Positions 1-64,000 of a DNA stretch of 64,000 bases are shown here, in pieces. Numbering within the stretch: the stretch's first letter is position 1; every line of letters starts with the position of its first letter. A program made the position numbers and the translations under genes. Location of the stretch: contig JBBABX010000001.1 in the NCBI GenBank assembly GCA_041657405.1, positions 106,316 to 170,315 on the forward strand, given 5' to 3'. The notes under the pieces are model-generated. The model had not been told where the DNA came from. It worked only from the letters and a program-made list of their open reading frames with translations, and searched no databases. Origin of the DNA: Minisyncoccota bacterium (GTDB taxonomy: Bacteria > Patescibacteriota > Minisyncoccia > Phycocordibacterales > XYD1-FULL-46-19).

Positions 1-390
1 CCCATTACGTACCGAAGCGCCTTCTGAAAAAATAATTGAGGATTCTTCTCCTAGGGCATTAATAAATTTAGCCAAAGCAGGACTATCTCCTTTCCAAACA
101 AACAAAACTAAATCATCAGAATAAGCTCCTCCGGAACCAGTTGTTACTAAAGCTTCAGAAATTCCATCACCAGTCAAATCAACTTCGCGGACAATTTGGA
201 CCGGTCGTAATTGTCCTTCAGTAGAAATATCTTTAGTTTCTTTTAAAATCGCTTTTATTTCAGATATCTGTTTAGCCCAAATCAAATCTTTTGACGAAAA
301 TGACTCAAAACATGGACAAGAACGCAAAGCAAGCCCCACCATCAAAAGCAAAACTATCATCGTTAAAATAATTAAAATTTTCTTTTTCAT
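1..390 (-). CDS. hypothetical membrane-anchored protein, partial (C-terminus beyond window start)
   Basis: rc of 388-390 is ATG; translation MKKKILIILTMIVLLLMVGLALRSC... is open through position 1 in frame; N-terminal hydrophobic anchor; not in ORF track because incomplete. Confidence 0.5.
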   Translation of the reverse strand, partial: MKKKILIILTMIVLLLMVGLALRSCPCFESFSSKDLIWAKQISEIKAILKETKDISTEGQLRPVQIVREVDLTGDGISEALVTTGSGGAYSDDLVLFVWKGDSPALAKFINALGEESSIIFSEGASVRNG

Positions 391-440
391 AAATAAAATC
401 TTAATCTATCAATAAAGTAATTATACCACTAAAAATAATT

Positions 441-476
441 AGGGTGTAAAAATTAAGAGGGGTCTTTTGACCCCTC
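441..476 (-). terminator. rho-independent terminator-like hairpin (8-bp GC-rich stem gaggggtc/gacccctc, loop tttt) followed by T-run on minus strand
   Basis: seen directly; overlaps the stop codon of the 475..975 minus-strand gene. Confidence 0.5.
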
Positions 477-975
477 ATGGCACGGATTCAATCTCGATAG
501 ATTCTAGGTCAAAACTAAGCAACTTTGACCCATCTTTGTTATGGATAGCTTTGGCGTCCAAACGTCGTTTAGATGTTACTTCCAAAGCCCAAAGAGAATC
601 TGATGGCCACACCACTTTTGGAAACAACCCGCAAAGTTGCCAAAAGGGGAAATTTTGCTTTCTTGCCTTATTATCAAACCGCCAAGATTTGGCCAAGAAA
701 ATAAGACATCGATACCGATGTTCAGTTGAAAAAAAGATGTCCAAAGACATTCCTAGACGCAAATCTTCTCGTCTGGTGATTAGCCCAAATTCTTGTTGTA
801 AACTTTTCAGTGCTACAATCATGGGTGTTTCCTTCTCCGAAACCAAACACGCCAAACAGTTTAAACAGTAATCACTTTTTTTCTCCCCCGTTTCATCTTG
901 ACCCAAAAGAACCAAACGATAAGAATCCATCAACAACGGAAACGCTAAAGTTACAATTTGAGGTTTGCTTTCCAT
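475..975 (-). CDS. hypothetical protein (166 aa, Cys-rich)
   Basis: ORF-track start 984 is a TTG; internal ATG at 975 is preceded by a perfect AGGAGG 9 nt upstream; terminator hairpin at its 3' end. Confidence 0.5.
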   Translation of the reverse strand: MESKPQIVTLAFPLLMDSYRLVLLGQDETGEKKSDYCLNCLACLVSEKETPMIVALKSLQQEFGLITRREDLRLGMSLDIFFSTEHRYRCLIFLAKSWRFDNKARKQNFPFWQLCGLFPKVVWPSDSLWALEVTSKRRLDAKAIHNKDGSKLLSFDLESIEIESVP

Positions 976-1029
976 AATAATCAACCTCCTTTCCGAGTTG
1001 ATTATGGCACAAGACCCAAAAAATTGAAA

Positions 1030-1064
1030 GTTTAAACGCTCCAGATGGGTGATGGAGCGTTTAA
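1030..1064 (-). terminator. rho-independent terminator (13-bp perfect stem tttaaacgctcca/tggagcgtttaaa, 9-nt loop, then T-run on minus strand)
   Basis: seen directly; about 40 nt downstream of the stop of 1107..1772(-). Confidence 0.55.
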
Positions 1065-1106
1065 AGCATTATTTTTAGGTAATAAAATTATCTAAAATAA
1101 TTAGAT

Positions 1107-1772
1107 TTAGTTAAAAAACATTCTAAACATCCAACCAAATAAGCTGAACCCTTTCTGTGCTATTTCCAAAGAATTTTCAATTTCTAGATTGACTTGTTCC
1201 AAGGTTTCGGTTTGTTCAGTTAATATTTGTTGATCATTTTGGGAAACAAACTGGTTTTTGATTTGGTTTAATTGCTTAATTTGTTCTTTGTTTTGTTCTA
1301 GTAATTTCCTTACGTTATTTATTTCGTTATAGTTCGGTCCAACAAAGAATCTAACTAGTCCACCGCGACTTTGAACTTTTTGCAAACTCGTTTCCAATTT
1401 TTCTTGATTTTGATTTTGAGCTTGAGCGATAATTTTTACTTGTTGACCAATTCCGCTATTTCTATTTGCTACCTGCAACATTTCCTGCACAGCATTAGCA
1501 ACCTGACTTTTTCTTTGGGTTGCTGTCGCCATTTCATTCTGTATTCCTTGTAATTGATTATTTTGAAGTTGGCTAACTTCCCCTTGGTTTTGGACTTGAT
1601 TTTGGACTTGATTGCTTGCTCCAGTTCCATCTTGTAATTTTTGTTGTGTTTGTTGTTGTATTTGTGTCCCAGTACCAATCTCGTCATTACTATTTTGGCC
1701 CACCGCATAGACATTGTTAATAAAAGCAAGAGCTATCGCCAATGTGCTAATTATAAAAATTTTATTTTTCAT
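1107..1772 (-). CDS. secreted Gln/Asn-rich coiled-coil protein, unknown function
   Basis: N-terminal signal peptide MKNKIFIISTLAIALAFINNVYA; QNQVQNQ low-complexity repeats; heptad-like periodicity. Confidence 0.55.
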   Translation of the reverse strand: MKNKIFIISTLAIALAFINNVYAVGQNSNDEIGTGTQIQQQTQQKLQDGTGASNQVQNQVQNQGEVSQLQNNQLQGIQNEMATATQRKSQVANAVQEMLQVANRNSGIGQQVKIIAQAQNQNQEKLETSLQKVQSRGGLVRFFVGPNYNEINNVRKLLEQNKEQIKQLNQIKNQFVSQNDQQILTEQTETLEQVNLEIENSLEIAQKGFSLFGWMFRMFFN

Positions 1773-1943
1773 ATAATTTATATTGAATTAATAATTATTT
1801 GAGCTTGTTAAATATTCGACCTCTTTATTTTAATATATTTAGACAAAAAGAAACACCATTCAATTTTATCATCATCTTGGTCAAATTCAATAAAAACTAA
1901 AAAAAGAGCCTTCGTAAAAAATTACGAAGGCTCAAATATTCAG

Positions 1944-2726
1944 TTAATTTACCAAAGCAACCGACAAACCAGTGTTGTCGTAGCCGTCCCAAGAATCCCT
2001 TATGTCAATTTCTCCAGTTGAAGAAAAACCAACACAAACATGATAACCAACCGAAGCCCAGCTGGATGTTCGAACATAAACACCTTTGAATAATTGGATG
2101 CCACAAACCTTGAAATAGGTTGTAATGAACCAACACATTTCAGCGGCGTTCGGAACCTTCTCGGGTGAGAAAAGAAGCTTTTCCTGCTCATCATACATCT
2201 TCCCAATTGAGTTTTGGACGGGTGTCTTTTTGACCGACAGCCACCCGAAAGACGTCTTATCTTTGCAAGCAAATCTCTGACCATCATACCACCCACCCGT
2301 TTTTGAACAGAAAAGATCTCTCTGGACCTCTCGGATATCAAGTATAGACATCGTCGTAGGGGGTGCGGGTATAACGGCATAACCGTGATCCTTACACCAC
2401 TTGAGAACCGCCTCCGATGGTAGATTTTTGATAAGTTTCGAGATTTGTTCGTCTGTGTAGACAATATTCTTGCGAGCCTTAGCGACTCTCTCTGGTGTAA
2501 TAAAATCCACACCGAGAATAGATCGTGCTAAACCGTAGCTAGGAACTTTCGCTCCGAAGCGACGAACGCCGTCAATAAGATAAGCTTGGAAATCTCCACC
2601 ATGTTCAATGAGGTATTGGAGTCCATCCCTATCAAGGTTAACTTCTTTGAGGGCACGATTGCCCGCATCCTCAACAAAACGCTTAAATTGTTTCTGCTGA
2701 TTGAACGTGATCGATCTGATCGTCAT
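1944..2726 (-). CDS. hypothetical protein, GC-richer than surroundings (possible Cys/His/Asp papain-like hydrolase, weak)
   Basis: ORF-track start 2825 is TTG; ATG at 2726 has AGGAGG 7 nt upstream (MTIRSITF...); C-terminal half has C...H...D spacing (EMCWF...GYHVCVGF...IDIRDS) reminiscent of NlpC/P60- or transglutaminase-like folds, unverified. Confidence 0.5.
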   Translation of the reverse strand: MTIRSITFNQQKQFKRFVEDAGNRALKEVNLDRDGLQYLIEHGGDFQAYLIDGVRRFGAKVPSYGLARSILGVDFITPERVAKARKNIVYTDEQISKLIKNLPSEAVLKWCKDHGYAVIPAPPTTMSILDIREVQRDLFCSKTGGWYDGQRFACKDKTSFGWLSVKKTPVQNSIGKMYDEQEKLLFSPEKVPNAAEMCWFITTYFKVCGIQLFKGVYVRTSSWASVGYHVCVGFSSTGEIDIRDSWDGYDNTGLSVALVN

Positions 2727-2780
2727 CGTTATACCTCCTAGTTGAATTGTACGAATCGCTCGATAGCGGCTTATCTCGGT

Positions 2781-2839
2781 TTGAGACGAGCTTTTTAGGT
2801 CTTGATTTCTTGATTCAAGGCTCAAAAAGCTCGTCTCAA
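2781..2839. repeat. 16-bp perfect inverted repeat (ttgagacgagcttttt ... aaaaagctcgtctcaa) with 27-nt spacer in the leader of the GC-rich gene
   Basis: seen directly; candidate operator or 5'-UTR hairpin. Confidence 0.5.
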
Positions 2840-2943
2840 CATTAATTCTTATGCCAAAAAACTATTTATATCTATACTTGGAGTAGCAAAGAAATGACTA
2901 TTTGTCAAGGGCAACATCTTTCAATTTCGCTGGATGTAAAACT

Positions 2944-3033
2944 TGGCGGAGGGGGCGAGATTCGAACTCGCGATGCCCTTTCGGACATAGCGGTTTTCAA
3001 GACCGCCGCACTAAACCACTATGCGACCCCTCC
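2944..3033 (-). tRNA. tRNA-Ser (anticodon TGA), long variable arm
   Basis: rc reads GGAGGGGTCGCATAGTGGTTTAGTGCGGCGGTCTTGAAAACCGCTATGTCCGAAAGGGCATCGCGAGTTCGAATCTCGCCCCCTCCGCCA; cloverleaf, T-loop GTTCGAATC, anticodon loop CTTGAAA. Confidence 0.85.
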
Positions 3034-3150
3034 AAGGTTAATCACCCTCAATCTTACCAAATTAACTTGCAAAATCAACGCATCATAAATTGTAAGCTTA
3101 TCAACAACTCTCTATACTTTTTCTGATTTTTAATTGTTATAATATAAAGG

Positions 3151-3639
3151 ATGGAAGAAAAACTTAAAAGTTTAGGCTTGCCAGCAATAATTGAATGGGA
3201 AGCTGATGAATATGAAGAGCGTCAAAGAAGCACTGATTGGTTCTGGACACTTGGAGTAATTGCTTTTTTTGGAGTTGTCTTATCTTTTATTTTTGGCAAT
3301 TTACTTTTATCCTTGATTATCACTATTGCCGCCTTTGCCCTTTACGCTTATGAAAAAAGACCGCCGCAAAAAATGAACATTCGTTTAACTCCTAAGGGTT
3401 TCCAGATTGGGAAAAATCTTTATCCTTACGAGCGCGCCAGTTATTTTTGGGTAGATGAAGAACGTCAAGGTTTACCAATGCTAATCATTAATTATAACCG
3501 AGCTTTTTTCCCACATATTTATATTTCAATTGAAGATGTTGAGCCAACTTTAATTCGCCTCTATCTTAGAAGATTTATTGAGGAAGAGGAACGTCAAAAG
3601 ACCTTTGCCGAAGAAATCTCTGATCTTTTGGGTTTTTAG
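3151..3639 (+). CDS. hypothetical membrane protein (2 predicted TM helices)
   Basis: clean ATG ORF; hydrophobic segments FWTLGVIAFFGVVLSFIFGNLLLSLIITIAAFALYAY. Confidence 0.5.
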   Translation: MEEKLKSLGLPAIIEWEADEYEERQRSTDWFWTLGVIAFFGVVLSFIFGNLLLSLIITIAAFALYAYEKRPPQKMNIRLTPKGFQIGKNLYPYERASYFWVDEERQGLPMLIINYNRAFFPHIYISIEDVEPTLIRLYLRRFIEEEERQKTFAEEISDLLGF

Positions 3640-3734
3640 ATTTCAGTTCTAATTTTTTAATCTTTATTTTTTAATTCTTCACAAGCTAAGGCCATTAGCA
3701 TTTTTTCTGATTTGTGCTAAATTAAATAAGATTT

Positions 3735-3809
3735 GCTCCCATAGTTTAACGGATAGAACGCAGGATTGCGGATCCTGTAATCGAGGTTCGATTCCTCGTG
3801 GGAGCACCA
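3735..3809 (+). tRNA. tRNA-Arg (anticodon reads GCG as transcribed here)
   Basis: GCTCCCATAGTTTAACGGATAGAACGCAGGATTGCGGATCCTGTAATCGAGGTTCGATTCCTCGTGGGAGCACCA; 7-bp acceptor, D-loop A20, anticodon stem CAGGA/TCCTG, loop TTGCGGA. Confidence 0.75.
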
Positions 3810-3815
3810 ATTTTT

Positions 3816-4754
3816 ATGATTGAGAATTTATTGATTTTTATTTTTTCTTTGTTGTTAGTGATAAAGGGGGCGACAATGGCAACAACTTATTCATCCAGGT
3901 TGGCTGAAAATTTTCGGCTTTCAAAATACGTTATTGGTTTTATAATTGTTGCTTTTATTTCTATTCTGCCCGAAACCATTATCTCAATAAATTCGGCTCT
4001 AAAAAATGTCCCTGAATTTGGCTTAGGGACTTTATTTGGTGGAAATATCGCAGACCTAACGTTAGTCCTAGCTATTTTGATTATTTACGTTGGTAGGAAT
4101 ATCCATATTGAAAGCAAAGTTTTAAAAGACGTGCGTGTTTTTCCTTTCTTTTTGCTTCTACCGCTACTTTTTGGCCTGAATGGTTATTATTCAAGACTTG
4201 AAGGCGTCTTACTTATCCTTGTCGGCATCTTTTTCTATTATCTTGTCTTAAGAGATAATATAAATACCTCAATCCCTCAGAAAAAAATAGGTGGGTGGTT
4301 AAAAAACTTAATCCTCTTTTTATTTGCGATGTTTTTGTTATTGACTGGTTCCCACTTCACCGTAGAATCAGCATCCTCTTTAGCAACAGCCTTGCATGTT
4401 CCCCCGCTCTTAATCGGATTGTTAGTTGTTGGACTTGGCACAACAATGCCTGAATTTTTTTATTGCTTAAAAACCTTAAAAAAGAATGAGGATGGTTTGG
4501 TGGTGGGTGATATTTTAGGGACAGTATTAGCTGACGCTACGATTGTAATCGGAATCCTTGCAGTTATTAATCCATTTTCGTTCCCCAAAAAAATTATCTA
4601 TGTAACCGGTTTTTTTATGCTTGTTGCTTCCTTTATCTTGATTAATTTTATGCGTTCTGGAAAAATTATTTCTAAAAAAGAAGGTTACCAACTTTTTATA
4701 TTTTGGTTAATTTACGCCTTGGCTGAAGTTCTTATTAGCAACTTTGCTCCTTAA
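3816..4754 (+). CDS. Ca2+/cation antiporter (CaCA family, YrbG-like) membrane protein
   Basis: ORF-track start 3798 is a GTG inside the tRNA; first ATG at 3816; polytopic; alpha-repeat-like motifs ...LPETII... and GTTMPEFF (GxSxPE-type). Confidence 0.5.
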   Translation: MIENLLIFIFSLLLVIKGATMATTYSSRLAENFRLSKYVIGFIIVAFISILPETIISINSALKNVPEFGLGTLFGGNIADLTLVLAILIIYVGRNIHIESKVLKDVRVFPFFLLLPLLFGLNGYYSRLEGVLLILVGIFFYYLVLRDNINTSIPQKKIGGWLKNLILFLFAMFLLLTGSHFTVESASSLATALHVPPLLIGLLVVGLGTTMPEFFYCLKTLKKNEDGLVVGDILGTVLADATIVIGILAVINPFSFPKKIIYVTGFFMLVASFILINFMRSGKIISKKEGYQLFIFWLIYALAEVLISNFAP

Positions 4755-4786
4755 ATCTAAAAACACCCTTTCTATGAGGGTGTTTT

Positions 4787-5050
4787 TTAGGAAACATTTT
4801 TTATCATTTTGACTAAGCGAGATTTTTTACGAGCAGCAGTATTTTTCTTGATAATTCCCCTCTTGGCTGCTTTGTCTATCGCCTTATAAGCGTCTGCAAG
4901 TTTATCTTTGGCGCCTTTGGCATCTTTGGCATCTGTCATTTTTTTTATTTCTTTGATTTCGCCCTTCATCGCCCTGGCACGTCGGTCATTAAAAAGTTTT
5001 TTATTTTTAGATCCATGCAAGGCTTTTTGAGCTGATTTTGTTATTGGCAT
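4787..5050 (-). CDS. rpsT: 30S ribosomal protein S20
   Basis: MPITKSAQKALHGSKNKKLFNDRRARAMKGEIKEIKK... aligns to S20 (MANIKSAKKRA...); start moved to internal ATG. Confidence 0.8.
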   Translation of the reverse strand: MPITKSAQKALHGSKNKKLFNDRRARAMKGEIKEIKKMTDAKDAKGAKDKLADAYKAIDKAAKRGIIKKNTAARKKSRLVKMIKNVS

Positions 5051-5116
5051 ACCGTCACAGAATACAAGAATTGCCAAATAATTGCAAGTGTTTAAATGAA
5101 AAGGTATGATTTACTT

Positions 5117-5692
5117 ATGATTGGTCAACTAAAAGGTGATATTAGTTATAAAGACGAACGTTTTGTTATTCTTAATGTCGGCGGCGTTGGTTATAAAATC
5201 TTCTTAACCCCAGAAACTACTCAAAATTTAAGCGAGGGCAAAACTGCCAGTTTTTGGACACATCTAGTTGTCCGCGAAGAAGTTTTGGACCTTTATGGAT
5301 TTCTCACCAAAACAGAATTGGACTTTTTTGGACTTTTAATAGGTATTTCTGGTGTTGGCCCCAAAAGCGCTCTTTCTATTTTATCCTTAGCGCCACCAGA
5401 AACTCTTAAAAAAGCGGTTTCTGCTGGTGATTCTTCTTATTTGACACAAGTTTCCGGCATCGGTCGCAAAATCGCGGAAAAAATAATTCTAGAATTAAAA
5501 GACAAAATAATTGCTTTAGTTGGCGAAAATCCTCAAGACGATCTGACCCAAGAAACAGAGGCTCTTCAAGCTTTGGAAATGCTTGGTTATTCTCCCCGCG
5601 AAGCCCGTGAGGCCTTGCGTCAAATTCCGACAGAAATTACTTCTACCGAGGATAAGGTCAAGAGCGCTCTTAAAAATCTTCATCATAAATAA
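5117..5692 (+). CDS. ruvA: Holliday junction branch migration complex subunit RuvA
   Basis: MIGQLKGDI...VGGVGYKIFL...GVGPKSALSIL...VSGIGRKIAEKIILELKDK matches RuvA OB/HhH domains; start moved from 5096 to MIGQLKG. Confidence 0.85.
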   Translation: MIGQLKGDISYKDERFVILNVGGVGYKIFLTPETTQNLSEGKTASFWTHLVVREEVLDLYGFLTKTELDFFGLLIGISGVGPKSALSILSLAPPETLKKAVSAGDSSYLTQVSGIGRKIAEKIILELKDKIIALVGENPQDDLTQETEALQALEMLGYSPREAREALRQIPTEITSTEDKVKSALKNLHHK

Positions 5693-5703
5693 AACCAGGC
5701 AAG

Positions 5704-7050
5704 ATGTTGGACAAAATTTTACATTGGTTAAAAAAGTTTATTCCTCGCCAACTTTTTGTCGCGGTTCAGCCTCTTTATCACTATTTGCTTGCTTGGTTAG
5801 GCGCAATTATTTATCGTTTCCCCGCACGTCAGTTAAAAATTATTTTTGTGACAGGAACTAAGGGCAAAACCAGCACAACCGAAATCTTATCTGCCATTTT
5901 GACCACCGCTGGGCATAAGGTTGCTTCCACTTCCACTCTACAGTTTAAAATCGGCGACAAAATCGAGCGCAATCTTTACAAAATGAGTATGCCTGGTCGG
6001 ATGTTTATGCAAAAATTCCTCCGCCGAGCCGTCTCAGCCGGCTGTGATTTTGCCGTAATAGAAGGCACCTCGGAAGGATCCAAGCTCTTCCGCCACAAAT
6101 TTATTGATTTAGATGGCTTAATTTTTACCAACATCTCCCCCGAACACATTGAGTCACACGGCTCATTTGAAAAATATTTAGAAGCCAAGTTAGAATACGC
6201 CCGCGCGTTGGATCAATCAAAAAAGGCACCAAAGTTTCTGGTGGTTAATTCCGATGACCAAGAAGCGCAAAAGTTTAAGGACCAGGCCCCATCCGCTATA
6301 CAACTAGAATTTTCTCTCGCCCAAGCCAAACCTTTTGACACCACCCTTGCTGGCTCAAAATTAACGATTGACAGCAAAGAGGTGAAAACGGCTTTGACCG
6401 GTCAATTTAATGTCTTGAATATTCTGGGCGCAGCCAAAATGGCCAAAATCTTTGGCGCAACTGATGACGATATTAAAAAAGCCCTCGCCAACCTAGGCAA
6501 AATCCCCGGTCGGATGGAAAAAGTTTTTTCTGATAAACCAGGACAAAACTTTGAGGTGATTGTAGATTACGCCCACACTACCGACTCTCTCGCTAAAGCC
6601 TATGAGACCCTAGGCGATAGACGAAAAATCTGCGTCTTGGGTAGCTGTGGGGGTGGACGCGATAAGTGGAAAAGACCACAAATGGGAAAGGTGGCCAGTA
6701 ACCACTGTGATTATATTATTCTCACCAACGAAGATCCCTATGACGAAGATCCAGAACAAATTATTGCCGAAGTCGCCGAAGGTATCACCAAACCTTATGT
6801 TAAAATTTTGGATCGTCGCGAAGCGATTCGCGCGGCCATCAAAGAAGCCAAAGAAGGTGATGTCGTCATTATCACCGGCAAAGGCACTGACCCATACATT
6901 ATGGGGCCGAGTGGTAAGAAGATGTCTTGGAGTGATTATGAAGTGGCAAGGGAAGAGATGAGCGCGGACTTAACGCAAAAATTAGGTGAAATCGGCCGAC
7001 AACTTGGCGGTTGGAAGAAAGATTTGCAAGCAAAAACTCCCCGACCTTAA
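5704..7050 (+). CDS. murE: Mur ligase family protein, most like UDP-MurNAc-L-Ala-D-Glu:diamino-acid ligase MurE
   Basis: Walker A VTGTKGKTST; DYAHT motif; GSCGGGRDKWKRPQMG (MurE GCGGDRDxxKRPxMG); C-terminal ITGKGTD. Confidence 0.7.
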   Translation: MLDKILHWLKKFIPRQLFVAVQPLYHYLLAWLGAIIYRFPARQLKIIFVTGTKGKTSTTEILSAILTTAGHKVASTSTLQFKIGDKIERNLYKMSMPGRMFMQKFLRRAVSAGCDFAVIEGTSEGSKLFRHKFIDLDGLIFTNISPEHIESHGSFEKYLEAKLEYARALDQSKKAPKFLVVNSDDQEAQKFKDQAPSAIQLEFSLAQAKPFDTTLAGSKLTIDSKEVKTALTGQFNVLNILGAAKMAKIFGATDDDIKKALANLGKIPGRMEKVFSDKPGQNFEVIVDYAHTTDSLAKAYETLGDRRKICVLGSCGGGRDKWKRPQMGKVASNHCDYIILTNEDPYDEDPEQIIAEVAEGITKPYVKILDRREAIRAAIKEAKEGDVVIITGKGTDPYIMGPSGKKMSWSDYEVAREEMSADLTQKLGEIGRQLGGWKKDLQAKTPRP

Positions 7051-7065
7051 GCCGAGGAGAAAACC

Positions 7066-7190
7066 AACAGTTGTGGAAACACGAACCGGGGACGGTCCTC
7101 GGCGCGCCAAACATTGTCGTTGGACAAGCAATACACGTGCACCCTGAACCGAGCATCGCCAAGCCAGTAGACGTCAGCAACGAAGAATTC
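7066..7190. repeat. copy A of ~125-bp diverged direct repeat (duplicate of the 3' end of gene 7487..8086)
   Basis: about 88% identity to 7494..7618 by eye, mostly transitions; in the minus frame encodes EFFVADVYWLGDARFRVHVYCLSNDNVWRAEDRPRF... vs gene C-terminus EFFVADVYRLGDARFRTHVYCLSDDNVWRAEDRNRF... Confidence 0.7.
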
Positions 7191-7486
7191 ATGCGATAAA
7201 TCATCTGTGCCACAATCGGCCAAATCATGACCGATTGAATATTATATGAGACATTATAAGTCCTCCAATTTATCGCACCAACTGAATATTTTTTGTTTAA
7301 GAAAAATGTGAATCCACTCTTTTACAAGACTTGCCCGACAAAATTCTCAAGCACATATTTTCACAATCATAACACCGAAGCCATGACCGTGAGGAATCCA
7401 TAATTGCTTGATTATTATAATAAAATCCCCTGGCGCCCCGAAGGGTCCAAGGGATTGAGAGTCTAAGTGACTGAAGGAGCAAAGAG

Positions 7487-8086
7487 TCAGGGGGGCCATT
7501 GCGGAACCACAAACCGGTTACGGTCCTCGGCGCGCCAGACGTTGTCGTCGGACAAGCAGTACACGTGCGTCCTAAACCGGGCATCGCCAAGCCGATAGAC
7601 GTCAGCAACGAAGAATTCCTCGTCATTTTCTGTCCCCTTCTTCAGCTTTACGCTGAAAAGGAAGAACGTGGCCAAACCTTTCGGATGAAGTTTGTCGGAA
7701 TTAGCCTCAAAGAAAGTTATGATCTGGTCTTGCGACCAGAACAACTTCTTGAAATCATCCACACCAAACCCTCCGAAGATCTGCTCGAAGGTGCCATCTT
7801 TGATCATTTCAAAGACCTCAAACGACGCTTCTTCGGTGACGGGACTAGCTACGTCCGTCCCCCAGAAATCGAGTTTGAGGTAACGTGCTCCGGTTGTGGC
7901 ACCGAGAACACCAATGGTGATCTTGCGAAGATAGGGGTTGCTATACGTCTCATCCACGATCTGTTGAAGCATCCTCGTAACTTTTTCCAGATCACGTTTG
8001 TCATCCACCAGAAGTTTACAGACAGTGGCCCACAGTTTAAAGAGACGTTCCCAGACATTCTTCTCAACGTTCTTGTCACTACTCAT
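7487..8086 (-). CDS. hypothetical protein (199 aa), GC-rich orphan
   Basis: long ORF. A same-phase antisense ORF 7499..8122 also exists; substitutions between the duplicated 3' segment and copy A are mostly synonymous or conservative in the minus frame, favouring the minus-strand gene. Confidence 0.5.
   Translation of the reverse strand: MSSDKNVEKNVWERLFKLWATVCKLLVDDKRDLEKVTRMLQQIVDETYSNPYLRKITIGVLGATTGARYLKLDFWGTDVASPVTEEASFEVFEMIKDGTFEQIFGGFGVDDFKKLFWSQDQIITFFEANSDKLHPKGLATFFLFSVKLKKGTENDEEFFVADVYRLGDARFRTHVYCLSDDNVWRAEDRNRFVVPQWPP
7494..7618. repeat. copy B of ~125-bp direct repeat (native 3' end of gene 7487..8086)
   Basis: see copy A. Confidence 0.7.
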
Positions 8087-8373
8087 GACTCTACCCTTTC
8101 AAAGATCTTGACCTGCTTCTAACAGGTCGTTTCCCGGGATCTGCCGGAGCAGTCAAGCAAGAACACCTTGCTTTATTCTATCTATTATTATATCAAGGCC
8201 TTATTTTAAACCCTAAAATATCCAGAACTCTCTTTTGTTAATCGTTAATTGTTTTCCCTTTAAGCTGCTAGCTTTTTTCCTTGTTTTCTCTCATTTTAAA
8301 TTCCATATTCCCTATTCTACATACCTCATTCTATCTCCAACATACTATATGCTATATTTTAAATACTATCCCC

Positions 8374-9240
8374 ATGCCCGAACTCCCTGAAGTAGAAACC
8401 TTAAAAAGAGAGCTCGCCAAAGCTCTGCCTGGCCGACAAATAAAGTCGGTGGAAGTTTTGTGGTGGAAAACGGTTTCCCCCCTCTCGCCAGAAGAATTCG
8501 CTAAACAAATGGCTGGCAAAAAAATTGTTGACATTAGTCGCCGCGCCAAAATGCTTTTTATTAACTTTGCCGACACGACCGCACTCGCCGTCCACCTTAA
8601 AATGACCGGCCAGCTTATTTTTGAACCCAAAAAAGGCCGGGCCATCGGCGGTGGCCACCCCGATCAAGCCCTTGCCGAAAAACAACCGACTAAACACACC
8701 CGCTTAATTTTTGAATTCAAAGACGATAGCAAACTTTATTTTAATGACCTTCGAAAATTCGGCTGGGTTCGTTTAGTTACCGATCAACAAATGAAACAAC
8801 TCATCAAACCTTATGGCTTAGAACCCTTGTCAAAAATTTTTACTGATCAAGCTTTGACTGATATTTTTAAACATCACCCCAAACGTTCTATTAAAAAAAT
8901 TTTACTAGACCAGTCGTTGATTGCCGGTTTGGGCAATATTTATGTTGATGAATCTTGTTTTCAAGCAAGGCTCTTGCCAACCAAACAAGCTCTTAATCTA
9001 AAGCCAGCAGATTTAAAACGACTACGTTTGGCGATTATTAGAATCCTTAAATTTTCCATCCACCACAAAGGCACATCATCTAAAAATTATCGTCGTTCAA
9101 ACGGTTCGCCGGGAGGATTTGTTCCCCATCTCAAAGTTTATGGACGCGAAAATAAACCTTGTAAAATCTGCGGCCACCCAATCCAAAAAATCACCCATGC
9201 CAGTCGTGGCACACATTTTTGCCAGCATTGTCAGAAATAA
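8374..9240 (+). CDS. mutM: formamidopyrimidine-DNA glycosylase (Fpg/MutM)
   Basis: N-terminus MPELPEVE (catalytic Pro2, Glu3); H2TH region; C-terminal zinc finger CKICGHPIQKITHASRGTHFCQHCQ; start moved to ATG at 8374. Confidence 0.9.
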   Translation: MPELPEVETLKRELAKALPGRQIKSVEVLWWKTVSPLSPEEFAKQMAGKKIVDISRRAKMLFINFADTTALAVHLKMTGQLIFEPKKGRAIGGGHPDQALAEKQPTKHTRLIFEFKDDSKLYFNDLRKFGWVRLVTDQQMKQLIKPYGLEPLSKIFTDQALTDIFKHHPKRSIKKILLDQSLIAGLGNIYVDESCFQARLLPTKQALNLKPADLKRLRLAIIRILKFSIHHKGTSSKNYRRSNGSPGGFVPHLKVYGRENKPCKICGHPIQKITHASRGTHFCQHCQK

Positions 9241-9242
9241 GT

Positions 9243-9575
9243 TTAGAAAATTCGCTCCACCGCCCAATTAATTACCGACAAAACAATTGCAAAAATTAAC
9301 GCCACCCAGAAACTAGCAACCGCAAAACCAGCAATTAAAGAGGCTGACAACATTATCAACAAAGCGTTGATAACCAGAGTAAACAAACCAAGAGTAACGA
9401 GATTAATTGGTAGAGTTAAAAAAATAATTATTGGTTTTATAAACGCATTGATCATACCAAGAACCAGGGCCGCGATTAACGCTACCCAAAAACTAGCAAC
9501 AGTTATTCCTGGCACCAAATAAGCAGCGATCAAAATAACAATAGCAGCGATAAACCAATTAACGAGAGTTTTCAT
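9243..9575 (-). CDS. small integral membrane protein, DUF360/phage-holin-4_2-like family
   Basis: two internal repeats ...VASFWVALI(A/F)A(L/I)VL..IN...; motif ...INAFIKPIIIFLTLPINLVTLGLFTLVINALL typical of this family; start moved to MKTLVNWF. Confidence 0.5.
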   Translation of the reverse strand: MKTLVNWFIAAIVILIAAYLVPGITVASFWVALIAALVLGMINAFIKPIIIFLTLPINLVTLGLFTLVINALLIMLSASLIAGFAVASFWVALIFAIVLSVINWAVERIF

Positions 9576-9635
9576 AAGCTCTTTTTTAATTTTAATCTTA
9601 ATAATCTTATAAAATAAATAATAAAAAAACAATAA

Positions 9636-10133
9636 TCAAATATTCAATATCCGAAACAAAACTATCCCCACCGAAACTGAAACATTAAGAGATTCTTTTT
9701 GCCCACACATTGGTATCTCTATAATTTGATGACATTTATTTAAAATTTTTTTAGACAAACCTTCTGTTTCATTTCCAAAAATAAAAGCGGTATTGGTTTT
9801 AAGTTTAAATTTTTTATAATCAATAGATTTGACTGCTTGTTCCACCGCAACTATTTGAAAATTTTCTTGATTAAGCCCACGCAAAAGTTTTTGAGTAGGC
9901 TTAATCTTTTCCCACAAAATATTTTTTTCTGCTCCAAGAGCAGTTTTGCTAATTTGTTTGTTAATTCGTCCGAAATTATCTTTTGGTGACGGAGTATAAC
10001 CAGTTAAATAAATTTTAGTTACCCCTGCCGCTTCGGCTGTCCGAAAAATTGAACCGACATTCAAGGCACTTCGAATGTCTGGCAAAACCAACACCACCTT
10101 TCTTTTTGCTTTCTTAGCAACCATAACCAGCAC
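9636..10133 (-). CDS. SpoU-family tRNA/rRNA 2'-O-ribose methyltransferase (TrmH/TrmL-like)
   Basis: motifs AFIFGNETEGLS and IPMCGQKESLNVSVSVGIVLFRI (SPOUT knot region). Confidence 0.8.
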   Translation of the reverse strand: MLVMVAKKAKRKVVLVLPDIRSALNVGSIFRTAEAAGVTKIYLTGYTPSPKDNFGRINKQISKTALGAEKNILWEKIKPTQKLLRGLNQENFQIVAVEQAVKSIDYKKFKLKTNTAFIFGNETEGLSKKILNKCHQIIEIPMCGQKESLNVSVSVGIVLFRILNI

Positions 10134-10354
10134 TATAACATAGACAAAAAATTTGAAAAACTGGAAAAATCTGTTATTATTTTTCTGTTAGAACAATTCA
10201 CTGAATTATTTACTCAACATACAAAACTTTAGCAAAACCAATTGAGTAGATGATAAATATACTCAATTGGTTTCGTCCCAATGCTTATAGGGTAAAAACA
10301 AGTGGGTTGTATAAGTTTATGATAAAGTAAGTATAATAATAAAAAACGTTATAT

Positions 10355-10430
10355 GCCCTGTTAGCTCAGTTGGTAGAGCAGCTCCCTTTTAAGGAGACGG
10401 TCGGGGGTTCGAATCCCTCACAGGGCACCA
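10355..10430 (+). tRNA. tRNA-Lys (anticodon TTT)
   Basis: GCCCTGTTAGCTCAGTTGGTAGAGCAGCTCCCTTTTAAGGAGACGGTCGGGGGTTCGAATCCCTCACAGGGCACCA; anticodon loop CTTTTAA. Confidence 0.9.
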
Positions 10431-10486
10431 AGCTCTAACTTATTTTTTACAAGCAATAAGAACAAAAAAACCCAGGTGTTTTTCTC

Positions 10487-10519
10487 CCCAATTTTTTACC
10501 ATAGGACTAAAAAATTGGG
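10487..10519. other. 11-bp perfect hairpin (cccaatttttt / aaaaaattggg, 11-nt loop) about 55 nt after tRNA-Lys
   Basis: seen directly; no clean T-run on either side, so function uncertain (processing or termination signal?). Confidence 0.4.
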
Positions 10520-10817
10520 AAAAGACATCAATAAAACTAAAACTTGTAAAAAATCGTGGGGCTGTTAATATAAATTAATGGGTTGTAATATGTCTACTCT
10601 CGAGCGGCATACGACTAGTGGATTTCATAAAACCCAACTCTCACACCTGGGTTTTGTGAAATTAGGAAGTCGTTGAGGAGCTTATGCCATCCTAAAACCA
10701 TCTGTGAACTTGGCATAAAAATATTCACCGACCACAACAATCTAATCACAGAAGATTTGCAACGGTTGGGTGCATATCCTCAAGCTAGCGAGGTCGGAAA
10801 CTCGCCAACCCACCTAC

Positions 10818-10850
10818 GCCACAGCGAAGCTCAAGCTGTGGCCTTTTTAT
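10818..10850 (+). terminator. rho-independent terminator (gccacagc-gaagctcaa-gctgtggc followed by CTTTTTAT) on plus strand
   Basis: seen directly; ends a plus-strand transcript from the non-coding 10.56-10.85 kb region; overlaps the holA stop codon. Confidence 0.5.
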
Positions 10851-11611
10851 ACCCCCAACAAAATCCTCTCTAATCCAAATTCAAATTCCTCCGAACCTAG
10901 ATAGGTTTCATGATAAAGGTCCACCAATTCACTAGACAATTTTTCCAACTCCTCTATTTCAAACTTTTGTGCCACACGTTTGGTTTTACCCAAGACAAAA
11001 GGTTTGAGATTTAACTCTTTCTCATTTTCAGTTCTTTTAACCAAGAGCATATTTTGCACCTGCCAAATTATTTTCCACAAAACATCTTCCGGCGTCACCC
11101 CAGACAAAAGAGCTTCTTCGTAAAGGGTCCAAGCCTCATTTTTATCGCGAGTCGCAAAAGCGTCAACGATTGAATAGATGTTAAATTCAGGCGGTGGTAG
11201 GACGGAAAATTCTTGCGTTTTAGTTGCCATTTTTTTTACTTTTTCAATTTCTGCTCGTCGCCTCTTCCACTTATCTTTACTTTCTAAATTAACGCTTCTA
11301 TTCAGAGTTTCCTCTTCCTCTAAAAACAAGAATAGATTCTTTGATTCAGCGATGTCGGACAGGTGGGTTAGAATAAAATCTTTGGCCACTTTATCTTTTA
11401 ATTCCTTCAATAAGTTATCACTAGCAATTATAAAATGTCGCACAAAAAGTGTTTGACCAAAGATGAGTTCCTCAAACTCAGCAATTGAGAAATTTTCCAC
11501 ACTTAGTTTAAAAAGGGTTGCTCCTGGTTGCTTATTTAAAATTGACCGAGCCAAAGCCAGGTGCTTGTCGCGTGTCTTTTTTTTGTCGGAACCATAAGTA
11601 AGATAGAGCAT
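10847..11611 (-). CDS. holA: DNA polymerase III delta subunit-like (HolA)
   Basis: N-terminus MLYLTYGSD resembles the HolA start (e.g. MIYLLYGED) and the ~250-aa helical architecture fits; similarity is modest. Confidence 0.5.
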   Translation of the reverse strand: MLYLTYGSDKKKTRDKHLALARSILNKQPGATLFKLSVENFSIAEFEELIFGQTLFVRHFIIASDNLLKELKDKVAKDFILTHLSDIAESKNLFLFLEEEETLNRSVNLESKDKWKRRRAEIEKVKKMATKTQEFSVLPPPEFNIYSIVDAFATRDKNEAWTLYEEALLSGVTPEDVLWKIIWQVQNMLLVKRTENEKELNLKPFVLGKTKRVAQKFEIEELEKLSSELVDLYHETYLGSEEFEFGLERILLGV

Positions 11612-11676
11612 AGGGAATTTGAAATGTAAAAATCAAAGATTAAAGTTAAAAATAAAAAGATTTTACCAATTTTATA

Positions 11677-12504
11677 TTATATTTCAAGGCTGATGCCAAC
11701 TGGACAATGGTCGGAACCGAGTTGAGTATCTAAAATAAATGCCTCTTTAACATTTTTTTTAAGGGTTTTACTAACCCAAAAATAATCTATCCGCCAACCA
11801 ATATTTCTTGCCCGTGCATGAAATTTATAACTCCACCACGAATAAATTTTTTCTTTGTCACCATGCACAAATCGAAAAGTATCTATTAAACCAGCGGCTG
11901 CAAATTTATCCGCCCATTTTCGTTCTTCATCAGTAAAACCAGGATTGCCTATATTATCCCTAGGTCGGGCCAAGTCAATTTCTTTATGCGCCACATTAAA
12001 ATCACCACAAGTAACAACCGGTTTAATTTTTTCCAACTTCTTAATATGTTTGAGCCATTTGTTGTTAAAATCCTCTTTCAAGGCTAGACGAGAAAGATCA
12101 TGACGCACATTTGGAAAATAAGTATTAACAAAAAAGAACCTTTCAAATTCCAAGGTCAACACTCTCCCCTCCTCATCCTCGCCATTTGTTTGACCTGGCA
12201 AAACAAAACCATAACCAACAGCCAAAGGCTCAATTTGAGAAAAAGCTGCTGTGCCAGCATAACCTGGCTTCTTGGCAGAATGCCAATATTCGGCATAATC
12301 AACAAAATCCCAACCAGAAACCGACGGGTCTTGAGCAGAAAATTTTTTTGCCATCTTCTCTCGATCAACATTGGCAATTTTGATCTCTTGCAAACCTAAA
12401 ATATCCGGCTTAACTTCTGTCAAAAACTCCCCCAAGAAACCATTTTTAATTACCGCCCTTATCCCATTAACATTCCAAGAAAACAACTTAAGCGCTTTAT
12501 TCAT
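11677..12504 (-). CDS. xth: exodeoxyribonuclease III / AP endonuclease
   Basis: LFSWNVNGIRA, QEIK, GDFNVAH, SDHCPV motifs of the ExoIII family. Confidence 0.9.
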   Translation of the reverse strand: MNKALKLFSWNVNGIRAVIKNGFLGEFLTEVKPDILGLQEIKIANVDREKMAKKFSAQDPSVSGWDFVDYAEYWHSAKKPGYAGTAAFSQIEPLAVGYGFVLPGQTNGEDEEGRVLTLEFERFFFVNTYFPNVRHDLSRLALKEDFNNKWLKHIKKLEKIKPVVTCGDFNVAHKEIDLARPRDNIGNPGFTDEERKWADKFAAAGLIDTFRFVHGDKEKIYSWWSYKFHARARNIGWRIDYFWVSKTLKKNVKEAFILDTQLGSDHCPVGISLEI

Positions 12505-12513
12505 AACTTAATC

Positions 12514-13116
12514 TTAATGGTAATTTTTAAGAATAGCAAAATCTTTTTTTAAATCTTCAATTAGAGCGCGGTTATAAATAGCCGCCGCTGGATGGTAAAA
12601 GGGTATAATAATAATCGGACCATAAGAAGCTTGGGCAGAAAGAACTTTCCCATGAAGCTCACTGATTGATTTTAAAGCTTCAGGAATAGTAAATTTTTCC
12701 AAAATATATCGCATAGAAAAACGTCCTAGTGTAGCAATTACTTGAGGTTTTATAATTTCAATCTGCCTATCAAGAAATGGACCATAACAAGCAATCTCTT
12801 CCGGTAAAGGGTCCCGATTTTGCGGTGGTCGATCTTTGATTATATTGGTTACGTAAACTTCTGTTCGACTAATACTGTTTTCTGCCAAAAGCTCATCTAA
12901 GATTTTTCCTGCCGATCCACAAAAAGGATGACCAGTTTTGGCCTCATTGCGCCCCGGCGCCTCGCCAATAAACATAATCTTTGCTTCATGATTGCCTTCA
13001 CCAATTACTGGGAAAAATCTATTTGCCTGCCGAAAGGCAAACAATGGTGATTTTTTAAAAATCAAAATTTCATTTTTAATTGCGCGCAATTTTTCTTTTT
13101 TGTCTTCAATCGTCAT
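12514..13116 (-). CDS. uracil-DNA glycosylase, family 4
   Basis: GEGNHEAKIMFIGEAPGRNEAKTGHPFCGSAGKILDELL (family 4 UDG motifs A and B). Confidence 0.85.
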   Translation of the reverse strand: MTIEDKKEKLRAIKNEILIFKKSPLFAFRQANRFFPVIGEGNHEAKIMFIGEAPGRNEAKTGHPFCGSAGKILDELLAENSISRTEVYVTNIIKDRPPQNRDPLPEEIACYGPFLDRQIEIIKPQVIATLGRFSMRYILEKFTIPEALKSISELHGKVLSAQASYGPIIIIPFYHPAAAIYNRALIEDLKKDFAILKNYH

Positions 13117-13122
13117 AAAAGT

Positions 13123-13596
13123 TTATCCATCATTAATTTCGTCTTTCGTTTTCTTTTGAAAATCGCTCACAAAATCTCTTTCAACGATCCAAAGAATAGC
13201 AAAAATAAACAATATCAAACCTGTCGCCACCAATGCCAACCAATACAGACCAAAGCCACAAGACAAGCCAACCCCGGCCGCCACCCACATTCCCGCTGCT
13301 GTAGTCAGGCCAGTCACCTTGCCAGCCTTAGACATAATCAAACCAGCTCCAAGAAAACCGATACCGACAATTACCTGTGACGCCATCCGTAAGGGGTCAA
13401 AATTTATTATACCAATCGTTTGTTCTGTTACCAATTTTGAGATTATTGCAAAGAGGGCGGCCCCCAAACTGACCAAAGCAAAAGTCCTCATCCCAGCGAC
13501 CTTACCCGCCAAATTTCGTTCAAAACCGAGACAAATACCAAGGGCCATTGCCAAGACTAGACTTAAGATTATTTCACCATTTAATATTCCCAACAT
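13123..13596 (-). CDS. MgtC/SapB family membrane protein
   Basis: LAMALGICLGFERNLAGKVAGMRTFALVSLGAALF typical MgtC N-terminal domain; 4-5 TM. Confidence 0.75.
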   Translation of the reverse strand: MLGILNGEIILSLVLAMALGICLGFERNLAGKVAGMRTFALVSLGAALFAIISKLVTEQTIGIINFDPLRMASQVIVGIGFLGAGLIMSKAGKVTGLTTAAGMWVAAGVGLSCGFGLYWLALVATGLILFIFAILWIVERDFVSDFQKKTKDEINDG

Positions 13597-13654
13597 AATT
13601 AAATTAAATTATTTTATAGTATTTATATTTTAGAATCTTTTCTTAAAAAAAACA

Positions 13655-13690
13655 AAAAAAAACGGCTTTTACACCGTTTTTTTGTTTTTT
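13655..13690. terminator. bidirectional rho-independent terminator (aaaaaacgg-cttttaca-ccgtttttt flanked by A-run/T-run)
   Basis: seen directly between the convergent 3' ends of mgtC-like and the 13703..13909 gene. Confidence 0.6.
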
Positions 13691-13702
13691 GATTAGTGAT
13701 TT

Positions 13703-13909
13703 TTACTCGGAAACTTCAGAAGTAGTTGTGACTTCTTCTTCAACAACTTCTCCTTCCATAACCTCGCCCATATCACCTTCAAGGTCGGTTGTTTCTTCGG
13801 TTAAAACTTCAACCTCACCCTCTGGGGTAACCGGAGCTTGAGACTTGAACCAAACCACGCCAATGATAATCAAAATGATTACAATAGCGACGATAACGTA
13901 ATTTTTCAT
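13703..13909 (-). CDS. small membrane-anchored protein with acidic Glu/Val/Thr-rich tail
   Basis: N-terminal TM MKNYVIVAIVIILIIIGVVWF then EVEVLTEETTDLEGDMGEVMEGEVVEEEV. Confidence 0.4.
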   Translation of the reverse strand: MKNYVIVAIVIILIIIGVVWFKSQAPVTPEGEVEVLTEETTDLEGDMGEVMEGEVVEEEVTTTSEVSE

Positions 13910-14069
13910 GAGATATAGTTAGATTACCTTAATCGACCTTTGCTTAATTGCAAAATAAAATATTGCAGTTTTATCATATAATATTGAGCTTTTTAAAGCA
14001 AGTTTTTAAAATGTGGAAAAAGATCACTATTTTATCTAAATGACAAGAAGAAAACTTCTTATTTAAAGA

Positions 14070-16412
14070 TCACAAATCAAACCAAGATCGCCCACAATCA
14101 TAACTAACTAAAAGTGGCACTGGTAATTTAACAGTTTTTTCCATTGTCAAACAAATAATTTTTTTCACTTCTTCAACGACATCTTCTGCTGTTTCATAAA
14201 TTAATTCATCATGGATTTGCAACAAAAGGTGAGCTTTCTCTCCCAACCCAGCTTCCTTCAATCTTTTTTCACCCTCTATCATCGACAACTTAATTATATC
14301 AGCCGCCGTGCCTTGAAGCGGGGCGTTCATTGCCATTCTTTCGGCCGCCGCCAAAATTTGTGGCAATGGAGATCTAAGCGCCGGTAAATAACGACGACGT
14401 CCGAATAAAGTTTCGGTGTAGCCTTTTATTTTGGCATTCGTTACCACTCCTTCAAAATAATTTTTGATAGTGGGAAAAGTTAAAAAATAATTAGCCATAA
14501 ATTGCTCTGCTTCTTGTTTGGTAGCACTAAGACTGGTTTTTAAAGCATTCACTCCCATCCCATAAATAATTCCAAAATTTATGACTTTAGCTCGCCGACG
14601 CATTTCCTTGGTAACGGCCTCTTCTTTAACCCCAAAAACCTTCGAGGCTACCGCAGAATGAATATCTTTGTTTTCCTTAAACACCGCTGTGAGATTTGGG
14701 TCTCCCGACAAGGCTGCTAGCACCCTTAATTCTATTTGTGAATAATCAAAAGACAATAATTTAAAACCTGGACGGGCAACAAATCCCCCTCTAACAGCAG
14801 TCCCTAGGCCAGCCCGCGCTGGGATATTTTGTAAATTTGGGTTATTAGACGACATCCGACCAGTGGTCGTGCCATTTTGATTAAATGTAGCATGGAGAAC
14901 GTTTTCATGGTCAAGCATTGTCGGAATATTGTCAATATAAGTAGATAATAATTTTTGCAATTCTCTATATTCTAAAATTTTTTCAATAACGGGATGAATA
15001 CCTTTTAGTTTTAAAAGTTCTGATTCACGTGTTGACCTAGCACCTGTCGCTGTTTTTTTGAGTCCTTTGACAGAAAGTTTTAATTTATCAAATAAAACTT
15101 CTCCTAGTTGTTTCGGCGAATTAATATTAAAAGTTTCTTCGACAAATTCATAAACCTCATTTTCTAATTTAGATAATTTAATATGATAATCTTGTGATAA
15201 TTTTTTCAAATAAACAGTATCAATTAAAACCCCTCGTTTTTCCATACTTTTGATAATTGGCAATAGGGGTTTTTCAATTTCTAACCAAACTTTTTCCAAA
15301 CCTTTATCTTTTAATTTATTTAGAATTAATTTTTCCGCTTCAAGAAGATTATCACAACCAGCAAATTGCAAAATATCTTCTAATTTAGGAACAGTTAAAT
15401 CAGAATTAAGAAGCCACACCATAACTCCCACCCGACGGATATCTTCGGGGTCAATTTCTTCTTCATTTTTACTTGATTCTTCTTTTATTTTTAAACCTTC
15501 CCCAAATTTTAAATTTTTGAGACGGCCAATCAAGCTACGAAATTCTAAATCCATAAAAATTTTTTCTACTGGAAAAAAAGAAAAGGTTTCCGTCCAAGTT
15601 TTTTCTGGTAACGAAAACTCGATCGGCGCATCATAACGAATAGTCGCTAAAGTTTTTGAGAAAATTGCTTCTTCTTCATTTTCTTTTAACAGGTTTACAA
15701 TTCTTGTTTTTACCCCTCGATTTATAAAAATTTTTTCATCTTTTTTTAATTTTTTAAAAATTTGTTCTATTGAACCAAATTCTTGAATTAAAATTGTCGC
15801 CGTTTTATCACCAACACCCGATACGCCAATAATATTATCTGACGGGTCGCCCTTGAGCCCTTTAAAATCTGCTATCAAAGCTGGCGCAAAACCATAACGT
15901 TCTCGGATATTTTTTTCGTCGTAAATTACAGTATCAGTTAAACCTTTACGTAAAGTATAAACAATAACTCTATCACCCTTCACCAACTGAAGAGTATCCA
16001 TATCGCCTGAAGCAATAATAATTTGTAAATTATTATTAGTCTTGAGTTTTTCAACGATAGTGCCTATTATATCGTCAGCCTCAAAACCTGGAGCATCATA
16101 GATTGGAATGCCGAAGGCTGTAAAAATATCACGCGCGCGGATAAGTTGGGCTATTAATTCGGCTTCGGCTTTAGGTCTCCCCGCTTTATAGCCTTCATAG
16201 GCTTGCTTGCGAAAAGTTGTTTCCGCTCGGTCAAAACAAGCCACTAAATAATCTGGTTTGAGGTCAGAAATTATCCGCATCAACATCGTCGCCACCCCAT
16301 ACAACCCACCAGTTGGCTCACCTTGACTAGAAACAAAGTCAGGCAAAGCATGATAAGCGCGGTGGATAATTGCATGCGCGTCAAAAAGAACTAATTTTTT
16401 CTTTTTCCCCAT
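14070..16412 (-). CDS. polA: DNA polymerase I (5'-3' exonuclease + polymerase; 3'-5' exonuclease region reduced)
   Basis: N-terminus KKLVLFDAHAIIHRAYHAL (FEN domain); pol motifs ...RRRAKVINFGIIYGM... and ...QIHDELIYE...; 780 aa with only ~130 aa where the proofreading domain would sit. Confidence 0.95.
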   Translation of the reverse strand: MGKKKKLVLFDAHAIIHRAYHALPDFVSSQGEPTGGLYGVATMLMRIISDLKPDYLVACFDRAETTFRKQAYEGYKAGRPKAEAELIAQLIRARDIFTAFGIPIYDAPGFEADDIIGTIVEKLKTNNNLQIIIASGDMDTLQLVKGDRVIVYTLRKGLTDTVIYDEKNIRERYGFAPALIADFKGLKGDPSDNIIGVSGVGDKTATILIQEFGSIEQIFKKLKKDEKIFINRGVKTRIVNLLKENEEEAIFSKTLATIRYDAPIEFSLPEKTWTETFSFFPVEKIFMDLEFRSLIGRLKNLKFGEGLKIKEESSKNEEEIDPEDIRRVGVMVWLLNSDLTVPKLEDILQFAGCDNLLEAEKLILNKLKDKGLEKVWLEIEKPLLPIIKSMEKRGVLIDTVYLKKLSQDYHIKLSKLENEVYEFVEETFNINSPKQLGEVLFDKLKLSVKGLKKTATGARSTRESELLKLKGIHPVIEKILEYRELQKLLSTYIDNIPTMLDHENVLHATFNQNGTTTGRMSSNNPNLQNIPARAGLGTAVRGGFVARPGFKLLSFDYSQIELRVLAALSGDPNLTAVFKENKDIHSAVASKVFGVKEEAVTKEMRRRAKVINFGIIYGMGVNALKTSLSATKQEAEQFMANYFLTFPTIKNYFEGVVTNAKIKGYTETLFGRRRYLPALRSPLPQILAAAERMAMNAPLQGTAADIIKLSMIEGEKRLKEAGLGEKAHLLLQIHDELIYETAEDVVEEVKKIICLTMEKTVKLPVPLLVSYDCGRSWFDL

Positions 16413-16461
16413 TAATCTAAGTATAACGCATTATTTAAAAGGGAAAAGAAATATTCTAAAA

Positions 16462-16926
16462 TTAAACAAAGGAAATTTCACGCTTGGTATCATCAATAAA
16501 TTTGAATTTAACCTCAAGACGGTCAGAGGGCAAAATGGTTGACACAATTTCAGGCCACTCCAATAAAATCAAGTTCTGGGGATTTTTAACAATTTCGATC
16601 CAATCTAAAGCCAAAAGGTCTCGCCCTCCACTCAAGCGATAAGCGTCAATGTGAATAAGTTGTTTATAAATTGAGAGAAAAGGCTTTGAATTGTTTTTAA
16701 GGATAGGAATTTTATATTTTTTTTCAATTATAAAAGTTGGACTAGTTATTTTAACTTTAATTCCCAAGCTTTTCGCTATCGCTTGAGCAAAAGTGGTTTT
16801 ACCAGAACCTAAATCACCAACCAGAGTCACTACCCTTGCCTGTTGACTCGGTTTTAGTTTTTTTATAAAAATTTCAGCCAAAGTTTTTGTCTCGGTCAAA
16901 CTCTTTGATACTTTTTTCATTATCAT
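16462..16926 (-). CDS. tsaE: tRNA threonylcarbamoyladenosine biosynthesis protein TsaE
   Basis: P-loop LVGDLGSGKTTFAQAIAKSLG and TSPTF motif; start moved to MIMKKVSK. Confidence 0.75.
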   Translation of the reverse strand: MIMKKVSKSLTETKTLAEIFIKKLKPSQQARVVTLVGDLGSGKTTFAQAIAKSLGIKVKITSPTFIIEKKYKIPILKNNSKPFLSIYKQLIHIDAYRLSGGRDLLALDWIEIVKNPQNLILLEWPEIVSTILPSDRLEVKFKFIDDTKREISFV

Positions 16927-16998
16927 TATTGTATCGGCTACAAAAATAAAAGGCAAAATAAAAGGCGCACAAGTTTTCACTTGCACGCCTGATGATCA

Positions 16999-17385
16999 TC
17001 ACCGTCGCCCAGCGAGCCCGCCAAAAATATCATCAATATTCAGACGAACTCTACCGTCGTTTCGGTTCCTACTAGAACGAGACGACGACCAAGAATTGTG
17101 AGAACGACCCCCGCCCCTACTCCAATTACTGACACTAGAACGATGTGAAGCGTGTTGATGATGACTTTCACTCCTTCGAGAGTCAATCCGTAGATCAACC
17201 CTTGGCAACATCTGCTGCCAAGAAGGAGCTCTCTCGACCACAACCACCTGGGTGGGGATTGGTGATTGAGACACCACGATAGGTGTTGGTCTTTCGACAT
17301 AAATCACCCGTTGGGGCTGAGGCGCTGTTGTAGCGCAACCGGCCGCCAAAACTCCAAAACAAAGAGCGATCAAAAAGCTTCTCAT
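16999..17385 (-). CDS. lipoprotein with Ser/Arg/His-rich low-complexity C-terminus, GC-rich
   Basis: signal peptide + lipobox MRSFLIALCFGVLAAGC; GGAGG RBS upstream; tail ...HHQHASHRSSVSNWSRGGGRSHNSWSSSRSSRNRNDG. Confidence 0.5.
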   Translation of the reverse strand: MRSFLIALCFGVLAAGCATTAPQPQRVIYVERPTPIVVSQSPIPTQVVVVERAPSWQQMLPRVDLRIDSRRSESHHQHASHRSSVSNWSRGGGRSHNSWSSSRSSRNRNDGRVRLNIDDIFGGLAGRR

Positions 17386-17701
17386 TTTCTTAACCTCCCC
17401 CGCTTCAAGCGGGCATTAAGATTGACTTTCTTTAATTTCTTACCCTATCTTAAATTATAGCAAATTCATATCTTTTTGTCAAGTGCCTCCATTGATTTAA
17501 TAACTCGAAAATATTTTATCAATTTTATCTTAAAATCACTTGCCTTCTTTTTTTCACCCTATTTTTCCTATTTTCACTTTCTCTAAAAAGTTACCCACAG
17601 GTTTGTGGTTGCGTTATATTTTTTTTGTGCAAGAAATGTAATTAGAAATACTGTTAGATTCTGAATTGTTTTTAAAAAAGCAAAAGGGTAAAATATAAAC
17701 A

Positions 17702-19414
17702 ATGATTGACCCCAATAGTCAAACAACTGACAAACAACTAAAAGAGCTTCGTGAAAAAGAAGCCGAGGAATTGGCTCAAACCCTTTCTGGTCACTATGGA
17801 CTTCCATATCTTGATCTTTCAAAAACAGCCATAAACACCGATGCCTTGCGTTTAATACCCGAAAATGAAGCCCGTCAAGCCGCTGTCGCCACCTTTAAAG
17901 CCTTGGATAAAAATATCAGTTTGGCCGTTTTGTCACCCCACAAGCCCGAGACTTTGGCGATAATCAAGGATTTGCAAAACAAAAATTTCAAAATAGAAAT
18001 TTTTATGGTTTCCGAAGTTGGTCTAGAAAATGCCTGGTCTCGTTATCGTGAAGTTTCTTTATCAGAAAAGACAAAGGCTGGTATGATTGAAATTTCTGAA
18101 GAAGATATCACTCGCTTAACAGAACAGTGTAAAACTATTACTGATATCAAGACAGAAATAGACAAAGAAAGCGGTCTCGCTTTAAATCAAGGTGGTATTT
18201 CAGGTATTTTAGAAGTTATCTTAGCTGGTGGATTGGTTACTGACGCGTCAGATATTCATATTGAACCAGAACAAAAAACAATTCGTCTTCGCTACCGTCT
18301 AGATGGAGTATTGCAAGATGTAGCTGATTTCCCGCTCAAAATCCATAAGCAAATAATTTCCCGCCTAAAACTAATTTCTGGTATGAAATTAAATATTAAA
18401 GAAGCCTCTCAAGATGGACGCTTCTCCATCTCTTTAGAAAATACCGAGATTGAAATTCGGTCATCAATCATTCCTTCCGCTTATGGGGAATCTGTTGTTT
18501 TGCGTATTTTAAATCCCAAAACGATTGAATTAACTTTTGATAAACTCGGAGTAGAAAAAAAACTTTTTGAAATTTTTAATCAGGAAATCCACAAGCCGAA
18601 CGGTCTAATTCTTCTAACTGGCCCAACTGGCTCCGGTAAAACAACAACTCTTTATGCCTTTTTACGAGAAATAAATTCGCCAGAAAATAAAATTATTACG
18701 ATTGAAGACCCAATTGAATACCATTTAGGGGGAATCAACCAAACTCAGGTTAACGCCAAACAGGGTTATACTTTTCTTTCTGGTTTACGCAGTGCTTTGC
18801 GTCAAGACCCCGATGTCATTATGATTGGTGAAATCCGCGATGGAGAAACAGCTAAAACTGCTATTCAATCTTCTCTAACTGGACACTTGGTTTTTTCCAC
18901 CCTGCACACCAATAACGCCCAGGGGACTATTCCTCGCTTGATTGATCTTGGTGTTAACCCTAAAATTATCACCTCTTCATTAACTCTTTCCATCGCCCAA
19001 CGCTTATTGCGTAAACTTTGCCCACATTGCAAAAAAGAAGTTGCCGTTAAAGAGAGCGAGAAAGAATTACTTAACGCGGTTATCAAAAGTGTTATAGAAA
19101 AAAGACCCGAATTAGTACCCCCAGAGTGGCAGGGTGCAATAACTGAAAATAATAAAATTTTTGTGCCTGGTGGCTGTGAAAAGTGTAATGGTATCGGTTA
19201 TAAAGGGCGGGAAGGAATTTTTGAAGCCATCACGATGGATGACGCAATCGCGGCAACCACAATTGCTAACCCTAGCGAAAAAGAAATAAAGATAGCAGCC
19301 AAGACTCAAGGAATCTTAGATATGAGACAAGATGGAATCTTAAAAGTTATTACTGGTCAGACTTCTTTGGAAGAACTCTCTCGTGTTGTAGATTTGTATG
19401 AAGAAATCATTTAA
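17702..19414 (+). CDS. pilB: type IV pilus assembly / type II secretion ATPase (PilB/GspE family)
   Basis: N-terminal GSPII_E_N-like region; Walker A LLTGPTGSGKTTTL; Asp/His boxes; tetracysteine CPHCKK...CEKCNG. Confidence 0.9.
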   Translation: MIDPNSQTTDKQLKELREKEAEELAQTLSGHYGLPYLDLSKTAINTDALRLIPENEARQAAVATFKALDKNISLAVLSPHKPETLAIIKDLQNKNFKIEIFMVSEVGLENAWSRYREVSLSEKTKAGMIEISEEDITRLTEQCKTITDIKTEIDKESGLALNQGGISGILEVILAGGLVTDASDIHIEPEQKTIRLRYRLDGVLQDVADFPLKIHKQIISRLKLISGMKLNIKEASQDGRFSISLENTEIEIRSSIIPSAYGESVVLRILNPKTIELTFDKLGVEKKLFEIFNQEIHKPNGLILLTGPTGSGKTTTLYAFLREINSPENKIITIEDPIEYHLGGINQTQVNAKQGYTFLSGLRSALRQDPDVIMIGEIRDGETAKTAIQSSLTGHLVFSTLHTNNAQGTIPRLIDLGVNPKIITSSLTLSIAQRLLRKLCPHCKKEVAVKESEKELLNAVIKSVIEKRPELVPPEWQGAITENNKIFVPGGCEKCNGIGYKGREGIFEAITMDDAIAATTIANPSEKEIKIAAKTQGILDMRQDGILKVITGQTSLEELSRVVDLYEEII

Positions 19415-19440
19415 ATCGTTCTTTGTAAAATAAAAATAAT

Positions 19441-19610
19441 CAAGACTACAAACCTCCAAGCAATCCCTTTGGATGTGCATCTAAAGTTAAGTAATCCCTC
19501 AAGGATAGCTTCAGTAAAACTCACTGCTAAGGTGAAAACCAAAGCGTCCTTTCGAAAAAACCCGTTAGATCTATAAATAGATCTAGATTGTTTGGAGGTT
19601 TGTAAGCTTG
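19441..19610. repeat. ~170-bp unit bounded by 25-bp imperfect terminal inverted repeats (22/25) with an internal TAGATCTA-taaa-TAGATCTA tandem palindrome
   Basis: left arm caagactacaaacctccaagcaatc (19441-19465), right arm gattgtttggaggtttgtaagcttg (19586-19610); seen directly. Confidence 0.5.
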
Positions 19611-19698
19611 ATTTAAGACAAAAAAATAAACGTTGAATTAAAACAATAAATTTTTTCATTTCAGCGTCTAAATTATATGCTATCATAAAACAATTTTA

Positions 19699-20730
19699 AT
19701 GTCAAGTGTTTTAGACCCCCTTATGAATAACAACACCCCCCCTAAAGAAGACCTATATTTAGACTGTTCCTTACGTCCTTTGGCTTGGGTAGATTATATT
19801 GGTCAAAAAAATATCAAGGATAATTTACAAATTCTTTTGACTGCCGCCAAAGAACGCCAGCAACCACCAGAACATCTGCTTTTTTATGGTCCTCCGGGTT
19901 TAGGCAAAACAACTCTTGCTCATTTGGTAGCCAAAGAAATAAATGCTCAAATAAAAGTGACCTCCGGTCCAGCAATTGAAAAAGTTGGTGATCTGGCTTC
20001 TATTCTTACAAATTTATCAGCGGGTGATATTCTATTTATTGATGAGGTTCACCGCCTCAATAAAATGATTGAGGAGGTGCTTTATCCCGCGATGGAATCC
20101 GGGCATTTAAATATTATTATTGGCAAAGGACCGGGAGCAAGAGTGATTCAAATTGATTTGCCACCCTTTACCCTTTTAGCCGCTACTACTAGAATTGCAG
20201 CAATTTCTTCACCTTTACGTTCTCGATTTTCTGGTGGCACTTTTAAATTAGAATTTTATACTGATCAAGAAATTAGTGAGATTTTAAGACGATCAGCTCA
20301 AATTCTAGGAATTGAACTTGATGAAGAAAGCTCTTTATCAATTGCCAAACGTAGTCGTTTTACTCCACGTATTGCCAATCATTTACTCAAACGTTGTCGT
20401 GATTACGCCCAAGTTACCAAAAGAGCCCTCTCTCCCAAAACTATTCGCGAATCTCTAGAATTAATGGGGATTGACGAATTGGGATTAAACGAACCTGACC
20501 GTAAAATTTTAGAAGTGATTATTGAAAAATTTGATGGTGGACCAGTTGGGGTCGGAACGATTGCTACTGCTTTATCAGAAGAAGAAGCTACAATTGAAGA
20601 TGTTTATGAGCCATACTTAATTCAACTTGGTTTTTTAGAAAGAACTCCTCGAGGACGAGTTGCAACAAATAAAGGTTATGAACATCTTGGTTTTGATTTA
20701 CCAGCGGAAAAACAATCAAGACTTATCTAG
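19699..20730 (+). CDS. ruvB: Holliday junction DNA helicase RuvB
   Basis: Walker A LLFYGPPGLGKTTLAHLVAKE; Walker B ILFIDEVHRL; sensor and C-terminal wHTH. Confidence 0.95.
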   Translation: MSSVLDPLMNNNTPPKEDLYLDCSLRPLAWVDYIGQKNIKDNLQILLTAAKERQQPPEHLLFYGPPGLGKTTLAHLVAKEINAQIKVTSGPAIEKVGDLASILTNLSAGDILFIDEVHRLNKMIEEVLYPAMESGHLNIIIGKGPGARVIQIDLPPFTLLAATTRIAAISSPLRSRFSGGTFKLEFYTDQEISEILRRSAQILGIELDEESSLSIAKRSRFTPRIANHLLKRCRDYAQVTKRALSPKTIRESLELMGIDELGLNEPDRKILEVIIEKFDGGPVGVGTIATALSEEEATIEDVYEPYLIQLGFLERTPRGRVATNKGYEHLGFDLPAEKQSRLI

Positions 20731-20772
20731 TTTATCTTTTTTATATTATCTAATTCATAAATATCCCAATTT

Positions 20773-21312
20773 ATGTCAGGTCACAACAAATGGACACAAA
20801 TTAAACACAAAAAGGGTGCCGAAGACGCTAAGCGTAGTAAACTTTTTTCAATGTTAGTGCGAACTATCACGGTTGAATCGAGACTAGCTGATGGCAACCG
20901 CGAAGCGCCCAACTTAAAAGCAGTTATCGCGCGTGCTAAAGCGGCTAATATGCCTATAAATAATATTGAACGTGCCATAGAAAAAGGTGTCGGCACTAAT
21001 GGAGAATCATTCGAAGAAGTAATTTATGAAGCCTACGGCCCCGGCGGAGTCGCCCTTCTGATTATCGGCTTAACTGACAATAAAAATCGAACTACTCCCG
21101 AGATAAAACATCTTTTGTCTGAATATAATATCAATTTAAGTTCTCAGGGTTCAACCCAGTGGGCTTTTGTAAAAAAAGAAGATGGATGGCAAGCACAAAA
21201 TCCTATTCCCTTATCGGATCCCGATCAAGAAAAATTACAGGAACTTTTAGAAGCCCTAAACGAACATGAGGATATAAAAAATATTTTTCACAATGTTAGT
21301 GAGATCAACTAA
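20773..21312 (+). CDS. yebC: YebC/PmpR family DNA-binding regulator (short, 179 aa)
   Basis: MSGHNKWTQIKHKKGAEDAKRSKLF... universal YebC N-terminus; sits in the ruvB-yebC-ruvC arrangement. Confidence 0.75.
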   Translation: MSGHNKWTQIKHKKGAEDAKRSKLFSMLVRTITVESRLADGNREAPNLKAVIARAKAANMPINNIERAIEKGVGTNGESFEEVIYEAYGPGGVALLIIGLTDNKNRTTPEIKHLLSEYNINLSSQGSTQWAFVKKEDGWQAQNPIPLSDPDQEKLQELLEALNEHEDIKNIFHNVSEIN

Positions 21313-21790
21313 AATTTTAGGAATTGACCCTGGCTATGATCGACTAGGTTTGGCTATTGTTGAAAAAGGATCTTCTGATTTCAAATTAATCTATTCTGCT
21401 TGCCTTCAAACTAGTAAAAAAGATGACTTGTCTTTACGTTTTTTATTTTTGGGACAAAAATTAAAAGATATTATTAAAAAAGAAAAACCCGACAGTGTTG
21501 CTTTGGAAACTCTATATTTTTCTGTTAACCAAAAAACAGCCAGTAAAGTAGCCGAGGTTCGAGGAATGATAACTTATATTTGTGCTAGTTTGGGATTGCC
21601 AATTTTTGAATATAATCCGATGCAAATAAAAGTTTGTGTGGCTGGTTGGGGTGGTGCTGGTAAAAAACAGATAATTGAATTAGTTAAAAAACAAATCATA
21701 GTTCCAAACACTGTAAAAATAGATGATGAATACGACGCTATTGCTATCGCCCTCACACATCTCGCAATGTCTAAAACTCTAAAATATTAA
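21293..21790 (+). CDS. ruvC: crossover junction endodeoxyribonuclease RuvC
   Basis: ILGIDPGYDRLGLAIVE (catalytic Asp), ...DAIAIALTH; overlaps yebC by 20 nt. Confidence 0.85.
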   Translation: MLVRSTKILGIDPGYDRLGLAIVEKGSSDFKLIYSACLQTSKKDDLSLRFLFLGQKLKDIIKKEKPDSVALETLYFSVNQKTASKVAEVRGMITYICASLGLPIFEYNPMQIKVCVAGWGGAGKKQIIELVKKQIIVPNTVKIDDEYDAIAIALTHLAMSKTLKY

Positions 21791-21974
21791 GAAGATTGGT
21801 TTTTTCCATTTTTCTAAAAACCTTTTTAAAATAAGCTTAAAATATCTGTTTTTTCATCTTATCCACAATTAGTTTTAAAAACTATTGCAAAATTTTTTAC
21901 TTATGTTAAAAAATAATAACTTGAAAATAAATAAAGGTCGTGGCTGGTTTATTATTAGCTATAAGTAACATAAA

Positions 21975-22121
21975 ATGGACGACTTATATAATGATGACGC
22001 TTTTGGTGGTGTTGCCTTAAGCGACGACGATACAGAACTTGATACTGAAGACGAAGTTGAAGATTTGGATGATGAAATAGAAACAGACGATGATTTTGAT
22101 GGTGATTACGAAGAAGAATAA
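21975..22121 (+). CDS. highly acidic 48-aa micro-protein (MDDLYNDDAFGGVALSDDDTELDTEDEVEDLDDEIETDDDFDGDYEEE)
   Basis: not in ORF track (<60 aa); ATG start; strong compositional bias; followed immediately by a strong terminator; antisense ORF 21955..22140 looks like nonsense. Confidence 0.35.
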   Translation: MDDLYNDDAFGGVALSDDDTELDTEDEVEDLDDEIETDDDFDGDYEEE

Positions 22122-22142
22122 AAATCCATTTACAAACCAAAC

Positions 22143-22177
22143 AAAAAAAGGGGGGCTTAACCCCCCCCTTTTTTTTT
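22143..22177. terminator. bidirectional rho-independent terminator (A-run, GGGGGGC-ttaa-CCCCCCCC, T9)
   Basis: seen directly between the acidic small ORF (+) and tyrS (-). Confidence 0.7.
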
Positions 22178-22198
22178 GGTTTTTATTTAGAAAAAAAA

Positions 22199-23389
22199 TT
22201 ATTTAACTTCAATCTTAAGAAAATTTTTCTTACCAACCTTAAGAATTAGCCCTTTTTCTATTTTAAATGAAATATTAGTAATTTTGCCCCCCTCAATATC
22301 ACTTAAACCACCTCCTTCAACTAACCGACGAAAACCACTCTTTGATTTGATTAAACCATTCTCAAGTAAAATATCTACCAAAAAAACCCCTTTAGTAACA
22401 AACACCGACTTGATATCAGTTGGGACTTCTTTTTTTTGAAAAGTTTTAACAAAAAAGTCTCGCGCTTCATCGGCTTTTTTAGAACTATGATAAAGAGCGG
22501 TAATTTCCCAAGCTAACCGCATTTTTAGGTCGCGCGGATTTTGAAGTCCAATTGTGTTTTGTATTTCGGTTATTTCTTGCATAGACAAATCAGTAGCTAG
22601 AAAAAAATACTTATTTATTAAATCGTCACGCATAGACATCAACTTACCAAACATATCATTTGGCTCATCAGTGATATTTATAACATTGCCCCAACTGGTA
22701 GACATTTTACGCCCATCAGTCCCCTCCAACATCTGACAAGTTAAAACATCTTGTTCAGGTTGACCATAATGACGTTGAACCACTCGACCAGCCTTAAGGT
22801 TAAAAAGTTGATCAAAACCACCAATCTCAATATCTGCTTTTACTTTTACTGAATCATAGCCCTGCATAATTGGATATAAAAATTCCCGCAGAGAAATCTC
22901 CTCTTGATGTTCATAACGATCTTTAAAATTACGCCTAGCTAACATTTGTTGAACTGAAAAACTTTCAGCCAAAAGTGACAGCTCTTTTAAATTAATTTTA
23001 GATAACCACTTACTATTGTATTTAAAAGTTGTCCGACGCAAATCTATAATCTTACTTAATGATTTCTTATAATCTTTAAGATTTTTCTTAATAACTACAG
23101 CGTCTATCATTGGTCTTTTTCCTAGTTTATCAGATGGATCACCAATTTGGGCTGTAAAATCACCAATTATTAAAATTATTTTATGATCTAATTCTTGAAA
23201 TTTTTTTAGTTTTTGCAAAACAACAGCTCTCCCTAGATGAATTTTAGGTCCAGTTGGGTCAATCCCAAACTTAACAACTAATTTTTTACCTGACCTTAAT
23301 TTTTTTTCTAAACTTTCTTTTACAAAAACATCTTCTACTCCTCTAGTTAAAATATCTTGTATTTTTTGTTCTTTTTCTTTTAGATTCAT
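22199..23389 (-). CDS. tyrS: tyrosyl-tRNA synthetase
   Basis: GIDPTGPKIHLGRAVVL (HIGH-type), IGDFTAQIGDPS, KMSTS (KMSKS variant), C-terminal S4-like tail. Confidence 0.85.
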   Translation of the reverse strand: MNLKEKEQKIQDILTRGVEDVFVKESLEKKLRSGKKLVVKFGIDPTGPKIHLGRAVVLQKLKKFQELDHKIILIIGDFTAQIGDPSDKLGKRPMIDAVVIKKNLKDYKKSLSKIIDLRRTTFKYNSKWLSKINLKELSLLAESFSVQQMLARRNFKDRYEHQEEISLREFLYPIMQGYDSVKVKADIEIGGFDQLFNLKAGRVVQRHYGQPEQDVLTCQMLEGTDGRKMSTSWGNVINITDEPNDMFGKLMSMRDDLINKYFFLATDLSMQEITEIQNTIGLQNPRDLKMRLAWEITALYHSSKKADEARDFFVKTFQKKEVPTDIKSVFVTKGVFLVDILLENGLIKSKSGFRRLVEGGGLSDIEGGKITNISFKIEKGLILKVGKKNFLKIEVK

Positions 23390-23443
23390 AAAATAAAAAT
23401 ACCATATATTAGCTTTTTACACCATCTGTGTTAATATTTAGCC

Positions 23444-25921
23444 ATGCAAAAAAAGAAACAGCAAGTAATAAATTATACTATAAAATTTATCTTATTGGTT
23501 TTAATTTTAGGTTTTGTCTCGAGTGGAATCACAACAATTTGGGCAATTTCCCTACCAGTACCCGATTTTGAAACTTTTTTTGAAAAACAAATAAACCAAG
23601 CATCCACTAAAATCTATGACCGAACCGGCAAAACCCTGCTTTATGATGTTCGTGGTATCCGTCGAACAGTCGTCTCTTTTGAAAAAATACCGAGCCATAT
23701 CAAACAAGCAACTTTAGCCATAGAAGATGCTGAATTTTATACTCACAAAGGGGTCGATATAAGCTCTATTGCTAGAGCTTTTTGGGTTAATTTAGTCTCT
23801 GGTGGTATTCATCAAGGTGGTTCAACTATCACTCAACAAGTTGTTAAAAATTCTCTTCTTACCCAAGAAAAAACCCTAACTCGAAAAATAAAAGAGGCTA
23901 TCTTGGCGGTTAAAATGGAACAAACAATGTCTAAAGATGATATTTTAAATATTTACCTCAATGAATCACCTTATGGTAGTAATATTTATGGAGTCCAAGA
24001 GGCAGCTAAGGCTTATTTTAAAAAAGACATTAATGATATAACCCTAGCCGAAGCTGCTTATCTAGCCTCCCTTCCTCAGGCCCCTGGTTATTATTCCCCT
24101 TATGGAAAAAATAAAGCTAAACTAGATGATCGCAAGAATTTGGTTTTAAATCAAATGGTCAAAAATGATTTTATCACTGAAGAGGAGGCTGAAAAAGCCA
24201 AAGTTGAGGAAGTTGTATTTTATGAAAAAATAAATCAAAGCATCAAGGCCCCACATTTTGTATTTTTTATTAAAGAATATTTAGAAAATAAATATGGCGC
24301 AGACAATATTCAAAATAAAGGTTATAAGGTTATAACCACAATTGATTGGGATCTTCAACAAAAAGCTGAGGAATTAGCTAAAAAACACGGTGAAGAAAAT
24401 GAAAATAAATTCAATGCTCAAAATAATGGGGTTGTAGCAATCGATCCTAAGACTGGGCAAATTTTAGCTATGGTTGGCTCTCGTGATTATTTTAATCAAG
24501 ATATTGAAGGTAATTTCAACGTTACTACTGCCCATCGACAACCTGGTTCATCTTTTAAACCAATAGTTTACGCTACCGCCTTTAATAAAGGCTACACAGA
24601 TAAAACTGTTGTTTTTGATTTAAAAACTGAATTTAATACAAACTGCAGCCCCACAGGCATCCCTTTAACAACTGGGGCGCAATGTTATTCCCCTGTTAAT
24701 TATGACGATAAATTTGTTGGACCGATAACCCTAAGAGAGGCTTTGGCTCAATCTAGAAATATTCCAGCAATTAAAGTTCTTTATTTAGCAGGAATAAACA
24801 ATTCCCTAAATACAGCTCGTTCTTTGGGAATTTCAAGTTTGAGTGATAAAAATCAATACGGACTAACTTTAGTCCTTGGGGGTGGGGAAGTTTCTTTATT
24901 AGAAATGACTGGGGCTTATTCTGTTTTTGCTAATGAGGGAATAAAAAATAAAATAACCGGTATCTTAAAAGTTGCAAATCCTAATGAAAAAATAGTGGAG
25001 GAATTTATTTCTAAACCAGAGATAGTCATGCCAGAAAATACCGCTAGAATAATAAGTAATATATTATCAGACGATGACGCTCGCGCTCCAGCTTATGGCT
25101 ATCATTCCTTACTTTATTTCTCTAATAAAGATGTTGCTGTTAAAACAGGAACAACTAATGATTATAAAGATGCTTGGATAATTGGCTACACTCCCAATAT
25201 TGTAATTGGTGCTTGGGCAGGAAATAACGACAATACTCCTATGGCTAAAAAAGTAGCTGGTTATATAATTACCCCTCTTTGGCATGATGTGATGCAAACA
25301 GCTCTTAATCGTCTTCCTGATGAACGTTTTATTCCACCAATTTTAAATTATGAGGGGTTAAAACCAATAATGAAAGGTTATTGGCAAGGAGGAGAAATAA
25401 ATTTTGTTGATTTACCAAATCAACAAAATTTAGAATATATAAATAATTCAATTCATTCCATTCTTTATTGGATTGATAAAAATAATCCAACAGGTCAATC
25501 TCCTTCAAATCCTCAAAGAGATCCTCAGTTTAATCTTTGGGAATATCCGGTAAAAATTTGGGCTACTAATAATAATTTAGATTCTGGTAAAACATTTATT
25601 AATACTCAAGATGGGGAAAATTTAGAAAACAACTTAGAAGATATTTCTTTTAATATTACTTCCCCAAAACAAGGTGATAATATTGAACTTAAAAAAACCT
25701 TAAGAGTAGTTTTAGACATCCCAGAAAATATTGAAATTTCACAAATTAATTATTTTTTAAATAATTATAGTTTAGGAACAAATAAAAAACCTCCCTATAC
25801 TACATCCTTTACCCCCTCTCGATTAAAATTAGAACCTGGAAGTTATGATCTTAGGGTGGTTGTTTACGATAAAAAAGATAACCCCTTTGTTAAATCAATT
25901 ACAATAAATCTAATTAATTAG
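23444..25921 (+). CDS. bifunctional penicillin-binding protein 1A (glycosyltransferase GT51 + transpeptidase)
   Basis: GT51 motifs EDAEFYTHKGVD, GGSTITQQ; TP motifs SSFKP, KTGTTND; N-terminal TM anchor. Confidence 0.9.
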   Translation: MQKKKQQVINYTIKFILLVLILGFVSSGITTIWAISLPVPDFETFFEKQINQASTKIYDRTGKTLLYDVRGIRRTVVSFEKIPSHIKQATLAIEDAEFYTHKGVDISSIARAFWVNLVSGGIHQGGSTITQQVVKNSLLTQEKTLTRKIKEAILAVKMEQTMSKDDILNIYLNESPYGSNIYGVQEAAKAYFKKDINDITLAEAAYLASLPQAPGYYSPYGKNKAKLDDRKNLVLNQMVKNDFITEEEAEKAKVEEVVFYEKINQSIKAPHFVFFIKEYLENKYGADNIQNKGYKVITTIDWDLQQKAEELAKKHGEENENKFNAQNNGVVAIDPKTGQILAMVGSRDYFNQDIEGNFNVTTAHRQPGSSFKPIVYATAFNKGYTDKTVVFDLKTEFNTNCSPTGIPLTTGAQCYSPVNYDDKFVGPITLREALAQSRNIPAIKVLYLAGINNSLNTARSLGISSLSDKNQYGLTLVLGGGEVSLLEMTGAYSVFANEGIKNKITGILKVANPNEKIVEEFISKPEIVMPENTARIISNILSDDDARAPAYGYHSLLYFSNKDVAVKTGTTNDYKDAWIIGYTPNIVIGAWAGNNDNTPMAKKVAGYIITPLWHDVMQTALNRLPDERFIPPILNYEGLKPIMKGYWQGGEINFVDLPNQQNLEYINNSIHSILYWIDKNNPTGQSPSNPQRDPQFNLWEYPVKIWATNNNLDSGKTFINTQDGENLENNLEDISFNITSPKQGDNIELKKTLRVVLDIPENIEISQINYFLNNYSLGTNKKPPYTTSFTPSRLKLEPGSYDLRVVVYDKKDNPFVKSITINLIN

Positions 25922-25922
25922 A

Positions 25923-26180
25923 TTATTTGATATTTAAAATAATTTTTTCACCCAGTCTTTTTTTAATCTCGTCCAAAATCTGATTTTTTTGGATTAAAAT
26001 AGTTAATTTTAATTTTGTTGTTGTTTTTAAATAAAGATTATTATTAGAAATATTAAAATCTTCTTTTTTTAAATCTACATCAATTAGATCTTTAACTATT
26101 TTTATAACTTCATCTTTTATTAAAGAAGATTTAATTAAATTAATTTGGTATTTTTGTAAATAATTTAAAATATTATCCAT
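25923..26180 (-). CDS. hypothetical 85-aa protein downstream of dnaN
   Basis: ORF only; its position after dnaN recalls small S4-like or DciA-like genes in other bacteria, but no motif confirmed. Confidence 0.35.
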   Translation of the reverse strand: MDNILNYLQKYQINLIKSSLIKDEVIKIVKDLIDVDLKKEDFNISNNNLYLKTTTKLKLTILIQKNQILDEIKKRLGEKIILNIK

Positions 26181-26183
26181 TTG

Positions 26184-27293
26184 TTATGATTTTGATCTTA
26201 TCGGCATTACAATATAACTAAAAGATTCATCTCCAACCCCTTGAATTAATAGGGGTTTATCTTTACTGGTAAATTTTAAACTCAAATCTTTTTGGTTAAT
26301 AATTGACAAACAATCAATTATATATTTAACATTAAAACTAATTGTTAAATCTTCACCCTTTATATTTGTTATAATTTGTGAAATATTTTCCCCAATATCT
26401 TGATTTAGAGCTGTAACTTCAAAAATATTTTCTTTAGATTTAATTATAAAATCAATTTGACTATATTTATCTGAAAAAATATTAGCTATTTTTAAATTAT
26501 TAATTAAATCATTATGAGTGATAATTACTTCTGTTTTATGATTTTGGGGCATAATTTGACAATAATCAGGATAATTACCATTAATTATTCTCGATGTTAA
26601 ATGAATAAAATCTGAAATAAAAGATATTTGATTACCATCTGAAGTTATTTTTAAAACAGAATTAAGACGATCAAAAACCCTGATAATTTCATTAACATTT
26701 CTAAAAGGAATAATTATTGGGGAAAAATCTCTAATTTTTTCTTTTAAAGTAATTTTCTTTTCTGCTAAACGAAAAGAATCGGTTGCAACAAATATAATCT
26801 CATTACTGTTTTTATAAATATAAACACTTGCTATTTCTGGTTTTATATCAGAAATAGCTGAAGCAAAAACAACAGAACGAAGACTATTAATAAAATCACT
26901 ACTGTTTATTTCAAAACTATCACCCTTAATAACTTTTGGGATAATTGGGAAATCATCTATTGGCAAACTTTTTATTGTAGTAGATGTTAATTCAGTATTA
27001 ATTTTAATATTTCCCTTGTCTGAAGTTATTTTTAATTTATTTTCTTTTTGTAAATTAGAAAGAAAAGTGCTTAAAATTATAGCATTTACGGCGATTTCAC
27101 CTTCTTCTTCAACTTTTGCGGGAATTTCAATTTCTAAACCAATTTCTAAATTAGTTGCTTTTATAATTAACGATTTATTTTTTGCTTGAAGTAAAATTGA
27201 ATTCAAAATTGGTAAACTTAAATTTTTACCACTAGCTTTTTCGGCTAAAATAATACCCTCTTGTATTCTTTCTTTTAAGCATTCTATAATCAT
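26184..27293 (-). CDS. dnaN: DNA polymerase III beta sliding clamp
   Basis: 369 aa, three-domain clamp; N-terminus MIIECLKERIQEGIILAEKASGKNLSLPILNSILL; sits immediately downstream of dnaA. Confidence 0.9.
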   Translation of the reverse strand: MIIECLKERIQEGIILAEKASGKNLSLPILNSILLQAKNKSLIIKATNLEIGLEIEIPAKVEEEGEIAVNAIILSTFLSNLQKENKLKITSDKGNIKINTELTSTTIKSLPIDDFPIIPKVIKGDSFEINSSDFINSLRSVVFASAISDIKPEIASVYIYKNSNEIIFVATDSFRLAEKKITLKEKIRDFSPIIIPFRNVNEIIRVFDRLNSVLKITSDGNQISFISDFIHLTSRIINGNYPDYCQIMPQNHKTEVIITHNDLINNLKIANIFSDKYSQIDFIIKSKENIFEVTALNQDIGENISQIITNIKGEDLTISFNVKYIIDCLSIINQKDLSLKFTSKDKPLLIQGVGDESFSYIVMPIRSKS

Positions 27294-27504
27294 ATTAAGT
27301 ATTTTATTTAAGTATTCTATTACTATTAATATTGTTGATATGTGGAAAATTAAATCTAATCTTATTTATCAACCTATTTATTAACATTTAATTATAATTA
27401 AATGTTAATAAATAGGTTGATAAATAATTAATATTTTTTATTTTAAAATTATCCATAAATTATCAATACAATTTCCACAAGTTTTTCCACAAATTTTAAA
27501 CAGT
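27294..27504. promoter_or_regulatory. dnaA-dnaN intergenic oriC-like region with DnaA-box-like 9-mers (TTATCCAtA, TTtTCCACA x2) and a large palindrome
   Basis: seen directly; classic origin context. Confidence 0.55.
27362..27427. repeat. 66-bp perfect AT-rich palindrome (ttatttatcaacctatttattaacatttaattat | ataattaaatgttaataaataggttgataaataa)
   Basis: verified by reverse-complementing the left arm by hand. Confidence 0.8.
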
Positions 27505-28875
27505 TTAAGAAGTGTAAAGTAGGGATCTAATTTGTTCAATTTCTTGATTCAAAAGTGAATTATTTTTCATATCATTTTTTATTTTTTCATAAGCATGAAT
27601 AACTGTTGTGTGATCCCTTCCTCCTAATTTTTGACCAATATAAGGGTAAGAAGTATTAAAATCTTCTCTTAAAATATACATTATTATTTGACGCGGTTTA
27701 ACAACCTCCTTTCTCCTTGTTTTTTCATAGAGGATCTTTTCTTCAATATTATAATAATTAGCAACAACACTTAAAACATCTTTAATAGAAAGGGTTTTTT
27801 TAGGTTTAATACTATATTTAATCATTTGTTTTATTTCTTGTAGAGTCAACTCTCTTCCTTTTGAATTAATCTGGCAGGAAATGGATTTTAAAGCGCCTTC
27901 TAACTCACGAATATTATCCTGAATAACAGAAGCTAAGTATTCTAATATTTCTTCAGCAATAGATATTGAATTACTTTTTGTTTTGTTTTTTAAAATTGCT
28001 AAACGAGATTCATAATCAGGTTTAGAAACATCAACAATCATTCCTCCTTCAAACCTAGAACGCAATCTTTCTTCTAGGTTAGGAATATATTTAGGTGATT
28101 TATCAGAAGAAAAAATAATCTGTTTATTATTTTCATAGAGATGATTAAATAAATGAAATAGTTCTTCTTGAAATTTTTCTTTATTAGAAAAAAATTGGAC
28201 ATCATCCATTATTAATAAATCATATTTTCGATATTTTTCTTTAAATTGATTAGCTTTATTACTTTGGATAGAATTAATATAATCAATTCCAAAATTTTCC
28301 GAAGTTACATAATAAACACTTTTTTCAGGAAAACTACTTTTAATATGGTTGCCGACTGCTTGAATTAAGTGAGTTTTTCCTAACCCTGTCCCACCGTAAA
28401 TAAATAAAGGATTATAAACTTGCCCAGGATTTTTTAAAATAGCTTGAGAGGCTGCGTAGGCGACATCATTAAAAGAACCTACTATAAAATCATTAAAAGT
28501 ATATTTAGGGTTTAAATTACTTTCTTTGTTTATATACAAATCTTTAAGACCCAAATCATCAACAGCTGAAATTGTTTTTTCTGTTTTTTTATCTTTAGAT
28601 TGTTTTAATTTATCCTCTAATTTTATTATTTGATATTCTATTGATCTAATATCGGGGTCGATATCCCTTAAGGATTTTAGAATAAATTTATGATATTTAT
28701 TAGATAACCAATCACGAACAAAAGTATTGGGGACATTTAAAAAAACAATACCATCTTCAACTTTGTTTATTTCAGTATGTTTGAACCATGTGCCAAAATT
28801 AGCTTTAGAAATACCCATTTCTATCTCATTAAGAGTGTTACCCCAAAGCTTTTTAGTATCTAATGTTTCATCCAT
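27505..28875 (-). CDS. dnaA: chromosomal replication initiator DnaA
   Basis: Walker A LFIYGGTGLGKTHL, Walker B LLIMDDVQF, sensor; C-terminal DNA-binding domain ...LGGRDHTTVIHAYEKI. Confidence 0.95.
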   Translation of the reverse strand: MDETLDTKKLWGNTLNEIEMGISKANFGTWFKHTEINKVEDGIVFLNVPNTFVRDWLSNKYHKFILKSLRDIDPDIRSIEYQIIKLEDKLKQSKDKKTEKTISAVDDLGLKDLYINKESNLNPKYTFNDFIVGSFNDVAYAASQAILKNPGQVYNPLFIYGGTGLGKTHLIQAVGNHIKSSFPEKSVYYVTSENFGIDYINSIQSNKANQFKEKYRKYDLLIMDDVQFFSNKEKFQEELFHLFNHLYENNKQIIFSSDKSPKYIPNLEERLRSRFEGGMIVDVSKPDYESRLAILKNKTKSNSISIAEEILEYLASVIQDNIRELEGALKSISCQINSKGRELTLQEIKQMIKYSIKPKKTLSIKDVLSVVANYYNIEEKILYEKTRRKEVVKPRQIIMYILREDFNTSYPYIGQKLGGRDHTTVIHAYEKIKNDMKNNSLLNQEIEQIRSLLYTS

Positions 28876-28893
28876 TAACTAGATTATATTCAT

Positions 28894-28902
28894 TGTGGAT
28901 AA
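28894..28902. promoter_or_regulatory. perfect consensus DnaA box (TGTGGATAA = rc TTATCCACA) upstream of dnaA
   Basis: seen directly; a second weaker box (agtggatta) lies about 45 nt away. Confidence 0.6.
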
Positions 28903-29051
28903 GTTAAGCAAACTTTACAACTATGTTTATAAGTAGTGGATTAGTTGTTAATTACTTTTTGTTTTTTTTAAAATTTAAAAACAACTTGTAAAATAAGAGT
29001 TTTTAAGAACCAAGTATTGATTATTTTTTTAAATAATATAGAATTAAAATT

Positions 29052-29186
29052 ATGTCGTTTACATACAAACCCAAAAAAAAGAAAAGAGCTAAAACACATG
29101 GTTTTTTGGCACGAAAAGCAACTACTGCTGGGAAAAAGGTTCTTAAAAGACGAATAGCTAAAAAAAGGTCTAAATTAACTGTTTAG
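29052..29186 (+). CDS. rpmH: 50S ribosomal protein L34
   Basis: MSFTYKPKKKKRAKTHGFLARKATTAGKKVLKRRIAKKRSKLTV; not in ORF track (44 aa); canonical position upstream of rnpA. Confidence 0.85.
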   Translation: MSFTYKPKKKKRAKTHGFLARKATTAGKKVLKRRIAKKRSKLTV

Positions 29187-29190
29187 TTTA

Positions 29191-29547
29191 ATGTTTCCCC
29201 AAAAGAGGAGGATAAATAAAACTCTTTTTCCAGATATTCTTAAAAAGAGTATTTTTTTTAAAGGGGTGGAGATATCTTTAAGGGTTTCTCCTCAAATAAA
29301 TAAAACTTTTCCATCTCTATTTAGTGTCGTTATTTCCTCTAAAGTGTCCCCTAAGGCGGTTGAGCGGAATTTTTTAAAAAGAAGAGTCCGATCTGCTCTA
29401 CAAAGTCAACTAGATAAGATTAAAGCAGGATATTATTTAATTTTTTATATAAATGATAAAAATTTAGCCAATTTGGATTTTTTAAAACTAAAAGAAAAAA
29501 TCTTAATTTTAATTAAAAAAGCAAAACTTCTTAATAAAAATGTTTAA
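29191..29547 (+). CDS. rnpA: ribonuclease P protein component
   Basis: 118-aa basic protein directly after rpmH; ...RNFLKRRVRSAL... RNR-like motif. Confidence 0.8.
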   Translation: MFPQKRRINKTLFPDILKKSIFFKGVEISLRVSPQINKTFPSLFSVVISSKVSPKAVERNFLKRRVRSALQSQLDKIKAGYYLIFYINDKNLANLDFLKLKEKILILIKKAKLLNKNV

Positions 29548-30283
29548 AACCCTTCTTTTTAACCCCCTTTATAACATCCTCATTATTATTATTAACCTTA
29601 TCCCTGGTGGTGATATTGGTTTGGCGATTATTATTTTAACAATTTTGATTAAACTTTTAATTTTACCGATTTACATTAAATCAATTAGAACTCAGGTGAA
29701 AATGAAGGAAATAGAGCCTAAACTTAAAGAAGTAAAACGAAAATATGAAAAAGACTTACCTGAACAATCAAAACAAATAATGGAGCTCTATAAGGAAAAC
29801 AAGGTTAACCCCTTTTCTAGTTTTTTAGTTTTACTTATCCAATTACCAATAATTCTAGCTTTATTCTATGTTTTTCGTGATAGTTTGGTTGTTCATCAAG
29901 ACATAATCTATTCTTTTGTTTCCATTCCAGAGAAAATTAATCCTCAATTTCTTGGTTTAATTGATATCTCAATGAATAAAAATGTGGTTTTGGCAATTTT
30001 AACTGGTTTAACTCAATTTATTCAAGTTCAGTTGACAATGCCTAAGCCAAAAAATAAAAAAATTAGTCCTCAATCAAAAGAACAACCAACTTTTGGGGGT
30101 GATTTTGCTCGTAGTATGGATATCCAAGTGCGCTATGTTATGCCATTTATTATTTCTTTTATTGCTTGGCAATTACCAGCCGCCATCTCTCTTTATTGGA
30201 TAACCAGTAATATCTTTCATTTAGTATCTGGTTTGAAAATAAAAAAAGAACAAAACAACCCCCTTTCTTTTAAGGAGGTTTAA
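29540..30283 (+). CDS. yidC: membrane protein insertase YidC (short monoderm form)
   Basis: 247 aa, 5 TM, follows rnpA; KLLILPIYIKSIRTQVKMKEIEP and conserved C-terminal TMs. Confidence 0.8.
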   Translation: MFKTLLFNPLYNILIIIINLIPGGDIGLAIIILTILIKLLILPIYIKSIRTQVKMKEIEPKLKEVKRKYEKDLPEQSKQIMELYKENKVNPFSSFLVLLIQLPIILALFYVFRDSLVVHQDIIYSFVSIPEKINPQFLGLIDISMNKNVVLAILTGLTQFIQVQLTMPKPKNKKISPQSKEQPTFGGDFARSMDIQVRYVMPFIISFIAWQLPAAISLYWITSNIFHLVSGLKIKKEQNNPLSFKEV

Positions 30284-30296
30284 GTTTTCTGTTACT

Positions 30297-31532
30297 CTAA
30301 TTATTTAAAGAGATAATTCTTATTTTTTTACTATTCCGGTCAATAGCAAAAATCTCATTTTGGTCTTTATTGTATTTTAGATTTATCAAATCACCCAGCA
30401 TCTGATTGTCGGTAATCAAATTAACATTACCATTAGAAGCGTTTATTACCCAAAGATTGTCATCAAACCGAACTTTACCTTGGTACCAATCATCAGGGTA
30501 GTTGGCTTTTGTGATATTCTTAGGCACAGCACAAAAAATCATATCCCCAACCTCATTCCAAACACATTTTTCAGGGAAAGTTGATAAGCTTAAGCGGAAA
30601 GATTTGTCTAGTTTGTAATCGTAAAGATAGGTTGAAATATTATCTAAGGTGTTACGAGAGTAGATTATTTTATTAGCATTCGGCCCAACTAAGGCGAGCA
30701 AACCCTCAATATTTCTTAGAATGGGTTCAAAAGAGCCATTATTGATATTTAAAAAGAAAAGATGGCCTGGAACATCAAAAGATGGTTTGGTTTGAAAAGT
30801 AATATAATTTGGATTGGGCCAACAAATTGACCATTCACTAAGGGGAGAGGAGAAAATTTTCTTTTGGTTGTTTAAATTAAAATCAGCAATATAACCATCT
30901 ATTCCCCCCTGTCTTCCATTTATAACAAAAACCTTGTCTTTTTGAGGGGAAACAGTAAAAGATAAAAGATTATCACTCAAAATATTTGTTTCCAGCTCCT
31001 TTATTTCACCAGTTTTGGTTAATTTGATTAAGCCTGAGGTGTTGTTGAATAAACCACTATTTGAACGGCGTAAAATTAAGCGTAGGCCGTTTTTATCCAA
31101 ACCCCAAACAACTTCCTCAACTCTAGGAAAAGTTGTATTTGTGAGACGATTTAAACCTTCTGATGGGGTATATTCAAAAATATTGCCACTAGGTTTGTCA
31201 AAAATAAAAATTTTAGTAGTGGTTCCTATTTTAAAAGCACTTAAACTCAGTGCGGATAGATTATCAATAGATAAGAATGAGAGATTGTTTTCCGTAGTTT
31301 CCCCTATTAATTTAATAGAATTATCAGAATTCTCACCCTGATTGTCTGGAATATCTGATTCCACATCTTCTTTTTCTAATGAACGGTTGTCAGAGATAGG
31401 AAAAACTGGACCAGGTGATTGTGTTTGAGTTTTTAAAGAGTCTCGGTTTTGAAAGAAAAAGACATAAAAAATAACATCCAAAGTGATAAAGATAATAATT
31501 ATTAAAATAATTAAAAGAGTTTTTTTTGTCAT
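30297..31532 (-). CDS. membrane-anchored extracytoplasmic protein, unknown function (last gene of the T4SS-like operon)
   Basis: N-terminal TM MTKKTLLIILIIIIFITLDVIFYVFFF then a 380-aa soluble domain. Confidence 0.45.
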   Translation of the reverse strand: MTKKTLLIILIIIIFITLDVIFYVFFFQNRDSLKTQTQSPGPVFPISDNRSLEKEDVESDIPDNQGENSDNSIKLIGETTENNLSFLSIDNLSALSLSAFKIGTTTKIFIFDKPSGNIFEYTPSEGLNRLTNTTFPRVEEVVWGLDKNGLRLILRRSNSGLFNNTSGLIKLTKTGEIKELETNILSDNLLSFTVSPQKDKVFVINGRQGGIDGYIADFNLNNQKKIFSSPLSEWSICWPNPNYITFQTKPSFDVPGHLFFLNINNGSFEPILRNIEGLLALVGPNANKIIYSRNTLDNISTYLYDYKLDKSFRLSLSTFPEKCVWNEVGDMIFCAVPKNITKANYPDDWYQGKVRFDDNLWVINASNGNVNLITDNQMLGDLINLKYNKDQNEIFAIDRNSKKIRIISLNN

Positions 31533-31534
31533 TT

Positions 31535-31957
31535 TTAAAGGTTTAGATTAAATTGGACTAAATCTGGATTAATTATATAAAGAATTAAATAAGAAAAGCC
31601 AGCGATTGCTAATCCCCAAAAAGCATCTTTTAGTCTTTTCTTTGCTTTTGATTTGCTTGAGATCACATCAGTCATCATATATTCGAAACCAGCCCAAACA
31701 ATCATAATAACGGCCGCTGAAAAAACTATTACAAAGAATGTTTGGTAAGCTCCCTTAAGATAAGTTGTTAGTTTTATAGGTTCTTTTGCTATTTCTCCGA
31801 TCCCTGTTAAAGCGCTGGGTTCTAGAAGAATATATCCAGTTTTATTTTCTTGCTGTGCGGAAGCTTTAAGAGCCAAAGTTAAGTAACTAAGAAAATATAA
31901 ATAAATCAAACTGTAAAAAAAATTTTTTAATTTAATTTGAATCATTATTAAAGTCAA
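31535..31957 (-). CDS. VirB2/TrbC-like pilin candidate
   Basis: long signal peptide ending ALKASA|QQ; ~105-aa mature part with two hydrophobic helices separated by a basic loop (SSKSKAKKRLKD), the VirB2 topology; sequence family unverified. Confidence 0.4.
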   Translation of the reverse strand: MTLIMIQIKLKNFFYSLIYLYFLSYLTLALKASAQQENKTGYILLEPSALTGIGEIAKEPIKLTTYLKGAYQTFFVIVFSAAVIMIVWAGFEYMMTDVISSKSKAKKRLKDAFWGLAIAGFSYLILYIINPDLVQFNLNL

Positions 31958-32963
31958 TTACCTGCTTATTGAAATTTATTAATAAAGAGCTGATTGCTTT
32001 TTGTGTAGAATTACTATTTGCAACAACTAGATTTATTTTGCTTAAACCCTCCGTCTCTGGTTTATAACGAAAAGTGACTAAAGAATTATCATTTGGTGGG
32101 GTAAATTTTTGATTATTTAATAACCAACTAAATGAAGGTTGTCCAATTTGGTTTAAACCAAAGAAATAAGGTTGAGCTTTGATTGTTATTTCTTGGTTGA
32201 TCAAAGTTAGGTTGTTACTCAAGGCATTATTATAGTCTATTCCCTCGAGCGGCTTTGATTCATAGAAAATAATTTTTGGTGCTTGGGGTTTTATTGATAA
32301 ACTATTTTCGGCTACTAAATTATTAGAAGAATCACTGACTAAAACATTTATTATTTTTTCTGTGAAATCTTTGTTGGCAGAAGTCAAAAAGGTGTTTCGT
32401 CCGATACCAGAAGAATTAGAAACTAAATTTCCATTAATATACCAACGGTAAGAAAGATTTTCTGATAAAGTTTTTTTGCCTGAAGAATTAATGATATTTG
32501 GAATAGCCCAAATTTTGATCAAGCTTTCTGGGGTTGGTAAGGCTTTGCCGCGGTAAAAATTAGGGACTTCCGTGCCGGCTTGCCAAACTAAATTAACTTC
32601 AGCTGGTTCAAAAATTAAAGTTTTTGACATCTGATACTGGTTATTTTTGATGATTATTTTCACTTGATTACTTGTACCAGCTTTTCCAACAAAAAAAGAA
32701 AACTGCTTTTTATTAGTATAAGAATCTTGTAGTTTATTATCTAAATACCAATTAATAAAATTACCCTGAAGATTAAAACCAAAACTTTTTAAAGTTATAA
32801 TAACTCGTTCGCCTGGAGAGGGATTTTCGGGGCGAACTTCGGCAATAAAATTACCCGATGATTCAATTTCTCGGACAGCAAAAACTAAAGTTGGAAAAGA
32901 TATCTGTAGTAAAATGAAAAAGATAAAAATTTTTTTCATACAAGTTTTATTTAATTGCGGCAA
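31932..32963 (-). CDS. secreted protein, unknown function
   Basis: signal peptide MKKIFIFFILLQISFPTLVFA; Asn/Ser-rich. Confidence 0.45.
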   Translation of the reverse strand: MPQLNKTCMKKIFIFFILLQISFPTLVFAVREIESSGNFIAEVRPENPSPGERVIITLKSFGFNLQGNFINWYLDNKLQDSYTNKKQFSFFVGKAGTSNQVKIIIKNNQYQMSKTLIFEPAEVNLVWQAGTEVPNFYRGKALPTPESLIKIWAIPNIINSSGKKTLSENLSYRWYINGNLVSNSSGIGRNTFLTSANKDFTEKIINVLVSDSSNNLVAENSLSIKPQAPKIIFYESKPLEGIDYNNALSNNLTLINQEITIKAQPYFFGLNQIGQPSFSWLLNNQKFTPPNDNSLVTFRYKPETEGLSKINLVVANSNSTQKAISSLLINFNKQVIDFNNDSN

Positions 32964-33372
32964 TTTTATTAAACTTTCCAGTTCCGCTGTTTTTAAAATC
33001 TCCTAAGGCGGTGGCTAAGGCTTGGGCAGCCAAGGGTGAAATGGAACCAGCAACATCTTCAGCATAAGTAATTGCCAATAATATTATAACACTAGAAGTC
33101 CAAGCGGGTAAGCTGTTAATAACGGGAAAAAACTCCAAAAGAAATGACCCTCCCATAGTCAAAGCTTTGTTGGGCTTTGCAAAACTTAGACCTTTTAATT
33201 TAAACCAAAACCAAAAAGTTAAAAAAGACCAAAAATTTATGAAAGGATTTACTAACCAACCAATCGTTCCCACAGAGATAAGATCAATGAGGGCTTGCAG
33301 GCCATCATAAATTAGGGCAACTATTACCATGAAGATCCCGATTATCGGATTTATTCTCAATTTTAACTTCAT
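32947..33372 (-). CDS. small polytopic membrane protein (T4SS-associated)
   Basis: 3-4 TM helices; immediately upstream partner of the VirB4-like ATPase operon segment. Confidence 0.4.
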   Translation of the reverse strand: MKLKLRINPIIGIFMVIVALIYDGLQALIDLISVGTIGWLVNPFINFWSFLTFWFWFKLKGLSFAKPNKALTMGGSFLLEFFPVINSLPAWTSSVIILLAITYAEDVAGSISPLAAQALATALGDFKNSGTGKFNKIAAIK

Positions 33373-33373
33373 T

Positions 33374-35197
33374 TTAAGATAATTTTTGTTGTTGGGTAGC
33401 CGCCAACTCTGCTTTGGCCTTTTTAATTGCTAAAATTTGTGACGGATCGGAAGTGATTATTTGATCTTCGGTATAAGAAGCGATAACCTCAATGGCTACT
33501 CTTTTAAGACCAGCAATAAAAATTCCACGACCAATAGAAGCCTCTAAAAGAAAATACTTTTCTTCCTCGGTTAAATTAAAGGTTTTTTGCACAGCTTCTA
33601 TTGAGGCTGGCGATTGTTTTAATAAGATTTGAATTGAAGAGTTTTGAATAATTGGCGCGCCATATTGTGATTTCATAAAATCTTCCACATCTTGAGTAAT
33701 TGTGGCTACTCCTAGATAATATTTACGTCCTCTTTTTGCTAAAGAATATAAAAAAGAAGCTGTATCTTCTGATTTCATCATCCACCAAGCCTCATCCACA
33801 ACCAAAAGTCTTTTTCGTAAATTGCGACGAATAGAACTCCAAATATGTTGCATTACAATATACATTGCGACTGGCTTGAGCTCATCTTCCATATCTCGGA
33901 TGGAGAAAACCACGAATTTTTTATTGATATCAACATTTGTAGGTCTGTTCAAAAAACCAGCCCAAGTGCCTTGAGTATATTTTAAAAGACGTTGGGCTAG
34001 AGATTCCCCTCCTTCCATTCCTGCCAAAACCAGTTCTAGGTCAGAAAGCAAGGGGGCGGAAACTTTAGTAAAATCTGAATCGGGGGTGATATCTTTAAGG
34101 GCGTAAGTTTCAGAGATGGCATTATCTAGAATAGAATCTTCTTCGGGGCTTAAGCCTCCAAGCATTAAACGAAAAAGACCAACTAAGTTGATAATATTTG
34201 AGCGTAAGATATCAGCTGGGGACTCATCTTCTCTGGGGAAAGGTAGGTCAAAAGGATTAATATGGTGTTCGGAGGTAAGGGAGATGTTAAAATAGCGTCC
34301 CCCAACTGCTTCAGCCAAAAATTCATATTCGCGTTCGGGGTCAAGGACAATGATTTCAGTATCAAACATTAAGCTGCGCAAGATTTCTAATTTAGTAGAA
34401 TAAGATTTTCCAGAACCAGATTTGGCAAAAATGACGGAATTATAGTTTTCCAAAGAAAAACGATCAAATATAACCAAAGATGAGTTGTGTAAATTTCGTC
34501 CAAAAAGAATTCCTTTATTAGAAGTTAAATCAAAAGAAATAAAAGGAAAGAGGCTGGAAAGCGGGGTTGAATTCATTTTATAATTTACATTTAATTGGTC
34601 GGTAGCAAAAGGGATAACACTCTTAAAACCGCTTTCTTGCAAATAGGTGGCAGTTTTAAGATAGATCAATTTTGAATCCAAAATTGATCTAATCTCATTT
34701 TCTATCTTATCCAACTCGTCTTCCTCGTCGCCATAAATAGTTATATAGAGACCAACAGCAAAAATTTTCTCAGTTGCTTGCTGAAGTTGGTCGCGAAGAT
34801 TTTCGATATCGGCTTGCGCGGTGTCAAGTTGGGGGTCGCGAACCATTCCCTTCATTGCTCTTTCTTGGATTTGGCTTTCTACTTCGGCAATTTTCTTTTG
34901 CAAAGCACGCAGAGTGGAGGTAGTATCAAGGGGATGAATAAAAATAGAAACATCAAAGATGGTGTCTAAATTAATAACTGGTGAAAACCATTCTTCCGGT
35001 AAAAAACGAGGATAAGAAATAACATATAAAGTGCGAATAACCTTTCCTCCCAGGCTGATACTTTTAGGGGTGATGCGCAAAGCTGATGGGGCGATAATAT
35101 CTTTTAACTCTAAAACACCCATTTCATAAATATCTTGCGGCATAATAGGCGTGATAATTTCTTTCTTTTTTTCTTTTTTAAAAGGTAGAGATAACAT
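33374..35197 (-). CDS. VirB4/TraC-like type IV secretion ATPase, C-terminal ATPase portion
   Basis: Walker A AKSGSGKSYS followed by VLDPEREY; DEAW Walker B (LLVVDEAWWMM); ORF begins with ATG immediately after the stop of 35198..35839. Confidence 0.75.
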   Translation of the reverse strand: MLSLPFKKEKKKEIITPIMPQDIYEMGVLELKDIIAPSALRITPKSISLGGKVIRTLYVISYPRFLPEEWFSPVINLDTIFDVSIFIHPLDTTSTLRALQKKIAEVESQIQERAMKGMVRDPQLDTAQADIENLRDQLQQATEKIFAVGLYITIYGDEEDELDKIENEIRSILDSKLIYLKTATYLQESGFKSVIPFATDQLNVNYKMNSTPLSSLFPFISFDLTSNKGILFGRNLHNSSLVIFDRFSLENYNSVIFAKSGSGKSYSTKLEILRSLMFDTEIIVLDPEREYEFLAEAVGGRYFNISLTSEHHINPFDLPFPREDESPADILRSNIINLVGLFRLMLGGLSPEEDSILDNAISETYALKDITPDSDFTKVSAPLLSDLELVLAGMEGGESLAQRLLKYTQGTWAGFLNRPTNVDINKKFVVFSIRDMEDELKPVAMYIVMQHIWSSIRRNLRKRLLVVDEAWWMMKSEDTASFLYSLAKRGRKYYLGVATITQDVEDFMKSQYGAPIIQNSSIQILLKQSPASIEAVQKTFNLTEEEKYFLLEASIGRGIFIAGLKRVAIEVIASYTEDQIITSDPSQILAIKKAKAELAATQQQKLS

Positions 35198-35839
35198 TTA
35201 AGTAGTTAAATTAGGAGTTTGATTTTCTCCCGGGTTATACATTTTAAAATAAAGTTCAATCATTTCTTCGGTTCCTAAAATATCTGCGCGCAAACCAACT
35301 CGTGACAGTCCTCCCTTAACAACATTGATTCGTTGATTTAATTGTTCTACGTTTTCATCAAAATCGTTGTTTAAGGTAGTTTTTTGGGGTTTTTTGTTAA
35401 CCATGCTAGTTATTTTTGAAATAATTCCTTCCCCACCCTTTTTAATAATCGGCGGAGTATAAGGTATTACAATAAAAAAACTTTTAGTCATAACATTATT
35501 TCTTTCGGTAAAAACTCTTATAAATTCCATATATTCCTTAATTTGGATTTTCAGCAACTCGTTTGTTTGTTCGATCATCCGTTGCTCAAGAATGGAAATA
35601 TAAGGTTGAATGTCCAAACGTCTTGATTGAATATATATTTGAACGAGAAAATCAAGCGAATTTAGAAAGTTTTGATAACCAAAAAGGATTGCTTTTTTTT
35701 CGTCTTCTGATTTTAGACCAAAATTTAAAGATGAAACCATTAAAACAGAACGCATGGAATTATCTTTAAGAATCAGAACGCCGTTGCGAATCTCTTTAAT
35801 AGGCACAAAATCTTGAGTTGTTTTTCTTCTTTCGGGCAT
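35198..35839 (-). CDS. VirB4 N-terminal (CagE_TrbE_VirB-like) domain encoded as a separate ORF
   Basis: pattern ...DFVPIKEIRNGVLILKDNSMRSVLMVSSLNFGLKSEDEKKAILFGYQNFLNSL... resembles VirB4 N-terminal domains; its TAA stop abuts the ATG of the ATPase ORF. Confidence 0.5.
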   Translation of the reverse strand: MPERRKTTQDFVPIKEIRNGVLILKDNSMRSVLMVSSLNFGLKSEDEKKAILFGYQNFLNSLDFLVQIYIQSRRLDIQPYISILEQRMIEQTNELLKIQIKEYMEFIRVFTERNNVMTKSFFIVIPYTPPIIKKGGEGIISKITSMVNKKPQKTTLNNDFDENVEQLNQRINVVKGGLSRVGLRADILGTEEMIELYFKMYNPGENQTPNLTT

Positions 35840-35844
35840 TTTAT

Positions 35845-36282
35845 TTATTGTTCATCATTATTCAACCTTTTAACATCCAAACTCCAAGCAAGTTCATTCA
35901 GTTTACTTTCCGATAAACGTGGTAATTTTAGGTTTGCAGCTTGGTCAGAGTTAACAATATTCGGAGTGTTTTTGGGGATTTTTGAAGTATTTTTTTCGTC
36001 TTTTTTCCAAATATAAAGTTTGCTGCCCAAGGAATATTTGACAAAAGCTTCTAAAACTACAATAAATGGTTGGCCGTTATATTTTATAAATGCTAGAGCT
36101 AGGGCTAAGGCGGCTACTCCAGCAATAGGAATTATTTTTAGGATAAAAGGTAGGGGTAGCCAGACATAAAGAATAAAACAAATTCCTCCTCCACCAACTA
36201 AGTACAAAAATTGTTTAAAGGTAAGTGGTCCAAAAATTTTATCCTCCATCTCAATAAATTGTGGTATTTGAAATTGTTGCAT
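35845..36282 (-). CDS. VirB3-like small membrane protein candidate
   Basis: two TM helices, ~145 aa, positioned just upstream of VirB4 as in many T4SS loci. Confidence 0.4.
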   Translation of the reverse strand: MQQFQIPQFIEMEDKIFGPLTFKQFLYLVGGGGICFILYVWLPLPFILKIIPIAGVAALALALAFIKYNGQPFIVVLEAFVKYSLGSKLYIWKKDEKNTSKIPKNTPNIVNSDQAANLKLPRLSESKLNELAWSLDVKRLNNDEQ

Positions 36283-36360
36283 AGATTTCCCTTATAATTA
36301 TAACTTAGTTCAACTTTAAATAAAACAACTCGCTTTATTCAGCGAGTTGTTAATAAAAAT

Positions 36361-36897
36361 TTAAGTTATTGGCTCACGATAGGGATCATGCCTCGGAGGC
36401 GTTTCTGTTGTTTTTTCTGGGGTGGTGGCGGTTGATTTGTCAGTCACTTCTACTTTTTCTCGTGGTAATCCATAATTAGAAGTTGTTTTTTGAGAAAAAG
36501 TATCTGCAGTCGAAATCTCCTCTTTTTTTTCTGGTTGACTTGTCTCAAGAGATTCAGGCTTGGCAGATGTGTTTTTAGGTTGGACAGTCGCTTCTTTCAT
36601 TGCAGTTCTTATTTTATTCAAAATTTCCTGATTTAATTCATAAGTAACGAGATTGATCACATCAGTAGAAAGCCCAGTCTCTTTAGTTAGGGTATTATTA
36701 AAATCATTTGGTTTAATAATACCCACAATAAATAAACGAACTACAATGGCCATTTTCCCAATCTGATCAATATTTAAATGGTGTTTTTTTCCAATTTTAA
36801 TTAGAAGGGAGGCGGTTTCTTCGGAATCAAGAATTTCCACTACATTTTCTGGTAAATTACTTTTTGCTTGTTTGATTTGTTCCTTGTTTAAATTCAT
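36361..36897 (-). CDS. hypothetical protein with Thr/Pro/Glu-rich C-terminus
   Basis: ORF within the T4SS-like operon. Confidence 0.4.
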   Translation of the reverse strand: MNLNKEQIKQAKSNLPENVVEILDSEETASLLIKIGKKHHLNIDQIGKMAIVVRLFIVGIIKPNDFNNTLTKETGLSTDVINLVTYELNQEILNKIRTAMKEATVQPKNTSAKPESLETSQPEKKEEISTADTFSQKTTSNYGLPREKVEVTDKSTATTPEKTTETPPRHDPYREPIT

Positions 36898-36915
36898 AGA
36901 TATTAAATCAATTTA

Positions 36916-39291
36916 TTACCAATCGGTTGACCCTCTCCCAGCTCTCATGTATTCATAACCAGGAGAAGTTGAGTCACCTATTATATTTGTCTTAATTGTT
37001 GCCAGCAATGTATCAAGCTTATCCTCATTTATTATGGCGTTCAAGCTGCTTGGCCCTAAGTTAACACTAACCTCAACTCTTTCCAGAACATCATCGGGAA
37101 GTTTGGCGATTTCATTGGGAAGAATTTTTTTATCTCTAATTATCGTAGCAACATCTGCTTTTGTGGGAGCTTTTTTCAGGTCTTCGGCTATACTCTTGAG
37201 TTCTTCTTTTCTGTTTTCCTCTTTTTCCTCTTTTTCTTCTTTTGTTTTTGTTTTTTTGTCTTCCTTTAATTTTTTCCGAGCGTCTTTGTCGGTGCCCAAG
37301 ATATTAAAACCAGAAACTAGGCCAGCTTTTGATATTGTTGATGAAACATAATCATTAATACTCATAAGAGGCCTTGGGACAGATGGTTGACCTTTGAAAT
37401 CAAGGGTATCAGCTACCCACTTTTTGCCTTCTTTTATTTTTTCTTTTCCGGTTTCATAGGTTTTTGTTACTCCTCCAGGAACGGCAGTTGCTCGCTCTAT
37501 TCTTCGGGTGCTTGTTTTTAAAGCCTTGGTTAAAACATTAGGTCTTTCGCTTAATTTTGTTCCTGCCCACTGATCAATCTTGACAGAGCCTTTTCTGATC
37601 GCTTTGCCTCCGAGATTTAATCCTGCTGAACCATATCTTACCATAGAGGCCTGAGACTTGCCGGCCCATTTCTTAGAAAAGTCAAGCCCCTTAGCGCCGA
37701 ATTTTTGAGCAATAAAAATACAAGAAGCAATCATTGCCATCACAATCAGTTGTATCATTGTAATCTTCATTAAACCGGTTCCAATTCCAGCGTCTTGGGC
37801 TAAGGTGGATAAGCCCTTATCTCCTAGAATTTTAAAAACAGCAAAAAGCGGAATAAGAAAGGCGGGAGCAAAGAAAGATTGTTTTAGTAAAGCGTCTTGC
37901 CATTTTGTGTAAGAATCTTTAAACATTGGAATGAGTCTAAGTGTGAGACCGATTGGTGAGAAAACATAAACAAATAAAAGTGTAACAGTTCGAATAAGAA
38001 ACATAATAGACCCGGCAAGTAAGACAAAAGAGGCCATTAAGATAATAATAATGCTACCCAAAGAGCCTATGACAATTTGAAAAAATCCAAGTCTTGTTGT
38101 TGTGACCTCGTCTCCTTCATAATCATCAATTTCATCAATTGGCACAACGTGGGCGCTTAGATCCAGCTTGCTTACTAAAGCTGTTCCAATATTTGCGTTC
38201 ACTCGGTCTAGAATCCAAGCTTCGTTGGCTTGGGGGTCGTAACTCATTCGAGAATAAAACTCATAAGCTATAACATTACTAGCATCAATTACTACTCTTA
38301 CTAGAAAACCACTAAAATTTACTAGTAAAGCAATTATAATAACCTCTACAATTAATTTTTTACTATTACCACCAATAGAGATATCAAAAATAACACTTAT
38401 GGCAATATAGAGCAGAATAAAAATGAAAGATAGATTGGCTAAATCACGCATCACTTTCCACGCAGCATCAATTCCTGTAGATGCTATAAGGCTTTTAAAG
38501 CTTACAATGGAAATATAAATAGAAAGGTCAAAGATAGAACTAGAAATCCACAAAATAGTGCCAAATATTTTTAAGATGAGAGTAGAAATACCAGCGGCAA
38601 TAGATAGAACACAAGCCATCGGATTAATTCCAAACCAGTAAAGACATTGGTTTTTATTTTCTTCAATTTCCTTAATAATTTCTTCATTGGCTTCATTTGC
38701 AATTTCTTGTCTTCCTGCAATATGTTCAAAATATTCTTCGTCTGTTCCTTCCCAATACTCTGGTATTGCAATATCTCTCTCTTCCGGATTGGTTCTGATT
38801 AATTCCTGAAATCTATTCATAGCATATCTGTTTTCTTCTGTTGTTCCGATTCCAGGTTTTTGAAAACTAATACCGTTGTCTATTGCTTCTTGGCGTGCCA
38901 GCAGATAGTCTTTTGTGGTCCTATCCCCTCTTTCTAGAAGGAGATCAATGGTTGATCTTTGTTCAGGGGTCCATGGGACTTGTTCTATTTCCTCTTTAAT
39001 TTCATTTAGTTTTCTGTCGTAATAATAAAACTTCTCATCAAGTTCATTGTTTGTTGTGTTGCCAATACCACCAGTTACCCGAGTCCAAAAACTGTCGTCA
39101 CTATCTATTCCTGAAGGCAACTTTTCCATATTGTTTACAAGCGTACCTAATTGAGCAGTGAGTTTTTCCTGTTCAGTCCTAGTATCTGGTATTGGACCTT
39201 GGGCTGAAATCTTAGAAGGAAGACTATAAAAAACGACAATTCCTAAAAGAATAAAAAGTAGAATCTTGTTTATCTTCAATATAGACTTCAT
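36916..39291 (-). CDS. VirB6/TrbL-like polytopic membrane protein with N-terminal extracytoplasmic domain and C-terminal Lys/Glu-rich tail
   Basis: signal/TM then ~200-aa soluble domain, then 8 or more hydrophobic helices; C-terminal KKLKEDKKTKTKEEKEEKEENRKEELK. Confidence 0.45.
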   Translation of the reverse strand: MKSILKINKILLFILLGIVVFYSLPSKISAQGPIPDTRTEQEKLTAQLGTLVNNMEKLPSGIDSDDSFWTRVTGGIGNTTNNELDEKFYYYDRKLNEIKEEIEQVPWTPEQRSTIDLLLERGDRTTKDYLLARQEAIDNGISFQKPGIGTTEENRYAMNRFQELIRTNPEERDIAIPEYWEGTDEEYFEHIAGRQEIANEANEEIIKEIEENKNQCLYWFGINPMACVLSIAAGISTLILKIFGTILWISSSIFDLSIYISIVSFKSLIASTGIDAAWKVMRDLANLSFIFILLYIAISVIFDISIGGNSKKLIVEVIIIALLVNFSGFLVRVVIDASNVIAYEFYSRMSYDPQANEAWILDRVNANIGTALVSKLDLSAHVVPIDEIDDYEGDEVTTTRLGFFQIVIGSLGSIIIILMASFVLLAGSIMFLIRTVTLLFVYVFSPIGLTLRLIPMFKDSYTKWQDALLKQSFFAPAFLIPLFAVFKILGDKGLSTLAQDAGIGTGLMKITMIQLIVMAMIASCIFIAQKFGAKGLDFSKKWAGKSQASMVRYGSAGLNLGGKAIRKGSVKIDQWAGTKLSERPNVLTKALKTSTRRIERATAVPGGVTKTYETGKEKIKEGKKWVADTLDFKGQPSVPRPLMSINDYVSSTISKAGLVSGFNILGTDKDARKKLKEDKKTKTKEEKEEKEENRKEELKSIAEDLKKAPTKADVATIIRDKKILPNEIAKLPDDVLERVEVSVNLGPSSLNAIINEDKLDTLLATIKTNIIGDSTSPGYEYMRAGRGSTDW

Positions 39292-42200
39292 TTATCTTTC
39301 TATATCAATTATTTTTATAACCTCAGAATTATCATTGAAACACAATACCTTGTAGATAAGCTCAGAGCGTCTAATTGTTAAAGTAGAATTGCTTTCATTA
39401 AGGCTGACATCTAACCAAGTTATTCCTCGTTCGGTCAATTCATTATTTAATTTTATCACAATATCATCTAACGACGTAGCAGAAAAATTAATCACATTAC
39501 CGTCTATGTTTATTTTAATTTGACCAGTAACAGATATATTTGAAAAATCAAAGGTTAATTTTTCAGTAAGATAATCTGTTGTAATTGTTGTGGTAGGGGT
39601 AATTTCCTTTGGTTCTCCATCGCCTTCATTAATTGTAACAGAACCTTTCATTGGAATAGGTAAAGAAATTATCTTTTCCCCCAATTTCCCAAGATATTCC
39701 ATTTTTTTCATTGCTATTATTATTTCTCCATTTTTTCCTCTACCCAACCAATTATTATCAACTTCGCAAGTGGAATTCGGTGTAAACCAAACTAATTTAA
39801 TTTGATTAGGTTTTTGACCGGAACTGATTTCTGCTATGCTTGGCGATAAAGCTTTTGTTTGGACTAATGGCGGTTGTCCCTGAAATGAGTTTTGAGCTTG
39901 GGTTAGTAGAATGTTTAAAATATTTAGCATTAACTCACTATTATTTTCGTCAGACTCACTATTGTTCCAAAGACTAGATAATTGAGAAAGTAAATTACTC
40001 CAGTTTAAACTATTTTCACCAGTTCCAGTTGTCCCTCCAGTTCCAGTCTCTCCAAAACCACCCGTTGAAAGAGTGCCAGTATTGTTTTGCTGGGTTTGTT
40101 GGACAGTTTGTTGAGTTTTGCTGGGGTCAATAACAGGGATTTTTTGTCCATCAGCACCAGGGCCTGGTTTGGTATTTTGCCCAGAACCAGCAGCAGCAAT
40201 GGTTGGGGTTTCATAGTTGCCAGTTGCTGATTCGTGGGCGTCAGGAGCACTATCTGTTGGTTGCGACTCAGGTCCCCCAGGTACAAGATAGGTGTTATAT
40301 TTAGCTAATAAAGCACTAGACAAAGTGTCTTTGACAATTATCCCCGGCGCGCCTTCTCCGGCAACGGTCTCCCATTTTCGGCAAGCTACCAAATTTCCGT
40401 CTTGGTCTTTAATTTCATCAACACATTTACGTCCAGAGGGCAAGATTCCTTGTCCGGCTAAGTATTCATCTCGGGCATTAGCTTCAGCGATATTTTGTGC
40501 TCGGTTTTTAGCTTCTATGGCTAGCATGCTTGAGCCATAAGGATTATTTTCCGGATCGGTTATTTTAAACCACATATTCCAAAAATCAGTAGCTGACGAG
40601 GAATCAGTATTTACTGACTGATTTTCAGCTGAAGCGGTTTTCCAAAAAGCTAGCCGACTTAAGGGTTTACTGATAAAGTTTGGCAAATAAGCCAACAAAC
40701 GTTTGCTAAAACTAGGAGAATAGGCGGTTTGAATGGCATTTTTGTTTCCAGCCTCTTTAAATTTTTTAATGTCTTCTTTACTGATTGTTGAATCAATTTG
40801 GCTTAAACTTTCATCATTTATTAATTCAGCCAATCCTTCTTTATAAAGATTTTTTGAATTATTGATATCTGCCAAAACAACTTGTTTCGCTTCCTCATCA
40901 ATTTCATTCAAGTGTTCCCCTAAATTTTTAGGAAAAGCTTGAGTGTTGACATATTGTCCGTCAACAATTTTAGTGTAACCAGTTTTAATTAAGCTGTCTG
41001 GGTTGTCTTTACCAGCGATATCATTAGCATATTTTGCCAAGGCTTCCAGTCTGGTGCGATTGGCATTAGCCTCGTCTGCAATTTTCATTGATTCAATACT
41101 GGTCTGGATGCGTCTGATAGCACGTAGATGGGTACAAATTTGGATACTCAAATCTCGGATTTCTTGAGTGGTTTTGTCAATACTTGCGGTTTGTTTGTCG
41201 GTATTTTGTGTCGCAGTCATTAATTGTCCTTGTTGTTCTACAACTGGAACATATAAACCACCACCAACTAGACCGGTTACTGACCCAAGAATTCCTCCTC
41301 CTCCGCCCAAGAATTGTCCAACAATGGGAATATTAGAAACTTGATCTAAAATTCCACCTGGTATTTTATCCAAGGCGGCGCTGACAATATCGCCTGGTGC
41401 ACCGGATAAGGCGGCTTGTAGAATAGAGTTGTCACCGCCTAAAAGGAAATTACCCAAAGCGTTATCGGTTAAATTAGGCAAGATGCCGCCAAAACCATCG
41501 CCAAGTGTTGACAAGGTGTGATTGATGGCATTAGATCCCAACCCTTCAAAAATATTATTTAAATTGCCTGTAGAAATACCATTTACTAGATTAGACAAAG
41601 CATCACCGCCAATATTACCAAAAATATTATTGATAGCACCATCGCCTAATATTGGTAAAATATTATCCATCATATTAGTTCCCAATGAATTAATCAGGTC
41701 TCCCGCAGCAGCACCGCCAAGTTCGGAAAATACTATGCCCCAGTTTTCGTTGGAGATACTGCTTAAAATATTTTCAAAGTTACCAGCTCCAAGATTGCCA
41801 AATACGGAATCTAGTCCAAGTCCGCTCATGCTAGGGATCACATCATTTAAAAAATTGGGACCAAGACTTTCAATTAATTTGCCTGCGGTAGAAATACCGA
41901 CACTCTCAAATATGTTTTCTAAACTATCCTTACCCAAACTATTCATTACTCCTTGTATTAAATCTCCTGAACCACTAGCGATTATATTATTTACACTACC
42001 ACTGCCTAGATTATTGAAGACTTGTTCTAAGATGCTGTCATTTCCACGTCTTAATAAATTATCTATTCCAGCTTGGTCTAATTGTCCGATTAAGGTGTTT
42101 ACAGTTTCGTCTTCTAAATTACCCAAGAATGAATCGAAGCCGGTAACGGACATATTGGAGAAAATATTATTAATTGAAGGTTCCACCAAAAGATCGGCGA

Positions 42201-43419
42201 TATTATTAAGGGTGTTATTATCTAAACGAGGAACAATATTATTTATATTTGAACTACTTAAATTGTCAAAAACCGTATTTAGAGAATTGAAAGACATTTG
42301 CTCTAATAAATCAGATAAAGCTGAAGTGTTCATTTGTGAAAAATCTTGATTAATTTGAGTAGCGCTCATACTAGAAATTATTTCCTGTAAATTTTCGGTG
42401 GAAATGTTTGAAGGGTCAATTAAATTACCACCTAGGTTGACGCTAGAATCAGCATTAACGATATTAATCAGACTGATTTTTTTGATTTTTTTGCCAAGCC
42501 AAGAAAAGAATGATTGAACTTTATTTTTTACCAACTGTAAACTATTTTGATTGTCTTGATTTGTTGACAAGGCTACATTTCCTCCTGACACAGAGGATTT
42601 TTTTTCCTTAAATTGAATATGCCAATGGTTACCTTCATCTAAAAAGATATCGCCAGTATCCAAGACATAATAAGTCCCAAGATTAGAAGTATAAGAATCA
42701 ACCATATGATTATTTACATATTGTCGACTTTGGGTAGTTGGAGAAATATCTACTACGTTTTGTCCAGGTCCATGAGTGCGGTGTCCAGTTTCAGTGCCGC
42801 CTGTTAATAAAATACCTCCTCCTCCCATCTCTTGATTCATTTCTCCCAACCTGTCTATAGAAAGTTGTGGCAATCCCGCAACATCAGTGCAGCCTCCTGG
42901 AACTGTTCTGTAATCTCGGCCGTTACATGGCTCCTTGTTGACATTAATGCCTTGAGAAGCCAAAGTTTCTCTGGTTGCTTGTTCGTTATCACCCAAAGTG
43001 CCACTACTGCCAACTGGACTACTTCCACTGGGTGGAGTAAGCCCACTCCCTAAATTAGATATTCCACCAAATCCACCAACTTGAGCTTGACAAGCTTCAA
43101 AATCAGCTTGTTGTAATTGTAATAATCTTTGCGCTTCTTGTTGGGCTGTTTGGATATTTGATTGGCTTAATTGAGTAATCGCGTTTTGCGCTGTTCCCGG
43201 ATTTCCACCAATATTTCCCAGGCTGTTTAAATCGTTATTTAAAAAATATTCTAAGTCTAATGATCCTGTTGGAGAAGTTCTAGAATCGTCAAAAATAACA
43301 GAAGTCGGGTCATTCCATAGTCCCTCATCTATTATAAGAGCAAAAACTTGGTTAACAAAACCAAAAATTAATAAGACTGAGATAATAAATAAAAAATTTT
43401 TCGCTTTTTTAAATTTCAT
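39292..43419 (-). CDS. giant secreted repeat protein (1375 aa) with N-terminal possible LAS-type (M15-like) peptidase motifs and central Gly/Asn-rich ~18-aa tandem repeats
   Basis: start moved to MKFKKAKNFLFIISVLLIFGFVNQVFA (signal peptide); repeats of form ..LG.G...NIF..; near the N-terminus TETGHRTHGPGQNVVDI ... EGNHWHIQF (H-x-D ... H-W-H). Confidence 0.65.
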   Translation of the reverse strand: MKFKKAKNFLFIISVLLIFGFVNQVFALIIDEGLWNDPTSVIFDDSRTSPTGSLDLEYFLNNDLNSLGNIGGNPGTAQNAITQLSQSNIQTAQQEAQRLLQLQQADFEACQAQVGGFGGISNLGSGLTPPSGSSPVGSSGTLGDNEQATRETLASQGINVNKEPCNGRDYRTVPGGCTDVAGLPQLSIDRLGEMNQEMGGGGILLTGGTETGHRTHGPGQNVVDISPTTQSRQYVNNHMVDSYTSNLGTYYVLDTGDIFLDEGNHWHIQFKEKKSSVSGGNVALSTNQDNQNSLQLVKNKVQSFFSWLGKKIKKISLINIVNADSSVNLGGNLIDPSNISTENLQEIISSMSATQINQDFSQMNTSALSDLLEQMSFNSLNTVFDNLSSSNINNIVPRLDNNTLNNIADLLVEPSINNIFSNMSVTGFDSFLGNLEDETVNTLIGQLDQAGIDNLLRRGNDSILEQVFNNLGSGSVNNIIASGSGDLIQGVMNSLGKDSLENIFESVGISTAGKLIESLGPNFLNDVIPSMSGLGLDSVFGNLGAGNFENILSSISNENWGIVFSELGGAAAGDLINSLGTNMMDNILPILGDGAINNIFGNIGGDALSNLVNGISTGNLNNIFEGLGSNAINHTLSTLGDGFGGILPNLTDNALGNFLLGGDNSILQAALSGAPGDIVSAALDKIPGGILDQVSNIPIVGQFLGGGGGILGSVTGLVGGGLYVPVVEQQGQLMTATQNTDKQTASIDKTTQEIRDLSIQICTHLRAIRRIQTSIESMKIADEANANRTRLEALAKYANDIAGKDNPDSLIKTGYTKIVDGQYVNTQAFPKNLGEHLNEIDEEAKQVVLADINNSKNLYKEGLAELINDESLSQIDSTISKEDIKKFKEAGNKNAIQTAYSPSFSKRLLAYLPNFISKPLSRLAFWKTASAENQSVNTDSSSATDFWNMWFKITDPENNPYGSSMLAIEAKNRAQNIAEANARDEYLAGQGILPSGRKCVDEIKDQDGNLVACRKWETVAGEGAPGIIVKDTLSSALLAKYNTYLVPGGPESQPTDSAPDAHESATGNYETPTIAAAGSGQNTKPGPGADGQKIPVIDPSKTQQTVQQTQQNNTGTLSTGGFGETGTGGTTGTGENSLNWSNLLSQLSSLWNNSESDENNSELMLNILNILLTQAQNSFQGQPPLVQTKALSPSIAEISSGQKPNQIKLVWFTPNSTCEVDNNWLGRGKNGEIIIAMKKMEYLGKLGEKIISLPIPMKGSVTINEGDGEPKEITPTTTITTDYLTEKLTFDFSNISVTGQIKINIDGNVINFSATSLDDIVIKLNNELTERGITWLDVSLNESNSTLTIRRSELIYKVLCFNDNSEVIKIIDIER

Positions 43420-44116
43420 TTTTATCTTTTTTAAAAGTGATAACAATCTTATATTCTGGACCAATAACACCTGTTTTTTGTAAGAAATCGTTTAATTTGG
43501 TTGTCAAATTAATTATTGTTCCCGTTTCATTAAGATAAGTTTGTCCGCTTTGTAGGGCTAATACGGGTTCATCTAGGGCTTTTTCCATTTGTCCAGCTAA
43601 AAAGGAAAGTTTTTGTAAAGAAACAACCAAATCTTTTTGGAAGACCGCTGTTTCGGCGGGTGCTGGTAATTTTATTAATCTGTTAATGATTGAATCAAAA
43701 GTTAGACGGGCAGAAACTATATCTTTGATCAAAATTGGGTCATTATTATCCATTGCTTCTAACATTATTCGAACCTCGTGTTTGCGATTACCAGAAAGAG
43801 GCTTAAGAATATCAATTAAATTTTGGACATATGTTTGCAAATCATCTTCTGTAACTGTCGCCAACACGTCTAATTCAATTTCTTCTTCAAATAAACTAGT
43901 GACATTAAAATTTTGTAAAGCCCCCTTTTTTTCTAGATTATCTTCTACAATATTTCGCAAATTGCGATTTTTTTCTATAATCTCGGCCAAAATTTCTGCT
44001 TCATATTTTTCGCGTTGAGCACGATTTTTAAAACCAACATACCACAAAACCCCCAAAGTTATAATCAGGAGTATAACTATTAAAAATATTATTTTGCGAC
44101 TTGGTAATCGATTCAA
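43409..44116 (-). CDS. bitopic membrane protein (VirB8-like architecture, unverified)
   Basis: N-terminal TM KIIFLIVILLIITLGVLWYVGF + ~200-aa soluble domain; first gene of the minus-strand operon. Confidence 0.4.
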   Translation of the reverse strand: MNRLPSRKIIFLIVILLIITLGVLWYVGFKNRAQREKYEAEILAEIIEKNRNLRNIVEDNLEKKGALQNFNVTSLFEEEIELDVLATVTEDDLQTYVQNLIDILKPLSGNRKHEVRIMLEAMDNNDPILIKDIVSARLTFDSIINRLIKLPAPAETAVFQKDLVVSLQKLSFLAGQMEKALDEPVLALQSGQTYLNETGTIINLTTKLNDFLQKTGVIGPEYKIVITFKKDKNEI

Positions 44117-44216
44117 AATTATAATTCTATTATACCGTTTGTTGAGCTGTTTGGTAAATGTTTTTTCATCAAAAAAAGTGGATAAAAAAGACGGATTGAA
44201 TTATGATAGAATAGAA

Positions 44217-45074
44217 ATGTTTAAATTTTTCGAATTAAATAAATTAAGATTTTTTTTTAGGTTGAGTTATCAAAGTTTTTTGCTTTTTATCATAACCTTA
44301 CTGTTTTACTGGCCGTTTGTTTCCATGGGTTTTGTTTTTGAAAAAAATGTTGCCGAAGGCGAAGAAGATTTAAGTATAAAAAATTTACAGATTGTTCTCA
44401 ACCAGGACGAAAAGACGCAAGTCGCTGAGTCCGGCGCCGGCTCGCCTGGTCTGGAAACCAATTTTTTTGGTGCCAGGACTCGTGGGGCATTAACTCGTTT
44501 TCAACGTCTAAACAGTATTTCTGGTGAATATGGCTTGGTGGGACCTAAAACTAGGTTGGCTTTAAATAGAAAACTAGCCGAAACATATTTTGCCAAAACC
44601 TCAACTTCTACAAGCGAATTCTCTGGCCAACTGTTGGAAATTCAAAAGCCCTTTGTTTTGAAGCTTCCTTTTGGGGTGCGTGGTAATGCTACTCGTTTAG
44701 CCGACAAAAAATCACCTTATCTTAAGCGTTTAGAAAAAAAAGAAGAATCTGGCAATAAAAAACTGGAAATTGTTGGTAAGCCAAAAATTGTCTCCCTATC
44801 GCCTACCAGAGGTGTCTATGGTACCCGTGTGACGATTAAGGGTGAAAATTTCACGAGTGTTGGCAATACAATTTATACCGGCTATAGTATTTTAAAAAAT
44901 ATTTCTTCCTCAGACAAAAAAACATTGACTTTTACTGCTAACGCTTTTGGAACCGAATATCAGCAATCTCGTGGTCTAATTAATTATTTTAAGCCATTTT
45001 CAATTCCATTCTTGGTTTATGTTAAAAATACTAATGGCCAAAGTAATAGTTTAATATTTAATTATCAGTTTTAA
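44217..45074 (+). CDS. secreted peptidoglycan-binding domain protein (PG_binding_1) with IPT/TIG-like C-terminal domain
   Basis: FGARTRGALTRFQRLNSISGEYGLVGPKTRLAL matches the PG-binding-1 repeat; start moved from 44094 (which overlaps the divergent gene) to MFKFF..., giving a signal-anchor. Confidence 0.55.
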   Translation: MFKFFELNKLRFFFRLSYQSFLLFIITLLFYWPFVSMGFVFEKNVAEGEEDLSIKNLQIVLNQDEKTQVAESGAGSPGLETNFFGARTRGALTRFQRLNSISGEYGLVGPKTRLALNRKLAETYFAKTSTSTSEFSGQLLEIQKPFVLKLPFGVRGNATRLADKKSPYLKRLEKKEESGNKKLEIVGKPKIVSLSPTRGVYGTRVTIKGENFTSVGNTIYTGYSILKNISSSDKKTLTFTANAFGTEYQQSRGLINYFKPFSIPFLVYVKNTNGQSNSLIFNYQF

Positions 45075-46072
45075 TGAAAAAACGTTCAACTCAACTCTTT
45101 TTTTTACTTATGGCCATTGTTTTGTTTATGGTCGGCTGTCCTGTTGCTAAAGCGCAAGTGGGGCAAATTCCCTTTGGTGGTTTGATTGTTAAAGTGTTGC
45201 CTTGCTTGGTTAGTGGCAATATCATGATTACCCACACGTCAGTAGCTGGCTCGCCAATAGTTATGTATCAGCCAGGGGTTAGTAGGCTTTATTCATATTT
45301 TCAATTAACACCTGGCAATTGGATGCTTGGTAATACCTTGGGGATGGCGCCTTGTTTGCAACTTGTTCCTTTTCCACCTTTTGTCATCAATTTAGGCACC
45401 TATCCTTTAATTTCTATGGTAGGAACTTCGGGTGCGGGGATGACGGCTGGATCGGGCGCTGATGTTGGTGGTTTGAATAATGACGACTTTGGCAGTCTTA
45501 GTAGGGCTGATAATGAGGATATTACACCAGCGGTTTATGAATCAATAGAGCCTTGTGGTGAAAGTGATAACACAACTTCGTCTTATATTATTGCTAATGA
45601 GGGTTGGCGAAACTCTCCATATTTTGATTCATTAGGAAATCGCACGATTGGAGTGGGTCACCTTATTACTGGCGATGAGCCTTTTAATGCCAATCAGATT
45701 TTAACCAACGATCAGGTGGCGGCTTTGTATGAGCAAGATTATATTAGGGCAAAAGAGGAAGCCATTTTGGCCGCCGCCGCTCACGGAGTTGATTTTGATT
45801 CCTTGTCAGACACTAGGCAGGCGGTTTTGATAGACATGTCCTTTAATATGGGAGCACAAGGAGGAGGAGGCTTGGCGGGTTTTCATAATATGTGGAGTGA
45901 AATTGCTAAAGATAATTGGAACGGGGCGGCGAATGAAATTTTAGACAGCCAATACGGTAGTCAATTAAAAGAACGTTCTCGTCGCAACGCTGAAGCTATG
46001 CGAACTGATGATCGTTCAATTCTTGATAAACACATTAATTCCGATTTTCAAGCTTGGCAATTTTGTGAATGA
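45074..46072 (+). CDS. secreted phage-type lysozyme (GH24/T4-lysozyme-like) domain protein
   Basis: signal peptide; EGWRNSPYFDSLGNRTIGVGHL matches T4 lysozyme EG..Y.D..G..TIG.GH catalytic region. Confidence 0.65.
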   Translation: MKKRSTQLFFLLMAIVLFMVGCPVAKAQVGQIPFGGLIVKVLPCLVSGNIMITHTSVAGSPIVMYQPGVSRLYSYFQLTPGNWMLGNTLGMAPCLQLVPFPPFVINLGTYPLISMVGTSGAGMTAGSGADVGGLNNDDFGSLSRADNEDITPAVYESIEPCGESDNTTSSYIIANEGWRNSPYFDSLGNRTIGVGHLITGDEPFNANQILTNDQVAALYEQDYIRAKEEAILAAAAHGVDFDSLSDTRQAVLIDMSFNMGAQGGGGLAGFHNMWSEIAKDNWNGAANEILDSQYGSQLKERSRRNAEAMRTDDRSILDKHINSDFQAWQFCE

Positions 46073-46093
46073 ACTTAATTTTTTAATTTCAAT

Positions 46094-46900
46094 TTAGTTT
46101 TTAAATCGTTTTGTTTTTAAAAGGCATAACCAGTCAGGTAATTTTAGGTCTTCAGCGCGAAGATCGGGGTTCAAGTTGCAAAGCTGCCAATTTTCTGCTG
46201 GCAATTTGAGATGATTTCCTAGTTTTTTGCGTTTTTGGGAAAAACCTTGTCGTAATAAATCAAAGAATCTAGATTCTTCTTCAGCTTGGAAATTATTTCT
46301 GGAGATATTATGAATTAAGAGAATAGCTGAATCTACTTTTGGTTTAGGGACAAAGGCTCCAGATGGCACGGTCTTGATATACTTTGGTTCACCAAAGGTT
46401 TTAACTGAAAGTGATAAAAGACTTTCTTTTTCATCGCGGGCGACAATTCTTCTGGCGACTTCTTTTTGGAGCATTAATACCATTTTTGTCGGCTGGATTT
46501 TTTCTTCGCTCAAAAATTTTCGGATAACTTGACCGGTAATATAATATGGAATATTGGCGATTAATTTGTAGTTTATCTTTAGTTTTTTAGTTTTTGGAGA
46601 TGAGAAAGAAGATAAAAGAGTAGAAAAATTTGTTTTTAAAATATCGCCATAAATAAGAATAAATTGCTTATCCTTAATTTGGTTTGCAAACTTTTTAGAT
46701 AAAAATTCAATTAAGCGGTTATCTTTTTCCACCGCGATGACTCGAGCACCGACGGCAAACAAGGCTTCGGTTAATATCCCCTGTCCCGGACCAATTTCCA
46801 AAACCAATTCATTTTTATGCAGATCAGCGGACTTGATCATTTCTTTTATTGCTGATTTAGATTTTAGCCAATTTTGTCCAAGTGTTTTTTTCGCTTTCAT
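46094..46900 (-). CDS. rsmA: 16S rRNA (adenine1518/1519-N6)-dimethyltransferase
   Basis: LGQNWL..., LEIGPGQGILTEAL SAM-binding motif. Confidence 0.9.
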   Translation of the reverse strand: MKAKKTLGQNWLKSKSAIKEMIKSADLHKNELVLEIGPGQGILTEALFAVGARVIAVEKDNRLIEFLSKKFANQIKDKQFILIYGDILKTNFSTLLSSFSSPKTKKLKINYKLIANIPYYITGQVIRKFLSEEKIQPTKMVLMLQKEVARRIVARDEKESLLSLSVKTFGEPKYIKTVPSGAFVPKPKVDSAILLIHNISRNNFQAEEESRFFDLLRQGFSQKRKKLGNHLKLPAENWQLCNLNPDLRAEDLKLPDWLCLLKTKRFKN

Positions 46901-46919
46901 TGTATCTCGTTTATATTTT

Positions 46920-48839
46920 TTAAATTATCGTCCACAACCCATTTTCTGTTTCTAACAATTCTTCATCAATATCAAAAATAAATTCCGAAGGCAAGTTGAC
47001 TTGTCTCGAACCGAAAACTAGTCGTGATTGGGCGTAAGTAAGATAAAGTTTTTGACGAGCACGAGTGATTGCAACATAAAACAATCGTCGCTCCTCTTCT
47101 TCGTCGCGATCTGTTTCGCCGAAGCCTTGATGTGGAAATAAACCTTCTTCCAAACCAGTGACAAAAACTGTGTCAAATTCTAGGCCCTTAGCGGCGTGAA
47201 CAGTCATTAATTTAGCACCGTTTTTATTTTGGTTAAGTGAATCTTGTTCAGAAGTTAGCATAATTTCTGCCAACATTATTGGTACCGCTTCGTCTGACGC
47301 TAGGTGATCATATTTTACCGCTAAACTCGCGAACTCGCGCGCATTTTCTAAACGTTCTAAATTATCTTCCCCGCCCTTTTTTAATTCTTCTTCCAATTTA
47401 GTTTTTTCCAGAACAAATTTAATCAATTCTGAAGGTTTATGACTTTGGGCAAAGTTGGCAATTTCAGTAAGTAGTTGTCGGAACTTGGCAATTTTTTCCT
47501 TAGTCGCGGTTGGTAAAGTTTCTTCAGCGCCGTTAGCGATTTTGGTGAGGGTCACTTGTCCCAAGCCACGTGGTGGCACATTAATGACGCGTCTCATTGC
47601 CTCAAAGTCGGTTGGATTAAGGGCTACTTTAATATAAGAAATAATATCTTTAATTTCTTTGCGTTCAAAAAATCTGGTACCCAAGACTTGGTATATCACA
47701 CCAGCTCTCAAAAAAGCTTCTTCCAACACCCGTGACTGGAAATTGGCACGGTACAAAATAGCAATCTGTTCCGGATTGGTTCCTTCTTTTATCATTTCTC
47801 TGGCGCGCTCAGCAATAAAATTTGCCTCGTCGCTTTCTTCCAAACCGGTGTAAAGTCCGATTTTAGCCCCACCTTTTTTCTTAGTGAAGAGATTTTTGTC
47901 AAAACGGTGAGTGTTTTTAGCAATAATTCGATTAGCAGCAGTCAAAATTGTTTCGGTGGAGCGATAATTTTCTTCTAAGAGAACAGTCTTGGCGCTCGGG
48001 TAATCTTTTTCAAAACGTAATAGGTTGGTATAATCAGCTCCGCGCCAGCCGTAAATTGATTGGTCCATATCGCCGACGACACAAATATTTTTGTATTTTT
48101 CGGCTAATAGATTAACTAGTTCATATTGAATAACATTGGTATCTTGGTATTCGTCCACTGAGATATAGGAAAAACGTTCTTGGTATTTATTAAGAATTTC
48201 TGGCTGAGTTTTAAATAATTGAACTACCCAAACTAATAAGTCATCAAAGTCCAAGGCATTTTCTTTTTTGAGTAGTTTAGTGTATTCAGTCCAAACGATA
48301 GAAACAGTTTTAGAGTAATAATTTGCCGCATTGGTTTGATACTCATTCAAGCTAACACCATCCCCTTTTTGACGAGAAATAGCTGAGAGGATTTTGTTAG
48401 GCTCAAATCTTTTAGGGTCAACACCGACTTTTTTCATTGCGCTTTTGATTTTGGAAATTGAATCATTGCGGTCAAAAATAGAAAAAAACTTAGGCAAGTC
48501 TAGGGCGCGGTGTTCATTTCGTAAAATATAGACGCAAAGCGCGTGAAAAGTGGAAACAAATGGCTCGGATCGTTTTAGATCTTGCGATAGTTCTATTTTG
48601 TTTTGATTACTTTTGATGAACAAAGCTAGGATTCGTTCTTTCATCTCGCGAGCTGCTTTATTGGTAAAAGTGATGGCTAAAATTTGATCTGGTGAGACTC
48701 CAGATTTAACCAGATGCAAGATACGATAAGCAACGGTTCGCGTCTTGCCAGCTCCAGCACCAGCGATAACCAAGAGTGGTCCGTTTTTATGTTCGACCGC
48801 TTCACGTTGTGGCGTATTTAATTCGTTAAGATAAAACAT
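46920..48839 (-). CDS. pcrA: ATP-dependent DNA helicase PcrA/UvrD family
   Basis: LNTPQREAV, AGAGAGKTRT Walker A, helicase motifs II-VI (VDEYQDTN, ...). Confidence 0.9.
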   Translation of the reverse strand: MFYLNELNTPQREAVEHKNGPLLVIAGAGAGKTRTVAYRILHLVKSGVSPDQILAITFTNKAAREMKERILALFIKSNQNKIELSQDLKRSEPFVSTFHALCVYILRNEHRALDLPKFFSIFDRNDSISKIKSAMKKVGVDPKRFEPNKILSAISRQKGDGVSLNEYQTNAANYYSKTVSIVWTEYTKLLKKENALDFDDLLVWVVQLFKTQPEILNKYQERFSYISVDEYQDTNVIQYELVNLLAEKYKNICVVGDMDQSIYGWRGADYTNLLRFEKDYPSAKTVLLEENYRSTETILTAANRIIAKNTHRFDKNLFTKKKGGAKIGLYTGLEESDEANFIAERAREMIKEGTNPEQIAILYRANFQSRVLEEAFLRAGVIYQVLGTRFFERKEIKDIISYIKVALNPTDFEAMRRVINVPPRGLGQVTLTKIANGAEETLPTATKEKIAKFRQLLTEIANFAQSHKPSELIKFVLEKTKLEEELKKGGEDNLERLENAREFASLAVKYDHLASDEAVPIMLAEIMLTSEQDSLNQNKNGAKLMTVHAAKGLEFDTVFVTGLEEGLFPHQGFGETDRDEEEERRLFYVAITRARQKLYLTYAQSRLVFGSRQVNLPSEFIFDIDEELLETENGLWTII

Positions 48840-48896
48840 GGACTAGTAGATACTATCATAATATAATTGAAACATATAAATTCTAATTTTTATTTT

Positions 48897-49337
48897 ATGG
48901 CAGAAAATTTTTTAGTTAGTAATAAAATGATTGAAGCGGAAATCGTGGAATTACAAAAAAAAATTGAAGAAAAACGTAATCAATTGGAAAAACAAAGTGG
49001 CATTATGGAAGAAAAAAGTCTTGTCCGTGAAGCGTTCCAAGAAATGATTGCCAAAAAGATAGAAGAGGAACCAGAAACAACCCCGGCTTCAAAAGTTGAT
49101 TTAGTTGGTGAGCCTCAAAAAACTTCATGGATAAATGTTAGCGCTAGTTATCTGGATCGCTTGGATGAAAAAACAATATCAAAATTAAATATTTATATTG
49201 ATGAAATCAACCAACAAGGTATTGTTCGCACCTTAAAAAAAGCAATAACCGATGAACCTTTTGTTATTGATGCATTACATGACATTCTAGTTGACAAACT
49301 TTATGAAGAATTAAAAAATCGAGGGTTGATTAAATGA
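48897..49337 (+). CDS. hypothetical coiled-coil protein, translationally coupled to the coupling-ATPase gene
   Basis: ORF-track start 48867 is TTG; ATG (MAENFLV) at 48897; its stop lies 1 nt before the next ATG. Confidence 0.4.
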   Translation: MAENFLVSNKMIEAEIVELQKKIEEKRNQLEKQSGIMEEKSLVREAFQEMIAKKIEEEPETTPASKVDLVGEPQKTSWINVSASYLDRLDEKTISKLNIYIDEINQQGIVRTLKKAITDEPFVIDALHDILVDKLYEELKNRGLIK

Positions 49338-49338
49338 T

Positions 49339-51708
49339 ATGAACAAGTCAGTATCTTTAATTTTCTTTCTAATAATTACTACTGTTGCCTTAACAATTGC
49401 CTTTTTGTTATTTTTTTGGTGGCGTCGTCAACGTTTAAATAATCTTGATTTGAAAATTTTAGTCATAAAGATTCCCCACCATGACAAAGAAAATGGTGAA
49501 AAAGATTTTATTAAACAAATTAACTTATCTGAGCAATTATTTGTTGCGCTATCTTCTATTGGTCGCCCCTATGTTTTTGAAGCTTCTGTTTTAAACACGG
49601 GCGAAGAAATTCGTTTTTATTTGGCAGTGCCAAGATCTTCTTTGGAATATGCTCGTAAAACTGTTCAAGGTTTTTTCTTAGATGCTCAAGTTGAGGAAGC
49701 TTCTGACTATACGATTTTTGAGACTGGTAGCCAAGCCGCTGCTGGTTATCTGACTTTGGACAAACATTTTGTTTTGCCGGTTGCTTCTTATCGCGAATCA
49801 GAAGCGGACGTTTTTTCACCGATTCTTTCAACTTTATCAAAGTTGGCTGAAAATAGTGAGGGAGCCTCTGTCCAAGTGGTTATTTCGCCAATTGGTGAGA
49901 TATCTAAAAAAGAAATAATGAATATTCTAGGAAAATTACGTGAAGGCAAAACCTTGAAAGAGTTAACAGACACCAGTCCATCTCTCAAAAAGGTAGGTAA
50001 AGAGCTTGAAAAAATGATTTTAACGAATAATGGTGGTGATGAAAAAGAAACTAAATTAGCGGACGAAGAAGCGGTAAAAGCTGTTCAGCTTAAAATTTCC
50101 AAAACCTTGATGTCGGTTAATGTCAGGATTATTGCCGCTGCGGCGACTAAAGGTCGAGCAGAAGATATTCTGATGTCTGTTGCCTCTTCTTTTAGCAAAT
50201 TAGCCTCACCAGTTCGTAACTCATTTAAAATTGTTAAACCTAAGAAGATTAATAAACTTATTTTCCACTATGTTTTTAGAGAGGCAGATGATAGCCAAGC
50301 CATTATTTTAAATGTGGAAGAGTTAGCTAGTATTTTTCATTTACCAACTGAGACTTCTGATGTTCCAAATGTCACTTGGTTGCGAGCAAAAGAAGCACCA
50401 CCGCCAGAAAATTTGCCGACAAAGGGTTTAATATTGGGTCAAAGTGTTTTTCGTGGAGTGGAAAAAACAATTTGTGTAACAGAAGAAGACCGTCGTCGTC
50501 ATACTTATATTGTCGGACAGACCGGAACTGGTAAGTCAGTTTTTATCCAAAATATGGCGATGCAAGATATGTATGAAAACAGGGGTTTTTGTGTAATTGA
50601 TCCGCACGGTGAATTGGTAGATAAAATTTTGAATTTTGTGCCAGTCAATCGGATTGATGATGTGATTATTTTTGATCCAGGAGACCGCAGTCGGCCGTTG
50701 GGGCTTAATATGCTTGAATACAATTTGTCGCGACCAGAAGAAAAAACCTTCATCGTTAACGAAATCCAAGCGATTTTTAACCAGCTTTTTATGAAAGAAA
50801 CAATGGGGCCGCAATTTGAAAAATATATGCGTAATACCCTACTTCTTTTAATGGATGATTTCAAAAATGAACCAACTACTTTAATGGAAGTTCCGCGTAT
50901 CTTTACTGATGAAGAATTTCGTCGTCGTAAACTTTCTAATTGCACCACCCCCCTGGTTATTGATTTTTGGACCAAAGAAGTGCCCAAGACGACTGGCGAA
51001 CAAAGCCTCGGTAACTTTGCGCCTTACATTACATCAAAATTTGACGGTTTTATTTCTAATGATTATTTGCGTCCAATTATTGGCCAAACCAAATCATCTT
51101 TTAACTTTCGTCAGGCAATGGATGAGAATAAAATTATCTTAGTTAATTTGTCTAAAGGCAAATTAGGTGATTTAAATTCGGCACTTTTGGGGATGCTTAT
51201 TGTTGGAAAGCTTTTGCAGGCGGCTTTGTCACGAGTTGATATCATTGATGAAAAATCACGGCAGGATTTTTATCTTTATATTGATGAATTTCAGAATTAC
51301 ACAACAGATTCTATCGCCACAATTTTGTCAGAGGCACGTAAATACCGTCTGAATTTGACGATTGCTCATCAGTTTATTGCGCAACTGAAGGACAATATTC
51401 GTGAATCTGTTTTTGGAAATGTTGGCAATTTGATTGCTATGAGAGTTGGTTCTCCTGACGCTGAAATTTTAGTTAAGCATTTCGGTCCGATTTTTAATGA
51501 GCGCGACTTGATCGGTATTGAAAATTTGAATGCTTATGCCAAAATTTTGATTAATGGTCAGCCAACAGAACCGTTTAATATTAAATTTAAGTGGGCTGAA
51601 GGAGGTTCCACCGAAGTCCGTGAACAAATGAAGGAATTATCACGTTTAAAATATGGCAATGATTTGCAAGAAGTAGAGAATGATATTATAAAAAGACTCA
51701 GAAATTAA
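49339..51708 (+). CDS. TraD/VirD4-like type IV coupling protein (T4CP) ATPase
   Basis: N-terminal TM; Walker A VGQTGTGKSV followed by CVIDPHGEL (cf. TraD GATGTGKS ... IFDPNGD); Walker B LYIDEFQNY. Confidence 0.65.
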   Translation: MNKSVSLIFFLIITTVALTIAFLLFFWWRRQRLNNLDLKILVIKIPHHDKENGEKDFIKQINLSEQLFVALSSIGRPYVFEASVLNTGEEIRFYLAVPRSSLEYARKTVQGFFLDAQVEEASDYTIFETGSQAAAGYLTLDKHFVLPVASYRESEADVFSPILSTLSKLAENSEGASVQVVISPIGEISKKEIMNILGKLREGKTLKELTDTSPSLKKVGKELEKMILTNNGGDEKETKLADEEAVKAVQLKISKTLMSVNVRIIAAAATKGRAEDILMSVASSFSKLASPVRNSFKIVKPKKINKLIFHYVFREADDSQAIILNVEELASIFHLPTETSDVPNVTWLRAKEAPPPENLPTKGLILGQSVFRGVEKTICVTEEDRRRHTYIVGQTGTGKSVFIQNMAMQDMYENRGFCVIDPHGELVDKILNFVPVNRIDDVIIFDPGDRSRPLGLNMLEYNLSRPEEKTFIVNEIQAIFNQLFMKETMGPQFEKYMRNTLLLLMDDFKNEPTTLMEVPRIFTDEEFRRRKLSNCTTPLVIDFWTKEVPKTTGEQSLGNFAPYITSKFDGFISNDYLRPIIGQTKSSFNFRQAMDENKIILVNLSKGKLGDLNSALLGMLIVGKLLQAALSRVDIIDEKSRQDFYLYIDEFQNYTTDSIATILSEARKYRLNLTIAHQFIAQLKDNIRESVFGNVGNLIAMRVGSPDAEILVKHFGPIFNERDLIGIENLNAYAKILINGQPTEPFNIKFKWAEGGSTEVREQMKELSRLKYGNDLQEVENDIIKRLRN

Positions 51709-52118
51709 ATTGAACAGATTTTTAATTAAGTGTTCGGAAGTGTTTAACTAAAAAACTTTCATAAATTTACAACCCAAGAGCCTCCAAAGTTTCTCTCATC
51801 ACGTTTATCTTTTTTACTTTAAATTTTGACTTTTTCCGTCAAATATTTTGAATTATTTGTGTTTTGTTTGCAAAATAAAGCTTTAAAAGTTATCCACTTC
51901 TTGTTGAATTTTTATTGAATTTTGTCTTATTTTGGTCTAAAATAACCAAGTGCTTGATTTTTCTGGATAAGAGAATAAATTAACACTTTTTACTGGTTGC
52001 GGTCGTCATTAAGCACAAAATTTGACTTATTTTACGTAAATCTAAAAAGTCTGAGCCCGAAAAGGAGGCAAAGGCTAAAAAGTCTTTATTTTTATACACT
52101 ATTTTAAATAGGCGGGTT

Positions 52119-53144
52119 TTGATGTTGGCGGTTGTTATTTATATTTTAGTGGTCGCCAGCCAAGCCGAAGCAACAATTTTGTCAACAATGACAGATATTA
52201 TCTTCCGTTCTGGCAAACACCTTTCTACTTCAGCTAATCAAACTTTGGCGGCAGTTTCGGTAAATTCCCAAAATATGGCACTTTTGGAATCTCAACCAGA
52301 AAGAGATGAGTTGTTAGCCAAATCTGATGTTGATTTACCGCTAGTCGGCGGAGCTGCGGTTTTAGCCGAAAATGGTCCAATGGGAACAGTCGCCGATTTA
52401 ACCGAAGGCGTTCCACCGACTGACCAGATTAGCGTTTATATTGTGAGACCTGGCGACAATCTCTCAACTATTGCCCAAATGTATGGAGTCTCTGTTAACA
52501 CAATTCGTTGGGCTAATGATTTAACTAAAAACTCGGTAATAAAAGAAGGCCAAACTTTGGTGATTTTGCCTATAACCGGCATCCGTTATACAGTCAAAAA
52601 AGGAGATACCCTAGCGGGAATTATAAAAAAATATGGGGGCGACTTGGATGAAATAATTCTTTACAATGATTTAGAAATTGAAAAAGGTCTAACGATTGGG
52701 CAAATCATAATTATTCCTGATGGTGATTATGGGGTGCCAGTCGCCAAATCTCCAGCGGCTGGGACCTCTTCGGGGGGGAAATATAAAGGTCCCAGTTACC
52801 CAGGTTATTTTATGCGTCCGATTACTGGTGGAGTTCGCACCCAAGGTCTCCATGGCAATAATGCGGTTGATTTGGCAGCACCTTATGGCACACCGATTTA
52901 TGCGGCAGCTTCGGGACAAGTTATTTTGGCTCGCCCAACTGGTTATAATGGCGGTTATGGCGGCTATTTAGTTATCTCTCATCCCAATGGGACACAAACT
53001 CTCTACTCTCATTGTAGTAGTTTGGCAGTAATTTCTGGACAAAGAGTAGAAAGGGGTGATGTTGTTGGTTATATTGGTTCCACGGGTCGTTCTACTGGCA
53101 ACCATCTTCATTTTGAAGTTCGTGGCGCAGTCAATCCCTTTTAG
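52119..53144 (+). CDS. LysM-domain M23 family metalloendopeptidase
   Basis: two LysM repeats (YIVRPGDNLSTIAQMYGVSVNTI..., YTVKKGDTLAGIIKKYGG...); M23 motifs HGNNAVDL...GSTGRSTGNHLHFEV. Confidence 0.9.
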   Translation: MMLAVVIYILVVASQAEATILSTMTDIIFRSGKHLSTSANQTLAAVSVNSQNMALLESQPERDELLAKSDVDLPLVGGAAVLAENGPMGTVADLTEGVPPTDQISVYIVRPGDNLSTIAQMYGVSVNTIRWANDLTKNSVIKEGQTLVILPITGIRYTVKKGDTLAGIIKKYGGDLDEIILYNDLEIEKGLTIGQIIIIPDGDYGVPVAKSPAAGTSSGGKYKGPSYPGYFMRPITGGVRTQGLHGNNAVDLAAPYGTPIYAAASGQVILARPTGYNGGYGGYLVISHPNGTQTLYSHCSSLAVISGQRVERGDVVGYIGSTGRSTGNHLHFEVRGAVNPF

Positions 53145-53216
53145 ATTTGTTCGCGGTTTTTTTTGGGGGGGGGCAAAAATTAATTCTAAAAATTGCCTAA
53201 AAATAACGATTTAAAC

Positions 53217-53245
53217 GCTTCAGCATCCATCTGAAGCATTTATTA
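53217..53245 (+). terminator. terminator-like hairpin (gcttcag-catccat-ctgaagc followed by ATTTATT)
   Basis: seen directly, between convergent M23 and comM remnant. Confidence 0.4.
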
Positions 53246-53329
53246 ATTCTTATTTTAGAATTCTTCCAATTCTTTATTTTTTGGCAACCAGTTGTTTTCT
53301 GGATGTTTGTCTCTTAGACAGTCTTATTT

Positions 53330-54028
53330 TTAAAAATGATTTAAATTTTTAGGTCGATACTGAAATGCTTCTAACAAATGTTCTTCTCTGATATCTTTTT
53401 CTTCAGCGAGATCCGCAATCGTGCGAGCTAATTTAATAAGTCTATGATAGGCACGAGCTGAAAGGTTTAACTTGGAGGCTGATTCATTTAATAATTTTTG
53501 GCAGACGTTATTAAGTGGGGCATATTTTTCTAAATCCCTAGTATTCATCTCGCTGTTATAATATTTATTTCTTTCTTTTAGTCGTTCAGTTTGAATTGCA
53601 CGAGCTTTGACAACTCTTTCAAGAACTTTTTGGGAATATTCTCCTTTTTCTGTTTCGCTTAACTTTTTATATTCTACGGTGGGCACTTCTAACCATAAAT
53701 CAATGCGATCTATGACTGGACCGGAAATTTTATGTTGATATTTTTGAATTTGTCCCATTGAACAAACACATTCTTTAACGCGTGAACCAAGATATCCACA
53801 AGGGCAAGGATTCATTGCAGCGATCAAAATAAAATTAGCTGGGAAGTTCATATGTCCGCGCGAACGAGAAATACTTATGACCCGATCTTCTAAAGGTTGA
53901 CGCAGGGCCTCAATCACTTTTTTGTCAAATTCCGGAAATTCATCCAATGCCTTTGTCCCACAATTGTCTACTGGCTCACTTTTTAGTAGTATCTGACCAT
54001 GTACGACAATGGAAGTGTAGGAGAGCAA
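53330..54028 (-). pseudogene. comM: comM/yifB (Mg-chelatase-like competence protein), 5'-truncated: only the C-terminal ~230 aa present
   Basis: hallmark LDEFPEF...ALRQPLEDRVISISR...AAMNPCPCGY; Lon-like N-domain and Walker A are absent; homology stops at the junction with GC-richer foreign DNA. Confidence 0.7.
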
Positions 54029-54211
54029 ATACTGAATGGGGTCTTTAATGCCCTTTGGATTATTGCCCTACCTTTTGTTGGTATCTATCTATTATTGAAA
54101 TGGTTTGTTGTGGGAATAACAAAAGAAACTGGTAATAGGATTATAAAAATAGTGGGTGGAGCAATTGCTGTCGGAATAGTTGGATATATCTCAACTTTCT
54201 TTCTCAATTAA
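53999..54211 (+). CDS. small 2-TM membrane protein at the island edge (tentative)
   Basis: ATG ORF, 70 aa, hydrophobic (WIIALPFVGIYLLLKWFVVGI..., GGAIAVGIVGYISTFFL). Confidence 0.3.
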   Translation: MYDNGSVGEQILNGVFNALWIIALPFVGIYLLLKWFVVGITKETGNRIIKIVGGAIAVGIVGYISTFFLN

Positions 54212-54213
54212 AT

Positions 54214-54246
54214 TGTAGGACGTTTCTTATAAGGTGTGTCCCACAA
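54214..54246 (+). repeat. copy 1 of 33-bp hairpin motif TGTAGGAC-N16-GTCCCACAAA
   Basis: tgtaggacgtttcttataaggtgtgtcccacaaaa; seen directly. Confidence 0.6.
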
Positions 54247-54248
54247 AA

Positions 54249-54632
54249 TTAACTACTAGGATTGCAATTTAAGTATCTAAATGAATTATTTTGTCCTTGC
54301 CCCCAAGCCACCACTATTTTTTTATTAAGATACCTGTTTCTTATCTCATCGGGAGCAATTTTTCCTTCAAACTCCCACTTTGTGGGTTCGTACTCAGCTT
54401 TTTTCCATCTATCTATACTAAATACACCCTTTACTCTGTTTTGGTAAATAGCTAGTGCATAGTCTACTAAATCTTTAGACTCGCCAGTTTTGCTTAAAGA
54501 CCAAGCTTGTTTGGCTATATCGTAAATAGAGTTCTCATCCCCTTCCATGTGGGGTCTATAAGTTTGCGATATGTTCAACAATATAACTTTATCCTCTATG
54601 TCTTCCAGTCTAATTTCTTCTAAATTCTCCAT
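54249..54632 (-). CDS. hypothetical protein (127 aa)
   Basis: ORF; divergent partner of 54880..55581; bracketed by the hairpin-motif copies. Confidence 0.4.
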   Translation of the reverse strand: MENLEEIRLEDIEDKVILLNISQTYRPHMEGDENSIYDIAKQAWSLSKTGESKDLVDYALAIYQNRVKGVFSIDRWKKAEYEPTKWEFEGKIAPDEIRNRYLNKKIVVAWGQGQNNSFRYLNCNPSS

Positions 54633-54810
54633 GCTTTAATTGTAGCAAAGCGGTAGCTATTACAAAAAGTCTGCCCCACAATACGTTACTATTTAGGTAT
54701 GGTTTCAAAATTAAGAGCTTCAATCATTGTAGTGATTGTTGGACTAGCTTCTTTCTGGTTGGGTATGCAGACAGTAGTTCCTTGTGATTGTATTTCCAGA
54801 TTTGCTCTAC

Positions 54811-54843
54811 TGTAGGACACGATTTACGGTACGTGTCCCGAAA
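54811..54843 (+). repeat. copy 2 of 33-bp hairpin motif (tgtaggacacgatttacggtacgtgtcccgaaa)
   Basis: seen directly in the divergent intergenic region, ~37 nt upstream of the 54880 start. Confidence 0.6.
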
Positions 54844-54879
54844 CTTGCTTTACGTTGGTAGTCATATACGATAGATTCT

Positions 54880-55581
54880 ATGCCGAATAATAATTTCCAA
54901 ACACTACTGAAATTCTTTCTGGATGAGTTTGAAATGGAACTATTATTTGATCAAAGAAAACCTCAAAATATACAAGAAGGGATTTTAATCACTATCTTTA
55001 ATAGGATAAATGATATTCATACAATAATAGAACGACTTGGTCGTTACGATGTTTATTTTGATGCTTTTTATCCAGAAAATGATAGTCAGATTAGTGACGC
55101 TGAAGCAATTGAGTATCATCTCCACAGTTACTTACAGGACTTTTATTCTTTAAACGAGAAAGTTAATAGATTACTAGGATATATAAAGAACAATATTAAA
55201 CATTTTGATGTTGGTAATCCAGATGTTGTTAAAAAATTATTGGAACACTTACTCAATCAGGTTGGAAATGGTTTGAAGCAGGTTAATAATTTACGTGGTG
55301 ACCACGTCCATGACATGTCTGTTCGTGACAGTGAAATCTCAAGAGCAAAAATGCTTAAGACTTTAATGGGTTTTCATGAGGGAATTGACGAGCAAGCTGT
55401 AAAGGAAAAATACCAAACCATTATTGTAGAGACAAAGAAGAAATATGTTGGTCAAGCAGAAGCCAATAGAGAACAATTAAATGGAATGCGAAACTTTATC
55501 GCCCCAAGACTAGGACATGTTATTGCTTTCTTATATCAAAAGGACAGCTCTATATTTGAGAAAGAAATGTCACAAAATTAA
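54880..55581 (+). CDS. hypothetical protein (233 aa)
   Basis: ATG ORF, no recognisable motif. Confidence 0.45.
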   Translation: MPNNNFQTLLKFFLDEFEMELLFDQRKPQNIQEGILITIFNRINDIHTIIERLGRYDVYFDAFYPENDSQISDAEAIEYHLHSYLQDFYSLNEKVNRLLGYIKNNIKHFDVGNPDVVKKLLEHLLNQVGNGLKQVNNLRGDHVHDMSVRDSEISRAKMLKTLMGFHEGIDEQAVKEKYQTIIVETKKKYVGQAEANREQLNGMRNFIAPRLGHVIAFLYQKDSSIFEKEMSQN

Positions 55582-55694
55582 GTGACAACTACTGCGGTTA
55601 ACGTCCTGTAAAAGATTACGATAGTTAACGTATCCTCTCGTACGCGTGTACGCGCGCGGGAATGTGCCTTAAATATGGACTTGGGATATTGGTT

Positions 55695-55728
55695 TGTAGG
55701 ACAGCTATTAGTATTTCTGTCCCACAAA
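55695..55728 (+). repeat. copy 3 of 33-bp hairpin motif (tgtaggacagctattagtatttctgtcccacaaa)
   Basis: seen directly between 55581 and 55870. Confidence 0.6.
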
Positions 55729-55869
55729 CCGTACTGTGGATATGTGGATAATTAAGTAAATTAGCCCTAAAAGCCATACTCTTGAACGTATTTGCTTGAC
55801 TTTTTCCTACTTAGTCAATAGACTGAATAAGTAAGTGGTGTTTCTTAATCACTCCACTGAATAAGGAAA

Positions 55870-57294
55870 ATGAACAAGGAAGCAATCGAATACATACAAA
55901 ATCAAATGAACAGAAGTGAGGACAGGCTTCGCCCGTATGTTTTTGCTACACCTACGTTCACCTTCCCTGAACGCCATGTTGTTATTCGTATTAAAAAGTA
56001 TGTTTCTGATTTTCTTGGAGGGAAACGAGACTTTCGTTGGGTAGTTGTGCCTGGTCTTCGTGGAGTTGGTAAGACAACTGCAATGGCACAAGTCTTTCTT
56101 ACTGCGAAAACAACTCGAACAAAAAGTGACTTTTTATATATGTCTGTTGATGACCTCACTACCAGAGGTCTTTCGTTGAATGATGCTCTGGATGCATACG
56201 AAGTAATTTTAGGAAAACCATTTGAAAAACTAGACAGCCCTGTCTTGATGTTTATTGACGAAGTACAACAAGATCCAAACTGGGCAGCTATTCTTAAATC
56301 ACTTCATGATAGAGCAAGAAATGTATTTCTCTTCTGTACTGGTTCGTCTGCTGTTTCTCTCCAGTCAAACCCTGATGTAGCTAGACGTGCACAATTTGAG
56401 AAATTGTACCCATTGAGTTTTGGTGAGTACGAGATGATTAAAAATAACATCTTTCCGCAAAAGGGTCTTAAAGAAAGAATCAAGGAAGCTTTATACGGTG
56501 CTTCAAATGCAGAGGACGCATATAACAGACTCAAACCATTGGAAGCTTCTGTCGCTTCACAGTGGGCAAAATTTGACCGCTCAAATATAGACGAATATCT
56601 ACTCAATGGTACGTTACCTTTTACGCTCAAAGCAATTACTCCTAACGCCTACGACAACATAAATATTCTACTCGATAGAATTATCGACAAAGACATCAAA
56701 GAGTTGGGGCAGTTTGACGCGGCTACCTTAAGTGCAATAAAACGACTTCTTTTCATAATGGCTGACAGTGACATCATCAGTGTCAACAAAGTGAAAGACA
56801 TCATAAACCTAAGCTACAACACAGTGATGTCCGTGTTGGATGTTCTGGAACGTGCGGAGCTTATTATTAAAGTTCCAGCACAGGGTTCTAAAACAAGCCA
56901 AGCACGCAAACCATCAAAGTATCTGTTTATGAGTCCAGCACTTCGTTCAGCATTGTTGAGTGTGAGTGGTGTAGAGGGTACTTATCTCGCACGCAAAGGG
57001 AAATATTTGGAAGACATCGCAGGGCTACACTTCTATCGAGAATTTGTTGCTCCACGTATTGGCTCTCTTACCCACGACCCAACACAAGGGAGTGCTGATT
57101 TCATTTTACAGATAGCCGACAAGAAACAGTTAGCGTTTGAAATGGGACTTGGTAGAAAGGGTTATGACCAAGTCAAAACAACAATGGGAAACTTCAAGAT
57201 TGATTTTGGAGTGGTTGTTTGTGCAACTGACCTCATGCTTTCAAGAGAAGATAATGTTCTCAAACTACCATTGGACTATTTCCTATTGATGTAA
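55870..57294 (+). CDS. AAA+ ATPase of the AAA_14 + DUF4143 architecture
   Basis: Walker A VVPGLRGVGKTTAM, Walker B LMFIDEVQQDPNW, ...FCTGSSA...; GC-rich. Confidence 0.65.
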   Translation: MNKEAIEYIQNQMNRSEDRLRPYVFATPTFTFPERHVVIRIKKYVSDFLGGKRDFRWVVVPGLRGVGKTTAMAQVFLTAKTTRTKSDFLYMSVDDLTTRGLSLNDALDAYEVILGKPFEKLDSPVLMFIDEVQQDPNWAAILKSLHDRARNVFLFCTGSSAVSLQSNPDVARRAQFEKLYPLSFGEYEMIKNNIFPQKGLKERIKEALYGASNAEDAYNRLKPLEASVASQWAKFDRSNIDEYLLNGTLPFTLKAITPNAYDNINILLDRIIDKDIKELGQFDAATLSAIKRLLFIMADSDIISVNKVKDIINLSYNTVMSVLDVLERAELIIKVPAQGSKTSQARKPSKYLFMSPALRSALLSVSGVEGTYLARKGKYLEDIAGLHFYREFVAPRIGSLTHDPTQGSADFILQIADKKQLAFEMGLGRKGYDQVKTTMGNFKIDFGVVVCATDLMLSREDNVLKLPLDYFLLM

Positions 57295-57339
57295 TTCCTA
57301 TCCCTACTAAATAAGTTTATCTGAGGGTGTCGTGGATGT

Positions 57340-59104
57340 TCACGAGCCTTTTTTATTTGTGGTTGTGCCTTTATACATACCTGGATTAGCAACAAGCAAA
57401 TCACGGCTCCGCTCATGCTGACTCAATGTTTTGATATGCAATATAAGTCTCATGTTGTCCTGCTGTGAAACAGGCTCGATGTGTTTATCACTCATCACAC
57501 GTGTCGAAACGGGAAACCTAAAGAATACCTCGGCATAGTTCTTCTTAGGGAATAGGTTAATCCTCTCAATGAACAAACGAAGTATGTACTGCTTATCCTC
57601 GTAGCTGACGTTTTCCAGTCTCGTCTTGATTTGCTCGTACAACTTTTTAAGCACAACCCCTCTATCTTTCCGTTCGTCACGTTTAATGAGTACCTGTTCA
57701 AACTTAGCTTTCTGATTCTCCATTGCTTCAATGTTCTCGTTACACTCCTTTAAGTGTTGCTCACATTCTTTCTCTGGAAGACTCTTAAACATGAAAGCTC
57801 TGGTAATTCGAGCACGTTGCTCTAGGAGTGATTTGATTTGCTTCTCACACTGAGCAATTTTCTCATTTGCTTTTTCTGCACTTGAATTCTTGAATGTGTA
57901 CTCTTCCAGTTTCGGTATGACATTCTCAGGGTCTTTAAGTATGGAAACGAGACACTCCCAAATCGGCTCGAGTCGTGTCTCGGCGTACTGATATCGTACA
58001 AATTTATTCTCTGGATTATTCGCGTTCTCTAACATATGTGTGATAGTACTTTCCTAGTGTCCGTGAGTCCTTTCCAACTTTTGGAGTTTGGTACCCACTT
58101 TGCAACTTGTTACCTGTCTCTCCACAATAAAGGAGTGTTGAGTACAGGTATGGTCTCTTTGTGTTTCGCTTTGAGTTCTCTCGATTCTTTTTGAGTTGCT
58201 GTATTGAAGCCTGAAACATTTCCTTACTAATGATCTGCGGAACTTTAATTGGTATCCATTCTTCTTCTGGTCTCTGATGTTCTTCTTCAAGTACAGCGTC
58301 AAGATACTTAAATGGTCTCTTGTACTTCCTGTAGTAGAAATCTCCTGTGTATACCTCGTTAACCAAAAGACGATTTATGCTCCGCTTCCACCAGTAGTTA
58401 AACGTCTTACGTTTTTTCTGGGTGTTGTGTTTTGGAGCCGGCATTTCCAATTGATTTGCTCGCTTCGTAATCTCAGTGAGTGAGCAACGCTCGTACACAA
58501 GCCAGTGGTAGAACTGCTTCACGACCTCAGCTTCCTCTGGAATGATTTCCAATTGCTTAGTCTTCTTATCTACCTTATAGCCATAGGGAGGAACGCCAGT
58601 GACCCACTTGTTGTCTCGTGCCGCCTGTTCACGTCCTCCACTCATTCGTTCCCTAATAACTTCACGTTCAAGCTCTGCAAGACTCCCCAACATTTGAAGT
58701 ACGAATCTTCCGTTTGGTGTACTGGTATCAAATGATTCAGTAGCCGACTTGAATTCAATATCAAGTTCGAGAAGTTTCTCAACAGCGTCTAGGAGCTTTC
58801 TGGTACTCCTAAAAAATCTGTCTAGACGATACACAATAACGATGTCGAACTTCTTTGCCTTTGCGTCCTCAAACAATTTCTTCAATCCGTCACGTTTCTC
58901 AATCGCCAGTGAGCCAGATTTACCCTCATCTCCGTATGTGAGTATATTTTCAATATCATACGAATCAGGTTGGCTCTCGCAGAACTTCTGCAAGCGTTCC
59001 TTTTGTACTTTGATTCCATACTTATCATCCTTTGCTTGCTCATCAGTAGAAACTCGTGTGTACAATGCAACTCTCTTCTTTTGTATATTTAACTCAGTCA
59101 TCAT
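57340..59104 (-). pseudogene. large serine recombinase (resolvase catalytic domain + recombinase domain + coiled-coil) interrupted by a 1-nt frameshift at ~58016-58035
   Basis: N-terminus RVALYTRVSTDEQ (catalytic Ser); ORFs 58016..59104 (362 aa) and 57340..58035 (231 aa, coiled-coil) overlap by 20 nt in different frames; combined ~590 aa is typical for this family. Confidence 0.7.
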
Positions 59105-59108
59105 TACA

Positions 59109-59360
59109 TTACTTATTGATTACACCCCTAAAGATTCTGCGTAGATGACGTGTTAGCAACATGCGATACATCCGCTTGATGTTGGGAAGCAATTTTTTTG
59201 ACATAGATTGATTTTTAATATCGATACAGATATTTTTCTCATTAACTGGTAAATTGTGTTTGTTACAATATTCAAGCAAAGACGCTTTCTGCCCCTCCGC
59301 TTCTTCATTAGTAGATGTACGTATGTACAATGCTACATTGGGATTTTTTACATTAGTCAT
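59109..59360 (-). pseudogene. second serine recombinase, N-terminal catalytic fragment only (83 aa)
   Basis: NVALYIRTSTNEEAEGQKASLLEYC... parallels the resolvase catalytic motif; truncated after ~80 aa; directly upstream of the large recombinase. Confidence 0.5.
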
Positions 59361-59571
59361 AATTTTTTTGGTTAAATCTCACTACCAGTCGTCCGTCCTT
59401 GCTCTTTACGTAGAATTTCTTTGATTTAGGAAACCCTGACTCAATGAGCAAGTTCCTGACGAAGCTTTCTGGTGTGAATCTTTTAATTTTGCGATTGGTT
59501 TGTTTTTTCATATTCCTATAAAACGCTGTATTTAAGCCATTTATAGGACATATTAGATACGGATAGGACAA
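59353..59571 (-). CDS. hypothetical basic 72-aa protein
   Basis: ORF only. Confidence 0.3.
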   Translation of the reverse strand: MSYPYLICPINGLNTAFYRNMKKQTNRKIKRFTPESFVRNLLIESGFPKSKKFYVKSKDGRLVVRFNQKNYD

Positions 59572-59839
59572 CTAAGTACAGGTAAGTACAACTATTAGCT
59601 GTCTATAACTTTTCTGAAAATCGCGCGTGCAGACCCCTTTCTACTTTCTGGCAAAGAAAATAAATGAATTCCTGCCTGGCTCATTTCAAACTACATATCC
59701 AGCAAACAAACCATTTTGTAATTTATCTTTTAATTAATAATTATCTTTTGTCTGAATCACTGTGAGTATACTTTGTGCCTTTTTACGTGAATCTCCCTGA
59801 TACAACTTTGAATCACCCTGATTCACGTGACCGTACTCA

Positions 59840-60526
59840 CTACAAGACTATCTTTGACCGTTCTACGTCCTGAGTCCTCTGCATGAATGACACTAGCTTT
59901 GACCACTTTTGCTCAAGATCAACTGGAGAACCAATCACTGGAGCATACTTCTTGCCATTCGTTACCTGCACAAGACCGATAACTTGTTCAACCATTTCAA
60001 TTCCGTAGTGTTCTACTAACTTCTCGATTGCTTTGACTTGTCTCCTATCTCTCTTTAAGTCATCCGTCCTGTGTTGAGCAACTGACCGAAACATTTCTAT
60101 CAACCTGTCTGCCACAATGTTTACGACTTCTGGTTCCTGTTCCACGTCACTCTCCAACACAAGACTTATTTCATTCGTTTTGTACTTTGACCTCTTCACA
60201 CTAATGAATCCTTTCTCCTCAAGACTTACCAACACCCTCGGCACTTGAGCCTTGCTCACACCCGAACCTTTGTTTCTTGAACCTATACCAGTCACAAACT
60301 GACTAATACTTATCTTGTCCGTGGTTCGTTGGAATCCAAGTGTCTGCCTGAGAATGAAGTCCAAACACTTCTGTTCGACTCCACTGAGTGAGTGCCAGTA
60401 CGATTCAAGGATGGTTGGATACTTGAAGAAGTCTCGCTTGTACTCTTTTTTGAATCCGGGGAATCTCGTATTCTGTTCATTTTCTTTTTCCATAAATTCA
60501 AGACAGTACACACCCTGTTCCGCCAA
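59840..60526 (-). CDS. phage replication protein O-like / replisome-organiser-like wHTH protein
   Basis: ...QKCLDFILRQTLGFQRTTDKISISQFVTGIGSRNKGSGVSKAQVPRVLVSLEEKGFISVKR fits the Phage_rep_O N-terminal pattern (kv.l.i.r.t.Gw.k..d.iS.sq......G.s......al..L.e.G.I). Confidence 0.45.
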   Translation of the reverse strand: MAEQGVYCLEFMEKENEQNTRFPGFKKEYKRDFFKYPTILESYWHSLSGVEQKCLDFILRQTLGFQRTTDKISISQFVTGIGSRNKGSGVSKAQVPRVLVSLEEKGFISVKRSKYKTNEISLVLESDVEQEPEVVNIVADRLIEMFRSVAQHRTDDLKRDRRQVKAIEKLVEHYGIEMVEQVIGLVQVTNGKKYAPVIGSPVDLEQKWSKLVSFMQRTQDVERSKIVL

Positions 60527-60854
60527 GCATTACTGTAGTATCTGTCTGAGGTGTGTGAACTATTAGAGCAGTTTTGATCTCAGATATGTGTCCTTGAAGG
60601 CTCTCTCGCTCGATGATTTGAATCATGATTGGATTATCTTTGTCTCCACCCACTTTATGCTTATGTGCTTTTGATTCCTCAATAATGTAGTGGAGCGTTT
60701 CCTTAAATTCACTTGTCTCAATGGCTGATTTAATAGGCGAATCGATAAACATTGATGTCAGCATTGGCAGTGATTTTTTAATTTCGTTTAGCTCCGCCAT
60801 TTCCTCCACTTTTTTTGTGGTAACAAATGGACTTAGTATTGGTTCTTTTTTCAT
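60498..60854 (-). CDS. hypothetical protein (118 aa)
   Basis: ORF only. Confidence 0.3.
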   Translation of the reverse strand: MKKEPILSPFVTTKKVEEMAELNEIKKSLPMLTSMFIDSPIKSAIETSEFKETLHYIIEESKAHKHKVGGDKDNPIMIQIIERESLQGHISEIKTALIVHTPQTDTTVMLGGTGCVLS

Positions 60855-61091
60855 TTTGTTTTGATTTATTACTTGTTAATTCTTTAGGATTCGACTTTCT
60901 GTTTTGTGCCCAGTCGAAGAAAAGCTCCCACGATGTGTCGTGTTCAACCTGAGTTTCTTCTGCTGTAATAAAAAATCGCTCCATATGTGGAACGATAACC
61001 TAAAATACTTGACCTGTTTAATTTTCTATTTTATAAAAATAACCACCTTTTCCAGCTATTGTTCACCTAATCACTCACCTAACGCACTCAG

Positions 61092-61862
61092 TTAGCTTTT
61101 TTTGACAGAATCGTTATCCACCTTTCTTCTTGTCCCTGTTCGATAATTCAAACTCTTTCGTTTCTGTATATTTGAAATCTTCGCCCAACCTCCATGTCCC
61201 TCAGTCCATGCAAGAATGTTTAGGAAAGTATTTTTACCTTCATCTTTTATCACCGAAAATGAAATCACCCCTTTACCTTCTAAAGCCTCTCTAATCTTTT
61301 TACTTGGTTCGCTGTCTGTCCAGAACAAAATCATTTTTCCAGAGATTCCCACGGCGTCAGGAATCCGCTTGATATCCGATGAGTTTATTTTTTCATTGCC
61401 TATAACAAAATTTCCATCCTTGATAGTGCTCACGATAATGACTGCTCCGTGTGTTTTAGTAGTCTTTCCCAACGTCCCCATGAAATCCCTTTTTGAATCC
61501 CTTGAAAGTAAATCGACACGCACACCCTTAGACTCCAGAGCATCTCTTAGCTTTTTCGCTTTATCCAAATGTCCTACTGAGACGATACTTACAAACTTTT
61601 CAGTAAGACGTCCGTCACCAGCTCGAACCTTTTTGAAATCTTTAAGTTCGCCCTTATCAAATTTATCCAAAAAGTTGAGAACATTCTTGTGAGCTATCAC
61701 ATAACGCTTGTCCCTACTGCCAGAGCCACGCATTTTGGGTAGAAAGATCTCTTCATACGCATTAACATATTTTCGTATTGTCGCTTTATTCCTCCACGGC
61801 AATAACCCAGAATCAGCCAGTTCACTTAGAGTGTAGACTTCTTTTTGCTTTTTATTACTCAC
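61092..61862 (-). CDS. hypothetical protein with N-terminal HTH-like segment
   Basis: YTLSELADSGLLPWRNKATIRKYVN resembles an excisionase/MerR-type HTH; the rest is unassigned. Confidence 0.4.
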   Translation of the reverse strand: MSNKKQKEVYTLSELADSGLLPWRNKATIRKYVNAYEEIFLPKMRGSGSRDKRYVIAHKNVLNFLDKFDKGELKDFKKVRAGDGRLTEKFVSIVSVGHLDKAKKLRDALESKGVRVDLLSRDSKRDFMGTLGKTTKTHGAVIIVSTIKDGNFVIGNEKINSSDIKRIPDAVGISGKMILFWTDSEPSKKIREALEGKGVISFSVIKDEGKNTFLNILAWTEGHGGWAKISNIQKRKSLNYRTGTRRKVDNDSVKKS

Positions 61863-61984
61863 TCACTAATGATAAACAAAACTCGCCAAAATGACGAGTT
61901 TTACGTTTGTGGTAAGTAAACCACACACCTGACCCTTTCCATACCTCTAAGAGTGTCTGAGGGACTCTGGTATTGGTAGATATC

Positions 61985-62464
61985 CTACTGCGAACCTACA
62001 GAAATTGACCCTGAACCACTTTTGACCACCTGACCATTAACTTTGGCAGTAAACGAAAATGTCTTAATTCCGTTCATTCCATGCACAGAAGTTGGGCCTG
62101 TGTTGATGTCAAAGTAGACACTTGTACCAAGACCAGGAGCTATTGCCTGACTCGATGAGAATGTTTTGTCATAGACCGAGCCTCCCTCTGCGTTTATGAG
62201 GTCAATGTTCACATCACCAGCGAAAGGTTCGTTGTCATTGTTTTTAATATTGAAAAAGTATCTGTACTTACCACCAACCTCTTTAACGTTTTGACTGGTA
62301 ACGGAAATATTTTTTTGTTCCTGTGTGACTTCTGGTGTTGATTTTATTTTCTCGTTAGAAGAAAACAAACTCACTACCGTAACCACTGCAACTATTAAAA
62401 GAAGTCCAAAGAAAAGACCTTTTAGGAATTTCCAAATTCCAGAAAGTATTTGATTTTTATTCAT
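61985..62464 (-). CDS. secreted or membrane-anchored protein (159 aa)
   Basis: N-terminal TM/signal LKGLFFGLLLIVAVVTVVSLF. Confidence 0.4.
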   Translation of the reverse strand: MNKNQILSGIWKFLKGLFFGLLLIVAVVTVVSLFSSNEKIKSTPEVTQEQKNISVTSQNVKEVGGKYRYFFNIKNNDNEPFAGDVNIDLINAEGGSVYDKTFSSSQAIAPGLGTSVYFDINTGPTSVHGMNGIKTFSFTAKVNGQVVKSGSGSISVGSQ

Positions 62465-62694
62465 ATGTTGTGCCTAACGATTTGTAATGTCTGGTGGACA
62501 AACAAAAATCCGGCCACCAGGAAGGCTCCGAAGAACCTCTACAGAAGTTTCCCTCTGCAACGTTAGGCACGCCCTGAATGACCGGGTTTTTGTGCCTAAC
62601 GATTTCGACCATACCTTACAGAAAATCCATAAGGGTTAGGTCATTCAATATTCAGTTGTAACTACATGGTATTACTTTCGGAGTAAGAAGTAAA

Positions 62695-63309
62695 TCAACT
62701 CAAAGAATCTTCTACCATTTCCACAAGTTGAGGTAATGTTTTGATTGAACCTGATTGTGTGTATTCAATTTTCTTTGTGTTGCTATTCCACACCATTACA
62801 CCGAGCTTGTGGGTGATGGTTTGTCCATCAATCATGCGGACTATTTCAGTAAGGTCTTTATCAGCATCCAGTATGATTGAAAACTCTTGGCTTACAGAAT
62901 TATCCACGTTCATGAGTACACCATAACGTGACTTTGAGACTAGGCAATATCCAATTAATTGAGAAAGTTCTGTCAAACCAATCCGCTTTGTTTTCTTTAT
63001 TTCAAAAATAAGCACTTCAAATTTACCGTTCTGTTTGTTCTCTAATATAATTGATATGTCGAGATGAAGTCGATGAACATTCTTTCCGTACTCCTTCAAA
63101 GCTTCTCCTGCTTGGTATCCGTTCGCGATTAAAGTCGCCATAGCACCACTTATTTCCCCAATCATTGGGTGTACCTCAATCTCCTTGTTTTTTAGATTTG
63201 ATAAAAACACTTCTTTTAATGCAGAAGCAATTTCTGGGTAGTGGTCAACTTCAATTTTTCTTTCATCTTTCAGCATATATTTATTATTTAAGGATGACAC
63301 ATTCAGCAA
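62695..63309 (-). CDS. hypothetical protein, possible PD-(D/E)xK nuclease fold
   Basis: HLDISIILEN...KFEVLIFEIKKTKR gives a D...E-x-K arrangement; weak. Confidence 0.35.
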   Translation of the reverse strand: MLNVSSLNNKYMLKDERKIEVDHYPEIASALKEVFLSNLKNKEIEVHPMIGEISGAMATLIANGYQAGEALKEYGKNVHRLHLDISIILENKQNGKFEVLIFEIKKTKRIGLTELSQLIGYCLVSKSRYGVLMNVDNSVSQEFSIILDADKDLTEIVRMIDGQTITHKLGVMVWNSNTKKIEYTQSGSIKTLPQLVEMVEDSLS

Positions 63310-64000
63310 ATTTCGGCGAGCGAATTTTTAACTGTAGATTGTTTTGAGTAATTAGTGTCTTGTTGAATTTGTCATTGATGTAACCAACTAACGCACTGTT
63401 CGAACCATTTTTTATATGTACACAAGTACCTCGGTTTGGAATTCCAATCTTTATTTCGTTCATCTTAGACACATTTTCCCTAATCAGTTCAGAGTAACTG
63501 CCAAGTATTCTCTTTCCTCTGACTTTTGTTGGATCTGAAGAAGCGAAAACGTAGGCTAGACCTTGTAACAAGTAATTTATTGGGAACCCGTCTTCTGTAG
63601 AATTGCCAAATACAAGAGCATTTTTATTTTTGTCATACAGTGACAATAATCCTGAGACATCTATATTTTCATATGTAAAAATAGTCTTTTGAAGATAGTC
63701 CTCAGATTGTATGATGTTTTCAATCTCTGCAGATGTGCCCTTACTTAAAAGTGTGAATGGAGAAATGTAGCTCTCAAAATTTTGTACTTCGTGCATTCTT
63801 GAAAGAGGTAATCTTAATCCTAGGTGTTCAGCCAAGTGAGTGTAGTGAATGAAATGTAGTCCACGCACTTCAGTTGGAAGCCAGTCTGAATTTTCGTCAA
63901 TATGCAAAGCCGTTCTACCGCCTATATTTGTTTTCTTCCCTGCAGACGTATTAGCTTTTTGTTGCAAACCTTGATTTTCATTAGCTGAAAGCTGTTTTGA
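63284..64000 (-). CDS. hypothetical protein, probably incomplete at window end
   Basis: ORF-track start 63967 is TTG; the frame stays open to position 64000. Confidence 0.35.
   Translation of the reverse strand, partial: SKQLSANENQGLQQKANTSAGKKTNIGGRTALHIDENSDWLPTEVRGLHFIHYTHLAEHLGLRLPLSRMHEVQNFESYISPFTLLSKGTSAEIENIIQSEDYLQKTIFTYENIDVSGLLSLYDKNKNALVFGNSTEDGFPINYLLQGLAYVFASSDPTKVRGKRILGSYSELIRENVSKMNEIKIGIPNRGTCVHIKNGSNSALVGYINDKFNKTLITQNNLQLKIRSPKFAECVILK

Follow-up and report, generated by a model that had tools for sequence, protein, structure and literature searches.

Introduction

Several prophages and islands that split host genes are mobilised by a large serine recombinase (LSR), among them Listeria A118/phi10403S in comK and, in B. 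subtilis, SPbeta in spsM and skin in sigK; PhiC31 and Bxb1 belong to the same group. Their enzymes combine Resolvase and Recombinase domains with a zinc-ribbon/coiled-coil region, their attP sites have imperfect dyad symmetry, and a 2-bp crossover without target duplication places the element inside a coding sequence, which precise excision would restore. Serine recombinases religate DNA only if the dinucleotides of attP and attB match. For assembly with the PhiC31 integrase, orthogonal attP/attB pairs differing in the central dinucleotide have been engineered (PMC3936721), so that one integrase acts on sites differing only in the 2-bp overlap, each pairing with its matching partner. We found no natural precedent in the literature for a set of attP sites with differing dinucleotides.

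AbaR islands, which are Tn7-like transposons, are found in the same gene as the element described below. AbaR-type and other islands occupy comM in Acinetobacter, Vibrio, Pseudomonas and Pasteurellaceae (PMC11441513, PMC12378983), and Patescibacteria are absent from the review's list of hosts whose comM is disrupted by a mobile genetic element.

Here we describe an insertion in comM in a 64,000-nucleotide stretch of a Patescibacteria genome (the window). The element has all the features of LSR prophages listed above, but it carries no phage genes, its LSR is at most 35% identical to any phage or plasmid LSR, the enzyme is encoded by two conserved ORFs and has lost its zinc ligands, and there are several attP sites instead of one. 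In contrast to AbaR-type islands, it uses an LSR at one specific codon.

Results

The 3' part of comM (53330..53947, minus strand; 205 codons and a stop) begins at the Leu codon TTG of the Walker B motif VLFL-DEFPEF, and comM is cut exactly at this codon (VLFL|DEF). The initial annotation had recognised a C-terminal comM remnant at 53330..54028. This ORF indeed matches Pfam Mg_chelatase (108-206/207) and Mg_chelatase_C, but only 53330..53947 is true comM; the first 27 codons are element DNA. The remainder of the gene was found on contig L001, which is 100% identical to window positions 51985..64000 and extends 8.4 kb further. As predicted, the other junction and the 5' half of comM (ChlI and Mg_chelatase) lie beyond 64000, the latter at window-equivalent 65764..66735, 1.8 kb past the window end. 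The insert is 11.84 kb long, and window positions 53948..64000 are its right-hand 10 kb. A tblastn search with the rejoined ComM returned the two halves only and no full-length gene elsewhere. The suggested comparison with a relative was informative: L112 has an intact comM (ComM 80% identical) with the same flanking genes in identical synteny, and the comM 3' part of the window is collinear with it. An intact gene in the same gene order argues against ancestral loss of comM. Among intact ComM proteins in the protein database, the best match also has 80% identity.

The att site consists of two 10-bp arms (TTGTRGGACA / TGTCCYACAA) 14 bp apart. attR (53930..53963, minus strand) is made up of the P arm TTGTGGGACA, the spacer aaggca, the crossover TT (53946-53947) and the comM B' arm ggatgaatttcc; in full, attR is TTGTGGGACAaaggca-TT-ggatgaatttcc and attL is ggagttttattc-TT-agagacTGTCCCACAA. 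Both arms are perfect. The junctions have only a 2-bp TT in common, in the middle of a perfect 10-bp inverted repeat. This pattern is the signature of an LSR and bears out both the proposed insertion of foreign DNA by such an enzyme and the short crossover dinucleotide expected for it. Eight family members could be examined at both ends. In five of them attL and attR are identical at exactly the central 2 bp (TT in L001, L016 and L110, CT in L015 and L108); in L007, L010 and L012 the identity covers 3-4 bp, the central CT included. The crossover codons in the hosts are TTR or CTN, and Met (ATG) occupies this position in 5 of 117 intact relatives. The family always targets this Leu/hydrophobic codon of the comM Walker B motif.

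The element had been described as GC-richer than its host. Its GC content is 0.387, compared with 0.355 for the host part, an insignificant difference given a standard deviation of 0.032 among 10-kb host windows, 14% of which are equally GC-rich. Across the family, GC is 0.38-0.48 in the elements and 0.38-0.65 in the hosts.

The element holds three further attP-like sites in the window (exact 14-bp spacer, at most four mismatches), with the centres CT, GT and AT, all on the minus strand. Site S2 (54213..54246) is intact and reads, in the sense of comM, TTGTGGGACA cacctt AT aagaaa CGTCCTACAA; an identical counterpart is present in the sister element L015 at 3314-3347. Site S3 (54810..54843; comM sense) reads TTTCGGGACA cgtacc GT aaatcg TGTCCTACAG. 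The intact site S4 (55694..55727) reads TTGTGGGACA gaaata CT aatagc TGTCCTACAA and is the counterpart of the site used by L015 for integration. An isolated half-site, TTGTGGGGCA, lies at 54672..54681 (minus strand) without a partner arm. Of the 12 matches to the arm motif, five cluster in 1.8 kb, where 3.3 would be expected over the entire window.

We examined nine elements, which are phylogenetically related, so that the following counts are not independent. The centre used for integration is repeated at none of the 18 internal sites, the centres within each element are distinct, and the second base of the centre is T on the comM-sense strand in 17 of the 18 (the NT rule). Most elements keep the site order CT-GT-AT-TT. 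L007 packs four sites, uninterrupted by genes, into 165 bp; its fifth, poorer site (centre TG) falls outside the NT rule, as does the attR of L111, which has GC at its centre (an Ala codon). The need for matching dinucleotides means that the array should admit the element to comM alleles with a TTN, CTN, ATN or GTN codon. Apparently, then, the attP array lets the element enter comM alleles that spell the same amino acid differently. TT and CT sites are used in integration. The AT and GT sites may be used in the same way, and none of the nine elements has integrated through one of them.

L015 illustrates the use of an alternative site. Its LSR is 97% identical in amino acid sequence to that of the window, and its host ComM is only 55% identical. 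L015 is joined to comM through the CT site, at a CTG codon, and retains an intact TT-centred site; its reconstructed attP differs from S4 at one of 34 bases and, in keeping with this, its genes appear in circularly permuted order. A near-identical LSR in a distant host, inserted via another attP site, implies that the split enzyme has supported transfer and integration at least once since the split arose.

The LSR is encoded on the minus strand by ORF1 (58016..59104, 362 aa) and ORF2 (57340..58035, 231 aa), which overlap by 20 nt, ORF2 being in the +1 frame. ORF1 contains the catalytic Resolvase domain (YTRVSTDEQ; PF00239, E 9e-39), the Recombinase domain (PF07508, E 1e-16) and the first strands of a zinc-ribbon-like domain, and terminates in ...GKYYHTYVRERE-TAA. 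ORF2 supplies the second half of this domain, a coiled coil and the C-terminal domain, and matches phrog_95 integrase (419-574/651). The alignment to SPbeta integrase continues across the junction, and fold and sequence match the full-length LSRs SPbeta, Bxb1 and PhiC31, which are the top Foldseek matches. In a structure model of the unsplit relative P0002, the split position falls in a loop with pLDDT <50; throughout the split clade the gene is cut within a surface loop of this zinc-ribbon-like domain, whose zinc-binding cysteines the clade has lost.

The initial annotation had taken the reading frame to be broken by a 1-nt frameshift, which does not agree with the relatives. A two-ORF LSR is present in at least 20 of them (60-93% identity), and in 20/20 closest homologues the split is at the same residue and both ORFs are intact. 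ORF2 lies in the +1 frame with an overlap of 20 or 26 nt in 8/8 loci and starts at the same Met in 23/23 proteins. The Tyr codon that supplies its ATG is TAT in 8/8 loci, and neighbouring Tyr codons are mixed. Between the window and L015, dN/dS is 0.026 for ORF1 and 0.096 for ORF2; in other pairs ORF2 has pS of 0.75-0.95 and pN of 0.12-0.30, with synonymous sites saturated. ORF2 is intact, and these substitution patterns show strong purifying selection on it; selection maintains both ORFs. The ORF2 ATG lacks a preceding Shine-Dalgarno sequence. Translation of ORF2 most probably begins at this conserved ATG of its own, and the LSR is predicted to assemble from two polypeptides.

All of the other genes listed for the element in the initial annotation are present. 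A 70-aa ORF with two hydrophobic segments (53999..54211, plus strand) is part of a small module between the AT- and TT-centred sites; in L015 this module is 93% identical and located at the opposite (comM-N) end. The 127-aa gene (54249..54632, minus strand) matches phrog_5356 (E 1.6e-10) and, in PADLOC, the C-terminal part of PD-T4-3 (E 5.9e-10), a candidate defence protein. The 233-aa gene between the GT and CT sites (54880..55581, plus strand) has no family match in Pfam, PADLOC or PHROG searches. It is followed by a candidate defence gene, the AAA_14/DUF4143 ATPase (55870..57294, plus strand; Pfam AAA_14, E 5e-25; PADLOC PDC-S01, E 2.9e-29). On the far side of the LSR, an 83-aa ORF (59109..59360, minus strand; Pfam Resolvase, E 5e-4) had been read as a fragment of a second recombinase. 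It is 34% identical over 85 aa to a 145-aa stand-alone resolvase catalytic-domain ORF of L015 (Pfam Resolvase, E 2.8e-23), of which it is a truncated relative; the further claim that both recombinases are inactivated finds no support. Directly upstream of the recombinase, a conserved basic ORF of ~52 aa (59353..59511, minus strand) has homologous small ORFs in L007, L010 and L012 and may encode a directionality factor or regulator. Upstream of this ORF and the LSR, a conserved region with a P'-like half-site (...AT ctaata TGTCCTATAA; 59541..59574, minus strand) is found in the same place in L001, L015, L007, L010, L012 and L108.

The remaining genes in the window are all on the minus strand. 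A replication-initiator-like protein (Rep_O/winged helix; 59840..60526) matches PF04492 (E 5.6e-7) and phrog_18020 'replication initiation O-like' (E 6.7e-9). Two core genes from the ORF list (118 and 256 aa; 60498..61862), to which no function was assigned, have proteins of 260-265 aa at the equivalent position in L010, L012 and L108. A 159-aa protein with an N-terminal membrane anchor (61985..62464) is the first core gene downstream of a full-length LOOT RNA (Rfam RF03000; 62522..62642; 67.2 bits, gathering score 46.4). Seven other family members also have LOOT RNA, and this orphan RNA counts among the family's core genes. The cargo continues with a PD-(D/E)XK-like 193-aa gene (62695-63276; PDDEXK_3, a weak match at E 0.002) and a 455-aa gene that starts at 63284 and runs past the window end. 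Next, at L001 6785-7810, comes a C5 DNA methyltransferase (DNA_methylase, E 3.7e-85; PADLOC MTase_II, E 4.9e-100), which probably forms a type II restriction-modification module with the cargo at 62695..64000.

Discussion

We regard it as likely that the comM island is an LSR-borne integrative element with an attP array and a functional split recombinase. As an alternative to two polypeptides, programmed +1 frameshifting at the ORF1 stop would yield one full-length ~588-aa recombinase and a truncated ORF1 product. The LSR shares with programmed +1 frameshift genes (prfB, some IS transposases) a pair of overlapping ORFs of which the downstream one is in the +1 frame, and a shift at the stop would restore the ancestral full-length protein. 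A +1 shift at TAA would produce a protein collinear with the unsplit P0002 (...HTHVPEREGARSNIRVQYGESRL), the ORF1 stop is TAA after an A-rich codon in 8/8 loci, and the missing Shine-Dalgarno sequence also fits. However, no slippery codon is conserved ahead of the stop (GAA, AAA, AGA and CGA occur there), no common stimulator is visible, and we found no published case of a serine recombinase made by programmed frameshifting. The LSR instead has a conserved ORF2 ATG in the +1 frame (8/8 DNAs, 23/23 proteins), with which stop-codon frameshifting could dispense, and we consider frameshifting rather unlikely. That the island is locked in and decaying, with both serine recombinases inactivated by frameshift and truncation and only vertical inheritance left, had been the initial interpretation. 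The reading frame is interrupted, the 83-aa fragment is truly shorter than its L015 counterpart, the insertion is identical in several samples, and no excised circle or empty site was found for the window's own species. This interpretation is nevertheless largely refuted, and hardly credible, in view of the shared split with two intact ORFs, the ORF2 dN/dS and conserved ATG, the perfect att arms, and the L015 LSR in a host with 55%-identical ComM.

The internal palindromes might alternatively be operators or accessory sites through which the recombinase or a repressor regulates the adjacent small cargo genes, their centres being incidental. Three of the sites are intergenic and close to where genes begin (the 233-aa gene starts 37 nt downstream of 54810-54843, and the ATPase gene 143 nt downstream of 55694-55727), and the half-site upstream of the LSR operon is conserved. 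Such a role is unlikely to be the explanation: CT- and TT-type sites are each used in one element and intact inside another, L007 has no genes between its four sites, and a pure operator function does not predict that the used centre is never repeated or that T is the second base in 17/18. It is even less probable that we are dealing with a small prophage or phage satellite with a serine integrase. A Rep_O-like initiator and a serine integrase are typical phage modules, and the nearest annotated LSR relatives are Firmicute phage integrases (33-35% identity). However, the proposed search against phage sets found no capsid, terminase, portal or tail match for any gene (PHROGs, Pfam) and no family member in IMG/VR; the 11.8 kb are chiefly defence cargo, and relatives have Prim-Pol in place of Rep_O, together with CBASS, R-M or Shedu-like genes.

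The integrative element resembles an integron in that its recombination sites form an array, which in some elements is interspersed with single small genes (window 53954-55727). Integrons, however, depend on a tyrosine recombinase that acts on folded, single-stranded attC sites, whereas the present sites are double-stranded, palindromic LSR attP sites, which some members pack without genes between. Unlike the laboratory constructs made for PhiC31, this set is apparently natural, resides on a single mobile element and corresponds to the NTN family of codons in a protein motif.

We propose that a non-conjugative, non-phage element carrying putative defence genes (the C5-methylase R-M module, the PDC-S01-type ATPase and the PD-T4-3-like gene), a replication initiator, LOOT RNA and an LSR was inserted as a circle into comM of a Paceibacteria host. 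The LSR, presumably assembled from two polypeptides with ORF2 starting at its own ATG (or else made by +1 frameshifting at the ORF1 stop), carried out an exchange with a 2-bp stagger at the TT in the Walker B Leu codon, as the junctions show. With several attP centres, one element could enter comM alleles with TTN, CTN, ATN or GTN at this codon. The comM island is a member of a widespread family and not a dead relic, the activity of the present copy being putative. Insertion disables ComM, the branch-migration helicase of natural transformation, and the gain is probably the same as for AbaR-type islands, namely loss of a helicase that could help delete the element. Precise excision would, from known LSR chemistry, restore comM.

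Target gene and junctions

The ORF at window 53330..54028 (−) covers positions 108-206 of 207 of the Mg_chelatase profile in Pfam, together with Mg_chelatase_C. The 5' half of comM, with ChlI and Mg_chelatase 1-112, and the other junction had been predicted to lie beyond 64000; both were located there on L001 (Logan SRR18595299), a contig 100% identical to window 51985..64000, which was found by exact-protein look-up and extends 8.4 kb past it. Jointly, the two halves span the ChlI (Lon-like) N-domain, Mg_chelatase AAA+ and Mg_chelatase_C profiles with neither gap nor overlap, which identifies the protein as ComM/YifB. The rejoined ComM has 521 aa and is 80% identical, across 100% of its length, to intact proteins of 522-534 aa. 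Because the 5' half ends in ...HRGVLFL and the 3' half starts with LDEFPEF, the break in the gene falls at the Walker-B Leu codon. Past the window, L001 continues in this order: the remainder of a 455-aa gene, then a gene for a C5 DNA methyltransferase, the 5' half of comM, a DksA-like gene, two unknowns and PNPase. The last ORF in the window is not a gene of its own (the real gene encodes 455 aa), and its absence from exact-protein records is explained by its being an artefact of the window edge.

An intact ComM (P0123) is encoded on L112, a contig from a relative, among the same neighbours as in the host: PNPase, two genes, DksA-like, comM, M23 peptidase, VirD4-like and UvrD. In a BLASTN comparison with L112, L001 breaks at ~6680-6691 (left) and 18518 (right), and L112 is continuous. 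Thus, as the initial annotation had proposed, comM was interrupted by an insertion and not lost ancestrally, and no second, full-length comM is present in the 72 kb available. Neither a same-species empty site nor a circular excision product was found, the closest intact ComM being 80% identical. There are no tRNAs near the element that could have served as target. The host proteins carry the NCBI name 'Candidatus Paceibacterota bacterium'. Both comM fragments stay open into element DNA: the 3' fragment gains 27 element-derived codons and a TTG start (window 53948-54028), the 5' fragment six codons (ETVPQK) and then a stop (L001 6680-6701). Gene callers therefore report two 'ATP-binding proteins' and not a pseudogene.

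The junctions read ggagttttattc TT agagac TGTCCCACAA (attL) and TTGTGGGACA aaggca TT ggatgaatttcc (attR). A short crossover dinucleotide had been expected, and TT is indeed the only sequence common to both, midway between perfect 10-bp inverted arms that are 14 bp apart. The reconstructed sites are ggagttttattcTTggatgaatttcc for attB, which has dyad symmetry at 8/12 positions, and TTGTGGGACAaaggcaTTagagacTGTCCCACAA for attP; the element is 11.84 kb long. Both ends are available for eight elements of the family. In five of them (the window's and four of the seven others) attL/attR identity is exactly the central 2 bp, TT or CT, and in the remaining three it is 3-4 bp including the centre. The crossover always falls midway between the 10-bp inverted arms, in the middle of their 14-bp spacer, and there is no target-site duplication. 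A 2-bp stagger without duplication is what a large serine recombinase (LSR) would be expected to leave.

Besides the comM remnant, all genes initially read in the element are there: ORFs of 70 aa (membrane), 127 aa and 233 aa, an AAA_14/DUF4143 ATPase, a 362-aa Resolvase+Recombinase ORF (ORF1) overlapped in the +1 frame by one of 231 aa (ORF2), an 83-aa Resolvase N-terminal fragment, a Rep_O-like gene and unknowns. The element had also been called GC-richer than its surroundings, which did not hold up as a sign of foreign origin: its GC content of 0.387, against 0.355 for the host part (10-kb windows, s.d. 0.032), is within the host's own spread, 14% of host windows being equally GC-rich. The composition of window 26001-30000 deviates more than that of the element; this very AT-rich region (GC 0.22-0.27 vs 0.355 in the host part) contains ORFs at 26184-27293 and 27505-28875.

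Internal attP-like sites

The arm motif TTGTGGGACA (≤1 mismatch) occurs 12 times in the window, compared with 3.3 expected. Five occurrences lie within 53954-55727, and at three of these places the site is complete, its arms exactly 14 bp apart: S2 (window 54213-54246), S3 (54810-54843) and S4 (55694-55727). On the comM-sense strand, these have the centres AT, GT and CT, respectively; the used site, divided between attL and attR, has the centre TT. The sister element L015 has the junctions ...ctattc CT aatagc TGTCCTACAT and TTGTGGGACA gaaata CT ggacga..., and its host codon is CTG. The attP that it used equals S4 of the window at 33/34 positions, and a TT-centred site (3597-3630) has stayed intact in it. 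The module with the small membrane ORF lies at opposite ends of the element in L015 and in the window, which is what cutting the same circle at another site would give.

We compared the sites of nine related elements, each of which has one to four extra intact attP-like sites. A TT centre was used by the window element (internal centres CT, GT and AT), L016 (AT, CT and GT) and L110 (CT). A CT centre was used by L015 (AT and TT), L007 (TG, GT, AT and TT), L010 (TT), L012 (TT, plus a weak AT) and L108 (AT and TT). L111 may have used GC and has an internal CT. Among these nine elements, the used centre is repeated at 0/18 internal sites and centres are distinct within each element. The second base is T, on the same strand, in 17/18 internal sites, and the circular order CT-GT-AT-TT recurs. 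There are two exceptions to this NT rule. The attR of L111 (3489-3522) has the centre GC, giving a comM codon GCC (Ala) and not Leu; its attL is off the contig. In L007, a fifth, poorer attP-like site with the centre TG (181-214; TTGCAGAACA tcaatt TG aactgg TGTCATACAA) heads a cluster of four sites in 165 bp.

The host codons at the crossover are TTR and CTN. Among 117 intact relatives, the Walker-B residue is Leu in 112 and Met (ATG) in five, so an AT target exists; two more relatives, checked by eye, have Leu. Integration through AT or GT sites was not observed in the nine elements. LSRs need identical central dinucleotides for religation. Engineered orthogonal att pairs exploit this matching of central dinucleotides (PMC3936721). 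The simplest reading is that the internal sites would form a set of attP sites corresponding to the NTN codons for a hydrophobic Walker-B residue. The centres TT, CT, AT and GT would cover all NTN codons, allowing one recombinase to enter the same Walker-B residue of comM whatever the host codon. We also considered that the sites might have accumulated by tandem accretion of independent mini-elements. We rejected this origin because the internal sites are complete P-P' and not hybrid attL/attR sites, and because an occupied comM offers no attB.

The split recombinase

ORF1 matches Resolvase (PF00239, E 9.3e-39) and the Recombinase domain (PF07508, E 1.3e-16), and its serine nucleophile motif, YTRVSTDEQ, is invariant in 20 homologues. 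The four Cys zinc ligands are not conserved in the split-LSR clade. The initial annotation regarded the recombinase as broken by a frameshift and degraded, a view contradicted by the conservation of the split. In the window and at seven other loci, the LSR is encoded by two ORFs whose frames differ, and the database contains 20 ORF1-type proteins. All 20 closest ORF1 homologues (60-93% identity) share the end point ...GKYYHTYV-x-E-x(1-6)-stop; unsplit relatives (L016, P0002) are at most 58% identical. ORF2 lies in the +1 frame and overlaps ORF1 by 20 or 26 nt at the eight loci. A dN/dS of 0.096 between the window and L015 indicates that ORF2 is under purifying selection; in other ORF2 pairs synonymous sites are saturated (pS 0.75-0.95), with pN of 0.12-0.30. 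The window element and L015 have the split in common but integrated through different attP sites, each in another host; integration must therefore have been catalysed by the split enzyme itself.

The start of ORF2 bears on how it may be translated. Of 24 free-standing ORF2 proteins in the database, 23 start with a Met that aligns, 13-15 residues ahead of QYAETRL. The ATG is provided by a Tyr codon that is TAT at 8/8 loci, and the two neighbouring Tyr codons are mixed TAT/TAC. This conserved ATG favours separate initiation of ORF2. Alternatively, a +1 frameshift at the ORF1 stop could join the two ORFs, and the resulting protein would be collinear with unsplit P0002. The codon before the TAA stop is variable, however (GAA, AAA, AGA or CGA), and the eight loci have no conserved slippery codon or Shine-Dalgarno-like stimulator; the shift-prone codon and stimulatory element that mark programmed +1 frameshift genes are thus both missing. 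We therefore regard a frameshift as conceivable and separate initiation of ORF2 as the favoured explanation.

In the AlphaFold model of P0002, the split falls in a low-confidence loop (361-365) between strands of a zinc-ribbon-like domain, and a coiled coil (407-469) lies within the ORF2 part. The best fold matches of the model are the full-length SPbeta, Bxb1 and PhiC31 integrases (E 1e-22), and the alignment of ORF1+ORF2 to SPbeta integrase crosses the junction. The LSR would act as two separately translated polypeptides, split within the zinc-ribbon domain.

Two recombinases had been described as broken; the LSR is split and not broken, and the description fits the second one, the 83-aa ORF (window 59109-59360 (−)). 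This is the remnant of a stand-alone resolvase catalytic-domain ORF, which recurs just upstream of the LSR in L015 (9980-10417; 145 aa, Pfam E 2.8e-23, with 40% identity to the LSR N-domain), L016 (9585-10004; 139 aa) and the truncated contig L114 (1857-2324; 155 aa). Directly 5' of the recombinase there is a conserved basic ORF of ~52 aa (…KRFTPESFVRNLLIESGFPK…GRLVVRFN…) in the window (59353-59511 (−)), L010 (9850-10008), L012 (9850-10008) and L007 (6239-6427). It is preceded by a strongly conserved region of ~70 nt (window 59512-59600) that includes a short hairpin and the P'-like half-site ctaataTGTCCTATAA. The basic ORF is a candidate excision factor or leader of an autoregulated operon, and both it and the stand-alone resolvase-domain ORF are candidate recombination directionality factors.

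Element family, cargo and LOOT RNA

LSR homologues with 97% down to 45% identity were traced to contigs L015, L007, L010, L012, L016, L108, L110, L111 and L113, and all family members traced sit in the same codon of comM. L109, a long-read contig of 2.5x coverage with many broken genes, was left out. A scan of genome contigs returned mostly distant LSRs, only L015 and L016 being useful; a metagenome scan with a clade-specific C-terminal profile gave only two already-known elements and distant soil relatives; and an arm-motif scan of all other loci collected added L113 alone. ORF1 is 97% identical between the window and L015, the host ComM proteins are 55% identical, and host-flank GC is 0.38 vs 0.52-0.56; across the family, element GC is 0.38-0.48 and host GC 0.38-0.65. 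A near-identical LSR in hosts with 55% ComM identity, together with the steady element GC, shows that the element has recently moved between distant hosts.

Two soil LSR loci, L099 (2157-2190) and L102 (10836-10869), are distant relatives with ~40-44% identity in the ORF1 C-terminal region. Their sites are palindromes, perfect or nearly so, with arms of another sequence (TTGTGTCCTG...CAGGACACAA), and the 14-bp spacer, tcgttc CT cgatga, mimics the comM core TTC CTC GAT GA, so targeting of comM may extend to a wider group of LSRs. For the full-length LSR relatives P0021, P0022, P0042, P0079 and P0117, the longest contigs are 11.62-11.68 kb, close to the size of the whole element, and may be free circular forms. 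Contigs L003, L004 and L005, from three different samples (ENA ERZ27247346, JGI 3300028603 and Logan SRR8449813), all end at exactly window 60725, within a 118-aa gene, which suggests an element variant or an assembly-breaking repeat.

The cargo between attL and the core varies from element to element and includes HincII-, AlwI- and NgoFVII-type, type III and C5-methylase restriction-modification modules, Z1, a Shedu-like SduA_C gene, CBASS and UvrD-like helicases; the replication gene is Rep_O-like or Prim-Pol. The cargo of the window element is probably defence-related: its C5 methylase is a PADLOC MTase_II (E 4.9e-100) beside two unknown genes, one weakly PD-(D/E)XK-like, its AAA_14 ATPase matches PDC-S01 (E 2.9e-29), and there is a PD-T4-3-like gene.

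At the boundary of variable cargo and conserved core lies a LOOT RNA (Rfam RF03000), an orphan 'sRNA' motif. The window copy (62522-62642 (−)) scores 67.2 bits against a gathering threshold of 46.4 and spans model positions 1-121 of 121. Scores of 71-90 bits were obtained for L010 (6612-6731), L015 (6468-6585), L110 (7537-7654), L012 (5490-5611), L016 (6982-7097), L108 (5740-5858) and L113 (5519-5638). These are seven of the eight related elements in which the region is present, L007 alone being without the RNA; the truncated contigs L111 and L114 gave no match. In every case the RNA shares the strand of the core genes and precedes, by 49-67 nt, a gene whose product has an N-terminal membrane anchor. 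From its recurrence and constant position, LOOT RNA seems to belong to the core of the family. LOOT is undiscussed in the main text of its discovery paper.

Discussion

The enzyme and the junctions fit an LSR integrative element, one that departs from the expectations of one polypeptide and one attP. A temperate phage is unlikely: no capsid, terminase, portal, tail or lysis gene was matched by PHROG or Pfam among the element's genes, no family member has phage structural genes, and the phage database search proposed in the initial annotation, carried out in IMG/VR with the motif that ends ORF1, the reconstructed attP(TT) and a general pattern of the sites, gave no match to the LSR family. Relaxase, coupling-protein and type IV secretion genes are likewise absent from the element, which speaks against an integrative conjugative or mobilisable element. 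A VirD4/TrwB-like coupling-protein homologue of 789 aa does lie nearby (window 49339-51708 (+)), adjoining the M23/LysM peptidase gene; it is host DNA, since L112 and L108 have it in the same position too, in L112 next to the empty comM site. Tn7-like comM islands of the AbaR type have TnsABC(D)-type genes and a 5-bp target duplication, whereas here there are no transposase genes and the junctions share 2 bp that are not a duplication. Integrons are characterised by the tyrosine recombinase IntI, attI and attC; in contrast, this element has only serine recombinases and 34-bp palindromes with a fixed spacer. Our searches of the literature turned up neither a natural element with several attP sites nor an LSR element in comM, nor any serine recombinase that is frameshifted or has a programmed frameshift.

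Taken jointly, our reading is of a mutually orthogonal attP array covering NTN codons, an LSR made as two separately translated polypeptides and a LOOT RNA as core component; we regard the case for this combination as evenly poised. Serine integrases are seen as 'one attP, one attB' enzymes, with the central dinucleotide as their strictest requirement. If true, an orthogonal attP set that overcomes the synonymous-codon problem would represent a new principle for widening the target range, and a natural mirror of a trick devised independently in synthetic biology. If an LSR is split within its DNA-binding/synapsis domain, and the split is conserved and selected, this would demonstrate that a separate subunit can provide the coiled-coil module, which is relevant to directionality control and split-integrase engineering. 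For annotation, split recombinases of this family should not be termed pseudogenes, and the orphan LOOT RNA would gain a genomic home.

Patescibacteria rely on DNA uptake. In several Gram-negative bacteria, mobile elements are known to interrupt comM, which is thought to shield the element from removal by transformation (PMC11441513, PMC12378983). The same protection logic would hold for the comM-splitting family, in hosts that depend on DNA uptake. Widespread carriers of defence genes (restriction-modification, CBASS, Shedu-like, PDC-S01), all disabling ComM, would then tie intragenomic conflict over transformation to the Patescibacteria.

Follow-up and report, generated by a model that had tools for sequence, protein, structure and literature searches.

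A putative four-site attP array of one large serine recombinase, matched to comM codon alleles, in a Patescibacteria integrative element

The island in comM and its genes

The window (the whole 64-kb stretch of DNA analyzed) contains most of an integrative element of ~11.8 kb located in the comM/yifB gene of a member of the Patescibacteria (CPR). The insertion point falls in the Walker-B codons of this gene (LF-L-DE). The part of the island within the window is the comM-distal ~10 kb, and the far end lies ~1.8 kb past the window edge. The 3' fragment of comM/yifB, from the Walker-B D-E onward, was identified at 53330-53947 (minus strand) and covers Pfam Mg_chelatase profile positions 108-207 as well as Mg_chelatase_C. 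Its open frame extends into the island to 54028 (ORF 53330-54028, minus strand), and comM homology begins at ORF residue 24, which corresponds to position 108 of 207 in the Mg_chelatase profile. The 5' fragment is past the window end. It is present in L016 (the same locus on another assembly, retrieved by an exact-protein look-up) at 6542-7513, where it encodes 323 aa. In L016, 11.8 kb separates the 5' and 3' parts of comM, and the intervening DNA is therefore an inserted island.

Besides proteins of 127 aa and 233 aa, the genes of the island specify a DNA methylase, a replication-O-like protein, an AAA_14/DUF4143 ATPase and a large serine recombinase (LSR). The LSR is encoded by two overlapping ORFs (57340-59104, minus strand; Pfam and phrog_95). 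The first (58016-59104, 362 aa) has Resolvase (9e-39) and Recombinase (1e-16) domains by Pfam, and the second (57340-58035, 231 aa) is a C-terminal part that matches positions 419-574 of the phrog_95 integrase. No zinc-binding Cys pattern was seen in the LSR. The relatives examined have the same split, and the ORF lengths of every homologue at 63% identity or more agree with it; as the protein is encoded by two ORFs, activity of the window element's own copy is not certain. Homologues occur in Paceibacterota, Saccharibacteria and other Patescibacteria. None of the called genes of the island carries a Pfam label for a tyrosine recombinase. In the viral contigs of IMG/VR there was no match to the LSR or to the motif described below, and the elements are absent from that collection. 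An Rfam search of the island detected a LOOT RNA, located away from the motifs.

Optional, defense-like cargo is placed between or beside the sites described below and consists of the 127-aa and 233-aa genes and the ATPase. The product of the 127-aa gene (54249-54632, minus strand) resembles the C-terminal half of the PD-T4-3 defense protein (PADLOC PDLC04031, E 5.9e-10; phrog_5356, E 1.6e-10) and has no Pfam match. The 233-aa gene (54880-55581, plus strand) belongs to a rare family with 9 known members. Its protein forms a bundle of helices only, in which the motif R139-x2-H142-V-H144-D is invariant, and has no assignable fold family; it is possibly HEPN-like. The ATPase (55870-57294, plus strand; Pfam; PADLOC PDC-S01, E 2.9e-29) occupies a variable cargo slot between the recombinase gene and the nearest site (the CT site, below), which elsewhere holds RT and HTH genes (L017), SduA_C (L030), a helicase (L024) or CBASS (L039). 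An earlier, sequence-only reading of this DNA had placed the 127-aa and 233-aa genes at these positions and had suggested defense cargo within a mobile element, which the similarities of the 127-aa protein to PD-T4-3 and of the adjoining ATPase to PDC-S01 make a reasonable view.

We also identified two small ORFs predicted to encode membrane proteins. One (70 aa, 53999-54211, plus strand), located between the TT and AT sites, has homologues in L003 and L017 that differ by conservative substitutions. The other (38 aa, 54699-54815, plus strand) is conserved at the protein level in L017 and L037, and its stop codon, TAG, is inside the GT site. The motifs had been thought to bracket an insulated, regulated two-gene module. 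This does not hold, as the 127-aa and 233-aa genes are both without counterpart in L017, L019 and L003, which still carry the sites. The enclosed genes and the small membrane ORFs are not a unit regulated by the sites.

Inverted-arm motifs and junctions with comM

A pattern scan of the 64-kb window located exact matches to TGTAGGAC-N16-GTCC at 54214, 54811 and 55695, always on the plus strand (0.05 copies expected by chance, from 100 shuffles). The three same-strand copies reported earlier are thus confirmed. Copies 1 and 3 read TTGTAGGAC-N16-GTCCCACAAA and copy 2 is a weaker version, CTGTAGGAC-N16-GTCCCGAAAC. The conserved ends had been given as 8 bp; the arms measure 9-10 bp (TTGTRGGACA / TGTCCCACAA), and apparent "extra stem pairs" of the motif therefore belong to them. 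The spacers had been described as unrelated, which is correct for their inner parts but not for the bases adjoining the arms, which are conserved, nor for the second base of the central pair, which is always T on the comM-sense strand. Nor are the three copies the full set. A half copy, GTCCCACAA, overlooked in the sequence-only reading, is found at 53955-53963, precisely at the start of comM homology. The three intact copies and the half copy all lie within 1.8 kb of one island, and the pattern scan found no further full copy in the other 62 kb of the window.

The half copy is part of a hybrid junction (attR in comM sense; 53930-53963, minus strand), which was interpreted by rejoining it with L016 at ~7493-7530. 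It consists of an island P arm, TTGTGGGAC-aaaggca, the crossover TT, and a comM B' arm, ggatgaa-TTTCCGGAA. The crossover is at 53946-53947 of the window (AA on the plus strand). In comM sense, one junction of the element reads ...GGAGTTTTATTC TT AGAGACT GTCCCACAA... and the other ...TTGTGGGAC AAAGGCA TT GGATGAATTTCCGG..., with only TT(A/G)GA in common. Rejoining the two at TT restores comM (HRGVLF-L-DEFPEF) and at the same time yields an attP, TTGTGGGAC aaaggca TT agagact GTCCCACAA. This reconstructed site (TTGTGGGAC-N7-TT-N7-GTCCCACAA) has 9-bp inverted arms, a 16-bp spacer and a crossover at the exact center, and on the opposite strand it has the architecture of the three motifs.

Independent confirmation comes from L017, a related element from a different sample, in which the reconstructed attP is intact at 611-644 (114/120 nt identical; core 34/34). 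At its two ends, the L017 contig carries the halves of a different comM allele (LAHKGVLF-L / L-DEFPEFD), which are joined at CT to the halves of motif copy 3. The attP and attB of this event have only the central 2 nt in common, and the core matches the CT site of the window at 33/34 positions. The L017 element thus entered comM through CT and kept TT as a spare, and the window element the reverse: there, integration was through TT (Leu codon TTG), whose halves now lie at the two island ends, and CT, GT and AT are intact as spares. Gene order is circularly permuted between the two integrated copies, as expected from use of a different site.

By the same comparison, the three motifs appear to be paralogous attP sites with central AT, GT and CT. 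The AT site (copy 1; 54213-54246, minus strand, crossover 54229-54230) reads TTGTGGGAC acacctt AT aagaaac GTCCTACAA in comM sense, and this window-type version is identical in L017 and L003. The GT site (copy 2; 54810-54843, minus strand, crossover 54826-54827) reads TTTCGGGAC acgtacc GT aaatcgt GTCCTACAG in comM sense and is only attP-like, with the most degenerate arms of the array. L017, L019 and L030 have a site of this type at the corresponding place in the array, whereas L003 and the more distant relatives have none. The CT site (copy 3; 55694-55727, minus strand, crossover 55710-55711) reads TTGTGGGAC agaaata CT aatagct GTCCTACAA. We infer that the window element's own spare sites are active. 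A junction made with the window-type AT site would read AT + aagaaacGTCCTACAA, and a GT/Val junction ...GVLF + GT + aaatcgtGTCCTACAG.

A non-coding block that adjoins the CT site (55600-55690, minus strand; ACTTTCCCGCGCGCGTACACGCGTACGAG...GTTAAC in comM sense) is conserved as DNA sequence in L003, L017, L019, L022, L024, L025 and L030. Its interpretation as a coding tail fused to comM was rejected because the reading frame differs between lineages.

Given the inverted arms, the copies could instead be REP-like repeats, or RNA hairpins that terminate transcripts or signal their processing. Folding of the inverted repeats is strong (up to -23.6 kcal/mol, z = -7), the plus strand begins with a REP-like GTAG, and copy 1 lies between convergent genes. 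However, there is no T-run on either strand at any of the three sites, as a GC-rich intrinsic terminator stem would be followed by, and a terminator scan reported 0/3 of them, in agreement with the early remark that the copies are unlike simple terminators. The Rfam search returned nothing at the motifs. Against REP elements (RAYT-associated, with many dispersed intergenic copies), all copies in the 64 kb are in one island, and in relatives the site halves are fused to comM halves. A widespread REP-like family, which the sequence-only reading had named as the outcome that would overturn it, was rejected: the exact long motif has 7 matches in 596 Gb of genomes, the chance level, and one of the seven, in a Saccharibacteria MAG (L003), turned out to be in a related element. 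Of the initial choice between a hairpin and a site for a dimeric protein, the capacity to fold stands, but folding follows from the inverted repeat bound by a dimer and explains nothing further. We consider a REP or hairpin function scarcely credible.

Site use across lineages and comM alleles

Contigs with homologues of the LSR (52-93% identity) were scanned for arms and junctions, and a metagenome scan with the LSR provided three loci, of which L019 was the useful one. All but one of the insertions associated with LSR homologues are at the same comM codon; the exception is L036, in which a CT half-site adjoins comEC, not comM. Site use was tallied for 12 element lineages (LSR identity 52-100%), which are related, so that the counts are not independent events; the evidence is wholly comparative and derived from metagenome assemblies. 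CT was used in eight lineages (L017, L019, L003, L022, L025, L034, L035 and L039), at Leu codons CTC, CTG or CTT. TT was used in two (the window and L024), at Leu codons TTG or TTA, and AT in two (L030 and L037), at the Met codon ATG (HRGVLF-M-DEF / HNGVLF-M-DEF). The AT versions in use are those of L019/L030 type and of L037 type. Among the 12 lineages, no use of the window-type AT site (window, L017, L003) and no integration through a GT site was seen.

The crossover is at spacer positions 8-9 in 12/12 reconstructed events. In TT and CT events the LSR gene is always co-oriented with comM, and AT events occur in both orientations (inverted in L030, direct in L037). The AT pair is palindromic, so both orientations are expected, and only for a palindromic pair. 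Polarity in serine integrases depends on the central dinucleotide alone, and no other identity between the partners is required (PMC3642061). Alternative use of TT, CT and AT is, at the level of these assemblies, evident in the matching codons, the junctions, the intact attPs and the orientation rule for AT. In each sequence feature by which LSR attP sites are recognized, the sites agree with this class: the element encodes an LSR with Resolvase and Recombinase domains and a C-terminal part; partly symmetric inverted arms of 9-10 bp surround a central dinucleotide within a 16-bp spacer; attL and attR are hybrids, with identity at the crossover of 2-3 nt (window and L017 junctions); and polarity follows the central dinucleotide, with one orientation for TT and CT and both for AT. 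Of the three functions first proposed (operators, recombination or cassette-boundary sites, and processing signals), that of recombination sites is retained, and operators, cassette boundaries and processing signals are not.

An operator role, or another accessory role for the recombinase (architectural sites, control of excision), would make integration at the intact copies incidental. Small serine recombinases of the Tn3/gamma-delta family provide a precedent, as resolvase bound at res sites also represses the transposon's own promoters. Copy 2 is between divergent genes, and an att-like sequence lies upstream of the recombinase operon in all relatives. In the window, two such sequences overlap at 59541-59594 (minus strand; TAGTTGTAC..GTCCTATCC and TAGTTGTCC tatccgt AT ctaatat GTCCTATAA); they are conserved in relatives, and this pair is possibly an operator. 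For the array itself we regard a regulatory role as very unlikely. L019 has GT, AT and TT spares back-to-back within 118 bp, with no genes between them and nothing to regulate, the neighboring genes vary between elements, and the orthologous sites are demonstrable crossover points. Large serine integrases are not known to use accessory sites.

The presence of genes between sites in the window and in L037, and their absence from L017, L019 and L003, could also suggest integron-like cassette boundaries, between which the recombinase would insert or excise one-gene modules. A lone arm-like sequence (TTGTGGGGC in comM sense; 54673-54681, minus strand) flanks the indel of the 127-aa gene, at its far edge in the comparison of L016 with L017. 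However, the edges of the indels are off the site centers, and the differing central pairs forbid site-by-site recombination by a serine recombinase; attP x attP is also an unproductive pairing (10.1101/2025.01.03.631226). No tyrosine integron integrase (IntI) was seen in the island, and the sites, which end in TTGTGGGAC/GTCCYACAA, lack the R''/R' core motifs of attC (RYYYAAC / GTTRRRY). Cassette boundaries are therefore highly improbable.

The crossover corresponds to codon positions 1-2 of the hydrophobic residue that precedes the Walker-B Asp-Glu. Of the 120 closest ComM homologues, 103 have L at this position, 14 have M, 2 have V and 1 has A. Leucine is encoded by TTR or CTN, methionine by ATG, valine by GTN and alanine by GCN. 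The four residues thus require central TT or CT, AT, GT and GC, respectively, and the array covers the codon families that occur. GC is found in one lineage, L037. The commoner the allele, the better its site is conserved: TT and CT are intact throughout, AT is present in most cases, GT has degenerated or been lost, and GC occurs in a single case. The integrations observed (10 at Leu, 2 at Met and 0 at Val) agree with the allele frequencies.

The window, L017, L019 and L030 share the order CT-GT-AT-TT, while their inner spacers diverge. Majority identity across lineages is 0.64-0.87 for the inner spacers, 0.82-0.91 for the arms and 1.0 for the central pair. The last value is partly circular, as site classes are partly defined by the central pair; array position and spacer similarity support their orthology.

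The sites could be true attP paralogues in an array of no adaptive value, made of leftover duplicates or of recombinants of single-attP elements and maintained by hitch-hiking. Consistent with this, several lineages have a degenerate GT site or none, the order differs in the distant L037 (CT-GC-TT-AT, with cargo between sites), and the cargo insertions indicate a plastic region. Yet TT and CT are intact in every readable array at 60-100% LSR identity (L039, at 52%, has its array end outside the locus and is outside this statement), while the spacers diverge. In the elements with a readable array the unused sites are all intact, and 0 elements have two sites with the same central pair. Moreover, three site types are in use, each with the matching codon, and conservation per site follows allele frequency. 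We therefore judge a non-adaptive array to be unlikely, if less so than the readings discussed above, and infer that selection for a broader range of targets maintains the array.

Proposed mechanism and comparison with known systems

Very probably, the element carries a four-site attP array that is served by one LSR and matched to comM codon alleles, with the three motifs as its unused spares. In this mechanism, the LSR would recombine a 34-bp attP (arms TTGTGGGACA / TGTCCCACAA, 9-10 bp, 16 bp apart) with comM. An LSR dimer would bind the arms of any attP, and also the comM segment, and would cut at the central 2 bp. Of the attPs, only the one with the same central pair as the host allele would allow strand exchange to be completed. 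Because serine recombinases act on partners with identical central dinucleotides, an element with one attP would be limited to one codon family; four co-oriented attP paralogues with the same arms and central TT, AT, GT and CT would not be limited in this way. The GT site presumably works, for Val alleles. The cost of the array would be a gene order that is circularly permuted according to the site used.

It is likely, though less certain than the array itself, that these sites are an evolved orthogonal set (TT, CT, AT and GT, with GC once) that would cover all NTN hydrophobic codons plus GCN and allow any host allele to be entered. Serine integrases are thought to use one attP per element, and the dinucleotide match has been viewed as a limit on the choice of target, one of which engineers take advantage when they design orthogonal sites. 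This locus indicates that natural elements exploit the dinucleotide rule as well, with several attPs that each suit a synonymous or conservative codon variant of a conserved protein motif. It thereby offers a testable account of how a site-specific element keeps one conserved target across diverged hosts. It also suggests that the recombinase tolerates almost any inner spacer, and the compact (~34 bp) orthogonal sites could be ready-made tools for use with one recombinase. For the annotation of CPR islands, circular permutation would explain differences in gene order between related integrated copies.

The sites resemble the attP and attB of large serine integrases (Bxb1, phiC31, A118, SPbeta) in several respects: the sites are short, imperfect inverted repeats form the arms for an integrase dimer, the crossover point is a central dinucleotide, the element ends are hybrid attL and attR, and the target lies in a conserved gene. 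Elements of that kind are described with one attP, whereas here there are 3-4 per element, which differ in the central pair. Unlike Bxb1-type sites they are compact, with ~34-36 bp conserved, and the recombinase of this clade is encoded in two ORFs. A recent structural study judged it unlikely that the presence of more than one attP in the same cell has biological relevance (10.1101/2025.01.03.631226). It is the array of attPs that sets these elements apart from the described systems. In the literature searched we found no description of a natural multi-attP array, an absence that is no proof of novelty, and multiple attPs only in engineered constructs.

Multi-targeting LSRs (Durrant et al.) also combine one recombinase with several chromosomal target sequences. 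They reportedly achieve breadth through relaxed attB recognition with a single attP, whereas here there is a single target locus and breadth would come from several attPs. In CTXphi, which depends on XerCD and dif, the phage can enter an allele if the short central region of its site is compatible with that of the chromosomal site, and recombination is by host-encoded tyrosine recombinases. There, different phage variants carry different sites, whereas here one element carries the array. In integron attC arrays, palindromic recombination sites likewise alternate with cargo genes that are short or lack a promoter. However, attC sites truly delimit cassettes, and a tyrosine integrase recombines them, as folded single strands, with attI or attC; the sites described here have a chromosomal gene as partner and a serine recombinase as enzyme, and their cargo is incidental. 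Islands of the AbaR/Tn6022 type in Acinetobacter, which are Tn7-like transposons with target duplications, also interrupt comM, but integration here is by site-specific serine recombination instead.

The closest parallel to the alternative central pairs is found in engineered orthogonal att pairs (e.g., Bxb1 GT/GA), with which one integrase performs multiplexed integration at non-cross-reacting pairs set by the central 2 bp. Those pairs are laboratory constructs, whereas the array here is natural, resides in one mobile element and is matched to the codon variants of its target. If correct, the proposed mechanism would be a natural counterpart of the engineered sets, and would provide a wider host range without relaxed specificity of the recombinase.

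A recombinase in two reading frames

The large serine recombinase (LSR) of the island (window 57340-59104, minus strand) is encoded by two overlapping ORFs. ORF1, of ~360 aa, has the C-terminal end ...YYHTYVRERE*, and ORF2, of ~230 aa, lies in the +1 frame with its initiating ATG within CACACATATGT. We read the same two-ORF split in five related elements (L017, L019, L022, L024 and L025), and the ORF1 length of ~360 aa is found again in nearly all LSR homologues that are at least 63% identical. Nearly all homologues of 62% identity or less have one undivided ORF of ~590 aa. This pattern argues for a programmed +1 frameshift, or for an integrase made of two subunits, and against a pseudogene.

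Immediately upstream of the LSR is an 83-aa ORF resembling a resolvase N-terminus (…VALYIRTSTNEE…; window 59109-59360, minus strand). The same place is occupied by a Resolvase-domain ORF of 150-160 aa in L017 and L037, and by an ORF of ~52 aa in L022 and L025. The DNA immediately preceding the recombinase operon holds att-like sequences in which one arm is good (…AT ctaatat GTCCTATAA; window 59541-59594, minus strand). These are kept in relatives (L022 at 9787, L025 at 9787 and L030 at 9761), and may be an autoregulatory binding site.

Sequences near the spare sites and elsewhere in the island

A block of ~70-90 nt (ACTTTCCCGCGCGCGTACACGCGTACGAG...GTTAAC in the comM sense; window 55600-55690) adjoins the CT site, one of the spare attP paralogues of the array. 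It also adjoins the CT site in seven relatives (L003, L017, L019, L022, L024, L025 and L030). The DNA sequence is kept in all relatives and the reading frame is not. The block might be a directionality-factor binding site, a promoter or a small RNA.

On both sides of the 127-aa gene indel lies the site arm, as a direct repeat of 9 bp (TTGTGGGGC / TTGTGGGAC; window 54673-54681 versus L017 320-336). This repeat suggests that the gene was gained or lost via short-repeat recombination, not via the recombinase. Separately, several independent short assemblies (L009-L011, L014 and L015) break off in the stretch that separates the 127-aa gene from the GT site (window ~54690-54720), a hint of structural variation there at the population level.

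An inverted att-like sequence (CTGAGGGAC tctggta TT ggtagat ATCCTACTG; window 61955-61990, plus strand reading) is weak and may be a chance match or a relic. It is oriented opposite to the array and sits at the 159-aa gene's 3' end. We also identified a LOOT RNA (Rfam RF03000; window 62522-62642, minus strand; score 67 bits, gathering threshold 46, E 3e-11) within the island, flanked by the 159-aa gene and a 193-aa gene.

A possible other target and a further central pair in relatives

In L036, a relative with 65% identity, a CT-type right half-site and the conserved block join comEC (GDAI|LV), not comM (coordinates concerned, ~1330-1375 and 2106-2139). The comEC segment is repeated as a diverged second copy 1.3 kb further along, and an intact TT site sits between the two copies. 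The comEC site may be an off-target or an alternative target.

L037 encodes a full-length LSR (60% identity) and has an array (13501-16023) with sites in the order CT, GC, TT and AT, of which AT is the site used. Cargo genes, one of them for a PIN-domain protein, separate the sites. By its central pair, the GC site would match rare comM alleles with Ala (GCN) at the crossover codon.

Follow-up and report, generated by a model that had tools for sequence, protein, structure and literature searches.

A large serine integrase encoded as two overlapping genes, probably a naturally split enzyme, on a comM-inserted mobile element of Patescibacteria

Serine-recombinase systems of two polypeptides encoded side by side are represented by CcrA/CcrB of SCCmec. 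Large serine recombinases (LSRs) contain a zinc ribbon with four coordinating cysteines, which in LI integrase are Cys274, Cys277, Cys302 and Cys314 (PMC3783163). One such enzyme, phiC31 integrase, has been divided by engineering at a site in the recombinase domain (beta9/alphaI); the halves needed intein trans-splicing, as non-covalent complementation failed, and when TnpX was split, DNA binding was regained and recombination was not (PMC6868429). A target of the kind considered here is described for phage WO sr1WO of Wolbachia, which integrates into the host magnesium-chelatase (comM-type) gene, with fragments of that gene on both flanks (PMC9203015). Nothing relevant to a natural split or frameshifted LSR, or to serine-recombinase elements of Patescibacteria, was found in the literature searched.

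The window, by which we mean the whole 64,000-nucleotide stretch of DNA analysed, carries three minus-strand ORFs of 83, 362 and 231 aa, the last two overlapping in different frames by 20 nt (58016-58035), exactly as an earlier note on this DNA had described them from the ORF listing (Table 1). The 362-aa N-ORF contains the catalytic domain with the nucleophile motif YTRVSTDEQ (Pfam Resolvase, 9.3e-39, residues 12-167), the recombinase domain that follows helix alphaE (PF07508, 1.3e-16, residues 189-307), and strands 1-3 of the ribbon (ZD), while the C-ORF, to which no Pfam family was matched, contains ribbon strand 4, helix alphaJ, the coiled-coil hairpin and a C-terminal alpha/beta subdomain. 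The motifs YTRVSTDEQ and RLDR are invariant across the split clade. The N-ORF ends in ...GKYYHTYVRERE-TAA, also given as ...LGKYYHTYVRERE-TAA, with its stop codon at 58016-58018; the C-ORF begins MLENANNPENKFVRYQYAETRLEPIW, and its ATG (58033-58035) is nested in TAT-GTT, the Tyr357-Val358 codons of the N-ORF (read as T-ATG-T). There are no other recombinases within the window, and blastn found no match to the locus in collections of phages and plasmids.

Table 1 Features of the split integrase locus and its element (positions in the window)
Feature	Position	Strand	Basis or remark
N-ORF of split LSR, 362 aa	58016..59104	-	ORF listing, Pfam, model
C-ORF of split LSR, 231 aa, +1 frame relative to N-ORF	57340..58035	-	ORF listing, frame translations, model
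Dual-coding overlap of N-ORF and C-ORF, 20 nt	58016..58035	-	frame translations, lineage comparison
Truncated resolvase-like ORF, 83 aa, first half of catalytic domain only	59109..59360	-	ORF listing, Pfam, relatives
Conserved small ORF, 72 aa from TTG	59353..59571	-	ORF listing, lineage comparison
Rep_O-like replication initiator of the element	59840..60526	-	Pfam
AAA_14/DUF4143 ATPase, cargo, between integrase and first internal attP-like site	55870..57294	+	Pfam
Internal full attP-like site, core CT: TTGTGGGAC-AGAAATA-CT-AATAGCT-GTCCTACAA	55694..55727	-	
Degenerate internal attP-like site, core GT: TTTCGGGAC-ACGTACC-GT-AAATCGT-GTCCTACAG	54810..54843	-	
Internal full attP-like site, core AT: TTGTGGGAC-ACACCTT-AT-AAGAAAC-GTCCTACAA	54213..54246	-	
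attR: P-arm TTGTGGGAC, spacer AAAGGCA, core TT (53946-53947)	53945..53963	-	element right end
ORF with C-terminal part of interrupted comM	53330..54028	-	Mg_chelatase profile positions 108-206 and Mg_chelatase_C

A structure model of the fused N- and C-products (pLDDT 82) matched the SPbeta, Bxb1 and PhiC31 integrase structures over their full length (9y66/9dxh, 9iu2, 9tep; ~580 aligned columns), and the two ORFs therefore reconstruct a canonical LSR, as the earlier note proposed. In the model the ribbon strands are residues 325-327, 333-338, 352-356 and 372-374, and the ribbon aligns to the ZD of SprA. The predicted coiled-coil insert of the ZD, a helical hairpin of residues 409-438 and 444-471, falls within the C-ORF, in a region spanned by the match to the LSR structures. 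Ribbon strand 3 is joined to strand 4 and helix alphaJ by a loop modelled with low confidence (residues 357-371, block-mean pLDDT 53-72), and the break falls in this loop, the counterpart of the LI integrase loop that holds Cys302 and Cys314; judged from the model, it is probably a tolerant position of the ribbon domain. Of the four ribbon cysteines only C327 is left: CGETG stands where the first CxxC would be, and the second pair is missing. CxxC...CxxC persists in fused relatives at greater distance, and the loss of cysteines is common to the split clade and some fused relatives. The second zinc-binding pair was lost in this subfamily before an ancestral +1 shift (one base extra or two missing) in the loop that is normally its home, and the split has been maintained since then.

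The arrangement is shared by relatives. Ten diverged lineages compared at the DNA level (60-97% amino acid identity) are all split at the same loop, so that in each of them, as in the window, the LSR domains are distributed over two ORFs; 10/10 have two intact ORFs offset by +1, with overlaps of 20-29 nt. All retrieved relatives of at least 60% identity have the split (20 N-ORF and 23 C-ORF protein clusters), and the N-ORF relatives of 60-93% identity are 353-385 aa long, with the exception of P0076 (427 aa). At loci with the junction on the contig, an N-part identity of at least 60% always goes with a +1 split and one of 58% or less with a fused gene, except in L048; P0087/L171 ('GKYYFSRVPKI'), on a contig of 2.5x coverage that ends 60 nt past the stop, is uninformative for the split. 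A whole clade of Patescibacteria mobile elements thus retains its serine integrase in the form of two overlapping genes. In a neighbour-joining tree the fused P0002 nests with the split clade in 197/200 bootstraps, and the split clade is monophyletic without P0002 in only 12/200; its history therefore includes reversion, two origins or recombination.

Purifying selection acts on both halves. Between the window and L091 dN/dS is 0.03 for the N-ORF and 0.08 for the C-ORF, and in nearly all other pairs dS is saturated with dN of 0.13-0.41 for both ORFs. The C-ORF start codon, embedded in the Tyr-Val codons of the N-ORF, is selected as well. The start Met stands at the same position in 23/23 C-ORF clusters, and the Tyr codon that embeds the ATG is TAT in 10/10 lineages against 44% TAT usage in these genes (P=2.4e-4), a uniformity found in only one of the 11 invariant Tyr columns, that of the C-ORF start. 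The fused relatives L012, L013 and L092 have TAC at the corresponding Tyr. The fused P0002 has an ATG at the corresponding position (CAT-GTG), so the C-ORF ATG may predate the split. Openness of the C-ORF frame from ATG to stop was not significant (joint P about 0.10) and was not used as evidence for the start.

We prefer, with a probability of roughly 0.6, to read the 362-aa and 231-aa ORFs as a pair of cistrons encoding a large serine integrase that is functional and naturally split. The conserved ATG suggests that the C-ORF is made as a separate polypeptide, and its translation would depend on coupling or on re-initiation by ribosomes that reach the end of the N-ORF 17-26 nt further on; Shine-Dalgarno sites are rarely used in this genome (an SD-like motif precedes only 5/48 genes). 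The two polypeptides would then associate non-covalently into one ribbon domain, in which strands 1-3 of the N-piece would receive strand 4 and helix alphaJ of the C-piece, the predicted interface setting strand 372-374 and helix 375-390 against strands 325-356. The resulting 'protomer' would be a heterodimer that has the catalytic, DNA-binding and coiled-coil functions usual for an LSR and recombines attP with attB in the Walker-B codons of comM.

The best-placed competitor, which we nevertheless consider unlikely, is a programmed +1 recoding at or near the N-ORF stop (e.g., GAA-TAA-T read as GAA-AAT) that would yield a single integrase of ~587 aa; the 362-aa product would in that case, with equally little likelihood, be a by-product or a regulator, as in IS3 OrfA/OrfAB or RF2. 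This explanation accords with the uniform +1 relation of the ten lineages and with the homology to fused P0002, which follows one frame until the N-ORF stop and the other directly after it (L006 YVPENRGK-stop and NSIRVQY, against VPEREGARSNIRVQY in P0002). In several lineages the codons are AAA-TAA, on which a tRNA-Lys might move to AAU and still pair at 2/3 positions, and the engineered phiC31 and TnpX halves were inactive in recombination unless, for phiC31, covalently joined, so a covalently fused product might be needed here. A site of the RF2 kind combines a conserved shift-prone P-site codon, placed beside a slow or stop codon, and a stimulator at fixed distance with a downstream frame that neither has nor needs a start codon of its own. 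Across the lineages, however, the P-site codon varies (GAA, AAA, TAT, AGA, CGA), as do the base after TAA and the position of the stop, 4-7 codons past the Tyr-Val motif; neither an SD-like stimulator at fixed spacing nor a conserved RNA structure (RNAalifold -3.85 kcal/mol, 5 pairs) was found at the junction, and recoding leaves the selected TAT and the Met of all 23 clusters without a reason. The earlier note had raised a programmed event with a slippery heptamer, an idea that these results count against: no slippery site was found at the junction, and a -1 heptamer could not have joined the frames because the required shift is +1. Transcriptional slippage was likewise rejected, as no lineage has a homopolymer longer than 3-4 nt.

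Improbable to a greater degree than recoding is a functional divergence after fission, in which the N-ORF would be the recombinase by itself and the C-ORF a trans-acting factor, for instance a coiled-coil controller of directionality or synapsis, an assignment just as improbable, instead of contributing stoichiometrically to a single folded ZD. The conservation of both ORFs fits this view, and so do the rates, which differ between the halves (L006-L008, dN 0.13 for the C-ORF and 0.25 for the N-ORF; window-L091, dS 0.33 and 0.84, respectively), the differing relatedness suggesting that the halves are exchangeable as modules. Against it, the C-ORF keeps ZD strand 4 and helix alphaJ with the near-invariant residues RVQYAETRLEPIW, these pack on the N-ORF strands in the model, and LSRs that lack the ZD reportedly lose att-site discrimination.

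The split integrase belongs to an integrative element of ~11.8 kb (~11.84 kb) inserted in the Walker-B codons of the host comM gene. The element is non-phage, and its family carries Rep_O or Prim-Pol together with restriction-modification and defence cargo; the position of the ATPase gene is taken in relatives by SduA_C or by an M78 peptidase with an HTH protein. At the right end attR continues into comM (G-GAT-GAA-TTT-CC), the genuine comM sequence beginning at 53944 (DEFPEF...), and attL, at the left end, lies ~1.8 kb past the window end and was seen in L001. Both sites are intact and together reconstruct a symmetric attP, TTGTGGGAC-7-TT-7-GTCCCACAA (centre TTGTGGGACAAAGGCATTAGAGACTGTCCCACAA), with 9-bp inverted repeats in 7+2+7 spacing, and an attB in comM, GGAGTTTTATTC-TT-GGATGAATTTCC (centre GGAGTTTTATTCTTGGATGAATTTCC), which is in frame (GVLFL/DEFPEF). 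This is the LSR pattern of imperfect inverted repeats around a 2-bp crossover, with attL and attR produced by integration, and every split lineage has this comM junction.

In L091 the element of the window is found in circularly permuted form, integrated via a different internal attP, and the attR and attL of that copy correspond to the two halves of the core-CT site of the window. The two integrases are 97% identical in amino acids and the host ComM proteins only 53%; therefore, the element moved after the split. Elements with the split enzyme have integrated independently at one and the same comM codon of hosts that differ widely, and the permuted copy in a distant host suggests, on comparative grounds, that the enzyme is active in attP x attB recombination, although mobilisation by an unseen helper integrase may have contributed.

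The attP sites form directly oriented arrays, which also occur in family members with fused integrases. Within the window their cores are CT, GT, AT and TT, that is, every NT, and GC occurs elsewhere in the element family. The TT site was used by the window copy (host codon TTG) and the CT site by the L091 copy (host codon CTG). The core dinucleotides seem to list the alternatives for bases 1 and 2 of the hydrophobic codon before Asp in the comM Walker B motif, so that a single element could enter hosts with different codons there. On dual attP sites nothing relevant was found in the literature searched. Taken jointly, a heterodimeric LSR whose ribbon domain comes from two polypeptides and arrays of codon-enumerating attP sites form a picture that we propose tentatively, at somewhat less than even odds.

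That the integrase is instead a frameshifted pseudogene on an element that is a fixed remnant is very improbable. The overlap and the stop codon do resemble a frameshift, the neighbouring recombinase fragment is truncated and zinc-binding cysteines have been lost, a loss which is shared with fused relatives. A decaying gene would show relaxed selection and disruptions in its relatives, whereas here the ORFs are intact in ten lineages and more than 20 clusters despite saturated synonymous divergence, dN/dS is low wherever measurable, the C-ORF start codon is selected, attL and attR are intact, and the insertion in L091 is independent. The earlier note's statement that both recombinase genes are inactivated is thus not supported for the large recombinase, whose two ORFs are intact, under selection and split across the clade, and neither is its suggestion of decay by frameshift; it stands for the 83-aa ORF, which is truncated. 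An assembly or sequencing indel in a GC-rich patch, which the note also offered and which only the appearance of the locus recommends, is excluded because the locus DNA is 100% identical in four assemblies from two assemblers (the window together with Logan and MEGAHIT assemblies, three other samples) and the diverged lineages share the same frame offset, and the junction has a GC content of 34-35% (36% for the window) and homopolymers of at most 3 nt.

The 83-aa ORF, which sits between a conserved small ORF and the integrase, has a weak match to the Pfam Resolvase N-terminal family (5e-4, below the curated cut-off). L091 and L177 have relatives of 145-155 aa in the same position, and an 89-aa short form (57% identity) also exists. 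It is, as first described, a piece of a second resolvase-type catalytic domain, and as a truncated, catalytic-domain-only relic cannot itself be a recombinase. The small ORF has a probable ATG start near 59511, which would give 52 aa, and no Pfam match. Wherever the sequence upstream of the integrase was compared among split-clade lineages, this small ORF stands immediately before the integrase start or overlaps it, with the motif ...FxPExFxxxLLxExGFPKxKKFxVKxKxGxLVVRF, and we regard it as a candidate for a regulator or a directionality factor.

Both by automatic annotation and by eye, this integrase would be taken for a pseudogene, yet it appears to be an enzyme maintained as two genes, and frameshifted recombinases of small-genome bacteria should accordingly be interpreted differently. 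If the reading is true, LSRs can work as non-covalent split enzymes, and a natural split LSR is a counter-example to the need for covalent joining of serine-integrase halves; the former second zinc-knuckle loop would then offer a permissive site for two-input integrase switches without inteins. Another outcome is a family of small integrative elements of Patescibacteria, a group with little-known mobile elements; the family targets comM and carries restriction-modification and defence cargo. If the attP sites of the arrays, with their differing cores, are genuine sites of integration, they would represent a solution, not described before, to codon variation in a target that encodes protein.

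Compared with known LSRs (SPbeta SprA, Bxb1, PhiC31, Listeria A118/LI), the window integrase is alike in its catalytic Ser domain, recombinase domain and ribbon with an inserted coiled coil, in the inverted-repeat att arms around a 2-bp core and in integration into a gene. It is unlike them in being encoded by two overlapping cistrons, with the break within the ribbon domain, in having 1/4 zinc cysteines and an extra C-terminal alpha/beta subdomain, and in its Patescibacteria hosts. With phage WO sr1WO it shares serine-recombinase insertion into a comM-type gene, but the WO phages are full prophages with single-ORF recombinases and ours is a ~12-kb non-phage element with a split one. Overlapping ORFs whose fusion is the full enzyme are found in IS3, and a +1 shift at a stop in RF2 prfB; unlike these, the window locus is without a conserved slippery codon, SD-like stimulator or RNA structure, and the start codon of its C-ORF is conserved. 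IS3 elements, moreover, use a -1 shift, which cannot join +1 frames. The engineered split phiC31 and TnpX are, like our integrase, LSRs made as N- and C-polypeptides, but the phiC31 split was placed in the recombinase domain, while the natural one lies in a ribbon-domain loop and has no intein. Finally, CcrA and CcrB are two complete paralogous LSRs, whereas the two ORFs described here are complementary halves of one.

Three minus-strand open-reading frames lie at the integrase locus, and the ORF listing and translation bore out the earlier note's description of the larger two, of 362 and 231 aa, as overlapping by 20 nt in different frames. Three-frame translation placed the 231-aa ORF (C-ORF) in the +1 frame relative to the 362-aa ORF (N-ORF), which ends in ...LGKYYHTYVRERE-TAA, and the C-ORF starts at an ATG inside the Tyr-Val codons TAT-GTT. 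The junction is not the GC-rich patch it had been taken for, with 34–35% GC compared to 36% for the window, and no homopolymer in it exceeds 3 nt.

Coordinates of the integrase locus, its element, and the related loci compared
Feature	Coordinates	Strand	Remarks
83-aa ORF	59109-59360	-	weak Pfam Resolvase N-terminal match, below curated cut-off
N-ORF, 362 aa	58016-59104	-	Pfam Resolvase 9e-39 and Recombinase 1e-16
C-ORF, 231 aa	57340-58035	-	no Pfam family matched
Conserved small ORF	59353-59571	-	52-72 aa; ...FxPExFxxxLLxExGFPKxKKFxVKxKxGxLVVRF; no Pfam match
PYLICPINGL stretch	~59512-59571		in frame upstream of the small-ORF Met
Extra gene in L091	L091 7980-8414		145 aa
Extra gene in L177	L177 1857-2324		155 aa
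comM C-terminal part	53330-54028		Mg_chelatase positions 108-206 and Mg_chelatase_C
attP-like array	55694-55727, 54810-54843, 54213-54246, 53945-53963		attL at L001 ~3303-3335, outside window
233-aa ORF	54880-55581	+	no family match
127-aa ORF	54250-54630	-	no family match
L091 att regions compared	L091 1199-1630, 11893-11920		compared with window 53945-55727
Defence-type cargo loci	L004 7817-9073; L010 7796-8657; L006 1-2496; L004 12-3817

Relatives collected by searching with the fused N+C sequence fell into two classes, full-length proteins of 554–654 aa at only 41–56% identity, and proteins of 353–385 aa that made up every match at 60–93% identity except P0076, a protein of 427 aa. The short relatives all end 4–9 residues past an invariant LGKYYHTYV motif. 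In 10/10 split lineages with contigs (L091, L004, L176, L175, L006, L174, L010, L008, L173, and L172), the N-ORF is followed by a C-ORF of 223–235 aa with an overlap of 20–29 nt and always in the +1 frame. Among fetched family loci carrying the junction, the integrase is split wherever N-part identity is at least 60% and fused wherever it is 58% or lower, L048 excepted. In this more distant relative (51% identity), the N-part match stops short and the C-part lies in another frame, perhaps through a frameshift of independent origin or a sequencing error. Searching with the C-ORF alone returned 23 stand-alone C-ORF clusters of 210–251 aa. The dN/dS ratio between the window and L091 was 0.03 (N-ORF) and 0.08 (C-ORF); for nearly all remaining pairs, synonymous sites were saturated, with dN of 0.13–0.41 in both ORFs. 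Saturation and low dN/dS in both ORFs, together with the sharing of the split by diverged relatives, indicate that the split is old and that selection has maintained both halves. Recent decay was rejected given the same +1 split in ten lineages and purifying selection on both ORFs, and the description of the recombinase as inactivated by frameshift is not supported, since both ORFs are intact in all ten and dN/dS is 0.03–0.08 where measurable. Assembly error, one of the causes of the frameshift raised in the earlier note, was rejected because identical DNA for the 362-aa protein occurs in three other assemblies (one Logan, two ENA MEGAHIT).

The proposal that the two ORFs together make a large serine recombinase was upheld when the fused sequence was compared with phiC31-type integrases. 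By phmmer, it aligned to the SPbeta integrase SprA straight across the junction, and the best Foldseek matches of its AlphaFold model (pLDDT 82) were the full-length SPbeta, Bxb1, and PhiC31 integrases, over ~580 columns. The ribbon-domain strands are modeled at residues 325–327, 333–338, and 352–356, the break lies within a low-confidence loop (357–371), and a short strand (372–374) and a helix (375–390) follow; the coiled coil is a helical hairpin (409–471), and the C-terminal alpha/beta subdomain is present. Two of the four zinc-binding cysteines of LI integrase, its second pair, sit in the equivalent loop (PMC3783163). The split integrase retains just one of the four, and its closest fused relatives have lost these cysteines as well, with more distant ones keeping CxxC...CxxC. 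Given this shared loss and the position of the cysteines in the LI-equivalent loop, the break arose in a variable loop on the surface of a ribbon domain whose zinc site was already gone.

Against the closest fused protein, P0002 (VPEREGARSNIRVQYGESRL), homology follows frame A until the stop and frame B directly after it, so the ancestral lesion was a +1 shift at the stop. We put the probability that the N- and C-ORF products are separate subunits at roughly 60%. A Met occurs at the same position in 23/23 C-ORF clusters, and the Tyr codon embedding the C-ORF ATG is TAT in 10/10 lineages, whereas TAT makes up just 44% of the Tyr codons of these genes (P = 2.4e-4). Of 11 invariant Tyr columns, no other is TAT throughout, and three fused relatives with a Tyr at the ATG-embedding position use TAC. 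This is evidence for what would be an independent start of the C-ORF. An ATG arises here in P0002 too, from CAT-GTG, and the finding that frame B is open from the ATG to the stop was not significant. A Shine-Dalgarno-like motif at -18 to -6 was found in only 5 of the 48 long ORFs of the whole window, and leaders are AT-rich, so this genome mostly starts translation without Shine-Dalgarno pairing. As such motifs are rare and genes in the integrase operon abut or overlap, the C-ORF would be translated by translational coupling. Programmed +1 recoding joining the two ORFs seems improbable: it would fit the change of frame in P0002 homology right at the stop and the failure of engineered phiC31 halves, cut elsewhere in the protein, to complement non-covalently (PMC6868429), but the P-site codon before the stop differs among lineages (GAA, AAA, TAT, AGA, or CGA), the stop lies anywhere from 4 to 7 codons past the Tyr-Val motif, and the base after it varies. 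For the programmed event raised in the earlier note, no conserved P-site codon, no homopolymer, and, by RNAalifold, no conserved RNA structure were found at the junction.

Neighbour-joining on the N-part grouped the split sequences and P0002 as a clade in 197/200 bootstraps, with the split sequences excluding P0002 in only 12/200. This fused protein of 607 aa, carried at locus L177, groups with the split clade, tends to nest inside it, and may be a revertant. Divergence of the two halves is discordant, with L006–L008 dN of 0.13 for C versus 0.25 for N and window–L091 dS of 0.33 for C versus 0.84 for N, which suggests recombination in the vicinity of the split. The history may have involved a return to the fused state, two origins, or exchange of modules by recombination.

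Upstream, a conserved small ORF overlaps or abuts the integrase start directly in the other nine split lineages, and an extra gene lies between the two in the window and L091. Translation of the small ORF is coupled to that of the integrase in the compared lineages, and its product may act as a regulator or directionality factor. The PYLICPINGL stretch is also conserved, and could be a DNA-level signal instead of coding. The extra gene of L091 encodes a complete catalytic domain without a DNA-binding part (Pfam 3e-23), and that of L177, beside P0002, has its nucleophile Ser changed to Pro. As had been proposed, the 83-aa piece is a truncated resolvase-type catalytic domain: it aligns at 34% identity (E = 2e-11) with the first 91 residues of the 145-aa L091 protein and has nothing past an RLDR-like motif. 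An exhaustive HMMER search turned up just two forms, one short (89 aa, 57% identity, ending at the same point, Ser to Pro) and one long (150 aa). A minority of elements carry such catalytic-domain-only resolvase-like ORFs between their small ORF and integrase (also P0146, P0148, and P0149), of 145–155 aa with short forms of 83–89 aa, two with the Ser to Pro change. The N-terminal alignment and the few relatives identify the 83-aa ORF as a truncated member of this small, sporadic group; it cannot be a recombinase, and it may have a regulatory function or only relay translational coupling.

The integrase gene sits in an ~11.8-kb element interrupting comM, both parts of which are carried by L001, a locus where the element reaches beyond the window end and where the N-terminal comM part matches ChlI and Mg_chelatase profile positions 1–116. 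The attL site reads GGAGTTTTATTC-TT-AGAGACT-GTCCCACAA and attR reads TTGTGGGAC-AAAGGCA-TT-GGATGAATTTCC. Rebuilt from the two, attP is symmetric, with 9-bp perfect inverted repeats in 7+2+7 spacing, and attB is in-frame, encoding GVLFL|DEFPEF, the Walker B motif. The junction and P-arm motif are common to all split lineages, and are found in fused relatives too. Cargo is AAA_14/DUF4143 in the window; in related elements, it is mostly defence-type, comprising SduA_C (Shedu), M78 peptidase with HTH, restriction-modification (RE_AlwI, NgoFVII, Z1), and methyltransferases, and Rep_O or Prim-Pol also occur. The strongest evidence of activity comes from L091, whose integrase is 97–98% identical to that of the window in amino acids and 90.7% in nucleotides, with host ComM just 53% identical. 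The attL and attR of L091 each correspond to one half of the window's internal CT-core site at 55694-55727, and the internal full site of L091 joins the window attR P-arm to the window attL P'-arm around a TT core. These swapped halves show that the two copies are circular permutations of one element, integrated via different attP sites. The element must therefore have excised and integrated anew once the split existed, which implies an enzyme likely to have been active since. A helper recombinase elsewhere in the genome may instead have moved the element; no other recombinase was found in the window.

The attP-like sites form an array in direct orientation, built on a 2-bp core flanked on each side by 7 nt and then a 9-bp arm; fused-integrase relatives have such arrays as well. 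The window cores, CT, GT, AT, and TT, are all four NT dinucleotides and correspond to bases 1 and 2 of the hydrophobic codon preceding the Walker-B Asp of the comM target; an internal CT site is present in all 11 family loci whose used core is not CT. This suggests that the cores may serve to match codon variation among hosts, a reading supported by the window/L091 pair. Segments between sites hold one ORF or none. The 233-aa and 127-aa ORFs each stand alone between consecutive sites, cassette-like, and the ~1.36-kb stretch with both is absent from L091.

Because domain content, fold, and att-site logic agree with those of large serine integrases, the split integrase belongs among them, although it departs from the textbook pattern in two ways, lacking the zinc site of four cysteines and not being encoded as one polypeptide. 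The only known split serine integrases are engineered intein systems (PMC6868429), and no report of a natural split was found in the literature searched. Integration of a serine-recombinase element into an Mg-chelatase/comM gene is already known from Wolbachia phage WO sr1WO (PMC9203015), which shares this target gene with the window element.
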